DNA from: Candidatus Bathyarchaeota archaeon
GTDB lineage: Archaea > Thermoproteota > Bathyarchaeia > Bathyarchaeales > Bathycorpusculaceae
DNA: 64,000 nucleotides
NCBI GenBank assembly: GCA_963720565.1
Contig: CAVRFW010000008.1
Location: forward strand, 45,415-109,414
Reading direction: 5' to 3'
Numbering within the stretch: position 1 is the first letter of the stretch; each line of letters begins with the position of its first letter. The notes beneath the pieces are model-generated. The model was not told where the DNA came from. It saw only the letters and a program-made list of their open reading frames with translations, and searched no databases. Below, in pieces: positions 1 to 64,000 of this stretch. Made by a program: the position numbers and the translations under genes.

Positions 1-155
1 CCTGCGACTGAAGAAGTTAGAACAGCTGCATATTGCATATCCACATGTACAACGTTGCTTTGGGCGTACAAAAGTCCATATGCAGTTAGGCTACTTCCAG
101 CTAAGCAGAGAAATACGGCAACAATCAATAATGGTTTTCTATAGGTCTTCAACAA
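1..155 (-). CDS. Secreted/membrane-anchored hypothetical protein, N-terminal part (runs off the window edge)
   Basis: Not in the ORF track. GGAGGTG SD precedes a TTG at 155; reads MLKTYRKPLLIVAVFLCLAGSSLTAYGLLYAQSNVVHVDMQY... (basic N-terminus plus hydrophobic helix, signal-peptide-like). Confidence 0.6.
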   Translation of the reverse strand, partial: MLKTYRKPLLIVAVFLCLAGSSLTAYGLLYAQSNVVHVDMQYAAVLTSSVA

Positions 156-449
156 GTTTTTTCACCTCCATCAGACGATAGTTCAAGTAACAACTTGGTC
201 ACGCGTGCCAGCTGTGAACGGGTTGAATATGATTTCTGGATAGCCCTATTGCCTCACAGAAAACAACAAGCCGGCGGTTGCGTGCACGGGTGAGAAATCC
301 CGCAAGGTATTCCCTGTCACTCAGATTCGTTCACCTTGAAAACAGTCCTTGTTGGAAGATAAGTGATTTATGAACCAAAAATAACTATTCGGTATAAGGG
401 AACGTCAAAATACGCGTCTATTACGGAGCTCCCACGGCTCGCCTTACCG

Positions 450-1853
450 TTACTTCTTGCTGAATCTGGGGGTTTTTTCCCACTTGGGTGTAGTTGTCAA
501 ATTCTTGACCAATGCGGATGTTACACAAGGAATCCAGTGGTATGTATAAGCAGCCGCTATAAACACGAGAGGTATTATTTGCCACCTTGGATACTCTTTC
601 CTTTCTTTCCATAAACCATATCCAAAAAGAGGGGCAAACGAGAATCCATTCGACATCGTAAAGGCAAATGGAAAAAGATTGGCCACTTCAATTATTCCCA
701 ATAGGCTTAATCCAGTCCAAGCCCAACATACAAAAACAAAAACCGGCAATATAACATGCACTAAATATATGGAGATGTCAAGTTTGGTTTTGAGACTAAT
801 TTTTGTCCGCCAGAAACTTGGGTTAAGAACAAAGCGGTTCAGAGTCTGAATTGTTCCCCAGGCCCAACGTTCTCTTTGACGAAACATAGTAAGCAAAGTC
901 TCCGTACCCTCTTGCGAGACGTCAGTGTTGTCGATGTAAACGTTTTTCCATTGGTTGGTTAGCAGACGGACCCCCAAATCCAAGTCTTCAGTCAAAGCTC
1001 CGTTGTTCCAATATTGTTTCTGATGCTCCACAGCAATAGTATCTAGAGCAGACGCTCTAACAAATTGACCGTTTCCTCCTAGTGCAACAGATCCCGCAAA
1101 GTTTGTTCGAGCGAATTGTATGACTCTGGCGAAAGCCAAAAACTCTATGTCTTGCATTTTAGCAAGAAATGAAGTCTTGCAGTTTTTGATACGCACAAGT
1201 GTTTGAACACCTCCAACCTTAGGATCATTGAACTGAAACGAAACTTTCTTGAGCATATCAGGTTTGGGGCACGCATCGGAGTCAAAAACACCGATTATCC
1301 AGCGATGCCTGGGCGTGATTTCAATTCCACGCCAAGTGAGAAGAAAATCAGCAAATCCCAAATTCAACGCTACACTTTTTCCTCTACCCCCGTTAAATGG
1401 TTGGACATTCATCAGTTTAAGCCCGGGATATTTTCTTTGGAGATCCTTCACTACCTTTTCAGTTTCATCTGTTGAACCGTCATTGACAACTACGACTTCA
1501 AAAAGTTCAGGGGGATAATTCATGTTCAAAACGCGCTCTAGAGTTGCACGTATTACTTTCCCCTCGTTATGTGCAGGAACGACAATACTGAAGTAATGCC
1601 CGAAGTCTTCACCCTTCTTTGAATGCCCCCTGGCAATTATCGCTAACAAAAAGATGTTGTACAGAGTGCATGTTATAATGAAGTAAATTGTCAAGAGAGT
1701 TGTGTCAATAACAAGACCGGGGATCATTAAACCTACAATTAAAGTTGCACCAATAATGAATAGGGGAATAAGAAAACTCACCCCCAAAGTCACTGTGACG
1801 TAGGCAAGTCGGTCGAGTATGCGTTTAGCAGAGTAGCGAGTTATTCTCTGCAA
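450..1853 (-). CDS. Membrane GT2 glycosyltransferase, cellulose synthase/PgaC-like (processive type)
   Basis: VVPAHNE, VNDGSTD, DSD (DxD), LTEDLDL and QRERW (QxxRW) motifs; 2 N-terminal and about 3 C-terminal TM helices. Confidence 0.9.
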   Translation of the reverse strand: MQRITRYSAKRILDRLAYVTVTLGVSFLIPLFIIGATLIVGLMIPGLVIDTTLLTIYFIITCTLYNIFLLAIIARGHSKKGEDFGHYFSIVVPAHNEGKVIRATLERVLNMNYPPELFEVVVVNDGSTDETEKVVKDLQRKYPGLKLMNVQPFNGGRGKSVALNLGFADFLLTWRGIEITPRHRWIIGVFDSDACPKPDMLKKVSFQFNDPKVGGVQTLVRIKNCKTSFLAKMQDIEFLAFARVIQFARTNFAGSVALGGNGQFVRASALDTIAVEHQKQYWNNGALTEDLDLGVRLLTNQWKNVYIDNTDVSQEGTETLLTMFRQRERWAWGTIQTLNRFVLNPSFWRTKISLKTKLDISIYLVHVILPVFVFVCWAWTGLSLLGIIEVANLFPFAFTMSNGFSFAPLFGYGLWKERKEYPRWQIIPLVFIAAAYTYHWIPCVTSALVKNLTTTPKWEKTPRFSKK

Positions 1854-3193
1854 GATACCACGCTTTCATCTTTTCCCGTTTCTGCGATAAGTTCAAGGTC
1901 GTCATGTTCTGTGGCAACAGCTGGGTCTGGATTCAAGGTTTTTTCGTCTGCTACTGATGTTTTGAATTCAATCTTTCCCGCCGCTTTAATTGAACCATGA
2001 ACTACAGAATCCGCACCAATTACGACGTTTCCACCAGAAACTATGTTGCCTTCAATCACTGTTTCAGATCCTACTATTATGTCACCTAGAGCTTTCAGTT
2101 TTCGTGACATTCGGCATCTGTCGCCGATTTTTAGAGTTCCCTTAACAACTAGCAATTCATTCACATTTGTTCCTGAGGGTATTTCTAAATCTCCAATTAC
2201 TGCAGTCACGTTGTCGCCGACAGTAAAAACTTCAGCTTTGATATCGGCTGGAAAATTGGGGATTTCTTCACTCTCGGAAACGCCGTCTTTGTGAGGCTGA
2301 TAATTATTAACTATCGGCGCCTTCTGTTGAACATCTTTAATTTCAATTGGGCTGACACTCACAGACTTCTGCGGAGGATTGCACGCGTTTTGCTTAGTGA
2401 ATATTTGATCAGTTGGATAGTTTGGGTGAAACGATACGCTGGGTTCTCTCGATGTTTTGTTTGTGTCTTTCTGGCAGTATTTCACTAAAGCTGTCTTGCC
2501 GCTGACGCCGTCAATTTGTAGGGCGACCTCCTTTGAGGTCTTCGAGTCTTGAAATGTAAGCTCGTATATTGGTTTGTAGATTAAGGTACGTTCTGTGATC
2601 TCGAATACTTCTCTCATAATCTCTGCAATGTCTTTGGGTCTTTGAGCGATTTTTGCACGGAGAAATTCTATATCAGCTTCTGTTGAATTGTTACATTTCC
2701 TGAAACTCAGGTTGGCGTTTTTCGGATGTTCCAGCTGATCTTCACAGGGAGCAAAAGAAAATGTTTCAGGTGAAACCTCTCTTCTGAATCTGTCAAGAAC
2801 AAAATAGGTTTCTTTTTCGTAATGGACGATTTCTTCGCCTACGAGTTTTATGATTCTGGTTGGTTGATCACCTTCGCTTGAAGGTTCGCTCTTAAATTTT
2901 TTGCCGCCAACAAAAATCTCTCTGGTATTTTCCTCCACTTTAACGTTGCATACGTGTTGCCTACAATAATCAATTGAATAAGTTCCGCCGATGACAATAT
3001 ATGGCTCATAGTACTTCTCAAAGCCAACAAGCTGAACGGCTTCGGCATTTGGTCTTAGGAAACCGTAGTTTCTGAAGAGGGTTCTCTTCATTTGTTCGCC
3101 TTGGCTTCTAGCCATTCTGGAATCAATCCGAGACTTCAAGACTGCGGTCTTTGTGTCAACTACTTTTTGCGGCAGAACAGCTATCTCTGTCAT
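1841..3193 (-). CDS. Two-domain protein: unknown N-terminal domain, low-complexity linker, C-terminal bactofilin/polymer-forming cytoskeletal beta-helix
   Basis: C-terminal ~17-aa periodic repeats (GDLEIPSGTNVNELLVV / KGTLKIGDRCRMSRKLKA / LGDIIVGSETVIEGNIVS / GGNVVIGADSVVHGSIKA). Start placed at MTEIAV (ATG 3193); the ORF track starts at 3238. Confidence 0.7.
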   Translation of the reverse strand: MTEIAVLPQKVVDTKTAVLKSRIDSRMARSQGEQMKRTLFRNYGFLRPNAEAVQLVGFEKYYEPYIVIGGTYSIDYCRQHVCNVKVEENTREIFVGGKKFKSEPSSEGDQPTRIIKLVGEEIVHYEKETYFVLDRFRREVSPETFSFAPCEDQLEHPKNANLSFRKCNNSTEADIEFLRAKIAQRPKDIAEIMREVFEITERTLIYKPIYELTFQDSKTSKEVALQIDGVSGKTALVKYCQKDTNKTSREPSVSFHPNYPTDQIFTKQNACNPPQKSVSVSPIEIKDVQQKAPIVNNYQPHKDGVSESEEIPNFPADIKAEVFTVGDNVTAVIGDLEIPSGTNVNELLVVKGTLKIGDRCRMSRKLKALGDIIVGSETVIEGNIVSGGNVVIGADSVVHGSIKAAGKIEFKTSVADEKTLNPDPAVATEHDDLELIAETGKDESVVSCRE

Positions 3194-3358
3194 TTTAACC
3201 CACTTCCATTCTGGTTTCCCCGATTGACTAATTAGCACTTATGAATCAGTACTCCACATCTGGTTTTAGCATCCTTTTCTGAGATCAAAACATGCCATTC
3301 AGTTCACGTTCAGACTTTACAGAGCGAGAAAAAGGGCATAAATTGGAAAAAATGAATT

Positions 3359-3389
3359 AGTGAAGCGAGCATTTGCTCGTTTCTTCACT
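3359..3389 (-). terminator. Hairpin followed by a U-rich tract downstream of the Lrp-like gene
   Basis: AGTGAAG-CGAGC-attt-GCTCG-ttt-CTTCACT inverted repeat; minus strand continues AATTCATTTTTTCC. Confidence 0.55.
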
Positions 3390-3405
3390 TTTCGGGTTTC
3401 TTTCT

Positions 3406-3708
3406 TCACGGTTTAGAAGATTTTTGGTCCTCTGCGCCTCGAAGGTTTCTGTTGCCATGTGGGAATGTTGGAACAGTGTAGACTTCGGTGACGCCGGTCA
3501 TGTCTTTTACCTTTTTCTGGACAAATTCAAGTGCTTGACCACTGTCTTCAGCGTTGATCCAAATACCAACGTCCCAAGCACCGAAAATGTTCATAGTGTA
3601 GCAGAGGTCTACGCCGGAAACCGGTTTTTCAGAGAGATTGCGTATAGCGCCCAAAGTGTCCATTATCTTTCCTGGATTGAGTTTCATCAGAACCAAATAG
3701 TCAGTCAT
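3406..3708 (-). CDS. Lrp/AsnC ligand-binding (RAM) domain-only protein
   Basis: YLVLMKLNPGK...IFGAWDVGIWI...GVTEVYT pattern; no HTH domain. Confidence 0.65.
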   Translation of the reverse strand: MTDYLVLMKLNPGKIMDTLGAIRNLSEKPVSGVDLCYTMNIFGAWDVGIWINAEDSGQALEFVQKKVKDMTGVTEVYTVPTFPHGNRNLRGAEDQKSSKP

Positions 3709-3845
3709 TTTCTTAGTTTTCCTCCCGTTTTTTGTTTGAATGCTGATTCTCGTCTGATTAACTTAACATTTATGAAGCATGAATATTGATAAGCCGTCCA
3801 ACTTGTCAAGAAGCCAGATGCAAGCCATTGCCGATTCTTACGGGT

Positions 3846-4805
3846 TCAATTGAGCGTCTTAATAATCGTCTCGGCGAACAGTCTTAGTCCATCTGTGCTT
3901 GGAAGGTCTCCGAAGAGCAACATGAAGAAGGTAACGCCCAGGTCAACATACTGTTGTATTGAACGAAGGCATTGCTCAGGGGTGCCCGCAAGATTTGTCT
4001 TCGCGAAGTCACTCATGGACATATTTCGGGGTTTTCGCTGAGAGAGGCTTTCATCCAATTCTCTTCGCTGTGACGCGATAAACACTTGACCTCCAGGCCA
4101 GCATGACTTCTCGATTTCCCGATGGTCCCGGCCTATGGCTTTGCAGTACTTCTGCAGAACTGCCAGTTTATGCTTGTACTGTTCTATTGATGGCAAGTAT
4201 CCCCAATCGTACCTGTCTGCGTGTTGTGCCGTTACCTTTAACGTCAGTTTTTCTCCCCCGCCAGCTATCGTTATTGGCGGATGTGGTTTCTGTACTGGCT
4301 TGGGTTCGCAAAAAGCCTCGTCTATTTTGTAGTGTTTTCCCGCATAACTTGTTTTTTCCTGAGTCCACATTTTCTTGAGTATTTCCACGGATTCGTTAAG
4401 TTTGCTTGTCCTGTCGCTTGGTTTCGGGAAGGGTAATCCATAGGATACGTGCTCGGTTTGTTGGATGCCTGAGCCGATGCCTAGTTCTAACCTGCCTTGG
4501 GATATGTTGTCAATGGTTGCAGCCATCTTGGCAAGCAAAGCTGGGTGTCTGAAAGAATTGCAGGTCGCCATGGTTCCTAGTCTGATAGTTCTGGTTTTGG
4601 AGGATAGAGCTGAGAGAGTAGTCCAGCATTCAAGGATAGGGCTGTCTTTGAACATTAAATGGTCGTCTATCCATAATGAGTGATATCCAAGGCGTTCACA
4701 TTCGAGGGCAATGTCCTGAATATAACTGAAGTGCTGCTGGGTCTGGGGTCCTTCATGACCGAAAGCATAAAAAGGAAGAAACACGCCGAACTTGAGTTCT
4801 CTCAA
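3846..4805 (-). CDS. LLM-class (probably F420-dependent) oxidoreductase
   Basis: GYHSLWIDDH, LECWTTLSAL, RHPALLAKMAATID, GRLELGIG and PKPVQKPHPPI motifs. Confidence 0.9.
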   Translation of the reverse strand: MRELKFGVFLPFYAFGHEGPQTQQHFSYIQDIALECERLGYHSLWIDDHLMFKDSPILECWTTLSALSSKTRTIRLGTMATCNSFRHPALLAKMAATIDNISQGRLELGIGSGIQQTEHVSYGLPFPKPSDRTSKLNESVEILKKMWTQEKTSYAGKHYKIDEAFCEPKPVQKPHPPITIAGGGEKLTLKVTAQHADRYDWGYLPSIEQYKHKLAVLQKYCKAIGRDHREIEKSCWPGGQVFIASQRRELDESLSQRKPRNMSMSDFAKTNLAGTPEQCLRSIQQYVDLGVTFFMLLFGDLPSTDGLRLFAETIIKTLN

Positions 4806-4954
4806 CCGTTTCCCTAGTTAGAGTATTATGTGCAATATAATATTTAGTTGCAGAGCCCAGCCCATGGAAGAATACCGAGAATAGACGTCTTCAAGAATAG
4901 ACTTTTAACGGAATAGGATTTAAGAAAAAAGAAAGTTTGGAAAAAGAGAAAAGG

Positions 4955-6382
4955 TTAGGGCTGCCACTTTTCTATGAGATACTTCGGGATTTCTGAAGAG
5001 TCGCGTGGTCCCACTTGAACTTTCCAGCCGCTGAGCTCTTCGATTTCTCCGCTTATTCTTGAAGCTTTGCCGGGGATTATGAGTTTTCTGTGTTTCACTT
5101 TGCCTTCAATGCCTGTGGTTTTGATGGAGTCCGCGACTTTTTCTGCTGTCAATTTGCGTCCGGCGACTCCGCTGTCCACGGCTGAGCCTTCAGCGTCTAC
5201 AACGATCAGGTAAGCGTTGAGTTTCGAGCTTTCAAGGTCTGAAGCTACCGTGTAGTAGGTTAAAGCAAAGTTTGTAGTGAAGAATACCGGCGAGTTTTCG
5301 TCTGGCGTGCCGAACACTTTCAATCCTGGATCTACAGCAACTGGCTTTCTTGGGTCAGTGTAAATGTTTTGTCGAAGCACTGCGTTGGGGAGAAGTGACC
5401 ATCCGTCTGCTCCATGCATGATTAAAACGTCTGCATAGCGGACGATGAGCATGCCTGCCAGGTATGCTTCGCGCCACTTGATGATTTCGTCTGCAGCGTC
5501 ACCCTTGCCCACCCAAGCAACCATCGGAACGCCTAGTAATGGAAAACCGGCGAGTTCTTCGCCTGCCTTGCAGGCTGCTCGGCGGAGCATCGTGAAGTTG
5601 TTTAGTGTGTCAGCCATTCCTTCGTTGGCGAATGTTCCGGGGTCTAAGACTATGTCTTGTACTCCGTAGTCTTGGAGAGTTTGGGCTAACGTCACCAGCA
5701 TGTCCAGGTCGTTTGGTGCCGAAGCTACTATTGGGCAGTTGTACATTAAGGCTAGTTCAGCCATTTCTTTCCAGTTTTCCATGTTTGCCGCGTACAATAG
5801 TGGTCTGGCTTTGGGCACTGCCATCAAACCTGCTTCAGCTATGATGGAGTTCAGAGTGCACAGTATTAGTGGGAGAGTCGTGTTTTCAGAGACTTTCTTG
5901 ACGGTTGCCTTGAATTTTTCTGCGTCACCTGAGGTTGATCTGACCGCGATCATGTCCAGTTTTAGTATGTAGCCTATGTATTCGTAGCTGAATTTTTCCG
6001 TGTTCTTTATGCGCTTTAGAACTTCTTCTTCAGGCATCTCGTCTGTGACGTCAATTGCAATAGCGGTTGGATTGAAGTATGTGAACTCGTGGCGGTACAT
6101 GACGAGTTTGCCTCCAAGCTTGACGGCCTTCTCACCGACGCCAACGACTACTTCTTTTATTGCAGGTTTCAGCATTTCTTTTAGTTGTTTGTAAGCTTTC
6201 TCGTGTTCCTTCTTCAGCAAAGGCGGACACTGATCGATGTTTACTTCGCGGTTAACGATTTTTGTGGCGAAAGCCATACAGTTCTCTTGACCGCATTCTT
6301 TGCAGTTTGTCTTGGGAAGCAGTTTGTAAACGTCTATTGGACTGAGTTCTTTAACTCCGACTCTACCTTTTTTTCCACTCAT
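4955..6382 (-). CDS. cdhE: Acetyl-CoA decarbonylase/synthase gamma subunit (corrinoid Fe-S protein large subunit)
   Basis: LPKTNCKECGQENCMAFA...CP Fe-S motif, LRQNIYTDPRKP, TTNFALTY, VGPRDSS. Start taken as MSGKK (6382). Confidence 0.95.
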   Translation of the reverse strand: MSGKKGRVGVKELSPIDVYKLLPKTNCKECGQENCMAFATKIVNREVNIDQCPPLLKKEHEKAYKQLKEMLKPAIKEVVVGVGEKAVKLGGKLVMYRHEFTYFNPTAIAIDVTDEMPEEEVLKRIKNTEKFSYEYIGYILKLDMIAVRSTSGDAEKFKATVKKVSENTTLPLILCTLNSIIAEAGLMAVPKARPLLYAANMENWKEMAELALMYNCPIVASAPNDLDMLVTLAQTLQDYGVQDIVLDPGTFANEGMADTLNNFTMLRRAACKAGEELAGFPLLGVPMVAWVGKGDAADEIIKWREAYLAGMLIVRYADVLIMHGADGWSLLPNAVLRQNIYTDPRKPVAVDPGLKVFGTPDENSPVFFTTNFALTYYTVASDLESSKLNAYLIVVDAEGSAVDSGVAGRKLTAEKVADSIKTTGIEGKVKHRKLIIPGKASRISGEIEELSGWKVQVGPRDSSEIPKYLIEKWQP

Positions 6383-6396
6383 TTCATCCACATCCT

Positions 6397-7623
6397 CTAT
6401 GGTTTTGCAGAAATCCAGTCAGCGAAGCTGCTAGCGTCAGCTTTCTTGCCGCTTACTAATTGACGGGTCACGTCTTTTAGTGTCTTCACTGCAGCTGGAT
6501 GCATCATCATAAAGAGGTCTACACCTGCAAGCAGAAGTGTTAATGCAGTAGTGACTTCCCATAAGGGGCCTCTTAGCTCACGTGGTTCCCATTCGGAAGA
6601 CATTTTCAGCCATGCCTCTCGTGCAGCCCAAGCGTTAGTTGTGCCAGAAGACATTGGATGTGCCAGTTCAGCATCACCCATCAATCCGCCTATTCTTGCC
6701 CTTTCCATGTTTGTGAAAGCGTAGTCTAAACCGTAGCCGAGAGCAGCCGTTGTCAAGTCCATAACTATGTCTTCTCTGCCTAGATAATCATATAATCGCC
6801 TGTTAAGCTCGCGGGCTAAGTTCAAGTCCATTGGAGTGAAAGACAAAGCCACGTGCCCGTTTTTCTTCACGAATTTTGCGCAACGTTCGACATCCATGTC
6901 AGCAGTTAACGAACTAATTAGGAAACGCTCCCCAGCAAAGGTTTCAGTGATCTCTGCGAAAACAGCAGCGTCCTTTACTGGGTCACCGCAACCGCCTATA
7001 ACGAGCGGCACATCAACTGCTTGGGTGATTGCCTCAACAGTCTTCACAGCATCCTTGGGAGATGCATTCTTTAACAATGGATCAATGCTGATTAGATGAA
7101 CCGTTACCATGTCTGCTCCGAACTTATCAACTGCAAGTTTTGCCCAGGCTGCAGGATCTCCGACTACCTCCTTCACGTGCATCTTTACAGCCTTGGACAA
7201 TGGAACTTCCATGTCGAAGACGTCCAAGGTGACTACTGGAGGATGCGGCATTGTACTCTCAAACGAGTAGAAAGCAGGAGAGGTTTCACCGCCGATTGTG
7301 ATTGATCTTCCGCGCGTTCCACCTTCACCTCTGGTGGCGCCCAGTTTTACTTCAGCGATTTTACCGGAATAAGTCTCGATAGGGTAAGCAAATTTTGTTG
7401 AGACAAGTTGTGCAGGTTTTCCCTTCAGGGCTGCGGCTCTTAGCTGAGGCATTAGTTGCCTCGGCAATGAGCCAGATTCGAGCCATAGTTCTAGGTCTTT
7501 GACTTCTAGCTCGAAGTCTTCAAGCTCGATCTCCTGAGCCTTCGCGAGAAGGTCAAGAAGGTCTGGGCTGATTGCTAAGCCGGAGCCTTCGTCTTTCTTC
7601 TTTTTTTCGGCCACAGGCTTCAC
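6397..7623 (-). CDS. cdhD: ACDS delta subunit (corrinoid Fe-S protein small subunit)
   Basis: AALGYGLDYA, MERARIGGLMGD, TNAWAAREAW, RGPLWE and MMMHP motifs; position within the cdh operon. Confidence 0.95.
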   Translation of the reverse strand: MKPVAEKKKKDEGSGLAISPDLLDLLAKAQEIELEDFELEVKDLELWLESGSLPRQLMPQLRAAALKGKPAQLVSTKFAYPIETYSGKIAEVKLGATRGEGGTRGRSITIGGETSPAFYSFESTMPHPPVVTLDVFDMEVPLSKAVKMHVKEVVGDPAAWAKLAVDKFGADMVTVHLISIDPLLKNASPKDAVKTVEAITQAVDVPLVIGGCGDPVKDAAVFAEITETFAGERFLISSLTADMDVERCAKFVKKNGHVALSFTPMDLNLARELNRRLYDYLGREDIVMDLTTAALGYGLDYAFTNMERARIGGLMGDAELAHPMSSGTTNAWAAREAWLKMSSEWEPRELRGPLWEVTTALTLLLAGVDLFMMMHPAAVKTLKDVTRQLVSGKKADASSFADWISAKP

Positions 7624-7624
7624 C

Positions 7625-9025
7625 TTAGTTTTTCTTCTCGCTTTTCGCCGTGCGGATTATGACTTTTTTGGCGTATATTTTTGCGTCCTTTAGGATTATC
7701 TTGAAACCGCCTGCCATTATTGGCAGAGTAGCTGCTGTTGCCACGGGCATCATTACGCCTTCCTCTTTTGCTTCTTCAGGTGCGGCCTCTTCAACTGCTG
7801 CTGTCTCGGCCCATCTTTTCACGACAGGGTGGTTCTTCTCTTTCAAGAAGGCCTTCAAGGAATCGATGTTTTGCGCGTCTTCCTCAGTAGCTATTTTGTC
7901 CACAACTTCTGCTGGTACGAATTCTTTTACGCGTTCCTTTACTTCTTTTGGCAACCAGACTACACGGTTCCATCCGTCGTCTGCTGCAAGGAACTTCTTT
8001 GAGCGCATATACTCGATTGACATTCCATGGAAACCGTCTATCTGCCGTCCGCCAGCCGTTGAGTCAGCGAGAGTCGAGAATGGCAGACCGTTGACCGTCA
8101 CACCTTTGAAGCTTCTGTTGACCACGCCAAAACCGTCGACTTCTGGAATGTAGAAAGCTACCGCTTCAAAGCAGCCGCATGAAGTGTGTGGATGGTCAAA
8201 AGCTGTGTAGAGCCAGACTTGGTTAACTTCGCCCAAAGTGCGTTTCTTGACAGTTTCGTTTATGCCTGAGAACTCGCCTTTTTCCGCGTTAATCAGTTGG
8301 CCTCTTTCAATGGCGAAAACTGGTCCTTTGGGATCTATTTGTGCTGATGCTCGGCCGTCAAACCAGCTGATTGCACCGCAATTGGAGTAGCGTTGAGGTG
8401 TGATGACACATACGTGGCTAGGAGCGAATGATTGGCATAGAACGCAACCGTAGAATTTGTCAACTTCCTCATCTTTGAGGCCTCTGGCTTTGGCGTCTCT
8501 TGTCTCGTAGGCTTGCATGGCTTCGGGATACATTTCTTGTACTTTGGCTGGGTCGGTGATGAAGGTTATCTGGACTTTTTCGATTATTGGAAGTTCGCTC
8601 TTGAATAGTGTGTGAAGAACTTTGCCGATGTACTCGAAAGAGTTCAGGCCCTTCTGGAAGGCTTTCTTGCCTAAGCGCATCCAGATGTCGTAGCGCTGGT
8701 TAAGGTGCATGAAGCCTTCGATGTAGTTCAGATAGCCGTGTATACGCCTTTCGATTACTCCTTCAAGCTGCGGGTCAAGCGTTGATCCAGCGGCTTCTAC
8801 TAGAATTCCAAGAGGTGAGACACTACCTTCTTTCATGTCTTTGATGTCAGGGCCGATTATCGTTACTTTTCCATCTTCAACTTCGTCTAGGGGTCTTACT
8901 TTGGCTAATTCGAATTTTTCTTTGACTGTTGGACCACCGAGTTCTACTTGCATGTCGTTTCTGCGGATGCGTTCGCCCTCGTATATTACGCCAACATCTA
9001 CTGGTATGTCTTTAAACATTGACAT
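7625..9025 (-). CDS. cdhC: ACDS beta subunit (acetyl-CoA synthase, A-cluster)
   Basis: YEGERIRR, CVLCQSFAPSHVC, HTSCGCFE. Start MSMFKD (9025) follows a GGAGG SD. Confidence 0.95.
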   Translation of the reverse strand: MSMFKDIPVDVGVIYEGERIRRNDMQVELGGPTVKEKFELAKVRPLDEVEDGKVTIIGPDIKDMKEGSVSPLGILVEAAGSTLDPQLEGVIERRIHGYLNYIEGFMHLNQRYDIWMRLGKKAFQKGLNSFEYIGKVLHTLFKSELPIIEKVQITFITDPAKVQEMYPEAMQAYETRDAKARGLKDEEVDKFYGCVLCQSFAPSHVCVITPQRYSNCGAISWFDGRASAQIDPKGPVFAIERGQLINAEKGEFSGINETVKKRTLGEVNQVWLYTAFDHPHTSCGCFEAVAFYIPEVDGFGVVNRSFKGVTVNGLPFSTLADSTAGGRQIDGFHGMSIEYMRSKKFLAADDGWNRVVWLPKEVKERVKEFVPAEVVDKIATEEDAQNIDSLKAFLKEKNHPVVKRWAETAAVEEAAPEEAKEEGVMMPVATAATLPIMAGGFKIILKDAKIYAKKVIIRTAKSEKKN

Positions 9026-9029
9026 TTTT

Positions 9030-9572
9030 TTATTGTCCTCCTTCAAACTTTGAAGTCATGACTGTGAGATTGTTCGCCCACTCTTCCAGAGAGGCATTTG
9101 GGAAAGACCAACTTGCGTGAGCGTGGAACAAGTTGTCCAGAGTTATGGTTTTGAGGTCTGGAGCGAAGTGTTTGAGCCCACAGATAATCAGTCCCTCCAT
9201 GTAGTAGGGCATACCTACGAACAATGCTAGGTCGTATGGTCCTTTGCCGTCTAGTCCTTGCCATTCTGGGTCTACAAGCCTGTTGCCTATGTCCATTGCG
9301 GACATGAAGCCAGCCGGGGTGTAGCCGCGTTTAAGGAATTCGCCTACCATGTGGGCTGTAGCGACGACTGGAACTTTGGATGCTCTTGCGAAGTCAATGA
9401 GGTATTCGATGAGCGGTTTGCCTTCCATGAATCTTTCAACTGCGTAGCTTCCGACCACGAGAATTGGGCGTTTGGCTCTTTTCACCATGGCGACTACTAT
9501 TTCTGGTTTCTGAATCGCGTTTGCTTTCTTTGTGGCTGCTATTTCGGCACATTGCCAGGGTTCACATGACAT
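9030..9572 (-). CDS. cdhB: ACDS epsilon subunit
   Basis: EPWQCAEI, KRAKRPILVVG, WQGLDGKGPYDL, LKHFAP, ASWSFPN. Confidence 0.93.
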   Translation of the reverse strand: MSCEPWQCAEIAATKKANAIQKPEIVVAMVKRAKRPILVVGSYAVERFMEGKPLIEYLIDFARASKVPVVATAHMVGEFLKRGYTPAGFMSAMDIGNRLVDPEWQGLDGKGPYDLALFVGMPYYMEGLIICGLKHFAPDLKTITLDNLFHAHASWSFPNASLEEWANNLTVMTSKFEGGQ

Positions 9573-9578
9573 TCATTA

Positions 9579-11927
9579 TCACTCCTTGATTTTTCTAATC
9601 ATTCTTGGAAGCAAGGTCGGATCCGGAATCACGGTTTCTTTCCAGCCTTTTTCATCAAGTATCTTTGTTATTTCATCTTTCATGGTCATCGGCACATCTG
9701 CCATGGTGCGTACGAATCGGTGCACGTCTTCCGGCATGACTCCGTAGAGACGCTTGCTCAGGTCAATATAGTGTGAGAGTTTGATGCTGCGTCCTTTCCA
9801 GGTGTCGTTCGGTCTGATGCATAATTTCGCGATGGCAACCATGGCTTCTTCAGGCGTTTCAACGGTTTGGAACAAGTGTTCAGGTGCAGGACCGATGTTG
9901 ACTTTGTCGCCTGTGCGGGCGTCGTAGACTTCCCAGTCTTCGGGCTTGTCTTCTCTGCCAAGGAGCATTCGGCGATATTTGCTGCCATGTGGGCCGACTA
10001 GGACTGGAATTCCTAAGCGCCAGAATCCTGCTGCAATAGCTGCGGCTTTCTGTGAATATGCGCCCCATGCTAGACCTACTGCGCCAACGCGGTTGTATAT
10101 GTAATCTGCTATTTCTTCGTAGTTGCCTCGGAGGCTGCGTTTAGCGAAGATATTTGCCACTTTAATGGCTGCGCCTGCAATGTGCGCGTTGCTGACACAA
10201 GAACCCGTATTAAGTACGCCTCCAGCTTCGAAGCCACCAGGGAATTCCTCATAAAGACCCTGACCGTCCGAATTCTTATAGGAACCTGCTGACATGGCTG
10301 CACACCCTGAAGTAACTACGATGTAACGTCTTTTTGCAAACTCTCTGCATATGTCATAGACAGCCTTGCCGCCTTTCGGGTAGTTGCTGCATCCTACGAC
10401 AGCAAGAATACCTGGGATTTCCCCGAGAACGATTGGGCTACCAACATTTCGGATTTCTGTGTCTTGAACAGCTCCGCGACCGCAACGACACAAGTTCGTT
10501 TCTTCGGTCATTTGTTTTTCTCCAGCTTTCACAATGAAGCTGTGTATCATAAGTTCCTCTGGACATGCTTCTTCACAGCGTCCACATCCGATACAGTATT
10601 CGTACAAGTCTGTCAGTTCAGCCATTGACCCCTCCGCTGCTGCTTTCAGGGCTTGCGGTATTTTGAGGTCTTGAGGACATGATCTTCGGCAAAGGTTACA
10701 TTGTTTGCAGGTTTTGGCAAGGCTCTTGATTTCCTGAACTTCTGGGAGATTCTTGAATTTCTTGCGAATTGGCTCCATCTTTTGAGCGACTTTAACCGCA
10801 ACCTCCCCAACTTTGTCTGGGTCAAGAATCAGGACACCAGGGACTTTGCCACTTACTAGGTCGGCAACTATTTCGTCTGCGGGGTCGTTTGTGCGATTCT
10901 TGAAGCCCATGCAGTTTTTCTCTGATGCAGCTATAACCGGGGCTCTAGCACGAGTTGCTTCGTCGGCAACATCTGTTCTGACGCATTGCTCGTCCAAAAC
11001 CACTACATCAGCAAAACCACTTCTCAAGAAACGCAGTTGCCAAGAGATTGGACCGACGATTCTTCCTCGGTTGTGGTATCTTGTGATATCGTGCGCGGTG
11101 CAACACAAGCCAACAACCTCTATCTTATCATCTATTTTGTTGTCTCTTGCATAGTCAATAATTGCTATCGAGGGAACAACATTGTGACCAATGCACATAA
11201 CCACTGGCTTTGATTTGTCTACTGTTCCGATACCCAGTGAAACAAGAGGAGCTTCAGGTTCGGCTTTGGGAAAGCCAAGAGTGGAAACCTGAGCGATATC
11301 GCCGACTTCCATTCCCACATGGTCAATCATACCAACATGGAATGCTTTTGATTCAAAATCTAAATTGTTACCTTCCTGCCCAGTGTGAGCAACAGCAACT
11401 GTCTGAGTAATTTGCTCTTCGGCGTATTCTAAGACTTCGTCCAAGTCTCCAAGGGTTTCAGGTTTTATGCCTGTAACAAGACGGGTTATGGGAGCTTCAA
11501 CTTTCACGTTTAAGCCACCGATGTCCAAGGGATATCTTCGACCGTATTTGTCGATCAAGTGATGAAGCATGTGCCGAGCATGAGCCGTGTGAGTCGCGGC
11601 GCCAATGCAACAAGCTATGAGCACGATACGTGATGACTGGGCAGCCATGTCTAAGCCACAGGCGCCACGCTTTCCAGCTGTCAAATCGCATTTGCCAAAA
11701 GTGCATAGACAGCACAAATCACAATCAGGCATGTAGAATGGTTTGTATCTGTTTAGGAGTTTTAAATCCCAATCTCTAAGGGTTGAGAGTGAAGGTTTAG
11801 GTGTGGGACCCATAGGTTCGGTCCAGCTGTCGTCGACAACTTTGCCGATGTTTAGTTCAAGATTTTTAATAAAACTAGTGTTGGTCTTCATTTCGCCTAT
11901 TTTTACGCGCACATTTTTAGTGGTCAA
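9579..11927 (-). CDS. cdhA: ACDS alpha subunit (CO dehydrogenase)
   Basis: EPMGPTPKP, CDLCCLCTFGKC, GHN, GLCCTAHD, two extra 4Fe-4S motifs, GSCVSNAH, AWGAYSQKA, PDPTLL. Confidence 0.97.
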   Translation of the reverse strand: MTTKNVRVKIGEMKTNTSFIKNLELNIGKVVDDSWTEPMGPTPKPSLSTLRDWDLKLLNRYKPFYMPDCDLCCLCTFGKCDLTAGKRGACGLDMAAQSSRIVLIACCIGAATHTAHARHMLHHLIDKYGRRYPLDIGGLNVKVEAPITRLVTGIKPETLGDLDEVLEYAEEQITQTVAVAHTGQEGNNLDFESKAFHVGMIDHVGMEVGDIAQVSTLGFPKAEPEAPLVSLGIGTVDKSKPVVMCIGHNVVPSIAIIDYARDNKIDDKIEVVGLCCTAHDITRYHNRGRIVGPISWQLRFLRSGFADVVVLDEQCVRTDVADEATRARAPVIAASEKNCMGFKNRTNDPADEIVADLVSGKVPGVLILDPDKVGEVAVKVAQKMEPIRKKFKNLPEVQEIKSLAKTCKQCNLCRRSCPQDLKIPQALKAAAEGSMAELTDLYEYCIGCGRCEEACPEELMIHSFIVKAGEKQMTEETNLCRCGRGAVQDTEIRNVGSPIVLGEIPGILAVVGCSNYPKGGKAVYDICREFAKRRYIVVTSGCAAMSAGSYKNSDGQGLYEEFPGGFEAGGVLNTGSCVSNAHIAGAAIKVANIFAKRSLRGNYEEIADYIYNRVGAVGLAWGAYSQKAAAIAAGFWRLGIPVLVGPHGSKYRRMLLGREDKPEDWEVYDARTGDKVNIGPAPEHLFQTVETPEEAMVAIAKLCIRPNDTWKGRSIKLSHYIDLSKRLYGVMPEDVHRFVRTMADVPMTMKDEITKILDEKGWKETVIPDPTLLPRMIRKIKE

Positions 11928-11972
11928 TATGGAACCTCCGTAAAGGTTTCGATTAGTACCAACAAGACAGTC

Positions 11973-11987
11973 TTTTTAAACTTTTCC
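11973..11987 (-). promoter_or_regulatory. Archaeal BRE/TATA promoter of cdhA
   Basis: Minus strand GGAAAAG-TTTAAAAA about 45 nt upstream of the start; GGAGGT SD at 11934-11939. Confidence 0.55.
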
Positions 11988-12070
11988 AGAAGCCATAAAC
12001 AAAAGCTATGATGGGTGAATCGAAAAGGAGTCTAAGTCGGAAGAATGTGAAAGTTGCAGACGCCTTGGAT

Positions 12071-12835
12071 TCACATATAGCCTGCGGCTTTCAAAATCTT
12101 TTTTACAGAAAGATACGCTGGGTTGTCAGAGGGCAGATCAAGCAAGGACTTGCCGGTAAGAACATAATCGTCTAGTTGCTCGTCGGCAAATATTTTTCCG
12201 AGATACTTGAACTTCAATTCGGTTTCTGCTTTGCTACCCAGATTTGCAGGGAATCTATAGCCACCTACGAGGTAGAAATTCTCAAACGTCATATCAACCT
12301 CTTTGGCAATCCGGTGCGCTCGTCTAACGTGATCCAATGATTTCTTTGAGTGGTCTAGAATGTCAAGAATGTCATCGACTTTTGATGTGATGCGCCTGTT
12401 AAGATGCTCAAGGCCGGCAGGGGAGTCAATCAAAACATACTTGTAGTTCTTGGTCAAAGATGCTAGTGCTCCTTTCAGGGCGGAGTTTGGCATGCAGTAG
12501 CAACCTTCGACCCATTTTGTGCCTACAGCTAGAAAATCGAAGTTGGGGCTTTCAAACAGACCGTTACTCCATATCTTGCTCTCTATCCTTTCAGTTGGCG
12601 CTACTCCTACAGTTGTACCTCCTTGCTCGATGAACGTGGTCACAAGCAGTTCCGAAATGGTTTTTTTGCCCGCTTCTCTAAGGTCAATTCCAACCATTTC
12701 AGCGAGATTCTGGTCGGGATCAGCATCTACCAGCAGTAGCGGAGAGTAACCAGCTTCAACAAAGCTCTTTGCAACCAAAGCTACGAAACTGGATTTCCCA
12801 GTTCCTCCCCTTCCGATTGTTACGATGGTTTTCAT
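12071..12835 (-). CDS. cooC: CooC/AcsF-type nickel-insertion ATPase (paralog 2)
   Basis: GRGGTGKS P-loop, VDADPDQNL, GCYC (CxC), DSPAGLEHLNR. Confidence 0.85.
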   Translation of the reverse strand: MKTIVTIGRGGTGKSSFVALVAKSFVEAGYSPLLLVDADPDQNLAEMVGIDLREAGKKTISELLVTTFIEQGGTTVGVAPTERIESKIWSNGLFESPNFDFLAVGTKWVEGCYCMPNSALKGALASLTKNYKYVLIDSPAGLEHLNRRITSKVDDILDILDHSKKSLDHVRRAHRIAKEVDMTFENFYLVGGYRFPANLGSKAETELKFKYLGKIFADEQLDDYVLTGKSLLDLPSDNPAYLSVKKILKAAGYM

Positions 12836-12871
12836 TCAAACAACCTCTAATCATTATGTGCTAATTCAATT

Positions 12872-13651
12872 TTAGATGCTCTTTTTAATAAACGCCTCGC
12901 ATAGCCCGTCGATGACTTCTACGGCTTCAATTTCTTTTTTCATAAGAGGTGTTTCTCCGCGCATATCCGCGTCAGTCACTCTTGGGTCAAATGGGATGAG
13001 AGTGAGGAGGGACAGACCGTTTTTCTCAGCGAAAGTGCGGATAGCGGTCTTCTGAGCTTCATTCATAACCCTATTCCCAACAAGATAGAGCTGCTTCATT
13101 TCAGCCTTTGAGGCTAGGTCATAAATGTGCTTGGCAATCTCCAGAGATTTTAAATTTGAGTCAGCCACTATGAGCAAGGCGTCCACCTGTTTTGCAGTAC
13201 CTCGACCTATATGCTCCACGCCCGCTTCCAAATCTAAGACAACAGCTTCATTTCTGTCGACTATCAAATGGCGCAGGAGAGCTCTAATAACAGCGTTTGG
13301 AGCGCACATACAACCCGATCCCATCGACTTCACCGTGCCCATTACAATCAAATTCACGCCAAAAGGAGTACTTACAGAATATTCGCGGACTATATCGTCA
13401 ACTGTAAATGATAAGCGGTAAACTCCTGAATAGCCTGTGCTTGTCTTGGAGTCAACCAACTCTTTGTTTTCCGATATGGGTACTATCTTACGGGCTTCTT
13501 CAGCGGATAAGCCCAAGGTTAAGGCAAGATTCGGTGAAGAATCAGCGTCTATTGCTATAGTTTTTAATCCTCTCTGAGCGAAACCGCGCGCAAGACCCGC
13601 TGCAATCAGGGTTTTGCCGACTCCACCCTTACCGGAAACTGCAATTTTCAT
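12872..13651 (-). CDS. cooC: CooC-type nickel-insertion ATPase (paralog 1)
   Basis: GKGGVGKT, IDADSSPNL, GSGCMC (CxC), DLEAGVEHIGRG. Confidence 0.9.
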   Translation of the reverse strand: MKIAVSGKGGVGKTLIAAGLARGFAQRGLKTIAIDADSSPNLALTLGLSAEEARKIVPISENKELVDSKTSTGYSGVYRLSFTVDDIVREYSVSTPFGVNLIVMGTVKSMGSGCMCAPNAVIRALLRHLIVDRNEAVVLDLEAGVEHIGRGTAKQVDALLIVADSNLKSLEIAKHIYDLASKAEMKQLYLVGNRVMNEAQKTAIRTFAEKNGLSLLTLIPFDPRVTDADMRGETPLMKKEIEAVEVIDGLCEAFIKKSI

Positions 13652-14017
13652 ACGTTCTCAACATGAAAAGGTTCTTTGTTAAGGTTTATTTACATTTCCA
13701 TCTGAAGCAAAGACATGCTTTAGATTGATTTGTTCATTCTGAATTAGTTCTCTTCAACATCCTCTCAGGATTACTGAACCAGTTTCAGTCTGTTTCGATT
13801 ATGTTCCAGTAACAGAACTTACATTCGAAAGCTATTCTCCCCAACGAGTCTGACCAGCTTTGTCAAATCAAGAGGTAGAGTTTTCAATGTACTTATGATA
13901 ATTAGAAGGCTTGTTTGGCAGCGAAGAAAAATGAGCAAGCAGAAATGGAAACCAACTTCATGCGGGCACAAACACTAGACAAGAAGGCAAACCCATTCGA
14001 TTTGATTAAATCTTAAC

Positions 14018-14767
14018 CTACTCTATCAGCAGAAGAAGAAGCATCGGGACCACTCCACAAATGATAGAGGCCAGCTGCAATGCGGCTTTTTTTGGTTCAG
14101 GGGCGTCTTTGCGAATTTCCGGAATTAGATCCGACCCTGCGATATAGATGAAGTTACCCGCAGCAAAAGGTATCAATAATGGTACGAAACCTTCTATGGC
14201 TGAACCCACAACAAAGGCGATCATGGCACCAAGTATCGCCGTCAACGCAGTCAGGAAGTTGAACATCAATGCTTTTCTCTTATTGAACCCACCATAAATC
14301 AGCACACCGAAGTCACCAAGTTCTTGAGGTATTTCATGGAATATAACGGCTATAGTTGTCGCTATTCCCAAGGGAATGCTGGCTATGTAGCTGCCACCTA
14401 CTATTAGCCCATCTATTAGATTGTGAACTGCATCTCCGAAGAGATTCATGTACGCAAAGGAATGCGGATGCTCTTCAGACGTTGGAATATGGCAATGCCT
14501 CCACTGTAAAAAGCGTTCTACAGCAAAAGAAGAAAGAATGCCCAGAATGATAACGAGGGAGGAGGTAGTTTGGAAGCCAGTTTCCGCCATTGCCTCTGGA
14601 ATGAGATGAAGGAAAACATCTCCAAGCAAGCCTCCGGCAGCGAAACTGACCAGGTAGATAAAGGCTTTTTTCAGCTTTTTATCAGCTAACCACATGGTCA
14701 GAACGCCAGCCATGGAAATGGTGCTGATAACTGTTACGCTTAATAGGCCTATTATCCAGGCTTCCAT
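14018..14767 (-). CDS. ZIP family divalent metal transporter
   Basis: SFAAGGLLGDVFLHLIPE, GDAVHNLIDG, HEIPQELGDF, IAGSDLIPE; His-containing loop RHCH...EEHPH. Confidence 0.92.
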   Translation of the reverse strand: MEAWIIGLLSVTVISTISMAGVLTMWLADKKLKKAFIYLVSFAAGGLLGDVFLHLIPEAMAETGFQTTSSLVIILGILSSFAVERFLQWRHCHIPTSEEHPHSFAYMNLFGDAVHNLIDGLIVGGSYIASIPLGIATTIAVIFHEIPQELGDFGVLIYGGFNKRKALMFNFLTALTAILGAMIAFVVGSAIEGFVPLLIPFAAGNFIYIAGSDLIPEIRKDAPEPKKAALQLASIICGVVPMLLLLLIE

Positions 14768-14834
14768 TAATTATCACGAATAGCAAACGCACGCGGAGTT
14801 ATTAAGTCTTGCCAATTTCCTATTATATTATACA

Positions 14835-14864
14835 TATTTAAGAGAGATATCTTAATAAGATAAC
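14835..14864 (+). promoter_or_regulatory. TATA box plus perfect palindrome (candidate NikR operator) directly before the nikR start
   Basis: TATTTAAG at 14835-14842; TATCTTA-a-TAAGATA at 14848-14862; ATG at 14866 (leaderless-like spacing). Confidence 0.5.
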
Positions 14865-14865
14865 T

Positions 14866-15252
14866 ATGAACATCTTGAGCGTTTCAATTCCGAAAAGCCT
14901 GTTGGAGAAGGTTGACAACTACATAAGCGAGCAAGGTTTCGCGAATCGCTCTGAAATCATCAGACAAGCTCTAAGAGCCTACATGGCTGAAGGCCTAAAA
15001 CTCGGTGAGCTCCAAGGAAAAATCACAGCTACAATAACAATCATCTATCAAAAAGGGGCTAGGGCAGGAAAGATACTGGACATTCAGCACAAGTACAGTA
15101 GTTTAGTCTTAACATTCCTTCACACACATGTGGAAGAAGCTTATTGCATCGAAATCATGGTAGTCAAAGGAGACGCCCAAGTCGTGAAAGCTTTCGTATC
15201 GGCCTTGAAGGCAAATAAACAAATCTCAGAGGTCAGAGTTACGCTTTTGTAA
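14866..15252 (+). CDS. nikR: Nickel-responsive regulator NikR
   Basis: N-terminal ribbon-helix-helix (LSVSIP...NRSEIIRQALR); Ni ligands retained in IQH and HTH...C (HTHVEEAYCIE). Confidence 0.88.
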   Translation: MNILSVSIPKSLLEKVDNYISEQGFANRSEIIRQALRAYMAEGLKLGELQGKITATITIIYQKGARAGKILDIQHKYSSLVLTFLHTHVEEAYCIEIMVVKGDAQVVKAFVSALKANKQISEVRVTLL

Positions 15253-15510
15253 AGAAGCCACGACCAGAAAAAAGGGCTACATCGAACAAACCTCGCTATG
15301 ATTGAAGCCCATTGTTAATCTCAGAGTTGTATGCTGACAAAGGCTCAGCTTCTTAGGCTCAAAGAATTGACTATTTTTCGCGTAGAACTTTAGGTTTGTA
15401 CATGAGCTTGTGGAAAAAATAATGATAGAACCAAAATAGAGAGGCGTCGCACTCATGCAAAAGATATTTTAGTCCAGACCTATCTCATCATTACCCAAGA
15501 TGATGTCTCT

Positions 15511-16236
15511 ATGAAAATATTAAACGAGTTTGTTCCAACACGCAAATTTCTGAAGCTAGCGGAAGAAATCAACGGTCTGGTAGACGGATGGAACGTAACT
15601 GACAGCGCAGCTGGATTTCCAGCGCCCAGCGGCACAGTTGTAAGCTGCATTCTCAAGTCTAAGTACCCTGAAAAAATAGTCGTGCCGATATTCATACTGC
15701 ACTACAAGGGTCCGGTTGAAGTGGGAGGCTTGGCTTTAGCGTCAGACATAATTGGTCTCGACGGTTTGGCAGTGACCATGGGTGACAACCCGAAGTACGG
15801 AGAACCGATAAAAATGCTAAAGTCATCCGAAGAAGCCCGAGACTTCCTACGCACATCAGTGAAACTTAAGAATCTAAAGCTAGGCTGCTTGTTGACAGCA
15901 CGACGATCTGTGGAAGAGACCCTAGAACGCGTAAGGGGCGCTTGGGACTTTATCTACTTCATGAGGCTAGAAGAAAAAACTTTTCCGATACTGGAGCAAG
16001 TCGCTAAGGAATGCAAACGACTAAACAAGCCAATATACTCTTACTTCCTGGTGGGAACGCCTAAGAACGTGGAAACTGTGAAGATGATTGGTTGGCCAGT
16101 CACCACAACTATGGACAAAGTGGAAGAAACCGCTGCAAAATTGGACGGCCTCGTCGACGGCATAATAGCAACATGTGCTGGAGATGCTGAAGGCGACAAA
16201 GAGATGCTGCAAAAACTGCAGAAATTCAGAAAGTAG
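15511..16236 (+). CDS. Short, divergent methylenetetrahydrofolate reductase (MetF)-like protein
   Basis: EFVP, NVTDSAAG and AVTMGDNP correspond to the MetF E..P, VTD and GD.P motifs; only 241 aa. Confidence 0.6.
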   Translation: MKILNEFVPTRKFLKLAEEINGLVDGWNVTDSAAGFPAPSGTVVSCILKSKYPEKIVVPIFILHYKGPVEVGGLALASDIIGLDGLAVTMGDNPKYGEPIKMLKSSEEARDFLRTSVKLKNLKLGCLLTARRSVEETLERVRGAWDFIYFMRLEEKTFPILEQVAKECKRLNKPIYSYFLVGTPKNVETVKMIGWPVTTTMDKVEETAAKLDGLVDGIIATCAGDAEGDKEMLQKLQKFRK

Positions 16237-16528
16237 AACGAAACCTTAACAGTATCTTCATAAGCGGTTCATCTTTCCTTTTTTCTTCATAATTGTGCGA
16301 TTCAAGATTTTTTGGGAATAGGCGAAGAATACGCTTTAGAAGCATATCTTGCGACAATACCACCATTTTTTCTGCGACCCGAACCGAAAACCACAGATAC
16401 AGTTTCCCAGTGAATGCTAAAGCAAAACAGGATTAACATCAGGCGCAACATTCTTCTTCCAGTATTGCAACCCTAACCCTTATCAAATGACTTAATCGTG
16501 AACTCATAACAAGAGAAGAGGGGTCTGA

Positions 16529-17293
16529 ATGAGATCTGTAAACGTAATAGCCGTCGAAAACTTACCTCTTATAAAGAAGGGAGATGACATTGCTGGACAA
16601 ATTTTTGACGCCGCTAGAAAGCAGAAAACGCCTATACAGGAAAAAGATGTTATAGTCATAACCCACGTTGCTGTTTCGAAATCAGAGGGAAACGTCGTCA
16701 ATCTTGATGAAATTTCTCCGTCGGCGAGGGCAGAAGAAATAGCGCGTCAAACGGGGAAGGATCCAGCGTTGGTCGAGGTAATTCTGCGCGAAACCAAAGA
16801 CATCGTACGTTTAGGAAATAACAGCCTCATCACAGAGACTAAGAGCGGAATTGTCTGTGCGAATGCCGGGGTAGACAAGTCCAATATTGAGGGCGAAAGG
16901 AACGTGGTTTTGCTGCCTGAAAACCCTGACGCTTCTGCCCAGAGAATTAGACACGAAATCATGAGGCTATCAGGTTGTGACGTGGCGGTAATTGTTTCTG
17001 ATACTCACGGGAGACCCTTGAGAATGGGAGAGATAAACGTTGCAATAGGAGTAGCCGGATTGAAGCCAATAAGGGATAGACGCGGAGAAAAAGACCTGTT
17101 CGGATATGTCATGAAGATAAAGCAAACTGCAGTGGCTGATGAATTAGCATCTGCCGCTGAACTTGTTATTGGACAAACAAACGAAGGGATACCCGCAGCA
17201 ATCATAAGAGGATATGACTATCTCGCAGACGAAAACGTCTCAGCAAGGTCGCTCACAAGACCGAAAGAGAAAGACCTGTTCAGAAGAACTTGA
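16529..17293 (+). CDS. cofE: Coenzyme F420-0:L-glutamate ligase
   Basis: LPLIKKGDD, VSKSEG, CANAGVDKSN, SDTHGRPLRMG, ADELASAA. Confidence 0.95.
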   Translation: MRSVNVIAVENLPLIKKGDDIAGQIFDAARKQKTPIQEKDVIVITHVAVSKSEGNVVNLDEISPSARAEEIARQTGKDPALVEVILRETKDIVRLGNNSLITETKSGIVCANAGVDKSNIEGERNVVLLPENPDASAQRIRHEIMRLSGCDVAVIVSDTHGRPLRMGEINVAIGVAGLKPIRDRRGEKDLFGYVMKIKQTAVADELASAAELVIGQTNEGIPAAIIRGYDYLADENVSARSLTRPKEKDLFRRT

Positions 17294-17342
17294 CATGAAG
17301 ACTGATAACTTGAAAAATAGCTAATTCTCCAAAAAGAAAAGC

Positions 17343-18021
17343 ATGTTGACAAATATCAAGGGGAACAACACGACAAAGGAAACAACGAAATCGATCAAAA
17401 GAATCAGCGGTGATTTAGCTGAAGCTGGAAGAAGACTTCATCGGACAAGGATTAGTTATAGGAAATAGCGGAAACATCAGCGCTCGTATACCGGGCACAA
17501 ATACTCTCTTGATAAAGCCTTCAGGAGTTAGCCTAGAATCGTTGAAACCGGAAGAACTAGTTGTCGTAGACCTTCAAGGAAACAAGGTTAAGGGAAAAGC
17601 AGCTGTTTCTAAGGAAACACCCATACATACTGCAATCTACAGAACTCGAGAAGATGTTCAAGCGGTGGTCCACACGCACCCACCTACAGCTACAGCGTTC
17701 GGAATAGCGAAGATGGAAATTCTTCCACTACAGATCGAGATGTTCATCCAACTTCCAAATGGAGTCCCCATTATCCCTTTTGAAACCCCAGGCTCAAAAG
17801 CGCTCGCGGAGAAAATTCAGAAGAAAATTGCGAATTACGACGCTTTGATTCTGGAGAACCATGGAATTGTGACGATTGGCTCAACCATTGAAGCAGCTTG
17901 CAACTTGAACTTAATGGTTGAGGAGGCAGCAAAAATCCAGTTTCTGGTAATGTCTCTGGAAGGCAAGACCGAAATGAATCTGGCTTCGCTGAAGAAAAAA
18001 TTCAAAAAACAGAATCTCTAA
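17343..18021 (+). CDS. Class II aldolase/adducin family protein (FucA-like), one frameshift
   Basis: ATG 17343 frame (...LAEAGRRLH) joins GLVIGNSGNISAR/KPSG after a +1 shift near 17443; SKETPIH, HTHP and LENHG motifs. Confidence 0.85.
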
Positions 18022-18051
18022 GAATAGCACAGTATGGAAGACGGATAAAAT

Positions 18052-18381
18052 ATGGAAGCTAAAACCCCTAGAGAGTTTTTCGAGAAAATTCTGCCGGGAA
18101 GATTCAAACCGGATAAGGCAGCAGGTATCGAAGTGACCGTTCAGGTTAGTATCGTCGGAGAAAACGGAGGCGATTGGGTAGTTACAATAAGTAACCAGCA
18201 GCTAGAAGTGAAAGAGGGAACGCATCCATCTCCCCAACTGCTAGTTAAAATGAAGGAGAAAGACTACCTAGATGTTGTTAACGACAAGATGAGTGGACAA
18301 AATGCCTTTTTCTCCGGCAAACTTCAACTCAAGGGCGACATTATGCTGGCGCTGAGATTGAAAGACATGGGATTTCTCTAG
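18052..18381 (+). CDS. SCP2 sterol/lipid-binding domain protein
   Basis: GGDWVVTI...AFFSGKLQLKGDIMLALRL. Confidence 0.85.
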   Translation: MEAKTPREFFEKILPGRFKPDKAAGIEVTVQVSIVGENGGDWVVTISNQQLEVKEGTHPSPQLLVKMKEKDYLDVVNDKMSGQNAFFSGKLQLKGDIMLALRLKDMGFL

Positions 18382-18606
18382 AATTCAGGAGCGAACGCTT
18401 GCTAAGCAATGATTTTTCGCCTTAGACATCACTACGGACATGAAATGTATTACTCAGAAATTACAGCTTATAGAGGCTGCCTCCAGAATCCGTCACTTCT
18501 TAACTTTCGAACAATTTCTGAAGCTTACATCAAGGGGCCAATAACCAAACATAAAGAACAAGAAGCGCCTAATCTTCAAGGGATACCAGATGGTCGAACG
18601 CAAACG

Positions 18607-19107
18607 CTAGTAAAGCGAAGCTACGATCGCCGTTACCGTTCCTTGAATATTGGGAACTTCATCTTGTATCTGAGAAATGAGGAGTTTAAGGTCATGCGTA
18701 TCATTTGCTCGGACAGCGCATATTATATCATAGAGGCCGAAGACGGTCTCAGCCGACAAGACTTTTGGAATACTCTGCAACTTTTCCTGCACCAACTCGA
18801 GATTTCTAGGCTGAGTGTTAAGGAACAAGAAGGCATATGGTTCCTCTATGAACTCTTTGCCTTCCGAAATGACGATGAGAGTCTGGGTCTTCTCAACTAG
18901 CGGGTCTTGAGGAGTTATTGTTCTGATACGATCAAACCATTCTTTGATGAACTCATCAAGGTCTTTCAAGTTGTCAAGCCGAATCAGAATATCAACGGGT
19001 CCGAAAAGCAAAAAGACATCTTTCTTAGTAAGGTTCATTTTTATTAGCTCGTCAAGCACCCTGTTAAAAGCACCCGGTTTGCAGGCTAACGTCATGTAGG
19101 CTTTCAT
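18607..19107 (-). CDS. Tandem Lrp/AsnC ligand-binding domain protein (no HTH)
   Basis: Two repeats: AYMTLACKPG...LFGPVDILI and AFLFLNTQP...VFGLYDII...GTVTAIV. Confidence 0.75.
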   Translation of the reverse strand: MKAYMTLACKPGAFNRVLDELIKMNLTKKDVFLLFGPVDILIRLDNLKDLDEFIKEWFDRIRTITPQDPLVEKTQTLIVISEGKEFIEEPYAFLFLNTQPRNLELVQEKLQSIPKVLSAETVFGLYDIICAVRANDTHDLKLLISQIQDEVPNIQGTVTAIVASLY

Positions 19108-19189
19108 GGTTAGTCATAGAATTATTGTTTCTTCTCACTGATAAGTTTAGCGTGTTTCGAACCGACGAGGCGCCAGTTGGAGAAACATC

Positions 19190-19456
19190 TCAGACATCGC
19201 GAGTAAAAGAAGCGAATACACGACGACAAAAATTTATGGATTGATAGCTGACGGTTCTCTGAAGAACTCCCAAGCTATGTTGAATCGCCAAGGGTTGCCC
19301 TTCAGTTAAGACTATTTTTGCATCTTCAACGTCGATTAAGCCTCTCTGTTTCAGGGTTGCAATAGCTCGAGGAAATGCTTCTTCATGAAACTTGCCGAAT
19401 CTGCTCCTGAAACTCTCGCGTTCCACAGGCACTCGAATGTAGATAAGCGTGGCCAA
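19190..19456 (-). pseudogene. Probable remnant of the C-terminal domain of a HemN-like radical SAM protein
   Basis: FRSRFGKFHEEAFPRAIATLKQRGLIDVEDAKIVLTEG resembles HemN_C; no radical SAM core upstream. Confidence 0.45.
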
Positions 19457-19628
19457 TGTTCAATTGTCTCAAACGGCCAACCATTGGGTTCTCTCGTGTC
19501 AATTCCTAGCCCACCTACTGCAAGAATACGTCAGATTAATTTAAATCCTGCTCGCGTGCATTGCTTATTTCGACACCTATTTATTCTGACTCAAATAATG
19601 GAAAAGCGTAGATTGGAGAAAAGAAGAG

Positions 19629-20567
19629 ATGCTCAAAGACGCGATAAAAGATTACGAGTTCAAAAAAGAAATGTCGGCAGACGAGCTTGTCAACCAGATG
19701 GAGGAAGCCTGGGGCTTCACCGCAGGAAAACTTGCTGTTGCAGTGAAGATTATGGAACGCATGATTCAAACGAAGAACTGCAAAAAGTTTCTTTCTTTCA
19801 CTGGAAACCTCGTTGCAACCGGCACTCGAGGCGTTTTCAGGGAGCTTGTGAAGAGGAAAATGGTCGACATTGTTATAACTACTTGCGGAAGCCTAGACCA
19901 TGACATGGCGAGGTGCTGGAAAAACTACTACAAGGGCTCGTTCATCATGAACGACGCTAAATTGCATGAACAAGGCATAAACCGCCTTGGCAACGTGCTG
20001 GTTCCAAACGACAGCTACGGCACAATAATAGAAGAGAAAATGCAGGCAATGCTGCAAGACTTGTGGAGAGAGGGAATAAGGGAAGTATCAGCCAGTCAAC
20101 TTTGCCGGGAGATAGGTTTACGATGCTGCAACGAAAGCTCGATTCTATACTGGGCAGCCCGAAACGATATCCCAGTGTATGTACCAGGCATCACCGACGG
20201 GGCAGTAGGTTATCAGACGTGGTTTTTCAGCCAAGACCACGACTTCAAGCTCAACTTGCTCAAGGATGAAGGAGAACTAAGCGATTTGATGTTTACAACT
20301 AAGAAAACAGGCGCCCTCATAATCGGAGGCGGAATATCGAAACACCACACCATATGGTGGAACCAATTCAAAGACGGCTTAGACTACGTAGTGTACATTA
20401 GCACTGCAGACGAGTGGGACGGCAGCCTTTCAGGCGCAAGACCACGCGAAGCAGTTTCATGGGGCAAAATTAGCGAAAAAGCTAAGAGGGTTATGGTTGA
20501 AGGTGACGCTTCGCTGATACTGCCATTGATGACAAGCGCACTACTGGATCGGCTCGGAAAGACTTAG
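19629..20567 (+). CDS. dys: Deoxyhypusine synthase, archaeal type
   Basis: GFTAGKL, FTGNLVATG, INRLGNVLVPN, GGGISKHH, DGSLSGARPREAVSWGK, VEGDAS. Confidence 0.92.
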   Translation: MLKDAIKDYEFKKEMSADELVNQMEEAWGFTAGKLAVAVKIMERMIQTKNCKKFLSFTGNLVATGTRGVFRELVKRKMVDIVITTCGSLDHDMARCWKNYYKGSFIMNDAKLHEQGINRLGNVLVPNDSYGTIIEEKMQAMLQDLWREGIREVSASQLCREIGLRCCNESSILYWAARNDIPVYVPGITDGAVGYQTWFFSQDHDFKLNLLKDEGELSDLMFTTKKTGALIIGGGISKHHTIWWNQFKDGLDYVVYISTADEWDGSLSGARPREAVSWGKISEKAKRVMVEGDASLILPLMTSALLDRLGKT

Positions 20568-21625
20568 GACACGTTTTTGAAGAGCCAAGACATGTCTGGC
20601 GCTTTGCGCTTGATTTTCACTCTTTCGTTGAGCGCGTGCGTTATTAGAGGCAGAGCAATCGTGGCATCGCAATAGCAAACCGCCCGTTTACCACTTTCAC
20701 TGTTTATCTTTCCCCAGCTTATCGCCTCTTCCAGTGTACAGCCGCTTAAGCCACCCCATTGGGGCGAGTCAGTTGTAATTTGTATGGCGTATTTGTGCGG
20801 GTAATAGTATTCTTGGAGGCCGTCGCGCAAGTGACCGTTTCTGCCTGGAACGCCTTGATCATTTGTCTTGGGCGATACTGATATTGCTATTAGTTGCGTA
20901 AGGTCCTTGGGGACACCGCCGCCGATGTAGACTACACCGATATCCTTTGTTTTCTCGCCGATGCTTACGAACTGTTCAAACTCTTTCACAGAATCCAGCA
21001 TTACAGTGCGTCCGCGGTTCTTTGCAAGTAAGAAGGTTTCTCCATAAGCGCTATCGGTCATGGCTGGGCTGAAGATTGGAACTCCGTTTGCTGCGGCAAC
21101 TGCCGTTATGCTGGGGATATTCTTCTTGCCGAGGTATTTTCCCAGCAGGTGGAGAAATTCGGTTGAAGAGTAGGGAAAATCGGATTTGAGAGTCATGACA
21201 AAGTCTGTGACGAGATCTTCCATTTGCCGGTAGTCGGTTTCCTTTCCGAAGACGTCGTAGTACCTGTTCACGTCTGCTTTCAAGAGAGCCTCATCGTCAA
21301 CCATGTGGCTACCCTGCCAGTAGCCAAGTCCCATAGCATCAACAATGTCTTCTGAAACATTGGCACCCGTGCTTACGAGAACATCGATGAAGCGGTTTTC
21401 CATAAGCCAGTTGACTATTGTCCATTGCCCAGCAGTACTTAATGAGCCTGCTATGCCCATAACAATTGTGAGGTCTTTTTCTTCAATCATATTTTCCCAG
21501 ACATCAACTGCTTCACCGAGTTTTCTGCCCTGGTAAGCCGTTCTACCCATTTCAGACAGAAGTTGTGAGACGCTCTTCTCTTTGACTTTAATGGGTTCGA
21601 GTTTCTTGTTGAAGTATTTGCTCAT
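20564..21625 (-). CDS. Second deoxyhypusine synthase-like protein (homospermidine-synthase-like subtype)
   Basis: AYQGRKLGEA, VSTGANVSED, NRYYDV, GGGVPKD, QITTDSPQWGGLSGCTLEEAISWGK, CDATIALP. Confidence 0.85.
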   Translation of the reverse strand: MSKYFNKKLEPIKVKEKSVSQLLSEMGRTAYQGRKLGEAVDVWENMIEEKDLTIVMGIAGSLSTAGQWTIVNWLMENRFIDVLVSTGANVSEDIVDAMGLGYWQGSHMVDDEALLKADVNRYYDVFGKETDYRQMEDLVTDFVMTLKSDFPYSSTEFLHLLGKYLGKKNIPSITAVAAANGVPIFSPAMTDSAYGETFLLAKNRGRTVMLDSVKEFEQFVSIGEKTKDIGVVYIGGGVPKDLTQLIAISVSPKTNDQGVPGRNGHLRDGLQEYYYPHKYAIQITTDSPQWGGLSGCTLEEAISWGKINSESGKRAVCYCDATIALPLITHALNERVKIKRKAPDMSWLFKNVS

Positions 21626-21752
21626 TAGTTTGCACCTCGTTGTAAGTTAATTGACTTGTATTTGAAATTTACCTTCTCATACTGATTGGGTACAATAGAA
21701 AACTGTTGAAAAGAGGACTACTGATTTGGAAAATGAGGATTTTAGGAGAATT

Positions 21753-22733
21753 CTATATTGGGTAGGCTCCGCATATCTTGCAGAACTGTATTTTTGTTTT
21801 TGTGTAGCTCTTGCAGTATGGACATTGTATTCCTCCGTTGTCAGGATAGACTTCTGAGGGTTTTCCGAATATCTTCCTGAAGTGCTCGTAGTAGAGTAGC
21901 TGTTCTTTGTCCTGGATTTTCACATCGTCTTTTTCTACGATCGCTTTCTTTTGCTCTTCAAAGTCTTCATCCGAGAGCATGTCATTGAAGAATGTTCGGA
22001 GGATTTCAGTTCCTGTTCCCTGTTCAAGAGGAGCTTTTGGACGCCAGATGATGTCTTTGGGTATGACATCCTCGTATGCCTTGCGAAGTATCCATTTGCC
22101 GTATTTTACGCCTTCGCGCATGTTTATTTTGAGTTTGATTGGGAGTTTCTTAGCCCAGTCCATGAAAAGTTGATCCATATAGGGTGCTTTGATGCTCATA
22201 CCCATAGATTGAGCCATAGGGATTGAAGAGAAACCCATTTCGGCCCACATTTCTTTTTGTTTTTGCTGGAACTCAGTCTCGGAAAGGTGGAATTGCCAAG
22301 GGTATCCGAAAAGCTCGTCAAGGGCGTCGCCTGTGAAGACACTTTTTAAGCCTTTTTTCTTCAGCAGGGTTAGGCCTATGTACACAGGCATGCTGTTTCT
22401 AATTTCCATGGGGTCAAACTTTTTTAGCGCCCCAACCACTTTGGGAGCGAAATTTAGGACGTCATCACGGTCGAAGACATGTGTTTCCTGATTCAGTTTC
22501 AGGAAAGCGACCATTTTTTCGACGTATTCTGCGTCTTTCGGGTTTCCATGTTTGAAAGCCATGGTTAGGCATGGAAGGTTTGGGTTGTGCTTCACTGCTT
22601 CATAAGCTATGATTTGCGTGTCGGTTCCTGCTGAGAAGAGCATGGCGTCAGCCATGTTTTTCTGCACGACCTTGTGTACTAAGATTCTGGTTTCTGGCAA
22701 GAGGTTGATGTATTCTTTTTCATCCAGTACCAT
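21753..22733 (-). CDS. Asparagine synthase C-terminal domain protein lacking the glutaminase domain, with a C-terminal Zn ribbon
   Basis: FSAGTDT (variant of SGGxDS), TGDALDELFGY, GKWILRKAY, WRPKAP, CPYC...CKICGAYP. Confidence 0.8.
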   Translation of the reverse strand: MVLDEKEYINLLPETRILVHKVVQKNMADAMLFSAGTDTQIIAYEAVKHNPNLPCLTMAFKHGNPKDAEYVEKMVAFLKLNQETHVFDRDDVLNFAPKVVGALKKFDPMEIRNSMPVYIGLTLLKKKGLKSVFTGDALDELFGYPWQFHLSETEFQQKQKEMWAEMGFSSIPMAQSMGMSIKAPYMDQLFMDWAKKLPIKLKINMREGVKYGKWILRKAYEDVIPKDIIWRPKAPLEQGTGTEILRTFFNDMLSDEDFEEQKKAIVEKDDVKIQDKEQLLYYEHFRKIFGKPSEVYPDNGGIQCPYCKSYTKTKIQFCKICGAYPI

Positions 22734-22935
22734 TACGTTTCCCCTGCAACAACCAAGTTTGTTGCCTATCGCGTATATAAATTTATCCGTATGCTTACAA
22801 AATCATTAAAATAGTAAACATATGTGCTGAAATTAAATCCAAAATTGGACACACAAACCGTTAGGATCCCATTGATGCGCTTTTGGTTTAATTAGGTACA
22901 TTTAAAAGTTTTAGCATTTCGTTCATATCAAGAGT

Positions 22936-23769
22936 TTGATGTCGGTGACTGTGCCAGAATCTTCAAACCCAGAAGCGTACGTTTTGCGGATAAGCATAGT
23001 TCACATGAAAATCCGCGATACACTAGACGAAAACCTAAAGGCGGCGAAGGCGGGAATTCTCAAAGCTGCAGCACAGAAGCCAGCATTTATCGCCCTCCCA
23101 GAGTATTTCTCCGTGCCGGGTTGCATGCAGAACTTCACGGACGCAGAAAAAATCTTCCAAGAAACCTGCAAAGACACTTTGGAATTCCTGACGGAAGTCT
23201 CCAGAGAAATTCCAGGAATATACCTCCTCGGCGGAACAGTTCTGGAAAAGGAGGAGGAAAAACTCTACAACACAAGTACTCTATGGAAAAACGGTGTGCT
23301 AATAGGAAAGTATCGGAAAAAAAATCCTATTGCAGCCGAAATAAAAGCGGGAGTGGCAAGAGGCATTCAGGCTGTTGTCATAGAAACGGAGCACTGTAAA
23401 GTTGGTTTGATTGTCTGTGCAGACATGTTTGACCCGAATCTAGTAAAGCAAGTTGTCAGTTTAGGAGCTGAAGTGATTTCTCTTCCTGTAGCGGCGATGG
23501 GAACACACCCCAGCGTTAAGGGACATCCTTTGACGGAGAAGGTAGCGACTGACAATGGGGTGTTCGTGATCAAAGTTGGGAACGTCTGTTCCAGCACCAA
23601 GGGAGGAAGAAGTGCGGTGATCGCGCCCTGGGGCATACTCGAAGAGGTATCTGACGCGGAGGAAGATTTGATTATAACGGTTGACTTGGACATGACGAGA
23701 CTTGATGAATACAGAAAGACTATCAGTAAACCTTGGCCCAGTCATCCACGATCTGGCTCATCTCATTGA
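22936..23769 (+). CDS. Carbon-nitrogen hydrolase (nitrilase superfamily)
   Basis: Catalytic triad in LPEYF, YRKKN, IVCADMF; GGRSAVIAPWG. The start may lie up to ~50 nt downstream; 3' end overlaps the next gene by 47 nt. Confidence 0.88.
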   Translation: MMSVTVPESSNPEAYVLRISIVHMKIRDTLDENLKAAKAGILKAAAQKPAFIALPEYFSVPGCMQNFTDAEKIFQETCKDTLEFLTEVSREIPGIYLLGGTVLEKEEEKLYNTSTLWKNGVLIGKYRKKNPIAAEIKAGVARGIQAVVIETEHCKVGLIVCADMFDPNLVKQVVSLGAEVISLPVAAMGTHPSVKGHPLTEKVATDNGVFVIKVGNVCSSTKGGRSAVIAPWGILEEVSDAEEDLIITVDLDMTRLDEYRKTISKPWPSHPRSGSSH

Positions 23770-24607
23770 ATTCATATGTTTTTAGCCAAGCTCGAAAATC
23801 TGTGTTTTTCACTGCAAAGCGACAAATCTGCTTCGCATTCTCGGAATCGTGAACCAAAAATAGAACGCCCTTGAGGTTTTGCTTGGAAACATAAGCCACA
23901 GTCTTCAACAAGGCATCCAGCTTTTCATTGGTTGGCATTTCTGCGCTTAATTCTAGAACAACAGGTTTCTTCAAGATGCGTGTGAAGTCTCTCGCTAGGA
24001 GGTCCACCCAATAGTTTGTTGTATAGTCTCTTGCAGAAAGGGGCACATGGAAATAGTCCACCAGTTCCGCTATCTTTTCAAAGTCTATTCCGAAGCGTTC
24101 CTTAGCCAGGACAGGGTCGGGGTACATTTCAACCGCAAAGGTTCCCTTAACTAGATCCTTTGACTGTTTTAGGAAACTCGTTATTTCTTGCGCACGCCAT
24201 CCCGTCCAGTTTAGTCCGCTTTGCCTCCAGAGTTCTACGCATCGGGGACAAACACAGAATTCTTCTTCTGGGAAGTGGTAAAGGTTGAGAGTAACGCCTT
24301 CAATGTTTTCTTTGTTCAGTTCTTTGATGTAGTCAAAGATTTTTTTTCGGTAGTCAGGGTTTGTTGGGCAAACAAAATCAAAGGGCGTGTTTACTTTCCG
24401 GTTTTTCCTCAGGGCAGGACCGTTTTTTGAAACTGCAACTAAGTTGGGGTTTTCTCGAATGGTTTTTGCGTCACAAAAGCATGTGACATCATTCTGCATT
24501 TCTTTCGCTGCTGGAAAAACTGAGCCGTCTACCCACTTTGAATAGTAGACATGCATATCGAAACCCTCGACTTTTTCCGGAGTGTACGTAACTAAGCCCA
24601 TTTTCAT
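23723..24607 (-). CDS. Cys-rich TIM-barrel protein, paralog A; candidate substrate:corrinoid methyltransferase (MtgB-like)
   Basis: Clear paralog of 26057..26956 (CF.D, C.TNP, HF.E..FCxCPRCVELWRxSGLNW..WRA, PDP.L.KERFG.DF). Start MKMGLV at 24607 aligns with the paralog's start. Function inferred from context. Confidence 0.6.
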   Translation of the reverse strand: MKMGLVTYTPEKVEGFDMHVYYSKWVDGSVFPAAKEMQNDVTCFCDAKTIRENPNLVAVSKNGPALRKNRKVNTPFDFVCPTNPDYRKKIFDYIKELNKENIEGVTLNLYHFPEEEFCVCPRCVELWRQSGLNWTGWRAQEITSFLKQSKDLVKGTFAVEMYPDPVLAKERFGIDFEKIAELVDYFHVPLSARDYTTNYWVDLLARDFTRILKKPVVLELSAEMPTNEKLDALLKTVAYVSKQNLKGVLFLVHDSENAKQICRFAVKNTDFRAWLKTYEFNEMSQIVDDWAKVY

Positions 24608-24668
24608 GCTCTTCAACTCATTCGCGCAACAGATATATTCACGCGACTTATTTAGCTGTTGAATCACA

Positions 24669-24875
24669 ATGGAAAAGCACGAGTCGCCTGTTCTTATCGA
24701 CTACAAAAAATGCCCGCCGTGTTCAGGACTTATTTGTGTAGGGGTTTGTCCCTTGGGTTTGTTTGAGGCTGGAAAAGGTGGTAAACCTGAAATCGTTGAC
24801 ATTGCCTCTTGTACCCGATGCGGCGTCTGTGCGAACTTGTGCCAGAAAAAAGCCATAACAATAAGAGAAAGATGA
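24669..24875 (+). CDS. 2x[4Fe-4S]-type ferredoxin
   Basis: CPPCSGLICVGVCP and CTRCGVCANLC. Confidence 0.85.
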   Translation: MEKHESPVLIDYKKCPPCSGLICVGVCPLGLFEAGKGGKPEIVDIASCTRCGVCANLCQKKAITIRER

Positions 24876-24904
24876 CCAATCCCTATACGGATAATGGTGA
24901 TTGC

Positions 24905-26008
24905 ATGAAACAGTTTGATCTGGAAGCTCCTGGAGTAAAATTGATTCTGGAAAAAAATGTGCTTGCAGTGCTTTCCGATTCTCCGCTAAACACTATCAGT
25001 TCCGCCTTTCACAATGGCGGTGGAATAAAGAAGACAAATGCAATACTCAACGTTGAAGTCTTGAAATCGTACAGTGATCGAACCCTCCACGATGACCCCG
25101 AAGCCTACATAATGGAATCCTCAAAAGTTATTGGACTCAACGAAAGCTTCATAGGCATGGTTACTGCAGCTGCAGTCGAAAACTTTTCAATGGTCTCGAA
25201 AAGAGAAGAGGACCTCGGCGTCAACGTTATTGCCACCGCAGCAGATAACGAAGGTCACACCTGCAATCATGCTGAGTCAGCGGGAGAAAAAATCGAAGTT
25301 AAGGTTATTGAGGGAACAATAAACATCATTGCCGTGGTAGACGGGAATCCGACTGAAAGTTGTCTTGCAGGATTAATAATCACCATAACCGAGGCTAAAA
25401 TGGCCGCGCTAAGGGAGCTTGACATCAGAAGTCGATACTCCGGCGATCAAGCAACTGGAACAATTACGGACTCTGTGGTTGTGGCTGAAACAAACCGGGG
25501 AACTCCGCTAGTTTATGGAGGTCCAGCCTCAAAGCTTGGACAATTGGTCGGGTACTGCACTAGAGAAGCAGTGAAAGAAGCAGTAATGAAAGCAAGTGAA
25601 TGTATGCCGGGCAGATCCCTGATTTCAAGGCTAAGAGAACGAAATTTATCAATTGAAAAATTAGCCTCCGAATTGTCGAAAAGTGAAACCCTGAACCTCG
25701 ACAAAGAAACTTTAGAATACTACATAGAAAGAACCTTGAGAACCAAACCGGAAGCTGCATGGATTTTAATGGCGGCTGCAAAAATGGATGAGGACGTAAA
25801 AAACAATCTTATCCCGCTCGAGTTCGGCAGAATTGAAGCAGCAAGTAGAAAGTTCGGAGAATTCGTGTTGTACAGCAAGATGCAAAGTAGTGCCAAATCC
25901 GACGTTTCGGAGAATGACGAAGTTAGTTTGTCTCCATTCCTGAAGCAGGTTCTAGTAAATATGGCAAAAGAAGCTCGGAATGAGTCTAAAACTGAAAACC
26001 TTAAATAA
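24905..26008 (+). CDS. cbiZ: Adenosylcobinamide amidohydrolase CbiZ with C-terminal extension
   Basis: ISSAFHNGG, GMVTAA, GTINII, TITEAK, ATGTITDSVVV, GGPASKLG. Start MKQFDL at 24905. Confidence 0.85.
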   Translation: MKQFDLEAPGVKLILEKNVLAVLSDSPLNTISSAFHNGGGIKKTNAILNVEVLKSYSDRTLHDDPEAYIMESSKVIGLNESFIGMVTAAAVENFSMVSKREEDLGVNVIATAADNEGHTCNHAESAGEKIEVKVIEGTINIIAVVDGNPTESCLAGLIITITEAKMAALRELDIRSRYSGDQATGTITDSVVVAETNRGTPLVYGGPASKLGQLVGYCTREAVKEAVMKASECMPGRSLISRLRERNLSIEKLASELSKSETLNLDKETLEYYIERTLRTKPEAAWILMAAAKMDEDVKNNLIPLEFGRIEAASRKFGEFVLYSKMQSSAKSDVSENDEVSLSPFLKQVLVNMAKEARNESKTENLK

Positions 26009-26056
26009 CATGCAAAATTTATTCCGTTAACAAAACAATGGAAAATGGTGTAAAAT

Positions 26057-26956
26057 TTGAAATTCGGTGTTTTTCTATATCAACCAGAACCCGTTGAGGG
26101 AGTTGATTACAATTTCTACCGCATCAAACCAGAATCTGGAACTGTTGGGACGCCAAACCCGAAAATGTACACTAACATCGCATGCTTTGGCGATAATGCC
26201 CTAGCTGCGAAGCGCCCAGAATGGATTTCAACTAGCGCGAACGGCCCAGCTTTCCGCACTAACAAGAAATTCAATCTTCGCTGGGATGTGCTGTGTATGA
26301 CGAACCCGGAAGTCCGAGAGTACAATTTGAAGCTAATTGAAGACTGCGCTAGAGTTACCCCAGGCATAAGCATAAGCAGTCAGCACTTCGCTGAACATGC
26401 CTTCTGCACATGCCCCCGCTGTGTTGAACTGTGGCGAAATAGTGGATTAAACTGGGTTGATTGGAGAGCCAAGACCGTAACTGAATTCCTGGCAGAAGTC
26501 CGAGAGCGTGTCGTTAATAAGCCACTGTTCGTAAACTGCCTACCGGACCCATTGCTTGGCAAAGAGCGCTTTGGCTACGACTTTGATGCCATGGCAGAAT
26601 ACACGGACTACTTTGTCATTCCGATGTTCTCAAAAGCTTATCCCACGCCTTGGTACTGGGAAACCATAGCCAGAGGGTACAAAAGTTTCCTGAAAAAGCC
26701 AATGTTCGTTAACTTTTACGTCCGAGGACCAGGAGAAACATGGGAAACCGTTGCGACGACTAAACAGATACTCACGGTTGCCACTCGCGCCGCAAGAACA
26801 GGGGTTGACGGAATAATCTTCCTCGCTGAGAAAGCACAGTGGATACAGGAATTCCAGAAGAACGCAGTTGCAGACAAAGAAACCCGTGAATTTCTCAAAG
26901 ACCACGGCGGCGACGAAGTTCTAGAGCTTGTCAATCGATGGGAATCGCTGTTCTAG
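26057..26956 (+). CDS. Cys-rich TIM-barrel protein, paralog B; candidate substrate:corrinoid methyltransferase (MtgB-like)
   Basis: Paralog of 23723..24607; FCTCPRCVELWRNSGLNW; lies beside the MtrH-like and corrinoid protein genes. Confidence 0.6.
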   Translation: MKFGVFLYQPEPVEGVDYNFYRIKPESGTVGTPNPKMYTNIACFGDNALAAKRPEWISTSANGPAFRTNKKFNLRWDVLCMTNPEVREYNLKLIEDCARVTPGISISSQHFAEHAFCTCPRCVELWRNSGLNWVDWRAKTVTEFLAEVRERVVNKPLFVNCLPDPLLGKERFGYDFDAMAEYTDYFVIPMFSKAYPTPWYWETIARGYKSFLKKPMFVNFYVRGPGETWETVATTKQILTVATRAARTGVDGIIFLAEKAQWIQEFQKNAVADKETREFLKDHGGDEVLELVNRWESLF

Positions 26957-27010
26957 GCGAATCCTCTATTTCTTTCTTTTTTGAAAAGACGCCAACTATT
27001 CTTTTCTTGC

Positions 27011-27427
27011 TTAAGGTTCTTGGTTCTTTACCTTAAGGTAGTGGATTTCCCTATTTTTCATTAAGAACGCGACGAACGATAGAACTGAAACTATCACAGT
27101 CAACGAAATAGTAATTGAAGTAAAGTTAATCCCTATTGGCGAGAGACCTAAGATTAAGCCCACAAGTCCTGCGATGCCAAAACTCAAAGCAACGGACAAC
27201 ACGACTTCTTCTACTAATTCGAGTTTGTTTTTCTTTGAGAACAGAACGGTGACAAGACAGTAACCGGGCAAAATTGCGATGAATAAGAAACTAAACACGT
27301 AGCGTACAATGAAAAACGAAGAGTCGCTTGGAACAAAATATGCAATCAGCATAGTCAAAACTGTAAATAGAATGATAACGCCGAACCAGAGAAGAGGTTT
27401 CACTGTTTGTCCTTCATAAAGATTCAA
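27011..27427 (-). CDS. DUF1616-like membrane protein
   Basis: ILPGYCLV..LF, EEVVLSVALS and GLILGLSPIGI motifs; 4 TM helices. Confidence 0.75.
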   Translation of the reverse strand: MNLYEGQTVKPLLWFGVIILFTVLTMLIAYFVPSDSSFFIVRYVFSFLFIAILPGYCLVTVLFSKKNKLELVEEVVLSVALSFGIAGLVGLILGLSPIGINFTSITISLTVIVSVLSFVAFLMKNREIHYLKVKNQEP

Positions 27428-27461
27428 TATTGAGATTTAAGAAAAATAAAGAAAGGAGGTT

Positions 27462-28370
27462 TTAGAGGAAGTTTTTGAAGATTGGATGTGTCTCGTCGAG
27501 CGGTCTAATATCTAGGTCAGCCATCGCAGATGCAATGTAAGTATCGACTATGGCTACTGCGGGGAAGACCCATTCAGCTTGCTCAGCGGGTCCGAACATA
27601 AGCCAGTTTGCACCTACTGTCTGCATAATCGCGTTTGTGGCAGTAACAGGACCTTTCCTATACTCTTTCGCTACGTTTGCCTTAACCCAGCCCATCGTTG
27701 TAACGACGTTTCCAGTTCCGAGTCCCGTTGGATGACCAAACCTCTCTTTTATCAGAGGAATAGCTCTGACCGCTGTGCCCATATCTGGCGCAAATGCCGG
27801 AATGGCAGTGTCAATTAATGGTTTGGTAATTCCTGCTTTGTCGGCTAGAGCCAATGCTTCCTGCAGAATTGCAAATTTGCCTTCTAAGCTGTTGTCTCTC
27901 GGGTTGTCGGCAAGAACTATGGACATTTTAATTCCGCTATCTTTCAGTTTTGCCAGCTCAATATCTGTGACGCCTTTGTAGACCGAGTTGTACAAGCATC
28001 TGTCCTGCAGACCCATGTCCTTTGCAAGAGCTGAAGCAGCCATTCGGACTTTGGGACTCATCGCGTCCAGCATTAGTGGAGCGTCGCTGTGCTTAGCACA
28101 GAAATCGATGTATTTTCCAAAAGCCTCTTCGGTGGTTCCGACAATGTCGAAACCGAATGGAACACCACTAATGTCGCTCTGAATCTGCATTCGGTTAATT
28201 ATGTCTTCAGCTTGCTGTGCATCAAAAATGCCTTTGTTGGCATCTTGCACCATTTTCTGACCGAGCCAAAAGATAGAGCCGATAAGAAATGTAGGCAATT
28301 CTCCAGGCTGACCGCCAACTTTTACTTTTCCCACATCATAGATGTTTTGTTTCGTGTTGAACTTATTCAT
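27462..28370 (-). CDS. mtrH: Stand-alone MtrH-family methyltransferase (methyl-corrinoid:tetrahydromethanopterin methyltransferase, MT2 role)
   Basis: VGGQPGELPTFLIGSIF, MLDA, LYNS, KPLIDTA, GHPTGLG; no other mtr subunits in the window. Confidence 0.88.
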   Translation of the reverse strand: MNKFNTKQNIYDVGKVKVGGQPGELPTFLIGSIFWLGQKMVQDANKGIFDAQQAEDIINRMQIQSDISGVPFGFDIVGTTEEAFGKYIDFCAKHSDAPLMLDAMSPKVRMAASALAKDMGLQDRCLYNSVYKGVTDIELAKLKDSGIKMSIVLADNPRDNSLEGKFAILQEALALADKAGITKPLIDTAIPAFAPDMGTAVRAIPLIKERFGHPTGLGTGNVVTTMGWVKANVAKEYRKGPVTATNAIMQTVGANWLMFGPAEQAEWVFPAVAIVDTYIASAMADLDIRPLDETHPIFKNFL

Positions 28371-28390
28371 CTTGCCTCATCTGAACGAGT

Positions 28391-28825
28391 TTATTTTTTC
28401 TTTCCGGCCATTGCTTTCTTGGCGATTTCAACGCCTTCTTCCTTGTTTTTGCCGAAAAGTGCCCCCATTGCAGTTGCATCTTCCTTCTTGATTGCAGCGC
28501 CGCCCATGATAAGCATAACTTTGTCTTTGAGTCCAGCTGCTTTTAGTGCTTCATCTAGTTTTGCCAAATTGTTCTTTGCCGGTACTGTGTTTACGGAGAG
28601 TGCGATTATGTCAGCGTTTGTTTCTTTTGCTTTGTCAATGAAGACTTGTGGAGCAACACTTTTGCCGACGTCAATAGTCTTGAATCCCGCTCTTTTTAGT
28701 GATCTGCGGACTGCTTCTTTTGCTGTGTCGTGCATGTCTGGTTCGATGTTTCCGATGACAACTGTGCCGATTGGGTTTTCTGGTTCAGGAGGTTCTTTTT
28801 CCATCATAGATTTAAGCCATGACAT
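28391..28825 (-). CDS. Corrinoid (cobalamin-binding) protein, Rossmann domain only
   Basis: VVIGNIEPDMHDTAK (DxH), GFKTIDVG, ADIIALS, IMGGA; 144 aa with no cap domain. Confidence 0.88.
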   Translation of the reverse strand: MSWLKSMMEKEPPEPENPIGTVVIGNIEPDMHDTAKEAVRRSLKRAGFKTIDVGKSVAPQVFIDKAKETNADIIALSVNTVPAKNNLAKLDEALKAAGLKDKVMLIMGGAAIKKEDATAMGALFGKNKEEGVEIAKKAMAGKKK

Positions 28826-28951
28826 TTAAACACCACTTTTCCTTGGTTTTTTATACCCTCGCTTTTTATACTCGAATAATGTATTTAAACTTTGACTCTG
28901 AAACGTCCCCATCCATTCAATAACAAAAATGATGATTCGGGAAGACGAGAA

Positions 28952-31280
28952 ATGTCCAAAACGTCGCGTCACTACCTTTTACTGTTTCTGATTTTTGCAT
29001 TCTCATTTAGCTATCGCATGCTTCTCATGCACTGGGAAACATACCCGCCCGGAGCAGACATCGGTCTTCACGAAAGTGTAATCTACTCGATAATTGGGTC
29101 AGGAAATACGAATTTTGCATATAATAACTACCAGATGGGAGGAGGGTTGTCTCTAACCTTCCCAGGATTTCACATATTCGTTTCATACGTGATGATGATG
29201 ACGGGTATGCCTGACTACTTGGCACTCTCAACAGTTGTTTCATTCTTCTCTTCGTTTATCGTCCTGTGCGCATACCTAATTGCACGAGTCTTTCAAGGAG
29301 AAGCAGCTGCATTAACGGTGGCTTTCCTAGCAGCGATTTCACGCTTTGATATAGAAATGCTGCTTTGGGGCGGTTTCCCCAACGTGGTAACGCTCATGCT
29401 TATGCCCTTAGCGTTCTATCTGTTTATGCAAAGAGAAAGATTCTCCCTAGCTGCCTTTTCTTGTAGCAACCACAATATTGTCAGGATCAATCTTTCTGAC
29501 CCACTCTATTAGCGCAGTTCTCTTCGTTTTGATAACAATTCTCACCGCAGCGTTAGCGACTATTTTTTCGAGACAAGTCGGCGTTTCAAGAACACATGCT
29601 CTATCCTGGGTTTTGCCTCTTTTTCTGGGGGCCCTCATTGTTTTGCCATTCTTGACAGAGGCTGCTGGAGCATATCTGACTAATGCCAGTCAGCTTAAAG
29701 TTGTCATGAGCGACATTCAAGATGCGCTTCTCTCAACGAGAATTCTGCCTCTAGAGTACGTATTGCCTAGTTTCATCTGTATTCCCCTGTTCTTTCTTTT
29801 CTCAAGAGAATACAAAAAGCGGTTTTTCACAGTGCCTTCTTTGCTTCTTGCAGTCTGGGTAGCAGTACCGCTTCTTCTCACCCAAGGATACATTGTGGGA
29901 TTCTACACAGATTACAACAGATTTCTGTATTACGTTATTCTCCCAGCCGTGATTCTAATCGCTATGGCAATCGATCACGGTTCCAGCTTTTTTGCTGAAA
30001 TGGTAGACATCTATTTGTCCGTGAAAAAGCGAGTAACTACTGCAATAAGCAGCAGCGAATACACTTGTTGGTTAATGCCTTCTCGGTCACGCAAAACCCT
30101 CTATGCATGTTTCTCTTTGGTTCTACTTATCTTAGCATTCTTCGCTGTGCCCATCTTCTTGACCCCCGTTCAAGGGGTAACTATCCAGAGCTTTTACCAA
30201 ACTATGAATAGTCCAGAGTATGAAGCCATTGAATGGGCGCGAAAGAACACCGCAACTGATTCGATTTTTGTTTCCGACGCGCTTTACGGGTGGTGGTTCT
30301 CAGGCTTCGCACAGCGGTCCGTAATAAGCGCCGTTGACCCCCAGTATCTAGCGCTTGCACGCGAGGTTGGACCCGCAGAGTTTGCCAAGAATTTGCTCGA
30401 CACAGACTATGTTATAGATAACGGATTGATTCAAGTCCGAGAAGACGGGGGATATATTGGAAGACATAACCCTATGTTTTTGACCAAGCTTAACTGGACT
30501 TATTTTCCTTACGCTTTCCTAAATTTCAACAACGCTGAAACACAAATAACATATCAAGTAAACGGGAATCCTCAGTCTATATGTTTAGATCAGGTTCCAG
30601 TGCGCGAGATGTGGATTGAAAACGACAGCAAACAAGCGACCATTGTTGTAAAAAAGGGAAATGATTTCGTCAATTATACTCAGCTAGTGTCAATTTACCA
30701 AGGACTTAATTTTGTAAACATGTCAATTTCGTTGGAAAGTCAATTAGACTATGTTAGCCTAAATCGGATCGATTTCACGATACACAGCAAAGGCAGAGTT
30801 GTCGGCGAGATAGAATGCAAGACTGTTGGTTTGTTGGATGAAGGCGTGAAGGCATTTAGCCAGTTGATTTTCGATAAGAGACTGCCTAATAGAGTTGACT
30901 GGGATAACGAAGAAAGCCCTGGCATAATAGAACTAGAGTACTACTTGGAAAAATCATCTAAGTCAGAAATCCAGATTTCAGTAGGAACCTACTCGGTTAC
31001 AGATGATTTGAAGTATTACCTAGACAAAGAGATAACAGAGGAATACTTCAGAGAAATAATCAAGAGTAATTTAGATTCGCCTAGAAAGGGTGGAAACCTC
31101 ACTATTGCAGCCTTTGACTACAGAAGCGCTATGAAAAACAACTCAGTCACCTATGTTGCGCTTCGCGATTTCGATTTAATCCCCAAGTTTGTCAAGGATC
31201 CGGTTTTTGGTTTGGTCTTTATTAATGATTATGTTGCAATATTTGCTGTGAAAGAAGCTCGACTAAGTGGTGCAGAATAG
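28952..31280 (+). CDS. GT-C superfamily multi-TM glycosyltransferase (AglB/PMT-like architecture), one frameshift
   Basis: PPGADIGLH first-loop motif, PGFH, LLWGGFPN, YNRFLYY, AIEWARKNT...SDALYGWW. Two ORF-track pieces (28892-29512, 29478-31280) join via a +1 shift near 29453. Confidence 0.7.
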
Positions 31281-31282
31281 TC

Positions 31283-33583
31283 GTGTTGCAATTGCCTCCT
31301 TTGAAGGAGAAAACTGTTGAGATTGCGTTTGCAGCTGTTTTTTCAGCGGTGATTATGGTTGTTTTCTACGCGCTTATTTCGATGAATGGGTTGGTTTTGG
31401 GTAATGATCCGGCTGTTCATTTGGAGAAGGCGCAGATTTTCTTGCAAACGGGCAAAATACCGTTGGAGAACTTGGGTTGGACTCCGCCTCTCTTCCAGCT
31501 TTTGCTGGCTGCCTTGATTTCTTTGACGGGAGCTAGTAGTCTTGAGCAGTTGATTTTTTTGGAAAAAACGTTGGCCGTACTCGTTGATTGGTTGTTGTTC
31601 TTCTCTGTCTACTTGATTGGTACCAAGTTCTTCGGTAAGAAAGTCGGCGGGATTGCTGCGGTGCTGTTGCTCTTTTGTTTTCCAATGTTCGAGATGAACC
31701 TATGGGGGGGTTACACCAGTGTGCTCGGGTTAGCGTTTATGTTTTTGTTGTTCCTGTATTTACCCTTAGCAGTCAAGGATTTCGGACACGTTGTAGTTGC
31801 TTTTTTGGTAGCGTTTTCTCTGGTTTTGTCCCATCAACTCGCCATGTTTCTGACGGTGCTGATATTGCCCCCTATCCTTCTGTACATGCTAATGAAGTTC
31901 AGAGGTAGGCAGCTTAAGGCTTTAATCGCGGTGGTGCTGGGCGGAGGAATCGCTTTTTTCCTCTACTATTTTCAGGCAATGATACCTTACCTGGGCGTTC
32001 TCATTGAGCATGTTTTCTTCATGCAGAAAACGACACTCTACCAGATTCCGGCGACAACGCTAAATGCTTTCATGGTAAATTTCGGTTTCGTGTTCATAAC
32101 TTCTATATTCGGCATCTTCATCGCGTTCTTCAACTTGAGGGCAAGAAAAGAGCCTCTGCTGTTTATCATCCTGCTAGTGAGTTTTGTTGTTCCTTTAGTT
32201 TTGGCGGAGTCTCATTTGTTTGGGTTATATTTGCCTTTTCACTGGTTTGTTTACTACCTCATGCCGGGAATGGTGATTCTCGCAGCTGTTTCCTTGGATT
32301 TTGCCTTTAACAAGTTCTCAGAGTTCTATCTTAGAAACAGGAAGAAGTGGAGTAAGCTTCGGTTGAGGGCAGTAACCATCTTCTTAATCACAATGGTCTC
32401 TCTGCTGTTTCTGGTTCGCTTTGGAACTGTCTACGGCAAGATAATGGAAGCTAGCGTGTACTATTCAACATCTGACCTGAAAGCGTACGATGCGGGAATC
32501 TGGCTCAAAACCAATTTTCCCGGTGAAGCAACTGTTGTGGTGACAGAGGTTCCTGGGTTTTGGTTTAGGTTGTTTTCGGGCAAAACTGTGATCGCTGCCA
32601 CTGATCCAGTTGTGGAAAGAAACAAGATTGCAGAGTCAGTTCTAGACTTGTCCTACGAGCTGGATCACTCTGTAACAATGATCAGGGCTTACGAGTCAAA
32701 AGGTGACATTTCTGACGAAAACTATGTTTCAATTAATGATGTCTGGAATAGAGTTTCCTATTCGGCTGCGGACGGAGACTTCATATCCTACAGTCAGAAC
32801 GGTGTCGAAAAAGATAGGATGGCCTTGGCTACTTTTGACAGAGAGATAGTTTTTGACGATGGGAGCATGCCTAAGAAGGTTACGATAAGCTACTCTAACG
32901 TAGATGTAACCGTGACTAAAACCATGGTTATGCAGAATGATAGTTACCCAATAAGCGTTACTTGGACGTTATCTCCTAATGCAAGCGAGATTAGGAATGT
33001 CGTCTTGAACATAACCACCTTCTTCGATCTCCACTTCTCCTTCAATAGCGCATATGTTCCAGGTGTACTGGATTGGGAGAACCCTTGGGACAGACCTTCT
33101 GACTCTCAAGGAACCGATTGGGCAGTCGTCAGTTTCACGCCATCAACCTTAACAGACAACTATTTAGGATTCTACGATGAAGAGGAGGAAGTCGCTCTTG
33201 CAGTAAAGTTCGGAGAACTTCCGGATTGGGGTAATGTGGGTGCCTTAGGTAGCAGGCAGATTGACGCGATGAGGTTCCGATACAACTTTGACGTCATCAG
33301 TGTTGGCCAAGCTGCATCCTTCGGATACAAGATACTCACCTTTTCCAAGAGCAGCTATCCTGGGATGCAACAGTTAAGTGATCTAAAAAGCCTGCTTGAC
33401 GTCAAATCTGCCACCACATTCATCATTGATAGTAGGAACTACCGAGATTACATCGAAGAAAACGACATAAAATTCATCGTTTATGACAAGAACCAACTTG
33501 ACACTAAAATAATCAACTGTAGATTATTAGAACTTGTTTACTCGAACGATAGATACGTCATCTTCAAAATAAAAGGCGACTAA
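31283..33583 (+). CDS. GT-C superfamily multi-TM glycosyltransferase, paralog of the preceding gene
   Basis: GNDPAVHL, WTPPLF, NLWGGY, AGIWLKTNFP...VPGFWF, C-terminal LVYSNDRYVIF; starts 2 nt after the paralog's stop. Confidence 0.7.
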   Translation: MLQLPPLKEKTVEIAFAAVFSAVIMVVFYALISMNGLVLGNDPAVHLEKAQIFLQTGKIPLENLGWTPPLFQLLLAALISLTGASSLEQLIFLEKTLAVLVDWLLFFSVYLIGTKFFGKKVGGIAAVLLLFCFPMFEMNLWGGYTSVLGLAFMFLLFLYLPLAVKDFGHVVVAFLVAFSLVLSHQLAMFLTVLILPPILLYMLMKFRGRQLKALIAVVLGGGIAFFLYYFQAMIPYLGVLIEHVFFMQKTTLYQIPATTLNAFMVNFGFVFITSIFGIFIAFFNLRARKEPLLFIILLVSFVVPLVLAESHLFGLYLPFHWFVYYLMPGMVILAAVSLDFAFNKFSEFYLRNRKKWSKLRLRAVTIFLITMVSLLFLVRFGTVYGKIMEASVYYSTSDLKAYDAGIWLKTNFPGEATVVVTEVPGFWFRLFSGKTVIAATDPVVERNKIAESVLDLSYELDHSVTMIRAYESKGDISDENYVSINDVWNRVSYSAADGDFISYSQNGVEKDRMALATFDREIVFDDGSMPKKVTISYSNVDVTVTKTMVMQNDSYPISVTWTLSPNASEIRNVVLNITTFFDLHFSFNSAYVPGVLDWENPWDRPSDSQGTDWAVVSFTPSTLTDNYLGFYDEEEEVALAVKFGELPDWGNVGALGSRQIDAMRFRYNFDVISVGQAASFGYKILTFSKSSYPGMQQLSDLKSLLDVKSATTFIIDSRNYRDYIEENDIKFIVYDKNQLDTKIINCRLLELVYSNDRYVIFKIKGD

Positions 33584-33687
33584 CAGCTTGAAAACCGTTT
33601 AGACCAAGATTGCCTTCTCATTACTTGAAGCCTCAAGCTTAACGCTTACTCTTTAAGAAGAAGTAGAAAAGGGATGTTGTTGCTGGT

Positions 33688-34746
33688 TTATTCTTCTCGG
33701 AGAACTTTGGGTATGTATGCGCATGCTGGGTCGGATTCGAACAGGTCGCCAGTGTAGTACTCAGCTCGTGTTCTGCAACCGCCGCAAATTTCGCGGTACT
33801 CGCATACACCACATTTGCCCTTAATATTGCTCTTGTCTCGGAGCTTAAGATGCAAGTCGCTGTGCTGCAGTTCATCCCAGACCGTGGTTAGCTTTTTGTC
33901 TTTCAAGTTTCCTAGTCTGTAGCCTTCATGGAAACCACATGACCTATAATCACCGTTCTCTGTTACGCTCACATAGTTTCCGCCGATTGTGCATCTGCCT
34001 AGGAAGCCATTTTGGAACCAATCCCAAAAGTCTACTGGGTTTCTTTGGCGCACGATTCGGGCGTAAAATGGCGCGTAAACGTTGATTTTGACTTTTCCTG
34101 ACAGCTTCACTTGGAGGTCGTAAATCTCGTTGAATGCCGCTTCATACTCTTCCGGTGTAGGCGCCAAATCAGGCATGTTAGAGCCAGCGCGTCCCACAGG
34201 GACCAGGTTATGGTAGACAACCATTCTTGCTTTGTATTCTTCGCCTAATGCGGCTGGGTGAGCCATGTCCTTGATGTTGTACTTGGTCATGGTCGTGACT
34301 ATGCAGTCCAAGAGACCGTTCTCAGATAGTTTCTTCATGGCGTAAAGAGCTTTGTCGTAGCTTCCTTTGCGTCTGATTATGTCGTTTGAGTTTCTGTCAC
34401 CATCCACGCTCACAGCAGTGTGCACTTCGTACTTTGCAAGCTTGTCAAGACGTTCTTGATCGAAGGCGAACCCGCTTGTAATGAGGCTTACTTCCATGCC
34501 GTATGTTTCCTTGGCATATTTTATTACGTCAAAAATGTCTTGTCGCACTAGAGGTTCTCCACCGCTTATTCCGAACCATGGAGAGCCGAAGTCGTGGATT
34601 TCATCAACCATTTTGTAGGCTGTTTTGGTGTCTATTTCGGTGTCTTTGGCGTATTCAGGAGTGTAACTGCAGTATAGGCAACTGCCCACACATCTTCTGG
34701 TGCACCGCCAAGTCACCATGTATAATGGTGCCTTTTTCGAAGCCAT
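33688..34746 (-). CDS. Radical SAM/SPASM protein (NirJ/AhbC-AhbD-like)
   Basis: CVGSCLYC, SGGEPL, SVDG, LVPVGRA; SPASM CTIG...CGVCEYREICGGCRTRA...DPAC. Start MASKK at 34746. Confidence 0.85.
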   Translation of the reverse strand: MASKKAPLYMVTWRCTRRCVGSCLYCSYTPEYAKDTEIDTKTAYKMVDEIHDFGSPWFGISGGEPLVRQDIFDVIKYAKETYGMEVSLITSGFAFDQERLDKLAKYEVHTAVSVDGDRNSNDIIRRKGSYDKALYAMKKLSENGLLDCIVTTMTKYNIKDMAHPAALGEEYKARMVVYHNLVPVGRAGSNMPDLAPTPEEYEAAFNEIYDLQVKLSGKVKINVYAPFYARIVRQRNPVDFWDWFQNGFLGRCTIGGNYVSVTENGDYRSCGFHEGYRLGNLKDKKLTTVWDELQHSDLHLKLRDKSNIKGKCGVCEYREICGGCRTRAEYYTGDLFESDPACAYIPKVLREE

Positions 34747-34915
34747 CAATTTCACAAGCAAAGCTAGATAAAACTTCGCGATATAAAACTTGCTCCTATC
34801 AACCGAGTTTTCAAGTATCTGCGAAGGGGGACAGTGTAGGCTGCCAAACCTTGTGGGTGTTTCCAAGCAGGTGCCGTCAGCTTTGTTCTAACTGAAGCAG
34901 GAAGACGTGTCAGTT

Positions 34916-36862
34916 TTACATTCGTTCTGGGGCGACTATCCCGATTAGATTGAGTGCATTATACAGTACTGTGCGGATTGAATCAGTCAGGGCTATTCTG
35001 GCGTCGCTGAGTTCTTTCGGTTCGGCCCTAATGACTGGCAAGGCGTTATAGAAAGTGTTAAACTTGTCAGCGAGTGCATTGGCGTAGTCAGCAATTAGGT
35101 TGGGTTTTAGGTATTCCGTGGAATCTATGAATGTATCGGGGAAACTGGCTAGAGATAATACGAGTTCGCGTTCCAGTTTTTCCGTTAGGAGTTCAAAGCC
35201 TGGATTGCCGGCTTTTCTTGCTGCTTTGCGGAGGATGCTGCAGGCCCTTGCGTGGGTATATTGAACGTAGGGCGCGCTGTTGGTTTCGAAGTTTAGCACT
35301 CTGTCCCAGGTGAAAACTACAGGTTTTGAAGAGTCAACATCGACCAGGGCGTATCGTACAGCGCCAATGCCGACGAAGTTTGCGATTTGGCGTTTTTCGT
35401 CTTCGGTTAGTTGTGGTGAGCGTTTCGAAACCTCTTCGTAAGCTCGTTGAACTGCTTCGTCTAAGACTTCGTCGAATGTGATGTAGTGTCCCCGGCGGCT
35501 GCTCATCTTGTAACCCGGTAGCGTGACTAGGTTGTATGCGAAGTGAACGAAGTTGTCTGCGTATTTGTCGTAGCCTAAGGCGTAGAGAGCTATTTTCAAC
35601 TGTAATTGTGCCAACGACTGTTCCATTCCGATGACGTTTATGACTTTTTCTGCTTTTGAGAACTTCCATAAGGAATACGCAACGTCTCGAGTAGTGTAGA
35701 GTGTTGTGCCATCAGCCCGCCCCAGTGTTAAGGGGGGAATTTCGTGGTCTTCTTTTAAGCCCAGTTTGCTTTTCAGGTTTAAGGTGTGGGCTACTTTTTC
35801 AGCGTCAAACTCGAGGACGCCGCCTTCGCTGTGAACATATGGTGAGGTTTTTAGTCTTTGAAGAACCTCGCTGACTTGACCGCTCCAAACAAAATCGCTT
35901 TCCCAGTCCCATGAATCGTAGGATATTTCCACTCGCTCTTGCGTTTTCCTGAAGCCTTGGAGACATAACTCGCTGACTTCGCGGATAACACTCTTGGCCT
36001 TTGGTTCTCCGTTTTCGTAGGCGCGGTTCAGCCGGTTGATTTCTTCCTCTGGATCTTTGTCGGCGGTGATTTTTTCAAGGAGTTTTTCGAAGAGCTCGGG
36101 GAATTTCTCCTTGAGCTCTGCTGCGATGGACATCCACTCATCAATGTCTTTGGTGATCTTGGCTATCTCGTCAGGTGATGAAGTGGTTTTGGCGAGGTTG
36201 AGTGCTTTTCTTAGGCGTTGAAGCTCCACTATGCAGCTGGTTACCGTGTAAATTTTGCCAACAAAACTGTCGCTCTTTTCATCGGGCTTGGGTTTTCCAA
36301 GCTTGATGTAGCCGTAGGCGATGACTGAGGATTGACGTCCTACGTCGTCAATGTAGTAGTGCCGAGAAACGGTATGACCTCTCTGCATCAAAATTCGAGC
36401 TATTGCATCACCAAGCATTGGGTTTCTTGCTTGTCCTATGTGGATAGGGTGCAAGGGGTTAACGCTGGTGTGTTCAACGATTATTTTCAGGGGTTGTTTG
36501 ATCTTGATGAAACCGTAAGATGAACGCAGTTTCATAATCGACTCAACGGTCAGCAAAGAAAATTTGGGAAAATTCACGTGAAAATTCAGGTATCCGCCTG
36601 CAACGGTGCAGGATTCTATTAGGCGGAATTTTTTTTTGTTAATGGACTTGACCAGGTGTGCTGCTAAATCGGCTGGTTTCTGGTTTAGTTTTTTAGCAAG
36701 TTCAAAGCACAGGGAAGAGGAGAGTTGTCCAAACTCGAGGTTTGGAGGCTTAGACAAGGGTAGTGCCTCAATTCGGATTTCAGGAATGGTTTTCTTTAAC
36801 GCTTCCGCTAGGATGAGCTGGCATTCGTTGCGGAACTGAGCGAATGGGTTTTCCGAGGTCAT
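34916..36862 (-). CDS. argS: Arginine--tRNA ligase
   Basis: EHTSVNPLHPIHIGQARN (HIGH), RADGTTLYTTRD, KMSSRRG, PYVQYTHARACSILRK. Confidence 0.97.
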   Translation of the reverse strand: MTSENPFAQFRNECQLILAEALKKTIPEIRIEALPLSKPPNLEFGQLSSSLCFELAKKLNQKPADLAAHLVKSINKKKFRLIESCTVAGGYLNFHVNFPKFSLLTVESIMKLRSSYGFIKIKQPLKIIVEHTSVNPLHPIHIGQARNPMLGDAIARILMQRGHTVSRHYYIDDVGRQSSVIAYGYIKLGKPKPDEKSDSFVGKIYTVTSCIVELQRLRKALNLAKTTSSPDEIAKITKDIDEWMSIAAELKEKFPELFEKLLEKITADKDPEEEINRLNRAYENGEPKAKSVIREVSELCLQGFRKTQERVEISYDSWDWESDFVWSGQVSEVLQRLKTSPYVHSEGGVLEFDAEKVAHTLNLKSKLGLKEDHEIPPLTLGRADGTTLYTTRDVAYSLWKFSKAEKVINVIGMEQSLAQLQLKIALYALGYDKYADNFVHFAYNLVTLPGYKMSSRRGHYITFDEVLDEAVQRAYEEVSKRSPQLTEDEKRQIANFVGIGAVRYALVDVDSSKPVVFTWDRVLNFETNSAPYVQYTHARACSILRKAARKAGNPGFELLTEKLERELVLSLASFPDTFIDSTEYLKPNLIADYANALADKFNTFYNALPVIRAEPKELSDARIALTDSIRTVLYNALNLIGIVAPERM

Positions 36863-36957
36863 TGAGGGTATCTCCGTTCAGGTATTTTTGGGAGAGCGCT
36901 AAACCTTTAAGGGTAGGTTGTATTTTAATGTGAAAAACGTCGCTTATCTACATATGG

Positions 36958-37818
36958 ATGCAGCAGACAATGAGAACAAAAATAATTTTTTCAGAAAAAA
37001 GTTTACGTTATGGTGCATGGCACATCGAAGGACCGACAAGAGTGAAGATAGCCGTCGAAACGCTGAAAGGGAAAGGATACGATTTTACTGAACCTACCCC
37101 TGCTTGTGAAGATGATTTGCTCAGTGTGCACGATCCAGATTACATTTGGAACCTCAAAAAAGGTTTGGTGGAAGACCCGGATACTCCGGCTTACGATAAT
37201 ATTTACGAGTACGCTCGGCTTTCGGTGGGAGGGGCATTGCTTGCTGCAAAAATCAACGGTTTTTCGCTGATGAGACCCCCCGGTCACCATGCTGGAAGGA
37301 ACGGCGCAGCTTTGGGAGTACATACGCGTGGATTCTGCTACTTGAACAATATTGCGATAGCCGTGAGAATTCTAAACAAGAAAGCATTGATTCTGGATGT
37401 CGATGGTCACCATGGAAACGGAACACAGGAGATTTTTCAAGGTGACAAGAAGGTAACGTACGTTTCGTTGCATCGGGTTCCGCATTATCCTGGCACGGGT
37501 TTGCGCTCAGAAGGCAATTGCCTGAACTTTCCTTTACCCGCTGACTGTGGTGAGCCACTATACCTGAAAACCCTAGATCAAGCGTTGAAAGCGGTTGACG
37601 CAAACAAGTTTGAAATTCTAGCTGTTTCAGTTGGTTTTGACACTCACGCGGGGGACTTGGCATCGTTAGGCTTGACAGAAAACAGTTTCAATGAGATAGG
37701 AAAGAGAATCGCCTCACTTAGGAAACCTACATTCTTCATAATGGAAGGCGGATACATTGGTGAGGCAAACGGAAAAGATATTGACTGCTTTCTGAAGGGT
37801 TATGAAGGAGAATCGTAG
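36958..37818 (+). CDS. Histone deacetylase family (acetoin utilisation/acetylpolyamine amidohydrolase-like)
   Basis: RPPGHHA, GFCYLNNIAIA, DVDGHHGNGTQEIF, GFDTH, EGGY. Confidence 0.92.
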   Translation: MQQTMRTKIIFSEKSLRYGAWHIEGPTRVKIAVETLKGKGYDFTEPTPACEDDLLSVHDPDYIWNLKKGLVEDPDTPAYDNIYEYARLSVGGALLAAKINGFSLMRPPGHHAGRNGAALGVHTRGFCYLNNIAIAVRILNKKALILDVDGHHGNGTQEIFQGDKKVTYVSLHRVPHYPGTGLRSEGNCLNFPLPADCGEPLYLKTLDQALKAVDANKFEILAVSVGFDTHAGDLASLGLTENSFNEIGKRIASLRKPTFFIMEGGYIGEANGKDIDCFLKGYEGES

Positions 37819-37881
37819 ATACAGGTAGCCTGCAAAAACTGTTACCCTAAAGATTCTGGTTTGAAGCAGGTTTGAAAAGAG

Positions 37882-38499
37882 CTATTTTTGTTTTTGAGAT
37901 TGCGCCTTCTTGTTGAGCGCTTCGAGTTTTTCGGTGACTTTTTGCGATCGTTTCTCAGCGTCGGCCAGAAGTGGTTTCCAGTCTTTGTTTTTGATTGTGT
38001 TGGTTAAGCGTTCAGTTTCTATCGGAAGCCTTTCCAGTGCCCCTGAGAATCGCTGTTCTGCTTCTTCATCCGTGGTAATCGTTTCCAAGGCTTCTTCAGG
38101 GCAGGCTTCGACGCATTTTGGTTCGCCTCCACAGAAATCGCATGTTGTAGCTTTGCCAGTGTCGGGGTGTATTGTAATTCCTCCATGGTCGCACGCTTGG
38201 ACGCACCAGTCGCAGCCTTTGCATTGTTTTTCCTTGAGCATTATTATGCCAGTATTTTCAGATTGAACCAGAGCTTTTTCCGGACAAGCTTTAACACATT
38301 TAGCATCTTCGCAGAATCTGCAAGCGAGTGCGAAATTGAACAACGGCGTCATGCGAACGACGCGAATGCGGGAGCGTATTGGGTTCCAGATTGTTTCGCC
38401 TTTCTCCAAAGTGCAGGCATATTCGCAAATTCCGCAGCCAGTACACTTACTTGGGTCAACTGAGACAAATTTTCTGGATTCAAACTTGGAAGGTGACAT
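37882..38499 (-). CDS. 4x[4Fe-4S] electron-transfer protein (CooF/DmsB-like) with helical C-terminal tail
   Basis: CTGCGICEYAC, CRFCEDAKCVKACP, CKGCDWCVQAC, CDFCGGEPKCVEACP. Confidence 0.88.
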   Translation of the reverse strand: MSPSKFESRKFVSVDPSKCTGCGICEYACTLEKGETIWNPIRSRIRVVRMTPLFNFALACRFCEDAKCVKACPEKALVQSENTGIIMLKEKQCKGCDWCVQACDHGGITIHPDTGKATTCDFCGGEPKCVEACPEEALETITTDEEAEQRFSGALERLPIETERLTNTIKNKDWKPLLADAEKRSQKVTEKLEALNKKAQSQKQK

Positions 38500-38717
38500 T
38501 TCTGATATTTGAGTTGTTTGGAGTATCTAAATATTTCTGTATTTTCGACTTATTTTCTTTGAGTTACTCTGGAAAATCCGCGTCCAACCATGTTCCTGTG
38601 GAAATTCTGAGTCTCGGATTTGGCTTTTCCGTTCTGAGAGAAAATGCCATTGCTAAAGCTTCTGTGTTTGGGAGAGACAGGGTATTCTAAGCAATGAGAA
38701 GGAAAAAAGGAGAGGGA

Positions 38718-39395
38718 TTATTCTCTGCTTGATAGGATTATTATGTAGTCTGCGGTGTCTGCACACATGTCTGCAGCATGTTCGATGAATTCGATGAGAT
38801 CGTCAAAAATCACCATTGCGCCGCAGTTTATTTGTTCGCCGTATTTCACGAACAGTGTTTTGGCTTTAAGGTATTCGGCGTCAAGGTCGTGTTCGATGTC
38901 TCCTACTTTCTTAGCTAGTTCTATAGCCTCGATGGGGTTTAAGGACATTTTTTCGATGCTGCTCCGCAGGGTTTGGGCGGTCTCTACAAGTTTTTCAGTC
39001 ATGAAGACTGTTTTTTTGCATAGTTCCTCGGGGATTTTTGTTTCGCCGAGCATGACTAGACAACGTGCTGCATCTTTGGTGTGGTCTGCTAGAGTATCAA
39101 GTCTTTTTACGAGATGCAGCAGGTCTTCGCGGTAATCTGCTACGAGGGCTGCGCCTTTTGAAAGCTCTGTAAATACGTCTGTTCGTAGCTTGTCAACTTC
39201 TTCTTCTGCAAGGAAAAGGTTCTGTATGTACCGGTTAGCTTCTGGGATTTTGCCCTCAGAAAAGCTTTTCATAGCTTTGTTGAGCCAGGTTACTGTGTCG
39301 AAGGCTTTTGTTATTTGCTCATGGGCAAGTTCAAGCCCTTTTGTTTTGCGACGTTTTTCAAACCATCCGTAGCTTCTCTTTTCCACTGGGTGCAT
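38718..39395 (-). CDS. DUF47/PhoU-like phosphate transport regulator
   Basis: AEEEVDKLR, REDLLHLVKRLDTLAD, IEHDLD, IEHAADMCADTAD. Confidence 0.8.
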   Translation of the reverse strand: MHPVEKRSYGWFEKRRKTKGLELAHEQITKAFDTVTWLNKAMKSFSEGKIPEANRYIQNLFLAEEEVDKLRTDVFTELSKGAALVADYREDLLHLVKRLDTLADHTKDAARCLVMLGETKIPEELCKKTVFMTEKLVETAQTLRSSIEKMSLNPIEAIELAKKVGDIEHDLDAEYLKAKTLFVKYGEQINCGAMVIFDDLIEFIEHAADMCADTADYIIILSSRE

Positions 39396-39517
39396 CTCCG
39401 TTTGTAACTATTTGGGGAGGTTCACATATAACCCTTATCTTGTTGTTCGAGCAGACGAAACATATGTCAAAGGTTTTTTTGTTGGTTCGGTCTTTCGGTG
39501 GCTTCAGTCTGTTGGAT

Positions 39518-40432
39518 TCATGTTCTAAGAACGGTGTTTGCCAGTTCGATCTTGTCTTTTAGACTCTTCATTATTGTGTTTGTGGCTACGGTTTCGATGC
39601 CCAAGTTTTCTATCTGATCCTTTTCTTTGGCATCAACCTTGTCTAGAATGAAAGTGTCTAGGAAGTCAGAATAGAGCTTGGCCACGGAAAAAGCGGAGAC
39701 TTCTAGACCTAGTCCCTTCATCAGTTTGTCCGCGGGGCCTTTGATGGGCTTACCCGAGACTATGGGGCTGATCGCCACTTTTCTTGCTTCAGTACGTTTC
39801 AAGGCGTCTCTGACTCCTTTCACAGACAGGATGGTTCCGATGCTTACTATCGGGTTGCTTGGGCAGATTATCACCAATTCAGAATCTAGGATTGATTCCA
39901 GGACTCCGGCGGCCGGTTTCGCGCTTTCTGAACCTGCGTATTCGACACCTAGTACTCTGTCTCTTGAACCTCTTTTTACCAGGTATTCTTCGAAGTGGAT
40001 CGGGCCGACGTCTGTTATGACTCTGGTTTCAAATTTGTCGTTTGTCATGGGGATTATGTTTTCGCGGAGTCCCAAGAGGCAGCTGATGTTTTTGGTGACT
40101 TGTGATAGAGTTAAGCCGTTTTTGAGAAGGTTTGTCCTGAAAATGTGCGTGGCAAGGTCTTTGTCGCCTAAATGGAACCATACTTCCTCCATTTTCGTGA
40201 GCTCTTCTATGCAATGGAAAGTGTCGTTTTTTATGCCCCATCCTTTTTCTTCGTCAACGATTCCTGCCAGCGTATACATGACGATGTCTATGTCTGGGCT
40301 TATGTGCAAACCAAACAGTTCGATGTCGTCGCCTGTGTTCACAACTATGGATAAGTCGTCTTCGCCGATGACTTGCGACAGCCCCGTGAGGAAACGCGCC
40401 GCCCCTGTTCCGCCGGCCAAGGCCGTTATCAA
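39518..40432 (-). CDS. cofD: 2-phospho-L-lactate transferase
   Basis: LAGGTGAARF, VNTGDD, ISPDIDIVMYTLAG, LGDKDLATH, PSNPIVSIG, KGPADKLM. Confidence 0.96.
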   Translation of the reverse strand: MITALAGGTGAARFLTGLSQVIGEDDLSIVVNTGDDIELFGLHISPDIDIVMYTLAGIVDEEKGWGIKNDTFHCIEELTKMEEVWFHLGDKDLATHIFRTNLLKNGLTLSQVTKNISCLLGLRENIIPMTNDKFETRVITDVGPIHFEEYLVKRGSRDRVLGVEYAGSESAKPAAGVLESILDSELVIICPSNPIVSIGTILSVKGVRDALKRTEARKVAISPIVSGKPIKGPADKLMKGLGLEVSAFSVAKLYSDFLDTFILDKVDAKEKDQIENLGIETVATNTIMKSLKDKIELANTVLRT

Positions 40433-40465
40433 ATTGGTGACCCCGAAAAAACTGTTTATTGCTTG

Positions 40466-40931
40466 TTACGGTCTGTGAGCCTCTTTCTCAGAGACCCAGT
40501 ACTCGTTGGTTGAGCCTTTTGCGTCGGTGATTCGTTCTTTCTTGAAGACAGGCGCCTCTTTTTTGTACCTTTCCACGGCTTCTTCTAGGACGGGGAAAAC
40601 GTCGGTTCTGATGCGAGCCGGCGACTGAAACGTAAACCATGTCTTCGGTTACATCGAAGTCTCCCAGCAAGTGGTGAATTTGAACGTTAACTATTCCGGG
40701 TTTCTTGGATAGGTCGTCGCATATTTTCTCGAGGACTTGGTTTGCTTTTTCCTCGTATGCTTCCAAGGTGAGTTTCTGGACTTTTTCGCCGGTTAGGGTT
40801 TCGCCGCGGGCAACGCCGATGAATAGGGCTATTGCCCCAGCTTTTTCGAAGCCATCACTCGTTTTGACGCTGCTAATCACGTCGGAGAGGGCGAATTTTC
40901 CTTTTTCGTGGACTCCAGCATTTGTGGTCAA
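40466..40931 (-). CDS. moaE: Molybdopterin synthase catalytic subunit MoaE, one frameshift
   Basis: GAIALFIGVAR, LEAY, IHHLLG. After a +1 shift near 40610 reads SHRTDVFPVLEEAVERYKKEAPVFKKE...YWV, stop at 40466. Confidence 0.85.
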
Positions 40932-41064
40932 AATTGTCGCTTCCTCAATCTAAGATCTCAATTTAACCTAAGTAATCCGTCTCTAAAGACGTTTCGCATA
41001 AAAGACTGCAATTAAGATGGAGTGAAAAGTAGGTTGTGTGCTTTCGAAGCAAGAATCGGGCGTG

Positions 41065-41676
41065 CTATGCTGTTTGTTCTTGCGTTGGGACCTGTTCTGG
41101 TGCGGACAGTAGTTTTGATTTTCTTATGCCTACGTGTCGGAGAGGAGCTACTTTCTTAGCTTCGTTGTATATGTCTGAGGCTATTTTTCCCAAGACCACT
41201 TCTTGTACGAAGCTGTCTAGGTTTAGTCCAGAGGATTTCTCTTTAACGGTTCTGTCCATGATTTCGCGAATAATCTTCTCTTGAGATGTTTTGATTCGTG
41301 AGAGCGTTAGGGCTGAAACGGAAATTCTGAGTTTATAGCCGTCTTTAGTTGTTAAGTTGAAAAGGCCGTCAACTTTTGTGGTTCTTCGCCTTACCAAGCT
41401 TCTGAGATAGTCGCGGCTGTACTCGTGTCCTTTGAACAGTGTTTTGGCTGTTTTGCCGTCGATTTCATTTATCTGGAAGAACATTTTCAAGTACATATGT
41501 GAAAAGTCGCCTGTAATGTCGTAGAGAGTCGCTTCGACAACTCTTCCGATGAGCTGCTCTGGTTCTTCTGCTGGAACTGCGCCTAGCTCTACGTTTCCGA
41601 AGAAGGGAGGCGCGATTACCATGTGCCAGGCTTTGCCTCGCCATTTGTCACGCATCTGTTTTGATTTTGAAGACAA
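41065..41676 (-). CDS. rps3ae: 30S ribosomal protein S3Ae (eS1)
   Basis: RDKWRGKAW, GRVVEATLYDITGDF, FKGHEYSRDYLRSLVRRRTTK, IRKSKLL. Confidence 0.96.
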   Translation of the reverse strand: MSSKSKQMRDKWRGKAWHMVIAPPFFGNVELGAVPAEEPEQLIGRVVEATLYDITGDFSHMYLKMFFQINEIDGKTAKTLFKGHEYSRDYLRSLVRRRTTKVDGLFNLTTKDGYKLRISVSALTLSRIKTSQEKIIREIMDRTVKEKSSGLNLDSFVQEVVLGKIASDIYNEAKKVAPLRHVGIRKSKLLSAPEQVPTQEQTA

Positions 41677-41726
41677 GTATATCCTCCGAATGCGGCTTGA
41701 ACATTCTCAGAGATGTATTAAAAGGT

Positions 41727-43017
41727 TTACCGTTTCTGATTTATCTTCTCGATGTCGCCCATGTATTTTCTTAGTACTTTTGGGATAGATATTGTTCCGT
41801 CTGCTTGTTGGTAATTCTCCATTAGGGCAACTATTGTTCTGCCCGTGGCTATGGCTGTCGAGTTCAGTGTGTGGACGAAGCCTTTTGTGGGTGCACCTTC
41901 TTTTTCTCTGTACCTTATGTTTAGTCTTCTTGCCTGATAGTCTGTACAGTTGCTGCAAGAAATGATTTCTCGGTAAGCGTTTTGCGCGGGCATCCACGCT
42001 TCGATGTCATATTTCTTGGCTGCGACTGTTCCTATGTCGCCTGTGCACACGTTGACTATTCTGTATGGAAGACCGAGTTTTTGGACGATGTCTTCGGCAT
42101 TGTGCAGTAGTTCTTCGTGGATTTTCCATGAGTCTTCGGGTTTGCAGAATACAAACTGCTCTATCTTGTTGAACTGGTGGGTTCTGAAGATACCGCGTGT
42201 GTCCTTGCCGTGGACTCCAGCTTCTTTTCTGAAGCACGGGCTTACCCCTGCAAGTTTTATTGGCAGATCGTCTTCTTTGAGCACTTCGTTCATGAACATT
42301 GCGGCCATGGGATGCTCGGAGGTTGCTATTAGGTAAAGGTCTTCGTTTTCGACTTTGTATAGCACGTCTGCGAAGTCTCCGAGGGATGTTACGCCTTCGT
42401 ATGGTTCACGCCTCATCAAGTATGGGGGTTCAATGGGCACGTAGTCCTTTTTCACCATTTCTTCCATGGCAAAACTCATTAGAGCCATATCCAGAAGGGC
42501 TCCTTGCCCTTTCAGATAGAAAAATCGGGCTCCGGCGACTTTTCCAGCTCTTTCCACGTCGATCAGGTTCAAGGCTAAGGCTAAGTCTGTATGGTTCTTT
42601 ATGGGAAAATCGAATTTTGGCATTTTTCCCCATGTTTTCGTTTGTACATTGTCATTTTCATCTTTTCCGAAGGGTACGGAGTCATGCAGTAGATTGGGTA
42701 GACGCATCAAGAATGAGTGTGTGGTCTCTTCTGCTTGAGTTACTTCTTTCTCGACGGCGGTTATTCTGGCGTCGATTGCTCGCGCTTCTCCGAGTTTGCT
42801 GCTGGCGTCTTTTCCGGACTTCTTCAGGGTGGCGATGTCCATGGTTATTAGTTTTCGCTCGTGCCGCAGGTCATTGAGTCTTGTAAGGTCTTCACGCCAT
42901 TTCTTGTCTGTCAAAATTAGTTCTTCGAGCATTCTGACGTGTTTCAGGGTTTCCTCGTTTGGACAGATTGGCCCTTACAAAATCGGGGTTTTCGCGGATA
43001 AGTTTGATGTCTAGCAT
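41727..43017 (-). CDS. serS: Serine--tRNA ligase, one frameshift near the 5' end
   Basis: MLDIKLIRENP starts at 43017 and joins the ORF at 42932 via a +1 shift near 42940; LIATSEHP, CFRKEAG, HQFNKIEQF, SCSNCTDYQARR, HTLNST. Confidence 0.95.
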
Positions 43018-43172
43018 TTTGCTCACGGAGTTGGTTGAGTAGTTTTAGATTTGCCTCATTATATAAACTTGCTACGTGGGGCATACAATTTTTTTTCTTC
43101 CTGCAACGGAGGCTAACTGAGAAAGATTTAATTCTGCGCACGCTCGTGATTGGAATAACAGGTTGAAACGGA

Positions 43173-44222
43173 ATGGCTAGGCTTTCAGAGTTAAAACTTG
43201 CTATGGGAACCAGCATTCTAATCGCGGGTTTCGTATTTGGCATTTTCATAGTGGCTGTGCTATTCCTCTTGCAGTTTGATTACGTAACGGGGGCAATTCT
43301 ATCCTTAGCGGGCGTTGGTCTCTACATACTCGTTCAATACTTGATCGGACCAATGGTTGTAGCCTCTTCGACGCGCTTGAATTACGTTAAGCCGGGAGAG
43401 AATCCGTGGCTCGAATCGACGGTTAAGGAGCTTGCAGACAAAGATGGTTTGCCGATGCCTAGAGTAGCCGTGGTTCCCAGTAGTGCTCCTAACGCTTTTA
43501 CTTTTGGCAGGACTTCCAGCAACGCTACTTTGGCCGTTCATGAAGGATTGCTAAACAACCTGAACAAAGACGAGATTAAAGGTGTAATCGCCCACGAGCT
43601 GGGTCATATTAAACACAAGGATTACATTGTTATGACGGTTCTGTCGGCGTTGCCGTTGATTGCCTATATCGTAGCCAACTTGACATTGCGGGCTGGTATG
43701 TCCAGTGCCAGGTATGGACGGAGAGGCAAGAAAGACAATTCAGGCGGGGCTTTGGTGATAATTGGTATTATCTCGTTTGCAGTTTATATTGTTACTTTCT
43801 TGAGTGTTATGAGGCTTAGTCGTTTGCGGGAGCATTTTGCAGATGCCTATTCTGCGTATTTGACGGGGTCACCCAAGAGTCTTGAGAGTGCCCTTACGAA
43901 AATCTCTTACGGCTTATCCGTTGCTCCTCAGCAATCTTCCCAGGTGCGGGCTTTCTATATTGAGGATCCTGCGCGTGCTAAGCAGGAAACGCAGGCCATA
44001 ACAGAGAAGAAAAATGAGTATGACCTGGATCAAGACGGCGTTTTGGATGAGCGAGAGTTGGATCTCGCCATGGAGAAAGAAGCCAAGTCTACATGGAACC
44101 AACTAAACAGCCTATTTGCAACTCACCCCTCAACTTTCAAGCGGATAATGCTTTTGAGAGAGATAGGGAATGAGATGCAAACCGGGAATTATTCGAGCGA
44201 CCGCATCTACTCGCATATATAA
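43173..44222 (+). CDS. htpX: Zinc metalloprotease HtpX (M48)
   Basis: PNAFTFG, HELGHIKHKD (HExxH), SRLREHFAD, LFATHP. Confidence 0.93.
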   Translation: MARLSELKLAMGTSILIAGFVFGIFIVAVLFLLQFDYVTGAILSLAGVGLYILVQYLIGPMVVASSTRLNYVKPGENPWLESTVKELADKDGLPMPRVAVVPSSAPNAFTFGRTSSNATLAVHEGLLNNLNKDEIKGVIAHELGHIKHKDYIVMTVLSALPLIAYIVANLTLRAGMSSARYGRRGKKDNSGGALVIIGIISFAVYIVTFLSVMRLSRLREHFADAYSAYLTGSPKSLESALTKISYGLSVAPQQSSQVRAFYIEDPARAKQETQAITEKKNEYDLDQDGVLDERELDLAMEKEAKSTWNQLNSLFATHPSTFKRIMLLREIGNEMQTGNYSSDRIYSHI

Positions 44223-44297
44223 GGGACTCATTTGTTAGCGCGTTCTTTGAGCGTGTGAAAACAAAACTTTTTATTAATTCAATAGAAATCTAAGCTC

Positions 44298-44708
44298 ATG
44301 AAAGAATCCTCTGGGAAGTACGAGGACATTGACCAATACGAACTGAAGGCGCTAAAAGAAATAAAGGAAAATTTGGATCGTGACGAGGGAAAGACAGGGT
44401 ACGTTGACCTTGTGAAAGGCGTTGCGTGCGGTTTAGTCTTTGGAATAGGCGGGATCCTGTTTGCTCTATCTCTTTACCCCGTTGTTGAGACGCTTATGGA
44501 GGGAGGAAATATGACAGGGTTTGTGGGAAACTTGATCGTGTGCGCAGTTTGCCTTGTCTTGATTGTCTTGTTGGGCATATATCTGCTCCGACAGCTTTCT
44601 CGAGTGAAGAGCAAACCGAGACTGTCTAGAGAAAGCGCAGAAGTTTTAGATTATGCAATAAGACGCCGCCAGCATACCCTTGAACAAAGAGAGACGCAAA
44701 AACTGTAA
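44298..44708 (+). CDS. Hypothetical 2-TM membrane protein
   Basis: 136-aa ORF with a TATA-like element upstream and two hydrophobic helices. Confidence 0.6.
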   Translation: MKESSGKYEDIDQYELKALKEIKENLDRDEGKTGYVDLVKGVACGLVFGIGGILFALSLYPVVETLMEGGNMTGFVGNLIVCAVCLVLIVLLGIYLLRQLSRVKSKPRLSRESAEVLDYAIRRRQHTLEQRETQKL

Positions 44709-44972
44709 TCGAATGTGAGTTAATCGCGCATTGCGGGAATCGTTTAGTGTATCAGTGAAACCGTGCAGCCCAAGAATAGATAAAGAATCATAATACCCAA
44801 GTTGGTTCTACGCGCGAAGGTTATCGCGTTTGTTTGCTATTTGGAGGGTTCAGACTTTCTTTTGCCCGATGCGATGCTTATGATGAAAAGGGCAAGTCCT
44901 ATCAAAATACAGATTTGCGCGGCAGCGGCGAAATTCAATAGATATAAGGAAGCCCCAATACATAGGACCAAG

Positions 44973-45524
44973 ATGCCCAGCAGCAAAACACTTGAAACCA
45001 AAAATCAGTCTCCTCGAAACATTATTCTCTACATCGTTGCCGCAGCTATAATTATTTTGGCGTTATATTACTTGCCAAATTATTTCTTTCTTGAAAAAGC
45101 AACGGCTGAACACACTGCTGTGTTGCTTAATTCGCTTGGAATGAACGTGCAGACAAAGATTGTTGGCGAAAGCGTTTTTCTGGAAGACATCAAAATAGTG
45201 AAGGATTGTACTGGAGTGCAAGTTATCGCAGTTTTCTTTGGACTAATTATTCCTGTTCCAAAGGCTTCTTGGAAAAACAAGATTCTCACTCTTGCGATTG
45301 TTTCCACGATTCTTTATGTTGCAAACTTGTTACGGATAGCTCTTGAGTTTGGTTTGGTTTACCTCAAAATACTGCCTTGGTCTTTAGCGCACTATCCTCT
45401 TAGCCTCTTGCTGGGCATTATAGGAGTGTTTGTACTCGTGTTTGTTGCTAATCGTCTGTTGCCTGAGTTCGGGGATTTCCTCTTCGGTATTACTCGCGGC
45501 CGGATTGCCTACTCATCGAAGTAG
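44973..45524 (+). CDS. Exosortase/archaeosortase family protein
   Basis: IVKDCTG (Cys), ANLLRI (Arg), AHY (His); about 4-5 TM helices. Start MPSSK at 44973. Confidence 0.8.
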   Translation: MPSSKTLETKNQSPRNIILYIVAAAIIILALYYLPNYFFLEKATAEHTAVLLNSLGMNVQTKIVGESVFLEDIKIVKDCTGVQVIAVFFGLIIPVPKASWKNKILTLAIVSTILYVANLLRIALEFGLVYLKILPWSLAHYPLSLLLGIIGVFVLVFVANRLLPEFGDFLFGITRGRIAYSSK

Positions 45525-46622
45525 AAGGCAGAGATATTGCGGATCTTTTGCGTGTGAGGAAATACAGTGCTGCGAACCCAAGAATCAAGCCGATAAGTAT
45601 CGATTCAATTGGAAAACCCGGAATCTCTATCCCGGTTTCGCCTCCTACTGTGTAGGAGTAGGTGGTGGAGTCTGAAACGTTTCCTTCTGTGTCTGTTACT
45701 GAGGCATAAAACTCCACATTTGTGCCATCTGCTTGTTGGGGTATGGTTGCCTTGTATGACGATCCTTGCCGGGTCATGGTAATTGTTCTTTGTGAGCCTC
45801 CATCTATCGAGTAGTGCAGTACAACTTGGCTAATGGAGCTCTGGGTATTTACTGAGACGGTTACGACTACGTTGTCTTCTGCTTGCGGATTCAGTGGGAG
45901 AATAGCTGATGTTGGTTATCAACGAGGAAGAACCTATCGGGTAAACTTCAAAGTTCTCCGTCAGTGTAGTCTGGAGGAGTCCAGCCTAAAGGATTGTTTT
46001 CTCCCGTGGCTTCGACCCATATCCATCCTTCGCCTTTTCCATCGTTCAGGTTCCAGTAATAGTTGGCGTTTGAGTATTCTGGGAGCCAAATCATCAAAGC
46101 GACGTGCTCGGGCGGGGAAATTATAGCCACATCGAAGCCTGCAGCTAGGTAGATTGTGGAACATAAGAAAGCCATGTCTTCACAGTCCCCGGTTGCCACG
46201 GCTAATGTGTTTTGGTTAAACATGTGTGCCATTTCGTCTGCGTTCCAAGCCCATTCCGCTTGGGCTTCTCCTTCGACAAAGACATTTTCTTCGTCGTAGC
46301 CATAATCAGTCCATCTTTGGACGTATGAGAGGATTGCTTCGGCTCTGTCCACTTTTTCCGGATAGTTGGTCTTGAACGATTCGCCAATGCTGTAAGCTTT
46401 TTCCTTGTATTCTCCAATTGATTCAAAAGCGATATTAGGGAGAAAGCCGCTGCTTCCGCCGTAATAGTCTCTATAAAATCCAAAGCTGTCGTACCAGTCT
46501 CCGTTTCGGTACGTAAATTCCGGAGGATAAACATTGCCGCTTGGAATTGCGTAGGTTGAGCTGAGCAGGGAAAAAGCGAATAGTATTATCATTCCCGTTG
46601 CGAGGTATCGCGGCCAGATCAT
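45490..46622 (-). CDS. Secreted transglutaminase-like protein with a beta-rich domain and PGF-CTERM-like sorting signal, two frameshifts
   Basis: Signal peptide; GDCEDMA, PEHVAL, VEATG. Two +1 shifts (~45955, ~45895) join it to ...TYSYTVGG-EIPGFPIESILIGLILGFAALYFLTRKR. Confidence 0.75.
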
Positions 46623-47134
46623 ATCTCTCCCCCTTCTAAGCCTAGCGGTATCATGAGGCTTCCGTAGACAATTAATCCGAGGAATACTTCATAGCCAAAG
46701 AGGTATATTCCAACCGCCATTGGAGATTTATTCACATCATCTAAATCTATGCCAAAAGGTGTTAGTTTAGCAAAAATGACGTAGAAGAGCCATCCGAAGA
46801 GTAGGCTTACAAGCAAGCTCAGAACGACAACTAGTAGACGTTGAATGTTGAAGAAAGAACTGAATATTACAGATTGACCTAGGAAGAAAGGGTTAACCAT
46901 TGATCCGTAGACAACAAGACCAGCAAAAACTAGGAACCCGCTCACGAAGAGACCTGTGCCAATCGGATCTCCTTTGATAGTTTTAAACTCGGAGATTTTT
47001 GTTGTTATGCGAGTTAGGCTCTTTATGGCTATAAACCCAAATGCTAAGCATATGGTGCTTGAGATAAAAGCTCTGACAAACCAGAGCAGTAAAGAAGTAA
47101 GGAAGTCTGAGGGTATTGCGGACATACATCTCAC
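46619..47134 (-). CDS. DUF350-like membrane protein (internally duplicated)
   Basis: Two repeats (RITTKISEFKTIKGDPIGTGL / KLTPFGIDLDDVNKSPMAVGI); 4-nt overlap with the downstream gene. Confidence 0.6.
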   Translation of the reverse strand: MRCMSAIPSDFLTSLLLWFVRAFISSTICLAFGFIAIKSLTRITTKISEFKTIKGDPIGTGLFVSGFLVFAGLVVYGSMVNPFFLGQSVIFSSFFNIQRLLVVVLSLLVSLLFGWLFYVIFAKLTPFGIDLDDVNKSPMAVGIYLFGYEVFLGLIVYGSLMIPLGLEGGEI

Positions 47135-47317
47135 CGTAATTGTAGTAGTTTAGCTTTAGTCTGTTTATAAGCGTGTTGGCAACTCAAGCAGAAAAGTTAC
47201 GTGTGAGCTTCTCCTACAGTCCGGGAGAAATTGTGTGAAGCAGTGTTGAATTCTGGGCGTAAACTTGTCAGACATGGATTTTTTTGAAAAAGAAAAAATG
47301 GAAAGTCGTTGGCTCTT

Positions 47318-47518
47318 CTACAATTTCTTCTTTACGGTTTTGGCGGCTTTTTTGGCTTCTTTGGCGCCTTTGTTTCCAGCTTTCTTTACATCTTTGGCGC
47401 CCTTAGCTCCGGCCTCTTTTACTTCTTTAGAACCCTCGGCTCCGGCTTTTTTTGCCTTCTCAGCGACTTTTTTGGCGCCTTCTTCAGTCTTCTTCTTCGC
47501 CTTATCTAGAAACGACAT
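47318..47518 (-). CDS. Small Lys/Ala/Gly-rich protein with 11-residue repeats
   Basis: MSFLDKAKKKTEEGAKKVAEK-AKKAGAEGSKE-VKEAGAKGAKD-VKKAGNKGAKE-AKKAAK; GGAG SD upstream. Confidence 0.65.
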   Translation of the reverse strand: MSFLDKAKKKTEEGAKKVAEKAKKAGAEGSKEVKEAGAKGAKDVKKAGNKGAKEAKKAAKTVKKKL

Positions 47519-47612
47519 GTTTTTCTCCAAAATAGAGATTGAAACTACTTTGTTTAAAAGTCTTATGTTAGAAAGGAAAAAAGAAAAAAGTGGAGTTTGT
47601 ACTAGGCTCAGT

Positions 47613-47801
47613 TTATTCTTTTTTTGCCTCGACTATTTTGGCTATTGGAGCGTTCTTCTTTACCGATTCGATGCCGCCTACACAGCCATCCTTTGAACCA
47701 TATCCTTCGCTTGTCGCTATGATTTCGCCGTTGCCTGCTTTCAAACGGAACCTGTACTTACCCTTCTTGTCAACATACCATTCAAACACTGGTTCAGGCA
47801 T
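47613..47801 (-). CDS. YegP/DUF1508 family protein
   Basis: FEWYVDKKGKYRFRLKAGNGEIIATSEGY...GIESVKKNAP. Confidence 0.9.
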   Translation of the reverse strand: MPEPVFEWYVDKKGKYRFRLKAGNGEIIATSEGYGSKDGCVGGIESVKKNAPIAKIVEAKKE

Positions 47802-47934
47802 AAACTATACCCGAATATTCATTTTGAATCATTCTGCTTAAAAGCTTATCCGAGTCCTTTCCACGCCGACGCTGAAGGCGGTGCAAAGTTTTAAATATGA
47901 TTTTTGTCGAAACGAGTATTTGGAGGAGATCTTA

Positions 47935-48153
47935 TTGGCAGAGAAAGCAGCGTCTGTTATGAAGGAGCTTGTGATTAGTTTCATCGGGTTAGCGATTGCG
48001 TTGTTGTTCAGTGCTTTGGCTTTGGGCATTGCGAACTGGGGCATTGGGGCTTTTGGCATTACTGGCGATGCGTCTAAGGCTGCGGCGATAATAGCTGTGG
48101 CTATCGTGATTGGCCCGACGATTGCGGCGTTCGCTACAAAGAAATACTTCTAA
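47935..48153 (+). CDS. Small 2-TM membrane protein
   Basis: GGAGG SD before a TTG at 47935; two hydrophobic helices. Confidence 0.55.
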   Translation: MAEKAASVMKELVISFIGLAIALLFSALALGIANWGIGAFGITGDASKAAAIIAVAIVIGPTIAAFATKKYF

Positions 48154-48312
48154 ACTCTAAAACCGCAATTGAGACAGAACAACAATACGCCTCCCCTTTT
48201 TTCCTTTTCCCAAGACATTATTAGCCGCTTTGTTTTGAAAACGAAATTGCTTAAACAAGGGGCGAAGACTAATATCTCACGATTTATGCTTATTTTGCCA
48301 AGTGATTAAGGA

Positions 48313-48519
48313 ATGCCCTATTGCCCGGAATGCGGCGGAGAAATGCATTACGTCATTGGCACCAAACAGAATGTCTGCAAAAGCTGTGGCTTGTCTGTAA
48401 CACAGCAGGAACTATGGGAGCTTAGAGAAAAACTAAGGCCCAAAACGGAAACTGCTGAAGAAGAGAAAGATAAGCAGAGAAAAGAGTACCTGAAATGGTG
48501 GCTTAGCAAGAAGAAATAG
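48313..48519 (+). CDS. Small zinc-ribbon protein
   Basis: CPECGG...CKSCGL; C-terminal EYLKWWLSKK. Confidence 0.7.
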   Translation: MPYCPECGGEMHYVIGTKQNVCKSCGLSVTQQELWELREKLRPKTETAEEEKDKQRKEYLKWWLSKKK

Positions 48520-48616
48520 CCGCGAAGTTAAATCCTTTCGTGTCAAATTGTTAGTAAACAGTATAGAAAAAAATAATGCGTGTTTCTCTAATTTGTGATA
48601 TGGAGAGAGTGTTGCT

Positions 48617-49420
48617 GTGACGGCGGATATGGAGATAGTTTGCATTGGAAACGAGCTCTTGATAGGTAAAGTTCTGAATACAAATGCACAATGGTTGTCT
48701 AGCCAAGCTACTCTGGCGGGTATTAGCGTTAGGCGGGTTACGGTGGTGCGGGATGAGATCAAGGAAATCGTAGCTGCGATTAGGGAAGCCTTGAGGCGAA
48801 AACCCCGTTTTGTCATAACCACTGGTGGATTGGGTCCGACTTTTGATGATATGACGATGGAAGGAATAGCGAAAGCGTTGAACCGAAAACTTGTGGTTAA
48901 CAAGAAAGCGCTCAAAATGGTTAAGGAGAAATATGAGGCATTTGCAGTTGAGAATCGTTCAGAATTTGAATTGACGCAGCCACGGGTTAAGATGGCGACG
49001 TTGCCCCGAAATACCAAACCAATTTTTAACCCTATTGGAACCGCGCCAGGAGTTCGTGTTGAAATTGGGAATACACTTCTGATAGCTTTGCCGGGTGTGC
49101 CTAAGGAGATGGAGGCCATTTTCAAAGAGTCTGTGTTGCCCATGCTTAGACAGGTTTCAGGTGATTTAGCGTTCCACCAAAGAAGCATGTACGCGAATAA
49201 CATCATGGAGTCGAGTCTGGCACCATTAATAGATGCTGTGATGCATGATAACCCCGGTGTGTATGTAAAATCCCACCCGAGAGGAAGGGAAAACCAACCC
49301 AATATTGAAATTCACTTGTCCACCACGGCTGGAGAAGCTGAAAAACCCGTAGAGACGCTTCAGAAGACAATGATACAGCTCTCAAAGGCCATAGAAGAGG
49401 CTGGCGGCAAGATCGTTTAG
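48617..49420 (+). CDS. CinA N-terminal (MocF-like) domain protein, archaeal type
   Basis: IGNELLIGKVLNTN, TTGGLGPTFDDMT, GTAPG, LPGVPKEM, YVKSHP. Confidence 0.88.
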   Translation: MTADMEIVCIGNELLIGKVLNTNAQWLSSQATLAGISVRRVTVVRDEIKEIVAAIREALRRKPRFVITTGGLGPTFDDMTMEGIAKALNRKLVVNKKALKMVKEKYEAFAVENRSEFELTQPRVKMATLPRNTKPIFNPIGTAPGVRVEIGNTLLIALPGVPKEMEAIFKESVLPMLRQVSGDLAFHQRSMYANNIMESSLAPLIDAVMHDNPGVYVKSHPRGRENQPNIEIHLSTTAGEAEKPVETLQKTMIQLSKAIEEAGGKIV

Positions 49421-49502
49421 GACCCATAACGACGCATGCGCAATATTATGAGTAATAATTGGGTCTTCACAAAGTCAATAAACACGGGTCTTTTTTAGTT
49501 GT

Positions 49503-50645
49503 TTGAGATATATGAAGCCACGAGTTCCAAGAGTAGTCTTAACATTACTGATAGTTTTGGCTGTTTTTTCCACGGTCTCAGTTGGCTGGGGGCAGGATCG
49601 TCAGATTTCCTATCAGCTCTTGAATGAGTTGAACGGGAATGTGGCTTACGAGTTAAACGTTGTAGTTCCCCAGAGCTTGCTCGATTATTATGAAGATAAG
49701 AGAACCGATTTGCGTTCGAGTAGTTTCCCGGACTATGTGACTCCTTATGCTTTAGAGCCCGTAGCTGATTGTTTGTGGCAGATCTACGAGACTGATGAGG
49801 AATTCACCAATGGTGTGCTTATGCTTGTTCATCAAATAACCTATGAGGAGACTGCGCCATCGAAGTATCCTGTTGAGACCATGGTTGATGGTAAGGGAGA
49901 TTGTGATCTTTTCTCGTTTATTGCTGCTTCGATACTCGAGGCGGGAGGGATTGATGTTGTGTTGCTTCATTACGAGACTCTTTCTCACATGAATATTGGA
50001 GTTGGCCTTTCCAGTCCTCCGGAGTATGCTAGAGACTCAGTCTTCTATGTGACGGATGATGGTGTTAGATACTATATTGCGGAGTGTACGGGTGGAAATT
50101 GGAAAGAAGGGTGGAGAGTGGGGGAATGCCCAGAAGATTGCAAGGAAGCTTCCTCTAGAATATACTCCTTGGAAGGTGCTGAGGCGGTTGCTCCTGGTCA
50201 GGTGTCTGCGAGTTTCTCTGCTCTTGATCCCAGCACGATGTCGCTTCAGATTTCATCATTCGTTGTGCTTCAGGACAGCGGAGTGACTTTTCGGGGTCAG
50301 ATTTCTCCGGGAGCAGCAGACAGAGAGGTCACGATTTATGCAAAGTTTAACCTTTCAACGTGGACAGTCATCGGATCAACAGCTACCCAATCAGATGGAA
50401 GTTTTGAGTACTTCTGGATAGCTGAGAATGCGGGTTTATGCATGGTCCAGGCGAGTTGTTCAGGTGACGACCAATACACAGGAGCTATCAGCTCAACCAA
50501 GAATACGGTTGTGATACCGCTTTTTGTTGGTGTCTTGATTGCCGTAGCAGTCATAGCGGGATTCATTGCTGTAATCGCTTCTCTAGTTTCAAGGTCGCGG
50601 CAGAATTCTCCGGATCCGGCAAACCCGCAAGTTTCAGCGTTTTGA
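49503..50645 (+). CDS. Secreted transglutaminase-like protein with Ig-like domain and C-terminal TM anchor
   Basis: Signal peptide; KYPVETMVDGKGDCD, SHMNIGV, IAECTG; C-terminal hydrophobic helix. Confidence 0.75.
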   Translation: MRYMKPRVPRVVLTLLIVLAVFSTVSVGWGQDRQISYQLLNELNGNVAYELNVVVPQSLLDYYEDKRTDLRSSSFPDYVTPYALEPVADCLWQIYETDEEFTNGVLMLVHQITYEETAPSKYPVETMVDGKGDCDLFSFIAASILEAGGIDVVLLHYETLSHMNIGVGLSSPPEYARDSVFYVTDDGVRYYIAECTGGNWKEGWRVGECPEDCKEASSRIYSLEGAEAVAPGQVSASFSALDPSTMSLQISSFVVLQDSGVTFRGQISPGAADREVTIYAKFNLSTWTVIGSTATQSDGSFEYFWIAENAGLCMVQASCSGDDQYTGAISSTKNTVVIPLFVGVLIAVAVIAGFIAVIASLVSRSRQNSPDPANPQVSAF

Positions 50646-50739
50646 AACCTTCTCAACAAACTATCTAATGAAGGATTGAATCAAAGGCAATAGTTATTTA
50701 TCACTAGATCGACACAACCGCCTGTAGGAGAACTTTGTT

Positions 50740-51501
50740 ATGCCTGTCACTTTTATTATTGGAACAGCCGGTTCGGGCAAGTCCCTGTTTACGGCCGCTT
50801 TGAGCGAGTGGCTGAAAATGTCAAAGCAAGATGTTGCTGTCGTAAACCTTGATCCGGGTGTGCTTAAGCTACCGTATTCGCCGGATGTGGATGTTCGCAA
50901 CTATGTGGATGTGGGCGATTTGATGGAGAAGTACAGTTTGGGGCCTAATGGCGCTTTGATTCTTGCTGCGGATCTAATTGCGGATCAAGTAGAGAAGATT
51001 ACGAGAGATATTCATGAGATTAATGCTGATATGGTTCTGGTTGATACTCCGGGGCAGATGGAGCTGTTCGCTTTTAGGGCGAGTGGCCCTTACATTGTTG
51101 AGGAGTTGACGAAGGAGCCGAAAGCGTTAATCTACTTGTTTGACGCGGTGTTTTCCATTAATCCTCTTAACTATGTTTCGAACATGTTCCTTTCAGCGGC
51201 TGTTTACAACCGGTTCTTCCAACCCCAGGTTCATTTGCTTTCTAAATGCGACTTGATCCCGGCTGAGCAGGTGAAGCGGATTGCGGATTGGTCTGCAGAT
51301 CCAAGAGCCCTAGAGGACGCGATTGATCAGGAATTGGAGGGCACAAAGCGTTTGTTTGGTAGGAACATGATGCGCGCAATTAATCAGCTTGGCTTGAAAT
51401 TCCTTCTGATGCCAATCTCGGCTAAGACAAATCAAGGGTTAACAAACGTTAACTCCACGTTAGAGCGGATTCTCACTGGAGGAGAAAAATACACAACCTA
51501 A
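50740..51501 (+). CDS. GPN-loop GTPase
   Basis: GTAGSGKS, VNLDP, YSLGPNGAL, DTPGQMELF, SKCD. Confidence 0.92.
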   Translation: MPVTFIIGTAGSGKSLFTAALSEWLKMSKQDVAVVNLDPGVLKLPYSPDVDVRNYVDVGDLMEKYSLGPNGALILAADLIADQVEKITRDIHEINADMVLVDTPGQMELFAFRASGPYIVEELTKEPKALIYLFDAVFSINPLNYVSNMFLSAAVYNRFFQPQVHLLSKCDLIPAEQVKRIADWSADPRALEDAIDQELEGTKRLFGRNMMRAINQLGLKFLLMPISAKTNQGLTNVNSTLERILTGGEKYTT

Positions 51502-51518
51502 TCTCAATAAGCATTGTT

Positions 51519-52148
51519 CTAGTTCTGGTCAATTAGTATCCAGCTTGCAGCGAAAGCGCCACGTTTCGCCTTCAGGGGATCGTCAGCGCCGGCGATCACA
51601 ATCACGTCATTATCTTTGGGTGTGAAAGCCTTGACTAATTGGCTCGAAGCCTTAGGGAACTCTTTGGCTACATCATTGCTAATAGAGTCGATTACTAACT
51701 TGTTGCCCTTGGAGACAATGACTATGGCGCGTCTTGCGCCGCCCATTATCGCAGCATCGCGTTGTTCAATGCCCGATTTTATTCTGTGACCCCTGTCCTT
51801 AACCAAGAAACCGTAGTTGTGGTTAGAGGCTGTTAACTCGTTTTTTTCGATTGAAAGCCTCTTGGGGAACATGGTTTCAAAATCTTTCCAGGTGCTCATG
51901 CCTTTTTCGGTGAGGTTACAGCCCTCTTTGGTTATTGTTATCAAGTCAGCGTCTTTTAAGCGTCCTATAATTGTTCGAACTGCTCCGTCTCCGACGCCTA
52001 GTTTTTTTGCCATTTTGTTGCGCCCGACTGGTTTTTCAGCCATGAGTTCTAAGGCAAGGAAGAAATGAAATACCGAAAAGGTAGTTGATGGTCCAGGCGC
52101 TTTTCCACGCGCAAGGTTTTCAACAGTCTTCTTGAATGTGGATGGCAT
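51519..52148 (-). CDS. wHTH protein (DUF2111/DUF4443-like)
   Basis: PGPSTTF, VGRNKMAKKLGVGDGAVRT, SGIEQRDAAI. Confidence 0.7.
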   Translation of the reverse strand: MPSTFKKTVENLARGKAPGPSTTFSVFHFFLALELMAEKPVGRNKMAKKLGVGDGAVRTIIGRLKDADLITITKEGCNLTEKGMSTWKDFETMFPKRLSIEKNELTASNHNYGFLVKDRGHRIKSGIEQRDAAIMGGARRAIVIVSKGNKLVIDSISNDVAKEFPKASSQLVKAFTPKDNDVIVIAGADDPLKAKRGAFAASWILIDQN

Positions 52149-52207
52149 GCCTATTCAACAGTTCTAATTGAAATGGTGCAACTATTATAATTTGTGTGAA
52201 CCATTTG

Positions 52208-52520
52208 TTAAGGTGTTGAGGCTGGGTTTTTGGTTTCTGTTTCTTCCTTCTGAACAGGTTTTTGGGGTGTGAGTTTTGGTGTGAGTTGGTCAACGGCGTT
52301 TTTCAGTTTGTTCCAGTCTTCTAGTAGTTTTGAAGCTGAACTTGTTCTTTCTTTTCCATGCTTCCTTCTTTTTCTCCCAGAGGTAGAATCCTATGGAACG
52401 TTTGCCGAAAGACTCGTAGAGTACTATTGCCTCCCACCATTTGGCGTTCTTGAATATGGTAACGTAATCGATTACTGTGTAAAACTCGGATATGGGCAGT
52501 TTCTCTTCTGAACTGGACAT
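52208..52520 (-). CDS. Conserved-looking hypothetical protein, one frameshift
   Basis: LPISEFYTVIDYVTIFKNAKWWEAIVL...YLWEK...WKRKNKF. A +1 shift near 52323 continues LEDWNKLKNAVDQL..., stop at 52208. Confidence 0.6.
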
Positions 52521-52716
52521 TTGAGTTCTCCAAAGCTTATTGGGTCTTTTCCAGACATTTAAAGGGTTTTATTTCAGGGTTTCGAATAGTGAAAGAATGA
52601 CCTTGCTGTTTCTACCTTGATAGTTCGTTGTTTCACTTAATCTAGTTTCGGAGAAAGGCTTTTAAGAAAAATGGTTATTAGAACCCGTATCACAAAGCCA
52701 AGCAAAAGGAATTGTT

Positions 52717-53895
52717 ATGAGAAGAAAAGGAAAGTATTTGTTTACCTCTGAAGCCGTTGGCGAGGGACATCCAGATAAAGTTGCAGATCAGATTTCGGAT
52801 AGTGTTCTGGACGCTATCTTGAGTAATGATCCGAAGGCGAGGGTTGACTGCGAAACTCTTGTTATGCAGGGAAACGTCGTCGTCACCGGACAGATTACGA
52901 CAAATTGTTACGTTTCTATATCCAAGATTGTTAGGAAGACCCTTAAGGAAATCGGGTTTGATAATGCCAGAGACGGTTTGGACTGGGAAACCTGCGGAAT
53001 TCTGGTTTCCATAGAAGAACAGTCTCCGGACATTTCAAGAGGAGTAACCGAGACTGCGGACCACGAGCAGGGCGCGGGAGACCAAGGAATGATGTTTGGC
53101 TATGCCACAACTGAAACGAAAGAGTTGATGCCGTTGCCAATAGTTCTCGCCCAGAAACTTGTTAAGCGACTTGCTGAGTGCAGGAAGAAGGGAATTTTGC
53201 CCTACTTGAGGCCTGACTGCAAATCTCAAGTAACAGTGGAATACTTCGACGGGATACCCAAGAAGGTGAATGCTGTCGTGATCGCTGCGCAGCACACGGA
53301 TAAAGTCGACACTGAGAAGATGAGGGAAGACATAATCAACCAAGTGATTAAGCATGTTGTTCCTCCTGAAATGTTGACTGCAGAGACAAGGTACATCGTT
53401 AACGGAACCGGGCGATTCGTGGTTGGGGGAACCTTGGCTGATTCAGGATTGACAGGCAGAAAGATCATCGTTGACACGTATGGAGGCGTTGGAAGCCACG
53501 GCGGAGGCTGCTTCTCCGGAAAAGACCCGTCGAAGGTTGATAGATCAGGAAGTTATATGGCTAGATACATCGCCAAAAACATTGTTGCCTCGGGTTTAGC
53601 AGAGGAATGCGAAATTCAGATATCTTACGCTATCGGCATTGCTCAACCCATATCAGTTTTCATAAACACGTACAATACTGGTAAGTTGCCTGACGAAGAA
53701 ATTCTTGCTTTGGTGCAAAAATACTTCGACATGAGACCTAAAGCCATTATTGAACATCTGCGTCTTCTCAGACCGATTTATAGGAATACAGCTGTGTTTG
53801 GACATTTCGGAAGAGATGATGCAGACTTCACTTGGGAGAAAACTGACAAGGCTGATGAGTTAAGGAAGGCGTGGCAGTCAACCAAGAAGCCTTAA
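52717..53895 (+). CDS. metK: Methionine adenosyltransferase, bacterial/eukaryotic type
   Basis: [57 protein letters not shown]. Confidence 0.96.
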
Positions 53896-54078
53896 GGCTA
53901 AGCGTTCTCCTTATTTTTCTTACTTTCTTTTCGTTTTTGTTCTCTTCTTGAGCGGTCGGAATAAATATCTAAGCAGTGCTAGCGACACTGTGACTGGGGA
54001 GAACTGGTGTTTGTTTTGAAAAGAAAAAATTGAAAAATGGAAAGTTTAAGGTTTTGTCTTTATTGTTGCCTTGTATCA

Positions 54079-54372
54079 TTAGTTTCCTTTTTTGGTCAGG
54101 GTTATTTCCATCGTCGAAACCATTCTGGATTTGCTCTCGCCTTCTCTTGGGGGCATCTCTGCTGTTCCAATGGCTATGTTTGTCACTGTCAAGTCTTTGA
54201 TGAATCGGTTTCTCGCTATTTCAGCAACATCAACTGCTGTGGTTATAGCTTGGCCGCGGGCTTTCAATGTAATTTCATTGAGGGTTCCAGAGGATAGGCT
54301 TGTGATTATTGCTAAAACATAGCTCATTGGTGGTTTGTTTCCGACGAAGATAACGTCTGCATTACTAGTCAT
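54079..54372 (-). CDS. albA: DNA/RNA-binding protein Alba
   Basis: IFVGNKPPMSYVLA, LKARGQAITTAVDVAE, SRMVSTMEI; GGAGTG SD before the ATG at 54372. Confidence 0.95.
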   Translation of the reverse strand: MTSNADVIFVGNKPPMSYVLAIITSLSSGTLNEITLKARGQAITTAVDVAEIARNRFIKDLTVTNIAIGTAEMPPREGESKSRMVSTMEITLTKKGN

Positions 54373-54475
54373 TTTCTTCACTCCTTTTTTTAGTTGTTTC
54401 TTTAGTGTAACGCATCTGTTTGTGCGATTCTGTTCGCGACAGAACGTTACTGACCCTACATAATCTGAAGACCGA

Positions 54476-54490
54476 CTTATAAATTCGCTG
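54476..54490 (-). promoter_or_regulatory. BRE/TATA promoter of alba
   Basis: Minus strand CAGCGAA-TTTATAAG; predicts a transcription start near 54452 and an ~80-nt leader. Confidence 0.55.
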
Positions 54491-54677
54491 AAAACCCCGA
54501 ATGGCAATCTGCGTTTGAGGGCAGCTAGCGAACAGAAGACGTGACCGAAAGTTTCAACGCGGGCGACTGCGACGCTTGAGATAGGACGTAACAAATGTTA
54601 ATAGTCAATGCGATTTAAAAGGTTCCAAAGAAGATCTCTGGATAACCGAACATGGAAGTTCAGGAGGCAAATCTCAT

Positions 54678-55925
54678 ATGAGTTATAGCGAAGGCTTAGA
54701 TCAGAAAAAAGAGTTCTATCCCGCAATAACTGAAATAAATAATGTAGCCGAACGAGGAGTTAGTACGCTTTGCTCTATGGGGTCCCAGAAGAAAATGCCT
54801 TTTTCTTTTGACGACCTTCATTTTGTGCCGGCGCAAGTTTTCAAAATCCCGCTCGACACGAGCGAGGAAGTGAACACGGAAGTTCTCATTGGCCCTGGGG
54901 CAAGAAAACCTCTGAAACTCTCTTCCCCAATAATGTTTGGTGGAATGAGTTATGGAGCTGTATCTAGAAATGTTAGGTTGATTTTGGCAAAGGTTGCGTC
55001 GGAATTGAACCTTGGAGTGAACTCGGGAGAGGATATTGTTCTGCCAGAAGAACTTGATATTGCATCAGAGAATCTCATTGTGCAGTACTCGGCGGGAAGA
55101 CTTGGAACAACCGAAGAAGCGTTGAAGAAGGGGTCAGCCGTGGAGATTAGGTTTAGCCAGGGGGCCTATCCTGGTTGGGAGAGTCTTTTGCCCGCTAAAA
55201 AGGTAACGCTGGAAGTGGCAGAGTTGATGCATCTTAAGGAGGGGCAAGATGCGTACTCTCCAGCGCATCATCCGGACATTAGAAATCTAGAGGAGCTTGA
55301 ACAGAAGATAACCTGGCTCAGAGACTTAACGGGTGGAACGCCCATCGGGGTTAAGATAGCATGTGGGAACGTTGAGAGGGACGTTGAATTGCTGGCAAGA
55401 AGTGGCGTTGATTTTATTTCACTCGACGGCTTCGGTGGAGGAACAGGTGCAACTGAACTTTTCGTTAGAGAAAATGTTGGAATTCCAATCATAGCAGCCC
55501 TCCCGAGGGCTGACAAGCATCTGAAGAAAATCGGTGCAAGGAATAGGATAAGTTTGATAGCCGGGGGAGCCTTAAGAACCTCCGCGGATTTCGCAAAGAT
55601 TCTGGCTCTCGGCGCGGATTCAGTCTACATCGGGACCTCCGCGTTGATAGCCTTGGGGTGCAAACAATACAGAATTTGCCACACGGGGCACTGTCCAACC
55701 GGGGTAACAACGAATGATCCAGCTTTAGTTCAGCGATTAGATGTTGATGAGGGGGTTCGCAGACTGACTAACTTTGTTAACGTTTCAAATCAGGAAGTCG
55801 CGAACTTCTCAAGAATCGTGGGGAAAGATGACATCAAGAAGCTGGGAACAGAAGACTTGGTGGCGCTAAATAAAGACCTCTCTGAAGCAACAGGGGTTAA
55901 GTGGATAAACGGAAAAAGCGTTTGA
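54678..55925 (+). CDS. FMN-binding glutamate synthase family protein (stand-alone synthase domain)
   Basis: GGMSYGAVS, NSGE, IRFSQGAYPG, SPAHHPDI, DGFGGGTGA, LALGAD, CKQYRICHTGHCPTG. Confidence 0.9.
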   Translation: MSYSEGLDQKKEFYPAITEINNVAERGVSTLCSMGSQKKMPFSFDDLHFVPAQVFKIPLDTSEEVNTEVLIGPGARKPLKLSSPIMFGGMSYGAVSRNVRLILAKVASELNLGVNSGEDIVLPEELDIASENLIVQYSAGRLGTTEEALKKGSAVEIRFSQGAYPGWESLLPAKKVTLEVAELMHLKEGQDAYSPAHHPDIRNLEELEQKITWLRDLTGGTPIGVKIACGNVERDVELLARSGVDFISLDGFGGGTGATELFVRENVGIPIIAALPRADKHLKKIGARNRISLIAGGALRTSADFAKILALGADSVYIGTSALIALGCKQYRICHTGHCPTGVTTNDPALVQRLDVDEGVRRLTNFVNVSNQEVANFSRIVGKDDIKKLGTEDLVALNKDLSEATGVKWINGKSV

Positions 55926-56046
55926 TCACGGATTTGTCACTCAAATTTGGTCTCCGGGCGCGTAATCACGCGCACGTTTTGGCTGTTCGGCTGGTTGGAC
56001 TGGAATTTCGGTATTTCGTGCAAGATAGTTTTGCTGGTTTTTGATC

Positions 56047-56112
56047 CATTATGAATGTTCCATCGTCAAGCTCCTCAGAAGCTCTATCCAACTCTTCCTC
56101 CGTGTTTAGCAT
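56047..56112 (-). pseudogene. Possible remnant of a pirin C-terminus
   Basis: MLNTEEELDRASEELDDGTFI resembles the pirin terminal motif (PIVMNTxEELxxAxxExxxGTFI); the rest of pirin is absent. Confidence 0.45.
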
Positions 56113-56164
56113 GCGCGAAAGCAATATCTTGTGGCCTAGTGGGACTAGAATCGAGGGATGTAGT

Positions 56165-56902
56165 GTGAAACGGTGGGCTAAAATTGTAATCGGGACTCTT
56201 CTCGCTGTCACCATCGTTTTGGTCGGCTTTGTGGTTTGGGCTGAGACGCCGCCGGCGCCAATGTCTGAAGCTTACGAGGCTTTGGAGTCTGATTCATCAG
56301 TTGTTGTGTCTGCCGAAAATTGGCTGGTTTTTGCACCTGTGGCTTCTAACGTAAGTTCAGGGTTTATTGTCTATCCCGGTGGCAGAGTGGATTTCAGGTC
56401 TTACGCTCCCATAGCTAGGGCTATTGCTGCTGAAGGATACTTAGTGGCGATAGCCAGAATGCCGCTTAATCTGGCTGTTTTTGGAGTAAACATTGCAAAC
56501 GAAGTTATTGCGTCTTACCCACAGATTAACGCGTGGGTTATCGGCGGTCATTCTCTTGGCGGAACGATGGCAGCTCAATTTGCGTATGAAAACCCTTCAA
56601 AAATTGGGGGACTTGTTCTTTGGGCGGCGTACCCAGCTGCTGGAAAGGATCTTTCAAGAAGCGATTTGGTGGTTACGACAATTCATGGTAGCAATGATGG
56701 ACTTGTAAGCAACACGCAAATAGATGATTCGCTTAGCCTGCTTCCAGCTTCAACTGTACGAGTTGAGATAGCTGGAGGAAATCACGCGCAATTCGGGTGG
56801 TACGGCGATCAAGCTGGAGATAACGCAGCAACAATATCCAGAGAACTGCAGCAAAGTCATATTCTCAACGCTACTCTTCAATTACTTAAATCCATAGCTT
56901 GA
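56165..56902 (+). CDS. Membrane-anchored alpha/beta hydrolase (Abhydrolase_5-like)
   Basis: N-terminal TM; YPGGRVD, GGHSLGG, GSNDGL, GGNHAQFGWYG. GTG start at 56165. Confidence 0.88.
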   Translation: MKRWAKIVIGTLLAVTIVLVGFVVWAETPPAPMSEAYEALESDSSVVVSAENWLVFAPVASNVSSGFIVYPGGRVDFRSYAPIARAIAAEGYLVAIARMPLNLAVFGVNIANEVIASYPQINAWVIGGHSLGGTMAAQFAYENPSKIGGLVLWAAYPAAGKDLSRSDLVVTTIHGSNDGLVSNTQIDDSLSLLPASTVRVEIAGGNHAQFGWYGDQAGDNAATISRELQQSHILNATLQLLKSIA

Positions 56903-57074
56903 GATGAAAAACGCTCTTAGCTTGGCTCGTTTTCGGCGGAGTATATGTGTTCTTTTTAAAAGTTTCTTTTGTGTAACTAAATGTAGGAGAACGCGAATGC
57001 TGCAATCTTATCCTTACTACTTCTCGGTGAAGGAATAGAAAGAAAAGGGGAGCAAGGAAAGAATGGTACAGAAA

Positions 57075-57422
57075 CTATGCCCAGAGCGCTAGTAGTCCAA
57101 TACCTAGAAAAGCCAATATTGCAACTATTACCACGAAGATAATCACTGCAACAACGGCTATCAGGAATGCCTTGAGCCAGCCACAGTCAAAGAAGTGCTT
57201 TATCAATGCTAGCCAAACCACGAACATGATGATGCTCGCTATCAGTCCGCCTAGCAAAGCTCCTACGATTGCACCAATCACTACGCCAAGAACAACTATC
57301 CAGATGGCATCAGTGAACTTCGCTTTGCCTTTGTCCGCGAGTAACCTTCCAGATATCCAAAGCAAAGGAGCCAGCACTATCACGCCGACAACTATCTGAA
57401 TCAACACTGAAACTAGGTCCAT
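57075..57422 (-). CDS. Hypothetical 4-TM membrane protein
   Basis: KAKFTDAIWIV...LIKHFFDCGWLKA; start MDLVSV at 57422. Confidence 0.7.
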   Translation of the reverse strand: MDLVSVLIQIVVGVIVLAPLLWISGRLLADKGKAKFTDAIWIVVLGVVIGAIVGALLGGLIASIIMFVVWLALIKHFFDCGWLKAFLIAVVAVIIFVVIVAILAFLGIGLLALWA

Positions 57423-57856
57423 TTTTCTTAAGCTCCACTTTTCTACTCGGAAATGTAACCTTTTAACCTTTGCGCGCGTGTGTGGTTTGCTATTATGTTT
57501 TTGGAAACTGCAAACATAAGGCAAACAATATAGACTCCTACGCGTATAGGCAGTCTATAATCCGGCGACGTTTATGCAGTGGCTTCCTATAGTCTTTGTA
57601 ATCATGGTCATTCTCATAATGATAATACTTGGTTACTTCTTGACTAGGAACTTCCTGAGAGAATATACTTATGCCACGCCAGCCAAAACACAATAAAAAC
57701 GCGCCCTAAACACACGCCTCAAAAAAGTCTTGACGCACAAAGTGCTGGCCAAAACTGGGAACCTCGAAGAAAAATAAAGGTATATCCAAAATAAACAAAA
57801 GATATAAATCTAATCTTACTAGTGGTCAGTGTCAAAGGCAAATAGTTGGTTCAAAA

Positions 57857-58678
57857 ATGATTTTCACTGGAGAGGACACTGAGGCTCTTTCCAGCTTGGG
57901 ACTCACCGGCCATCAGACAAGAGTTTATCTAGCGGTGCTAAATCAAAATGGAATATCGATTGGCGAAATTTCAAAGCAGACAAAAATACGCAGAGAAGAC
58001 GTTTACAGAACAATTCCCAAACTCGAACAAATGGGACTAGTTGAAAAACTTCTATCTACGCCAACAAAAATCAGAGCTTTGCCAGTCCAACACGCACTCT
58101 CAAACCTCATCGATGTGGAACAGACAAACGTCGACAAAAGAATCTCCGAGTTAAAAGTCACCACAGCGAAGTTTGTTAACAACTACAATAAGGGAAAAAG
58201 AACAAACGGAGAAAAAGGTGAAGACTCCAGTTTCATATTGCTCACCCAACCAAACGGCATCGTCGTAAAAGCCAATAACATGATAGCCGCTGCCGAAAAG
58301 AAAATAGATGCCGTATACGCCAAAAAACAGCTCAACCAATTCATTCCAGTGTTTTCTGACCCTCTCAAACAAGCAGTAAAAAGAGGCGTAAAAGCACGAT
58401 TGATAGCTCAGGGTTCGATAAACGACCCAGACTACAAAGAGATGCTTACGCAAATTATGAAAAAGTATCTACCGAATTCTCCAAATATAGAGGTTCGATC
58501 CGCAGAAGTCGCTATGAGTCATTCTTTGGTAGTTGATCATAGAGAGGCGTTAAGCGAGACAAGCTTAGAGAATGAGTATTTGACAAGGAACCCTAGTCTT
58601 TGGACAAATAACAAAGGCTTCGTCGCGTTAATATCTCTCAATTTCGAAAGTGTTTGGGCTGTCTCTCAAAAACCTTGA
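57857..58678 (+). CDS. TrmB family transcriptional regulator
   Basis: LSSLGLT..QTRVYLA, ISKQTKIRREDVYRTIPKLEQMGLVEK; C-terminal PLD-like effector domain (RGVKARLI, LVVD, SLWTNN, FESVW). Confidence 0.85.
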   Translation: MIFTGEDTEALSSLGLTGHQTRVYLAVLNQNGISIGEISKQTKIRREDVYRTIPKLEQMGLVEKLLSTPTKIRALPVQHALSNLIDVEQTNVDKRISELKVTTAKFVNNYNKGKRTNGEKGEDSSFILLTQPNGIVVKANNMIAAAEKKIDAVYAKKQLNQFIPVFSDPLKQAVKRGVKARLIAQGSINDPDYKEMLTQIMKKYLPNSPNIEVRSAEVAMSHSLVVDHREALSETSLENEYLTRNPSLWTNNKGFVALISLNFESVWAVSQKP

Positions 58679-58717
58679 CGGTCTGATTAAGTAGTTCGAC
58701 ATGTTGAAGTTGTCGAG

Positions 58718-59080
58718 TTAAGCAACAGAAATGAGTTGCATGTATATTCGGTTTGCCAATATTTTGTTCTTTGTTGCTTCATTTCGGATAGAGTCCTCAT
58801 GACTTAGCCTCAGCATACGAGGCAAACCTTTTTTGTCATCATCAGAGAGTTCTTCATGTCTATATATTAGTGCTTTAAGACCATCATGTTCTGCAAGTGT
58901 TGTTATTCCATTTGAAAACTCGTCAGATTCTAGCCGAGTTAGTTTAGGTAAATTCAATGGAAAAATAGGTGAGATTCCAGTTGCGCCAATTCTCGACTTG
59001 GCTACAATGTAAAAGGCTCCCGCTTTGTCTCTAGGTTTTTCTTGCGTTTGCCGGCCAAGTTTTTTTAGAGAATTTGACAT
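58718..59080 (-). CDS. Hypothetical protein
   Basis: 120-aa ORF with a TTTAAG TATA-like element upstream; no recognisable motif. Confidence 0.4.
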   Translation of the reverse strand: MSNSLKKLGRQTQEKPRDKAGAFYIVAKSRIGATGISPIFPLNLPKLTRLESDEFSNGITTLAEHDGLKALIYRHEELSDDDKKGLPRMLRLSHEDSIRNEATKNKILANRIYMQLISVA

Positions 59081-59250
59081 AGTTCTCGATTTTATTATGT
59101 TTCGACGCGCTCTTAAATCATTGTGACTGTTGAATCACAGAGACACTTAATCCAAAAAAACTGCCGTGAGGGGTTTTGGCAATAGACACTCTTCGAAAGG
59201 ATTTCAGTCCTTGCAGGTTCGGTTGGCCAAGTTTAGGGGATGGTTGAAGG

Positions 59251-59781
59251 CTAGCTTGTTGTGGTTATGACTATGTCGAAGCTGAAATCGGTTATTCCAC
59301 TTATGGTGGGAGAGACATCTAGAATTAGTTTCATAGGAATCACTTCATCTGCGCTAAGGATTCTGCCTGGGTAGGTCCAGATTAGAGTCATGTAGCTCAG
59401 GGCGGCCAACGGAGTCCAGTTTGACGTCGCAAGCCACAGAGAAACCGCTGATTCGGCTTCATTTCTAACATAAACCATCACAGTGCTGTTTGAACCTGGC
59501 TCGATGAGTCCCCAGTCAAGCGAAAGAGTTCTGTTTGTACATTCTTGATCCCAGTAAATTCCAACTCCAATTCCCCTCACGGAATTAGCATAAGCAGTAT
59601 TTCTGTGCGAGCCGGAATTCATATTAATGGTGCCGAGAATGACGACTAGAATTATGCACGTTGTGACGATTAATGCTCTCCTGTGACCATGATTGCTAGT
59701 TCGAGTGGCGAAAGGCGCCTTTGAGTTTACAGTTTTTTTAGTGACTCTGTCAGGTATTTTTCTAAGGTTCTGCCAAAACAT
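59251..59781 (-). CDS. Membrane-anchored/secreted beta-sandwich protein
   Basis: One hydrophobic helix, then GVGIYWDQEC...LDWGLIEPG...YVRNE...SNWTP...DFSFDIVIT (all-beta pattern). Confidence 0.65.
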   Translation of the reverse strand: MFWQNLRKIPDRVTKKTVNSKAPFATRTSNHGHRRALIVTTCIILVVILGTINMNSGSHRNTAYANSVRGIGVGIYWDQECTNRTLSLDWGLIEPGSNSTVMVYVRNEAESAVSLWLATSNWTPLAALSYMTLIWTYPGRILSADEVIPMKLILDVSPTISGITDFSFDIVITTTS

Positions 59782-60015
59782 CTAGAAGCCTCAATATTAT
59801 TTCTTAATATATAATATACACTGCAGGCAGTATAAACGCGTGTGACTGTGGCGCTAGCACCAACACACCACTCCCGTTTGACATATATCCGCCTTCCGAG
59901 ACAAGTTTTTCAGCAATTTCCCAAATGCCTGCGAAGACATACTAATCTTGTAGGTGGCGAGGTACACACACATGACCATAAGAGGGATTGTGCGAGTATA
60001 GTTAGAGGAAAAGAT

Positions 60016-60726
60016 ATGACGATTCTAGTTCAAGATACTGAAACCCGATACTCTGCGCAGCTAATAATTGCAGCATTAAACGAAGCTCCGGGAATCGGGC
60101 TTACAATAGCCGAGATGAAAGACACTCTAGGTGAAATCCCGGTTCTCGTGGTCGACGGCAGAAGCAGCGACCGAACAGTTGAAATAGCCAAAAACCTGGG
60201 CGCAAAAGTTGTTTGCCAGGACGGCGTTGGCAAAGGCGACGCATTAGCCAAGGCTCTCGAACACGCCGACCCAAACGTGGATTACATCATTCTCACTGAC
60301 GCAGACTACACCTACCCCGCCGCATACGTACCTGCCATGATAAAAATACTCGAGGAAAACCCGCTTGTCGGCATGGTCTGCGGCAACAGGCTCAACGGAT
60401 ACATTGACAAGGAAGCTTTGCACGGCGTCTTCCACGTTGGCAACAGGATGTTGGCTTTCGCACATAACATGCTTAACGGTGAGCCGCTTCAGGACCCTTT
60501 GACTGGAATGCGGGCAATACGCGCGGAGGTTTTGCGAGGATGGCGTGTTAAATCCAAAGGTTTCGACGTTGAAGTGGAGTTGAACCATCTGGTGGAGCGG
60601 CACGGCTTTAAGATTCGCGAGATACCAATTTGCTACAGAGCACGGCTGGGAGAGAAGAAGCTGAAGATAAGTCACGGCGTTACTATCCTGAAAAGAATAC
60701 TATTGGAAACGCCTTTTCTGAACTAA
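60016..60726 (+). CDS. GT2 glycosyltransferase, dolichol-phosphate mannose synthase-like
   Basis: AALNEA, VVDGRSSDRT, GKGDA, DADYTYP, DPLTGMR, GFDVEVE, RLGEKKL. Confidence 0.88.
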   Translation: MTILVQDTETRYSAQLIIAALNEAPGIGLTIAEMKDTLGEIPVLVVDGRSSDRTVEIAKNLGAKVVCQDGVGKGDALAKALEHADPNVDYIILTDADYTYPAAYVPAMIKILEENPLVGMVCGNRLNGYIDKEALHGVFHVGNRMLAFAHNMLNGEPLQDPLTGMRAIRAEVLRGWRVKSKGFDVEVELNHLVERHGFKIREIPICYRARLGEKKLKISHGVTILKRILLETPFLN

Positions 60727-60746
60727 TGCATAAGCAATTGTAATCC

Positions 60747-60884
60747 CTAAAATATTAATTGCACCAAAAACCACGGGATTATCTCAGCCAGAATAGCTAA
60801 TCCAGAAGACCACAACACCGATAACAAACTGGAAAACACGACCGCCGATGCGCCGGTTCTCATTTTCTTGTCGATAATTGACAT
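60747..60884 (-). CDS. Possible small hydrophobic protein (45 aa)
   Basis: Below the ORF-track cutoff; AGGTGTG SD-like element; MSIIDKKMRTGASAVVFSSLLSVLWSSGLAILAEIIPWFLVQLIF. Confidence 0.3.
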   Translation of the reverse strand: MSIIDKKMRTGASAVVFSSLLSVLWSSGLAILAEIIPWFLVQLIF

Positions 60885-61122
60885 TCACACCTTATTACAT
60901 ACATAACGTTGTGGCTGGGAGCGGCGCGCCAAATTCCTAATAGTGTTTGGACCAACTATCACAGTGCGTGCTTACTTTCATTTCGACTAACGTGTGCACA
61001 CTTACTATAAAAACCGCAATATCAGTTACTTCGAGCAGCAAATTATTGTTTTAATACCTGTCTTTGTTGCTGTGGCTAAACAGTCACACACGCTTATGTT
61101 CTGCTCAGCACTTCAATACGTT

Positions 61123-61542
61123 ATGATCAGTACTGACAGTTTAAGAATTATGGCTCACATTATCCGCTTCTGCGAAACATCAAAAGACAAGGGCACAATC
61201 ACGAACCGGCTAGGTTTGAATGATGTACAGGCAGAGTCCTACTTAACCATCCTCACACGACAAAGGATGATTATGCAAAATAACGGAAAATATATTACGA
61301 CACTAACGGGACAAAGCTATCTCGATTCCCGTGACAGACTTGGAAAAATCAGTTTCTATCCAGAGAGGACAAAACCAAACGCGCACGTTGTCACCAACGA
61401 AGAGGGGAAAACGAAAAATGTCTTTCCATTTTCCGGTCCGTGGTTTCAAGCTCGAAAACAGCGAAATGCAAACGTTACCCTTCGGAATGATGGTGTGGTC
61501 TCACAGTCACACACGTTTAACTCTGGCAATGACCCTTTATAA
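61123..61542 (+). CDS. Winged helix-turn-helix protein (archaeal HTH_45-like)
   Basis: DSLRIMAHIIRFC...KGTITNRLGLN..QAESYLTIL...GKYITTLTGQSYL; ATG at 61123. Confidence 0.65.
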   Translation: MISTDSLRIMAHIIRFCETSKDKGTITNRLGLNDVQAESYLTILTRQRMIMQNNGKYITTLTGQSYLDSRDRLGKISFYPERTKPNAHVVTNEEGKTKNVFPFSGPWFQARKQRNANVTLRNDGVVSQSHTFNSGNDPL

Positions 61543-61582
61543 AGTAGCGTAAAACATACGCGAAAAGAAGGTTTAGAAAAAC

Positions 61583-61873
61583 ATGAGACCGAACGAGTTT
61601 ATAGACAAAGACGTGTTTGCTTTGGAAGAGAAAATCGGCAAAATCAAAGGAATGGAAGTAGATCCGGAAGAGTGGAAAGTTACTCATCTTGAAATCGAAT
61701 TGACCAAGGATGTAGCCGAATCGGTGCTTGGCGCAAAGAAAGGCGGAGTACGAAATATGATAAACATTTTAGCCATAGAGAAAGGAACTGCCGCTTGGAC
61801 AGAAAAGGGACTGCAGGTAAGAGTTTCAAAGGATCAGCTTCACATGTACCTGAGACCAGTGGTCAAGAAATAG
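61583..61873 (+). CDS. PRC-barrel domain protein
   Basis: EFIDKDVF...KIGKIKGMEVDPEEWKVTHLEI. Confidence 0.75.
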   Translation: MRPNEFIDKDVFALEEKIGKIKGMEVDPEEWKVTHLEIELTKDVAESVLGAKKGGVRNMINILAIEKGTAAWTEKGLQVRVSKDQLHMYLRPVVKK

Positions 61874-61886
61874 AGGGAAGTTGGCT

Positions 61887-62052
61887 ATGAATACTAATAC
61901 GATTTTGGCGATTGCTGTTGTGCTCGTTTTGCTTTGGGCTGTGGGCTTCTTTGCTTTACCGGGCATAGGCACGTTGGTACATATACTGCTTGTCACTAGC
62001 CGTGATCTTGATAGTTGTTTGGCTTGTGACTGGCAAAAAGTTGTGGAAATAA
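61887..62052 (+). CDS. Small membrane protein (lmo0937/DUF5670-like), one frameshift
   Basis: IAVVLVLLWAVGF...GTLVHILLV; a +1 shift near 61996 continues LAVILIVVWLVTGKKLWK*. Confidence 0.65.
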
Positions 62053-62169
62053 AATCTACACTCTCTTTTTTTGTTGCTTAAGTTTTAGTCCAAATTGGAG
62101 AACACTTACTCCCAAACGGGTACGAGTCATCTTTGCTCAAACTACTTAACTACTTATTTTAAGAATAAT

Positions 62170-63211
62170 TCAAGCTCTTAGGCGCGGGCTAACTTGAACC
62201 GCCCAATTCACGAAAGTGCGAAAATCCCCTGACAGCACAAGAGACGGCTCTACATAACAATGGAGACTGCATTCTTTGCAGTTCTGTGTTTCTTTCCAGT
62301 CAAATTCAGAGATTGCAGTTTTGACGTCGTGTTTCAAAAACAGAAAGGATAGTCGCATATTCATTCGAACATAACAAGGCAGGACCAATTTTCCCTCTGG
62401 ACCAATGTTAACCGATACCCAAGGTTTACACGTCCAGTTTTTCTCCTTTGCGATTGCTTTAAGATAGCCGACTGAATTTACGAGAGGATAGCCCTTCTTT
62501 TTCATCTCGACAAGCTTTGCCGCTATATTCCTAATTTCGTGACTGGAAGGTGCAGAGGCCTTGGCGTTGCAGTATTCATGCGTTACGGCCACGTGATATT
62601 TGTGTATCCAGTTCCTTTGCCAACTTCACTATATCTTCAATCTCATGGATGTTCTCAGCCATAATCGTGGTATTAATTGTCACTGAAACCCTTTCTGCGG
62701 ACGTCACTATGCCTCTTACCGCTTTTTTAAAAGAGCCATTGACTCCTCTGATCGTGTCATGTGTTTTTTCCAGTCCGTCTAACGAAACATAGATGGCGCC
62801 GTTGATGTATTGTGCTATCTCGTCTATTCTGGATTCGAGTAGAGTTCCATTAGTGATGAGGCTTGTATGCAAGGGCAGCGACCTGGAAAAAGCAAGAATT
62901 TCCGCTAAATCATTTCTGAGGAGAGGTTCTCCGCCTTCAAACGCGATTCCGCAAGCACCTGAATCATAAATTTTCCGTAGAATTGTTTTTTCTTGCTCTA
63001 TGCTGAAATCTTCGCTAATTCTCTTCCAGAATGGGCACATTTTGCATCGGAGATTACAGTTGTAAGTTAATTTGTGCCCGCAAAACAGCGGGGTCCTTAC
63101 TCCAAAAAGGTTTAGGATTAATCCACGATAGATTCTCAGCCCTAGCCATAACGTTTCTTGATACGAACCAGTGGTTTTTTCTTCATCGAAGTTGCTGGAA
63201 AACCGCGTCAT
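62170..63211 (-). CDS. Radical SAM protein (PTO1314-like), frameshifted
   Basis: GHKLTYNCNLRCKMCPFW, FEGGEPLL, ITNG, SLDG; C-terminal CKPW...LPCY...CKECSLHCYVEPS. Shift near 62592 and a probable compensating pair near 62330-62365. Confidence 0.8.
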
Positions 63212-63412
63212 ATTCAAAGGCCACTTAAACATGCATTTACACAACAACGCTAATAAAAACTGATTGTACCGTAAGAAATTCGTGTTGAGCCTTTTCCTTG
63301 TCTTACTTTTCTTCTTTTTTGTTACTACTGTGTTTTGAGCGCGTGAGTTTAGCGCGCGTACGGAAAATCTTATATATTCACCACTCTCCCACAGAAGAGT
63401 GAAGGTGATAAC

Positions 63413-63859
63413 ATGGGAAGCTTATGGCTTGGAGCTTTCGTTGGCTTTCTCATAACACTGGTTCTTGGCTGGCTGTTTCCCGGACTTGGGCACCTGATAG
63501 GCGGACTCATCGGTGGGTTTGCTGCAGGGGTCATAGCTCGAGGAGGCATGATAACAGGAGCGGTAGCCGGTTTCCTAGCAGGAATATTCGGCGGGATCAT
63601 TGTTGCAGTACTTGCTATCATGGGCGGAATCGCGGCAGGCGCGTTTACGGGAGGAATCTAGGCGGACTTTTAGGCGGCTTGGCGGGATTGGGAGTTGGAG
63701 TCATAGCGATATTGCTTGCTGTCTTCGGAGCAATCGCGTCGACAATCGGCGGACTCATAGGTGGCTTGCTAGCCCCCTCTCAAAGCGAGCACGAGCATAA
63801 CCACACCACCACAACCACCACCAGCACCACCACCAACTAATGATTGTGACCCTGAATAA
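63413..63859 (+). CDS. Gly-rich membrane protein (DUF5518-like) with Pro/Thr-rich tail, frameshifted
   Basis: GHLIGGLIGGFAAG...GAVAGFLAGIFGG. A -1 shift near 63658 continues LGGLLGG...STIGGLIGGLL; the tail is poly-Thr (stop 63840) or, with one more shift, poly-Pro (stop 63859). Confidence 0.65.
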
Positions 63860-64000
63860 TGAATTGAGAGATTGCAGATCAACGTAGCTCTCTCTTTTTT
63901 ATGGTTTTTCAGTGCGCACGCGCTAATCTCCTCCTAACACAAAAATCTTAATTGGAAAAAAAGGCTTAATTAACTATTGATTGTTATGACAAAATGTCCG

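What the first reader, a model, noticed from the sequence alone, without database searches (positions are those of the whole stretch)
23723..28825. Corrinoid methyl-transfer module in which two glycosidase-like TIM-barrel paralogs appear to fill the substrate-specific methyltransferase (MT1) role
Seen: a compact cluster of paralog A, ferredoxin, CbiZ, paralog B, a DUF1616 protein, an MtrH-like protein and a corrinoid protein. A and B share CF.D, C.TNP, HF.E, CxCPRC and PDP...ERFG motifs and look like no MtaB, MttB, MtmB or MtoB I recognise. Established: corrinoid demethylation systems need MT1, a corrinoid protein and MT2; stand-alone MtrH homologs act as MT2 onto H4MPT/H4F; CbiZ remodels cobamides. 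Inference: A and B are the missing MT1 enzymes, using a Cys/His-bound Zn, and methyl groups flow to the ACDS encoded 12 kb away (methylotrophic acetogenesis). From memory, a Bathyarchaeia system named MtgA/MtgB/MtgC that O-demethylates lignin-derived methoxy-aromatics has been reported; this may be that system, so novelty must be checked. Whether A and B differ in substrate or form a heterodimer is not answerable from the sequence.
Basis: partly seen in the sequence, partly recalled or inferred. Interest (0 to 1): 0.85.

Follow-up and report, generated by a model that had tools for sequence, protein, structure and literature searches.

The report
Known lignin demethylase plus untested partner
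This gene cluster matches the vitamin-B12-dependent system published in 2023 that lets sediment archaea strip methyl groups from lignin breakdown products; one of its two barrel proteins is the counterpart of the tested enzyme and likely does the same job, while the other is a separate, untested relative that is predicted to pair with it.

Summary
The seven genes are real, but they form three transcription blocks rather than one operon. The cluster is the published bathyarchaeial Mtg system (Yu et al. 2023). The paper's cloning primers encode the termini of paralog B (MtgB_2) and of the corrinoid protein (MtgC), and B is 54% identical to the primer-bearing gene. Paralog A is neither MtgB_1 nor MtgB_2. 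It is a third, sister clade (31-34% identical to them) that sits beyond cbiZ and the ferredoxin and is missing from the published cluster table. The scan reached the MtgB identification before on other genomes. Verdict: new member of a known system, with an open question about A.

The parts
23723..24607 (-). Paralog A: MtgB-family, third (A-type) clade, 294 aa, function untested; invariant H111, E160, H187, E219, E223 and Cys4 (C80, C118, C120, C123)
24608..24668 (.). 61-bp divergent intergenic region between A and ferredoxin-cbiZ-B; shared control is inferred
24669..24875 (+). Dicluster-type 4Fe-4S ferredoxin, 68 aa
24905..26008 (+). CbiZ adenosylcobinamide amidohydrolase (ORF opens at 24809; start 24905 inferred from homolog N-termini)
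26057..26956 (+). Paralog B: ortholog of MtgB_2 (methyltransferase 1), 299 aa, TTG start; Cys4 (C80, C117, C119, C122), H110
27011..27427 (-). DUF1616 membrane protein, at the position of the paper's 'membrane protein'
27462..28370 (-). MtgA: stand-alone MtrH-like methyltransferase 2; only MtrH match in the genome
28391..28825 (-). MtgC: 144-aa corrinoid protein, B12-binding domain only, D30-x-H32 motif
4955..11927 (-). ACDS (cdh) gene cluster, the inferred sink for methyl-H4MPT

Best explanation
The cluster encodes the bathyarchaeial Mtg methyl-transfer system: B is the ortholog of the assayed MtgB_2 and likely moves the methyl group of lignin-derived methoxy-aromatics onto the cobamide of MtgC, MtgA likely passes it to tetrahydromethanopterin for acetate formation through ACDS, and A is an untested third paralog predicted to pair with B. 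Shown: genes, strands, orthology, tree position and conserved residues. Taken from the paper: MtgB_2 methylates Co(I)-MtgC with guaiacol or vanillin. Inferred: B works by SN2 attack of cob(I)amide on the aryl methyl ether at the C-terminal face of a glycosidase-type barrel, with His110, gained where outgroups have glycine, helping the phenol leave. The Cys4 zinc is structural. A shares the derived active-site changes but has its own His/Glu set, so it is most likely a second catalytic subunit for a different methyl donor (about 0.45), ahead of a cobamide-servicing role (about 0.35) or a non-catalytic one (about 0.2). CbiZ likely remodels salvaged cobamides to supply MtgC, and the ferredoxin is a candidate reductant in the absence of a known activator.
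For: Published primers (supplement 1) encode MKFGMFIY...DKWESILD for MtgB_2 and MSWLKSMM...KKAMASK for MtgC; window B runs MKFGVFLY...NRWESLF and the corrinoid protein starts MSWLKSMM. Locus L017 carries all four primer sites with 1, 0, 0 and 0 mismatches. Its primer-bearing gene is 54% identical to B and 45% to its tandem neighbour; the paper gives 44.85% for MtgB_1 versus MtgB_2. Gene order agrees with Table S3. Tree: B groups with the primer-bearing gene (SH-aLRT 94), while A-type genes form a separate clade (100) sister to all B-types (100). 60 of 61 genomes with three or more family matches also have a close MtgA match. The genome shows no MtaB, MttB, URO-D-type MT1 or RACo match, and one MtrH. 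A-B complex: 0.82 against best control 0.00; that mark was reached by 116 of 157 solved and 2 of 215 mismatched pairs; runs agree in at least 85% of contacts and partner pLDDT is at least 90.
Against: No activity was measured for this B, and 54% identity does not fix the substrate. B is transcribed with cbiZ, opposite to mtgC-mtgA. A stays beside cbiZ and ferredoxin in 40 of 40 loci but MtrH is nearby in only 21 of 40 (14 of 25 loci long enough to tell). Eight sampled genomes have the MtgA ortholog without any MtgB match (PMC11697101 reports the same for Bathy-6B). Outgroup homologs sit in B12-handling clusters with no MtgA/MtgC beside them. The published assay rests on one enzyme. Its 14% guaiacol loss from 2.3 mM (about 0.32 mM) is about four times the 79 uM MtgC present with no acceptor described (my arithmetic). 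The complex score cannot tell a heterodimer from two homodimers: close cousins of true partners passed in 10 of 12 test pairs, the interface is symmetric, my own alignments were used, and MtgB_2 was active alone in the paper. The genome is 89% complete and kin are not independent.
Confidence: 0.78

Rival explanations
1. A (and perhaps B) services the cobamide cofactor rather than the growth substrate. With ferredoxin and CbiZ it would remove or exchange the upper ligand of salvaged cobamides, or re-reduce cob(II)-MtgC, standing in for the activating enzyme that the paper could not find.
For: A-ferredoxin-cbiZ in 40 of 40 loci. All 4 single-copy homologs inspected (of 12 outside the order) lie in B12 contexts: between btuF- and btuC-like genes with cbiZ, cobS and cbiB nearby (L091, L092), or head-to-head with pduO (L089, L090). 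3 of 80 metagenome loci carry methylmalonyl-CoA mutase and MeaB genes. cobS adjoins mtgC in 6 of 6 genus-g42 loci by clustering. No RACo match in the genome.
Against: A shares with B the loss of both outgroup aspartates and the new histidine, so outgroup context need not carry over to A. No ATP-binding domain was found in A. 77 of 80 metagenome loci show no mutase link and none a cbiZ link within the flanks held. The three annotated haloarchaeal plasmid loci show no B12 genes.
Confidence: 0.3
2. A and B are glycoside hydrolases, for example cleaving the ribosyl bond of the cobamide nucleotide loop freed by CbiZ, and sit near mtgA-mtgC only because both need B12.
For: All top fold matches are glycosidase barrels: Cwp19 Z 20.6 (rmsd 4.2, 257 aligned) for B and Z 21.3 (rmsd 3.5, 250 aligned) for A, then PgaB, a fucosidase and GH42. 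B passes the DUF4015 cut-off. Outgroups keep the beta-4 Asp in 78 of 80 and the PLYD Asp in 76 of 80 loci.
Against: The beta-4 Asp is Ser in 62 of 62 B-type and Asn or Cys in 65 of 65 A-type sequences, and the second Asp is Ser or Ala in all. MtgB_2 has published methyltransferase activity. 60 of 61 multi-paralog genomes have the MtgA ortholog.
Confidence: 0.08
3. A and B are independent homodimeric MT1 enzymes with different methoxy-aromatic specificities, and the predicted heterodimer only mirrors a shared homodimer interface.
For: The predicted interface is symmetric and built from family-wide residues P163-D164-P165, R171 and R206; PDP and R171 persist in single-copy outgroups. MtgB_2 was active without A. 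Genomes often carry three or four paralogs, some unlinked.
Against: A and B stay in one divergent block in 38 of 40 loci, and the two misses are contigs that end inside cbiZ, whereas the MtgB_1-type paralogs wander.
Confidence: 0.35

Closest known systems
MtgA/MtgB_1/MtgB_2/MtgC O-demethylase of Ca. Baizosediminiarchaeum ligniniphilus (Yu et al. 2023, PMC10989822)
   Same: Corrinoid protein, MtrH-like MT2, membrane protein and MtgB_2 ortholog in the same order; no known activating enzyme; archaeal Wood-Ljungdahl genes and no McrA match.
   Different: No tandem mtgB_1 here: its clade-mate lies on contig C5, with a fourth, frameshifted copy. A, cbiZ and the ferredoxin are not in the paper's cluster table although the same block adjoins the primer-bearing gene in 6 of 6 loci examined. 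The paper calls MtgB Bathyarchaeia-only and the passages read give no fold.
DUF4015 / GHL10 (Cwp19, 5OQ2; 4S1A) and GH42 beta-galactosidase barrels
   Same: Predicted TIM-barrel fold (Z about 21 to Cwp19), weak sequence match (4S1A E 3.9e-5 with the broad profile), and C...CxCxxC aligned with the GH42 zinc cluster of 3TTS (E 0.04).
   Different: The carboxylate after strand 4 is replaced by Ser/Asn/Cys and a His follows; identity is 10-16%; the genomic context is corrinoid metabolism.
Bacterial-type O-demethylases (Acetobacterium OdmB/VdmB, Methermicoccus MtoB) and MtaB/MttB
   Same: Three-component logic MT1 to corrinoid protein to MT2, as set out in the paper's introduction.
   Different: No Pfam or NCBIfam match of A or B to these families; no RACo activator found; the corrinoid protein has only the B12-binding domain.

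Membership tests
Bathyarchaeial Mtg system (Yu et al. 2023) | MT1 gene orthologous to the assayed MtgB_2 (about 300 aa) | tested here: met
   B: primer-encoded termini match, 54% to the primer-bearing gene, same clade
Bathyarchaeial Mtg system (Yu et al. 2023) | Adjacent corrinoid protein MtgC and MtrH-like MtgA, then a membrane protein | tested here: met
   MtgC forward primer site has 3 mismatches in the window and encodes the same eight residues
Bathyarchaeial Mtg system (Yu et al. 2023) | Second MT1 gene mtgB_1 in tandem within the cluster | tested here: not met
   Absent from the cluster; an MtgB_1-clade paralog is at G000:C5:389539. A variant of layout, not of gene content.
Bathyarchaeial Mtg system (Yu et al. 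2023) | No RACo-type activating enzyme | tested here: inconclusive
   No PF14574 match, but the genome is 89% complete
Bathyarchaeial Mtg system (Yu et al. 2023) | O-demethylation of guaiacol or vanillin with methylation of Co(I)-MtgC | not testable with these tools
   Shown only for the published MtgB_2
MtgB_1 or MtgB_2 ortholog (paralog A) | Groups with MtgB_1 or MtgB_2 in identity and tree | tested here: not met
   A is 31% and 34% to them, 53% to a third gene beyond cbiZ-ferredoxin, and forms a separate clade. It may be the paper's 'group 3', but Fig. S9 itself could not be seen.
Glycoside hydrolases GHL10/DUF4015/GH42 | TIM-barrel fold of these families | tested here: met
Glycoside hydrolases GHL10/DUF4015/GH42 | Conserved carboxylate after strand 4 | tested here: not met
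   Ser in 62 of 62 B-types, Asn or Cys in 65 of 65 A-types, where 4S1A and Cwp19 align an Asp
MtaB, MttB, URO-D-type (MtoB/OdmB) MT1 families | Profile match to the family | tested here: not met
   No such Pfam or NCBIfam hit for A or B, nor in the genome
MtaB, MttB, URO-D-type (MtoB/OdmB) MT1 families | Structural kinship | tested here: inconclusive
   Only the top 50 of more than 700 chains with Z of 8 or more were listed

The most novel reading that the evidence does not exclude
The working bathyarchaeial demethylase is an A-B heterodimer in which A, with the adjacent ferredoxin, is the missing ATP-independent corrinoid activator or repair subunit. The whole MtgB family descends from an unrecognised glycosidase-fold B12-processing enzyme still present in haloarchaea, bacteria and other Bathyarchaeia, which became a methyltransferase by swapping two aspartates for a histidine.
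Probability: 0.2. Interest if true: 0.75.

Novelty: new member of a known kind. Interest (0 to 1): 0.4.

Why it matters
The system itself is published, so the locus alone is ordinary. What remains useful is practical and testable. mtgB is used as a marker for anaerobic lignin demethylation, yet a homology search also collects the untested A clade and single-copy relatives in B12 clusters and in aerobic haloarchaea, so marker counts can be inflated. The published system lacks an identified activator and a mechanism; the fold, the structural zinc assignment, His110 and the predicted A-B dimer give specific residues and a specific partner to test.

Tried and rejected
NCBIfam gave no family for A or B. 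A sequence search of the PDB with the narrow profile gave nothing under E 0.6. No known MT1 structure appeared among the 50 rows listed in the fold searches, which does not exclude kinship. The ESM Atlas returned only bathyarchaeial hypothetical/DUF4015 clusters and GHL10 clusters. Taxonomy of the distant protein representatives could not be looked up, so only the four plasmid records are named; 'bacterial-type' and 'haloarchaeal-type' for metagenome loci are inferred from GC content and neighbours. No homolog was found in the non-Bathyarchaeia Thermoproteota sampled (11 of 251 hits, all in families of the class). RNA: 16 runs held only 5-10% of the words. Contigs of 4 of them cover mtgC and mtgA of relatives, one 1285-nt contig spanning both, with only short pieces on A and B; contigs cannot rank genes or show transcripts. 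The sigma-70 promoter scan was uninformative for an archaeon (12 found, 7.7 expected). The first tree had two rows on the wrong strand and was rebuilt with 41 rows, 19 fewer, mostly long-branch or redundant ones; only the quick method was used and no clade test was run. Literature: 'DUF4015 + cobalamin' found 0 papers; searches listed no structural or mechanistic study of MtgB, but subscription journals are not covered. L083 (25% identity, E 4e-4) was dropped from the 41 loci before counting.
Full report
Observation. The window is G000:C8:45415-109414 of a 2.09-Mb, 89% complete genome; its close relatives are titled Bathyarchaeia. The seven ORFs are present but on mixed strands: A (23723-24607, minus), ferredoxin, cbiZ and B (24669-26956, plus), and corrinoid protein, MtrH-like and DUF1616 (28825-27011, minus). 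A and the ferredoxin diverge across 61 bp. Pfam confirms Fer4, CbiZ, DUF1616, MtrH and B12-binding; B matches DUF4015 and A matches GHL10 below cut-off. A and B are 34% identical. ACDS lies 11.8 kb away; Mch is present, and McrA was not found.

Identity with the published system. I read parts 1-4 of 6 of Yu et al. 2023 (PMC10989822), parts 1-2 of 3 of its Word supplement and part 1 of 3 of its spreadsheet; figures were not visible. The paper describes mtgC, mtgA, a membrane protein, mtgB_1 and mtgB_2 as consecutive genes and shows that MtgB_2 methylates Co(I)-MtgC with guaiacol and vanillin. Its MtgB_2 primers encode MKFGMFIY and DKWESILD; window B begins MKFGVFLY and ends NRWESLF. Its MtgC forward primer encodes MSWLKSMM, the exact start of the window's corrinoid protein. 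The MtgB_2 forward primer matched 10 of 401 genomes of the class, all in one genus. In L017 all four primer sites match with at most one mismatch, and the primer-bearing gene is 45% identical to its tandem neighbour, against 44.85% in the paper. I use these two genes as stand-ins for MtgB_2 and MtgB_1. B is 54% and 47% identical to them; A is 34% and 31%, but 53% to a third gene beyond cbiZ and the ferredoxin, present in 6 of 6 loci of that genus examined. A quick tree of 41 rows (midpoint root) puts A-types in one clade (SH-aLRT 100), sister to a clade (100) holding MtgB_2-like genes with B and MtgB_1-like genes with an unlinked paralog of this genome. So B is the counterpart of the assayed enzyme and A is not; A may be the paper's untested 'group 3' (inference).

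Neighbourhood and distribution. Of 41 loci found with A, 40 were strong. Ferredoxin and cbiZ adjoin A in 40 of 40, B in 38 of 40, and MtrH in 21 of 40, or 14 of 25 where at least 3.5 kb beyond B is held. Across 221 genomes of the class, 79 match the family. 61 have three or more matches, and 60 of these carry a close MtgA match; 8 genomes have that MtgA without any family match. Passages of PMC11697101 report the same gap for Bathy-6B. Kin are not independent, so this shows co-inheritance only. This genome has one MtrH and one stand-alone corrinoid protein among 10 B12-binding matches, and no MtaB, MttB, URO-D or RACo match, so the MtgB paralogs are the only MT1 candidates found.

The family is wider than published. 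Twelve genomes outside the order have one strong homolog. The four inspected lie between btuF- and btuC-like genes near cbiZ, cobS and cbiB, or head-to-head with pduO. A profile search found 38 representatives at E 1e-30 or better. One of them matches plasmids of Halomarina, Halocatena, Halobaculum and Halococcus, without B12 genes nearby in the three inspected. Window A and B each hit all 80 metagenome loci kept of 361; 3 of 80 carry mutase and MeaB genes and none MtrH, corrinoid protein or cbiZ within the flanks held. The paper's statement that MtgB occurs only in Bathyarchaeia, repeated in review passages (PMC12694404), holds for the A+B clade in my sample but not for the family. An earlier scan note (e1-5209984) gave me this lead.

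Structure. Models of B and A have mean pLDDT 96. All leading matches are glycosidase barrels, led by Cwp19. C80 plus CxCxxC are invariant even in distant homologs and align weakly (E 0.04) with the cysteines of GH42 enzyme 3TTS, whose zinc is described as structural (passages of PMC8573354). Outgroups keep an Asp after strand 4 (78 of 80) and in PLYD (76 of 80) and have Gly at the His position (77 of 80); all 62 B-types and 65 A-types lack both Asp and have the His. A-types also keep E160, H187, E219 and E223, B-types Y221, R244 and R247. These sets suggest related but different active sites (inference; positions in space were not measured). The interface is symmetric, close cousins often pass, and homodimers were not run, so this shows a likely dimer surface rather than a proven heterodimer.

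Mechanism and rivals. Best reading (0.78): B is the MT1, MtgC the carrier and MtgA the MT2 onto tetrahydromethanopterin, feeding ACDS. Passages on Bathyarchaeum tardum report growth on dimethoxybenzoate and vanillate with acetate formation and no activating enzyme (PMC10477458). For A, a second MT1 subunit is slightly favoured over cobamide servicing with ferredoxin and CbiZ; true glycosidase activity is unlikely. A caution on the anchor: the published HPLC loss of guaiacol exceeds the MtgC present about fourfold with no acceptor described, and only methanol is named as negative control in the text read.

Verdict. A new member of a known system, found before by this scan on other genomes. The searches listed no paper on the fold, the zinc site, the A clade or the wider family. 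The bioRxiv version was seen only as passages and its supplements are closed; unseen supplement parts and Fig. S9 could bear on whether A is group 3. Interest 0.4.

Noticed in passing
G000:C5:389539-390429 and G000:C5:180886-181798: Two further family members in this genome: an intact MtgB_1-clade paralog and a copy broken by two frameshifts, possibly assembly indels.
   Followed up: partly
window 28892-31280: The two ORFs match one 779-aa membrane protein of relative G336, split by a frame change near 29455; likely an assembly indel or pseudogene. This gene pair flanks mtgC in many loci.
   Followed up: partly
L061:531-1916, L046:4474-5898, L102:9813-11195: A B12-binding radical SAM gene (BchE/HpnJ-like, below all cut-offs) lies near B in many relatives (cluster seen in 18 of 47 loci) but not in this window.
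   Followed up: partly
window 22936-23769 and 21753-22733: A nitrilase-family gene follows A in 27 of 40 loci, often with an asparagine-synthase-like gene next; role unknown.
   Followed up: no
L111:385-4998, L112:469-6819: Bacterial-type loci where the outgroup homolog directly follows an operon of methylmalonyl-CoA-mutase subunits and MeaB.
   Followed up: partly
L064, L068: Records titled Acidoferrum and Nanoarchaeia carry the bathyarchaeial block and their genomes have four matches each; the titles look like mislabels.
   Followed up: partly
G000:C3:116784-131255: A separate B12 uptake and salvage cluster (btuFCD-like, cobT, cobS, cobY, a short second cbiZ-like match) without an MtgB-family gene.
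   Followed up: partly
window 19629-21625: Two convergent ORFs that look like deoxyhypusine-synthase paralogs (label recalled, no family scan run).
   Followed up: no
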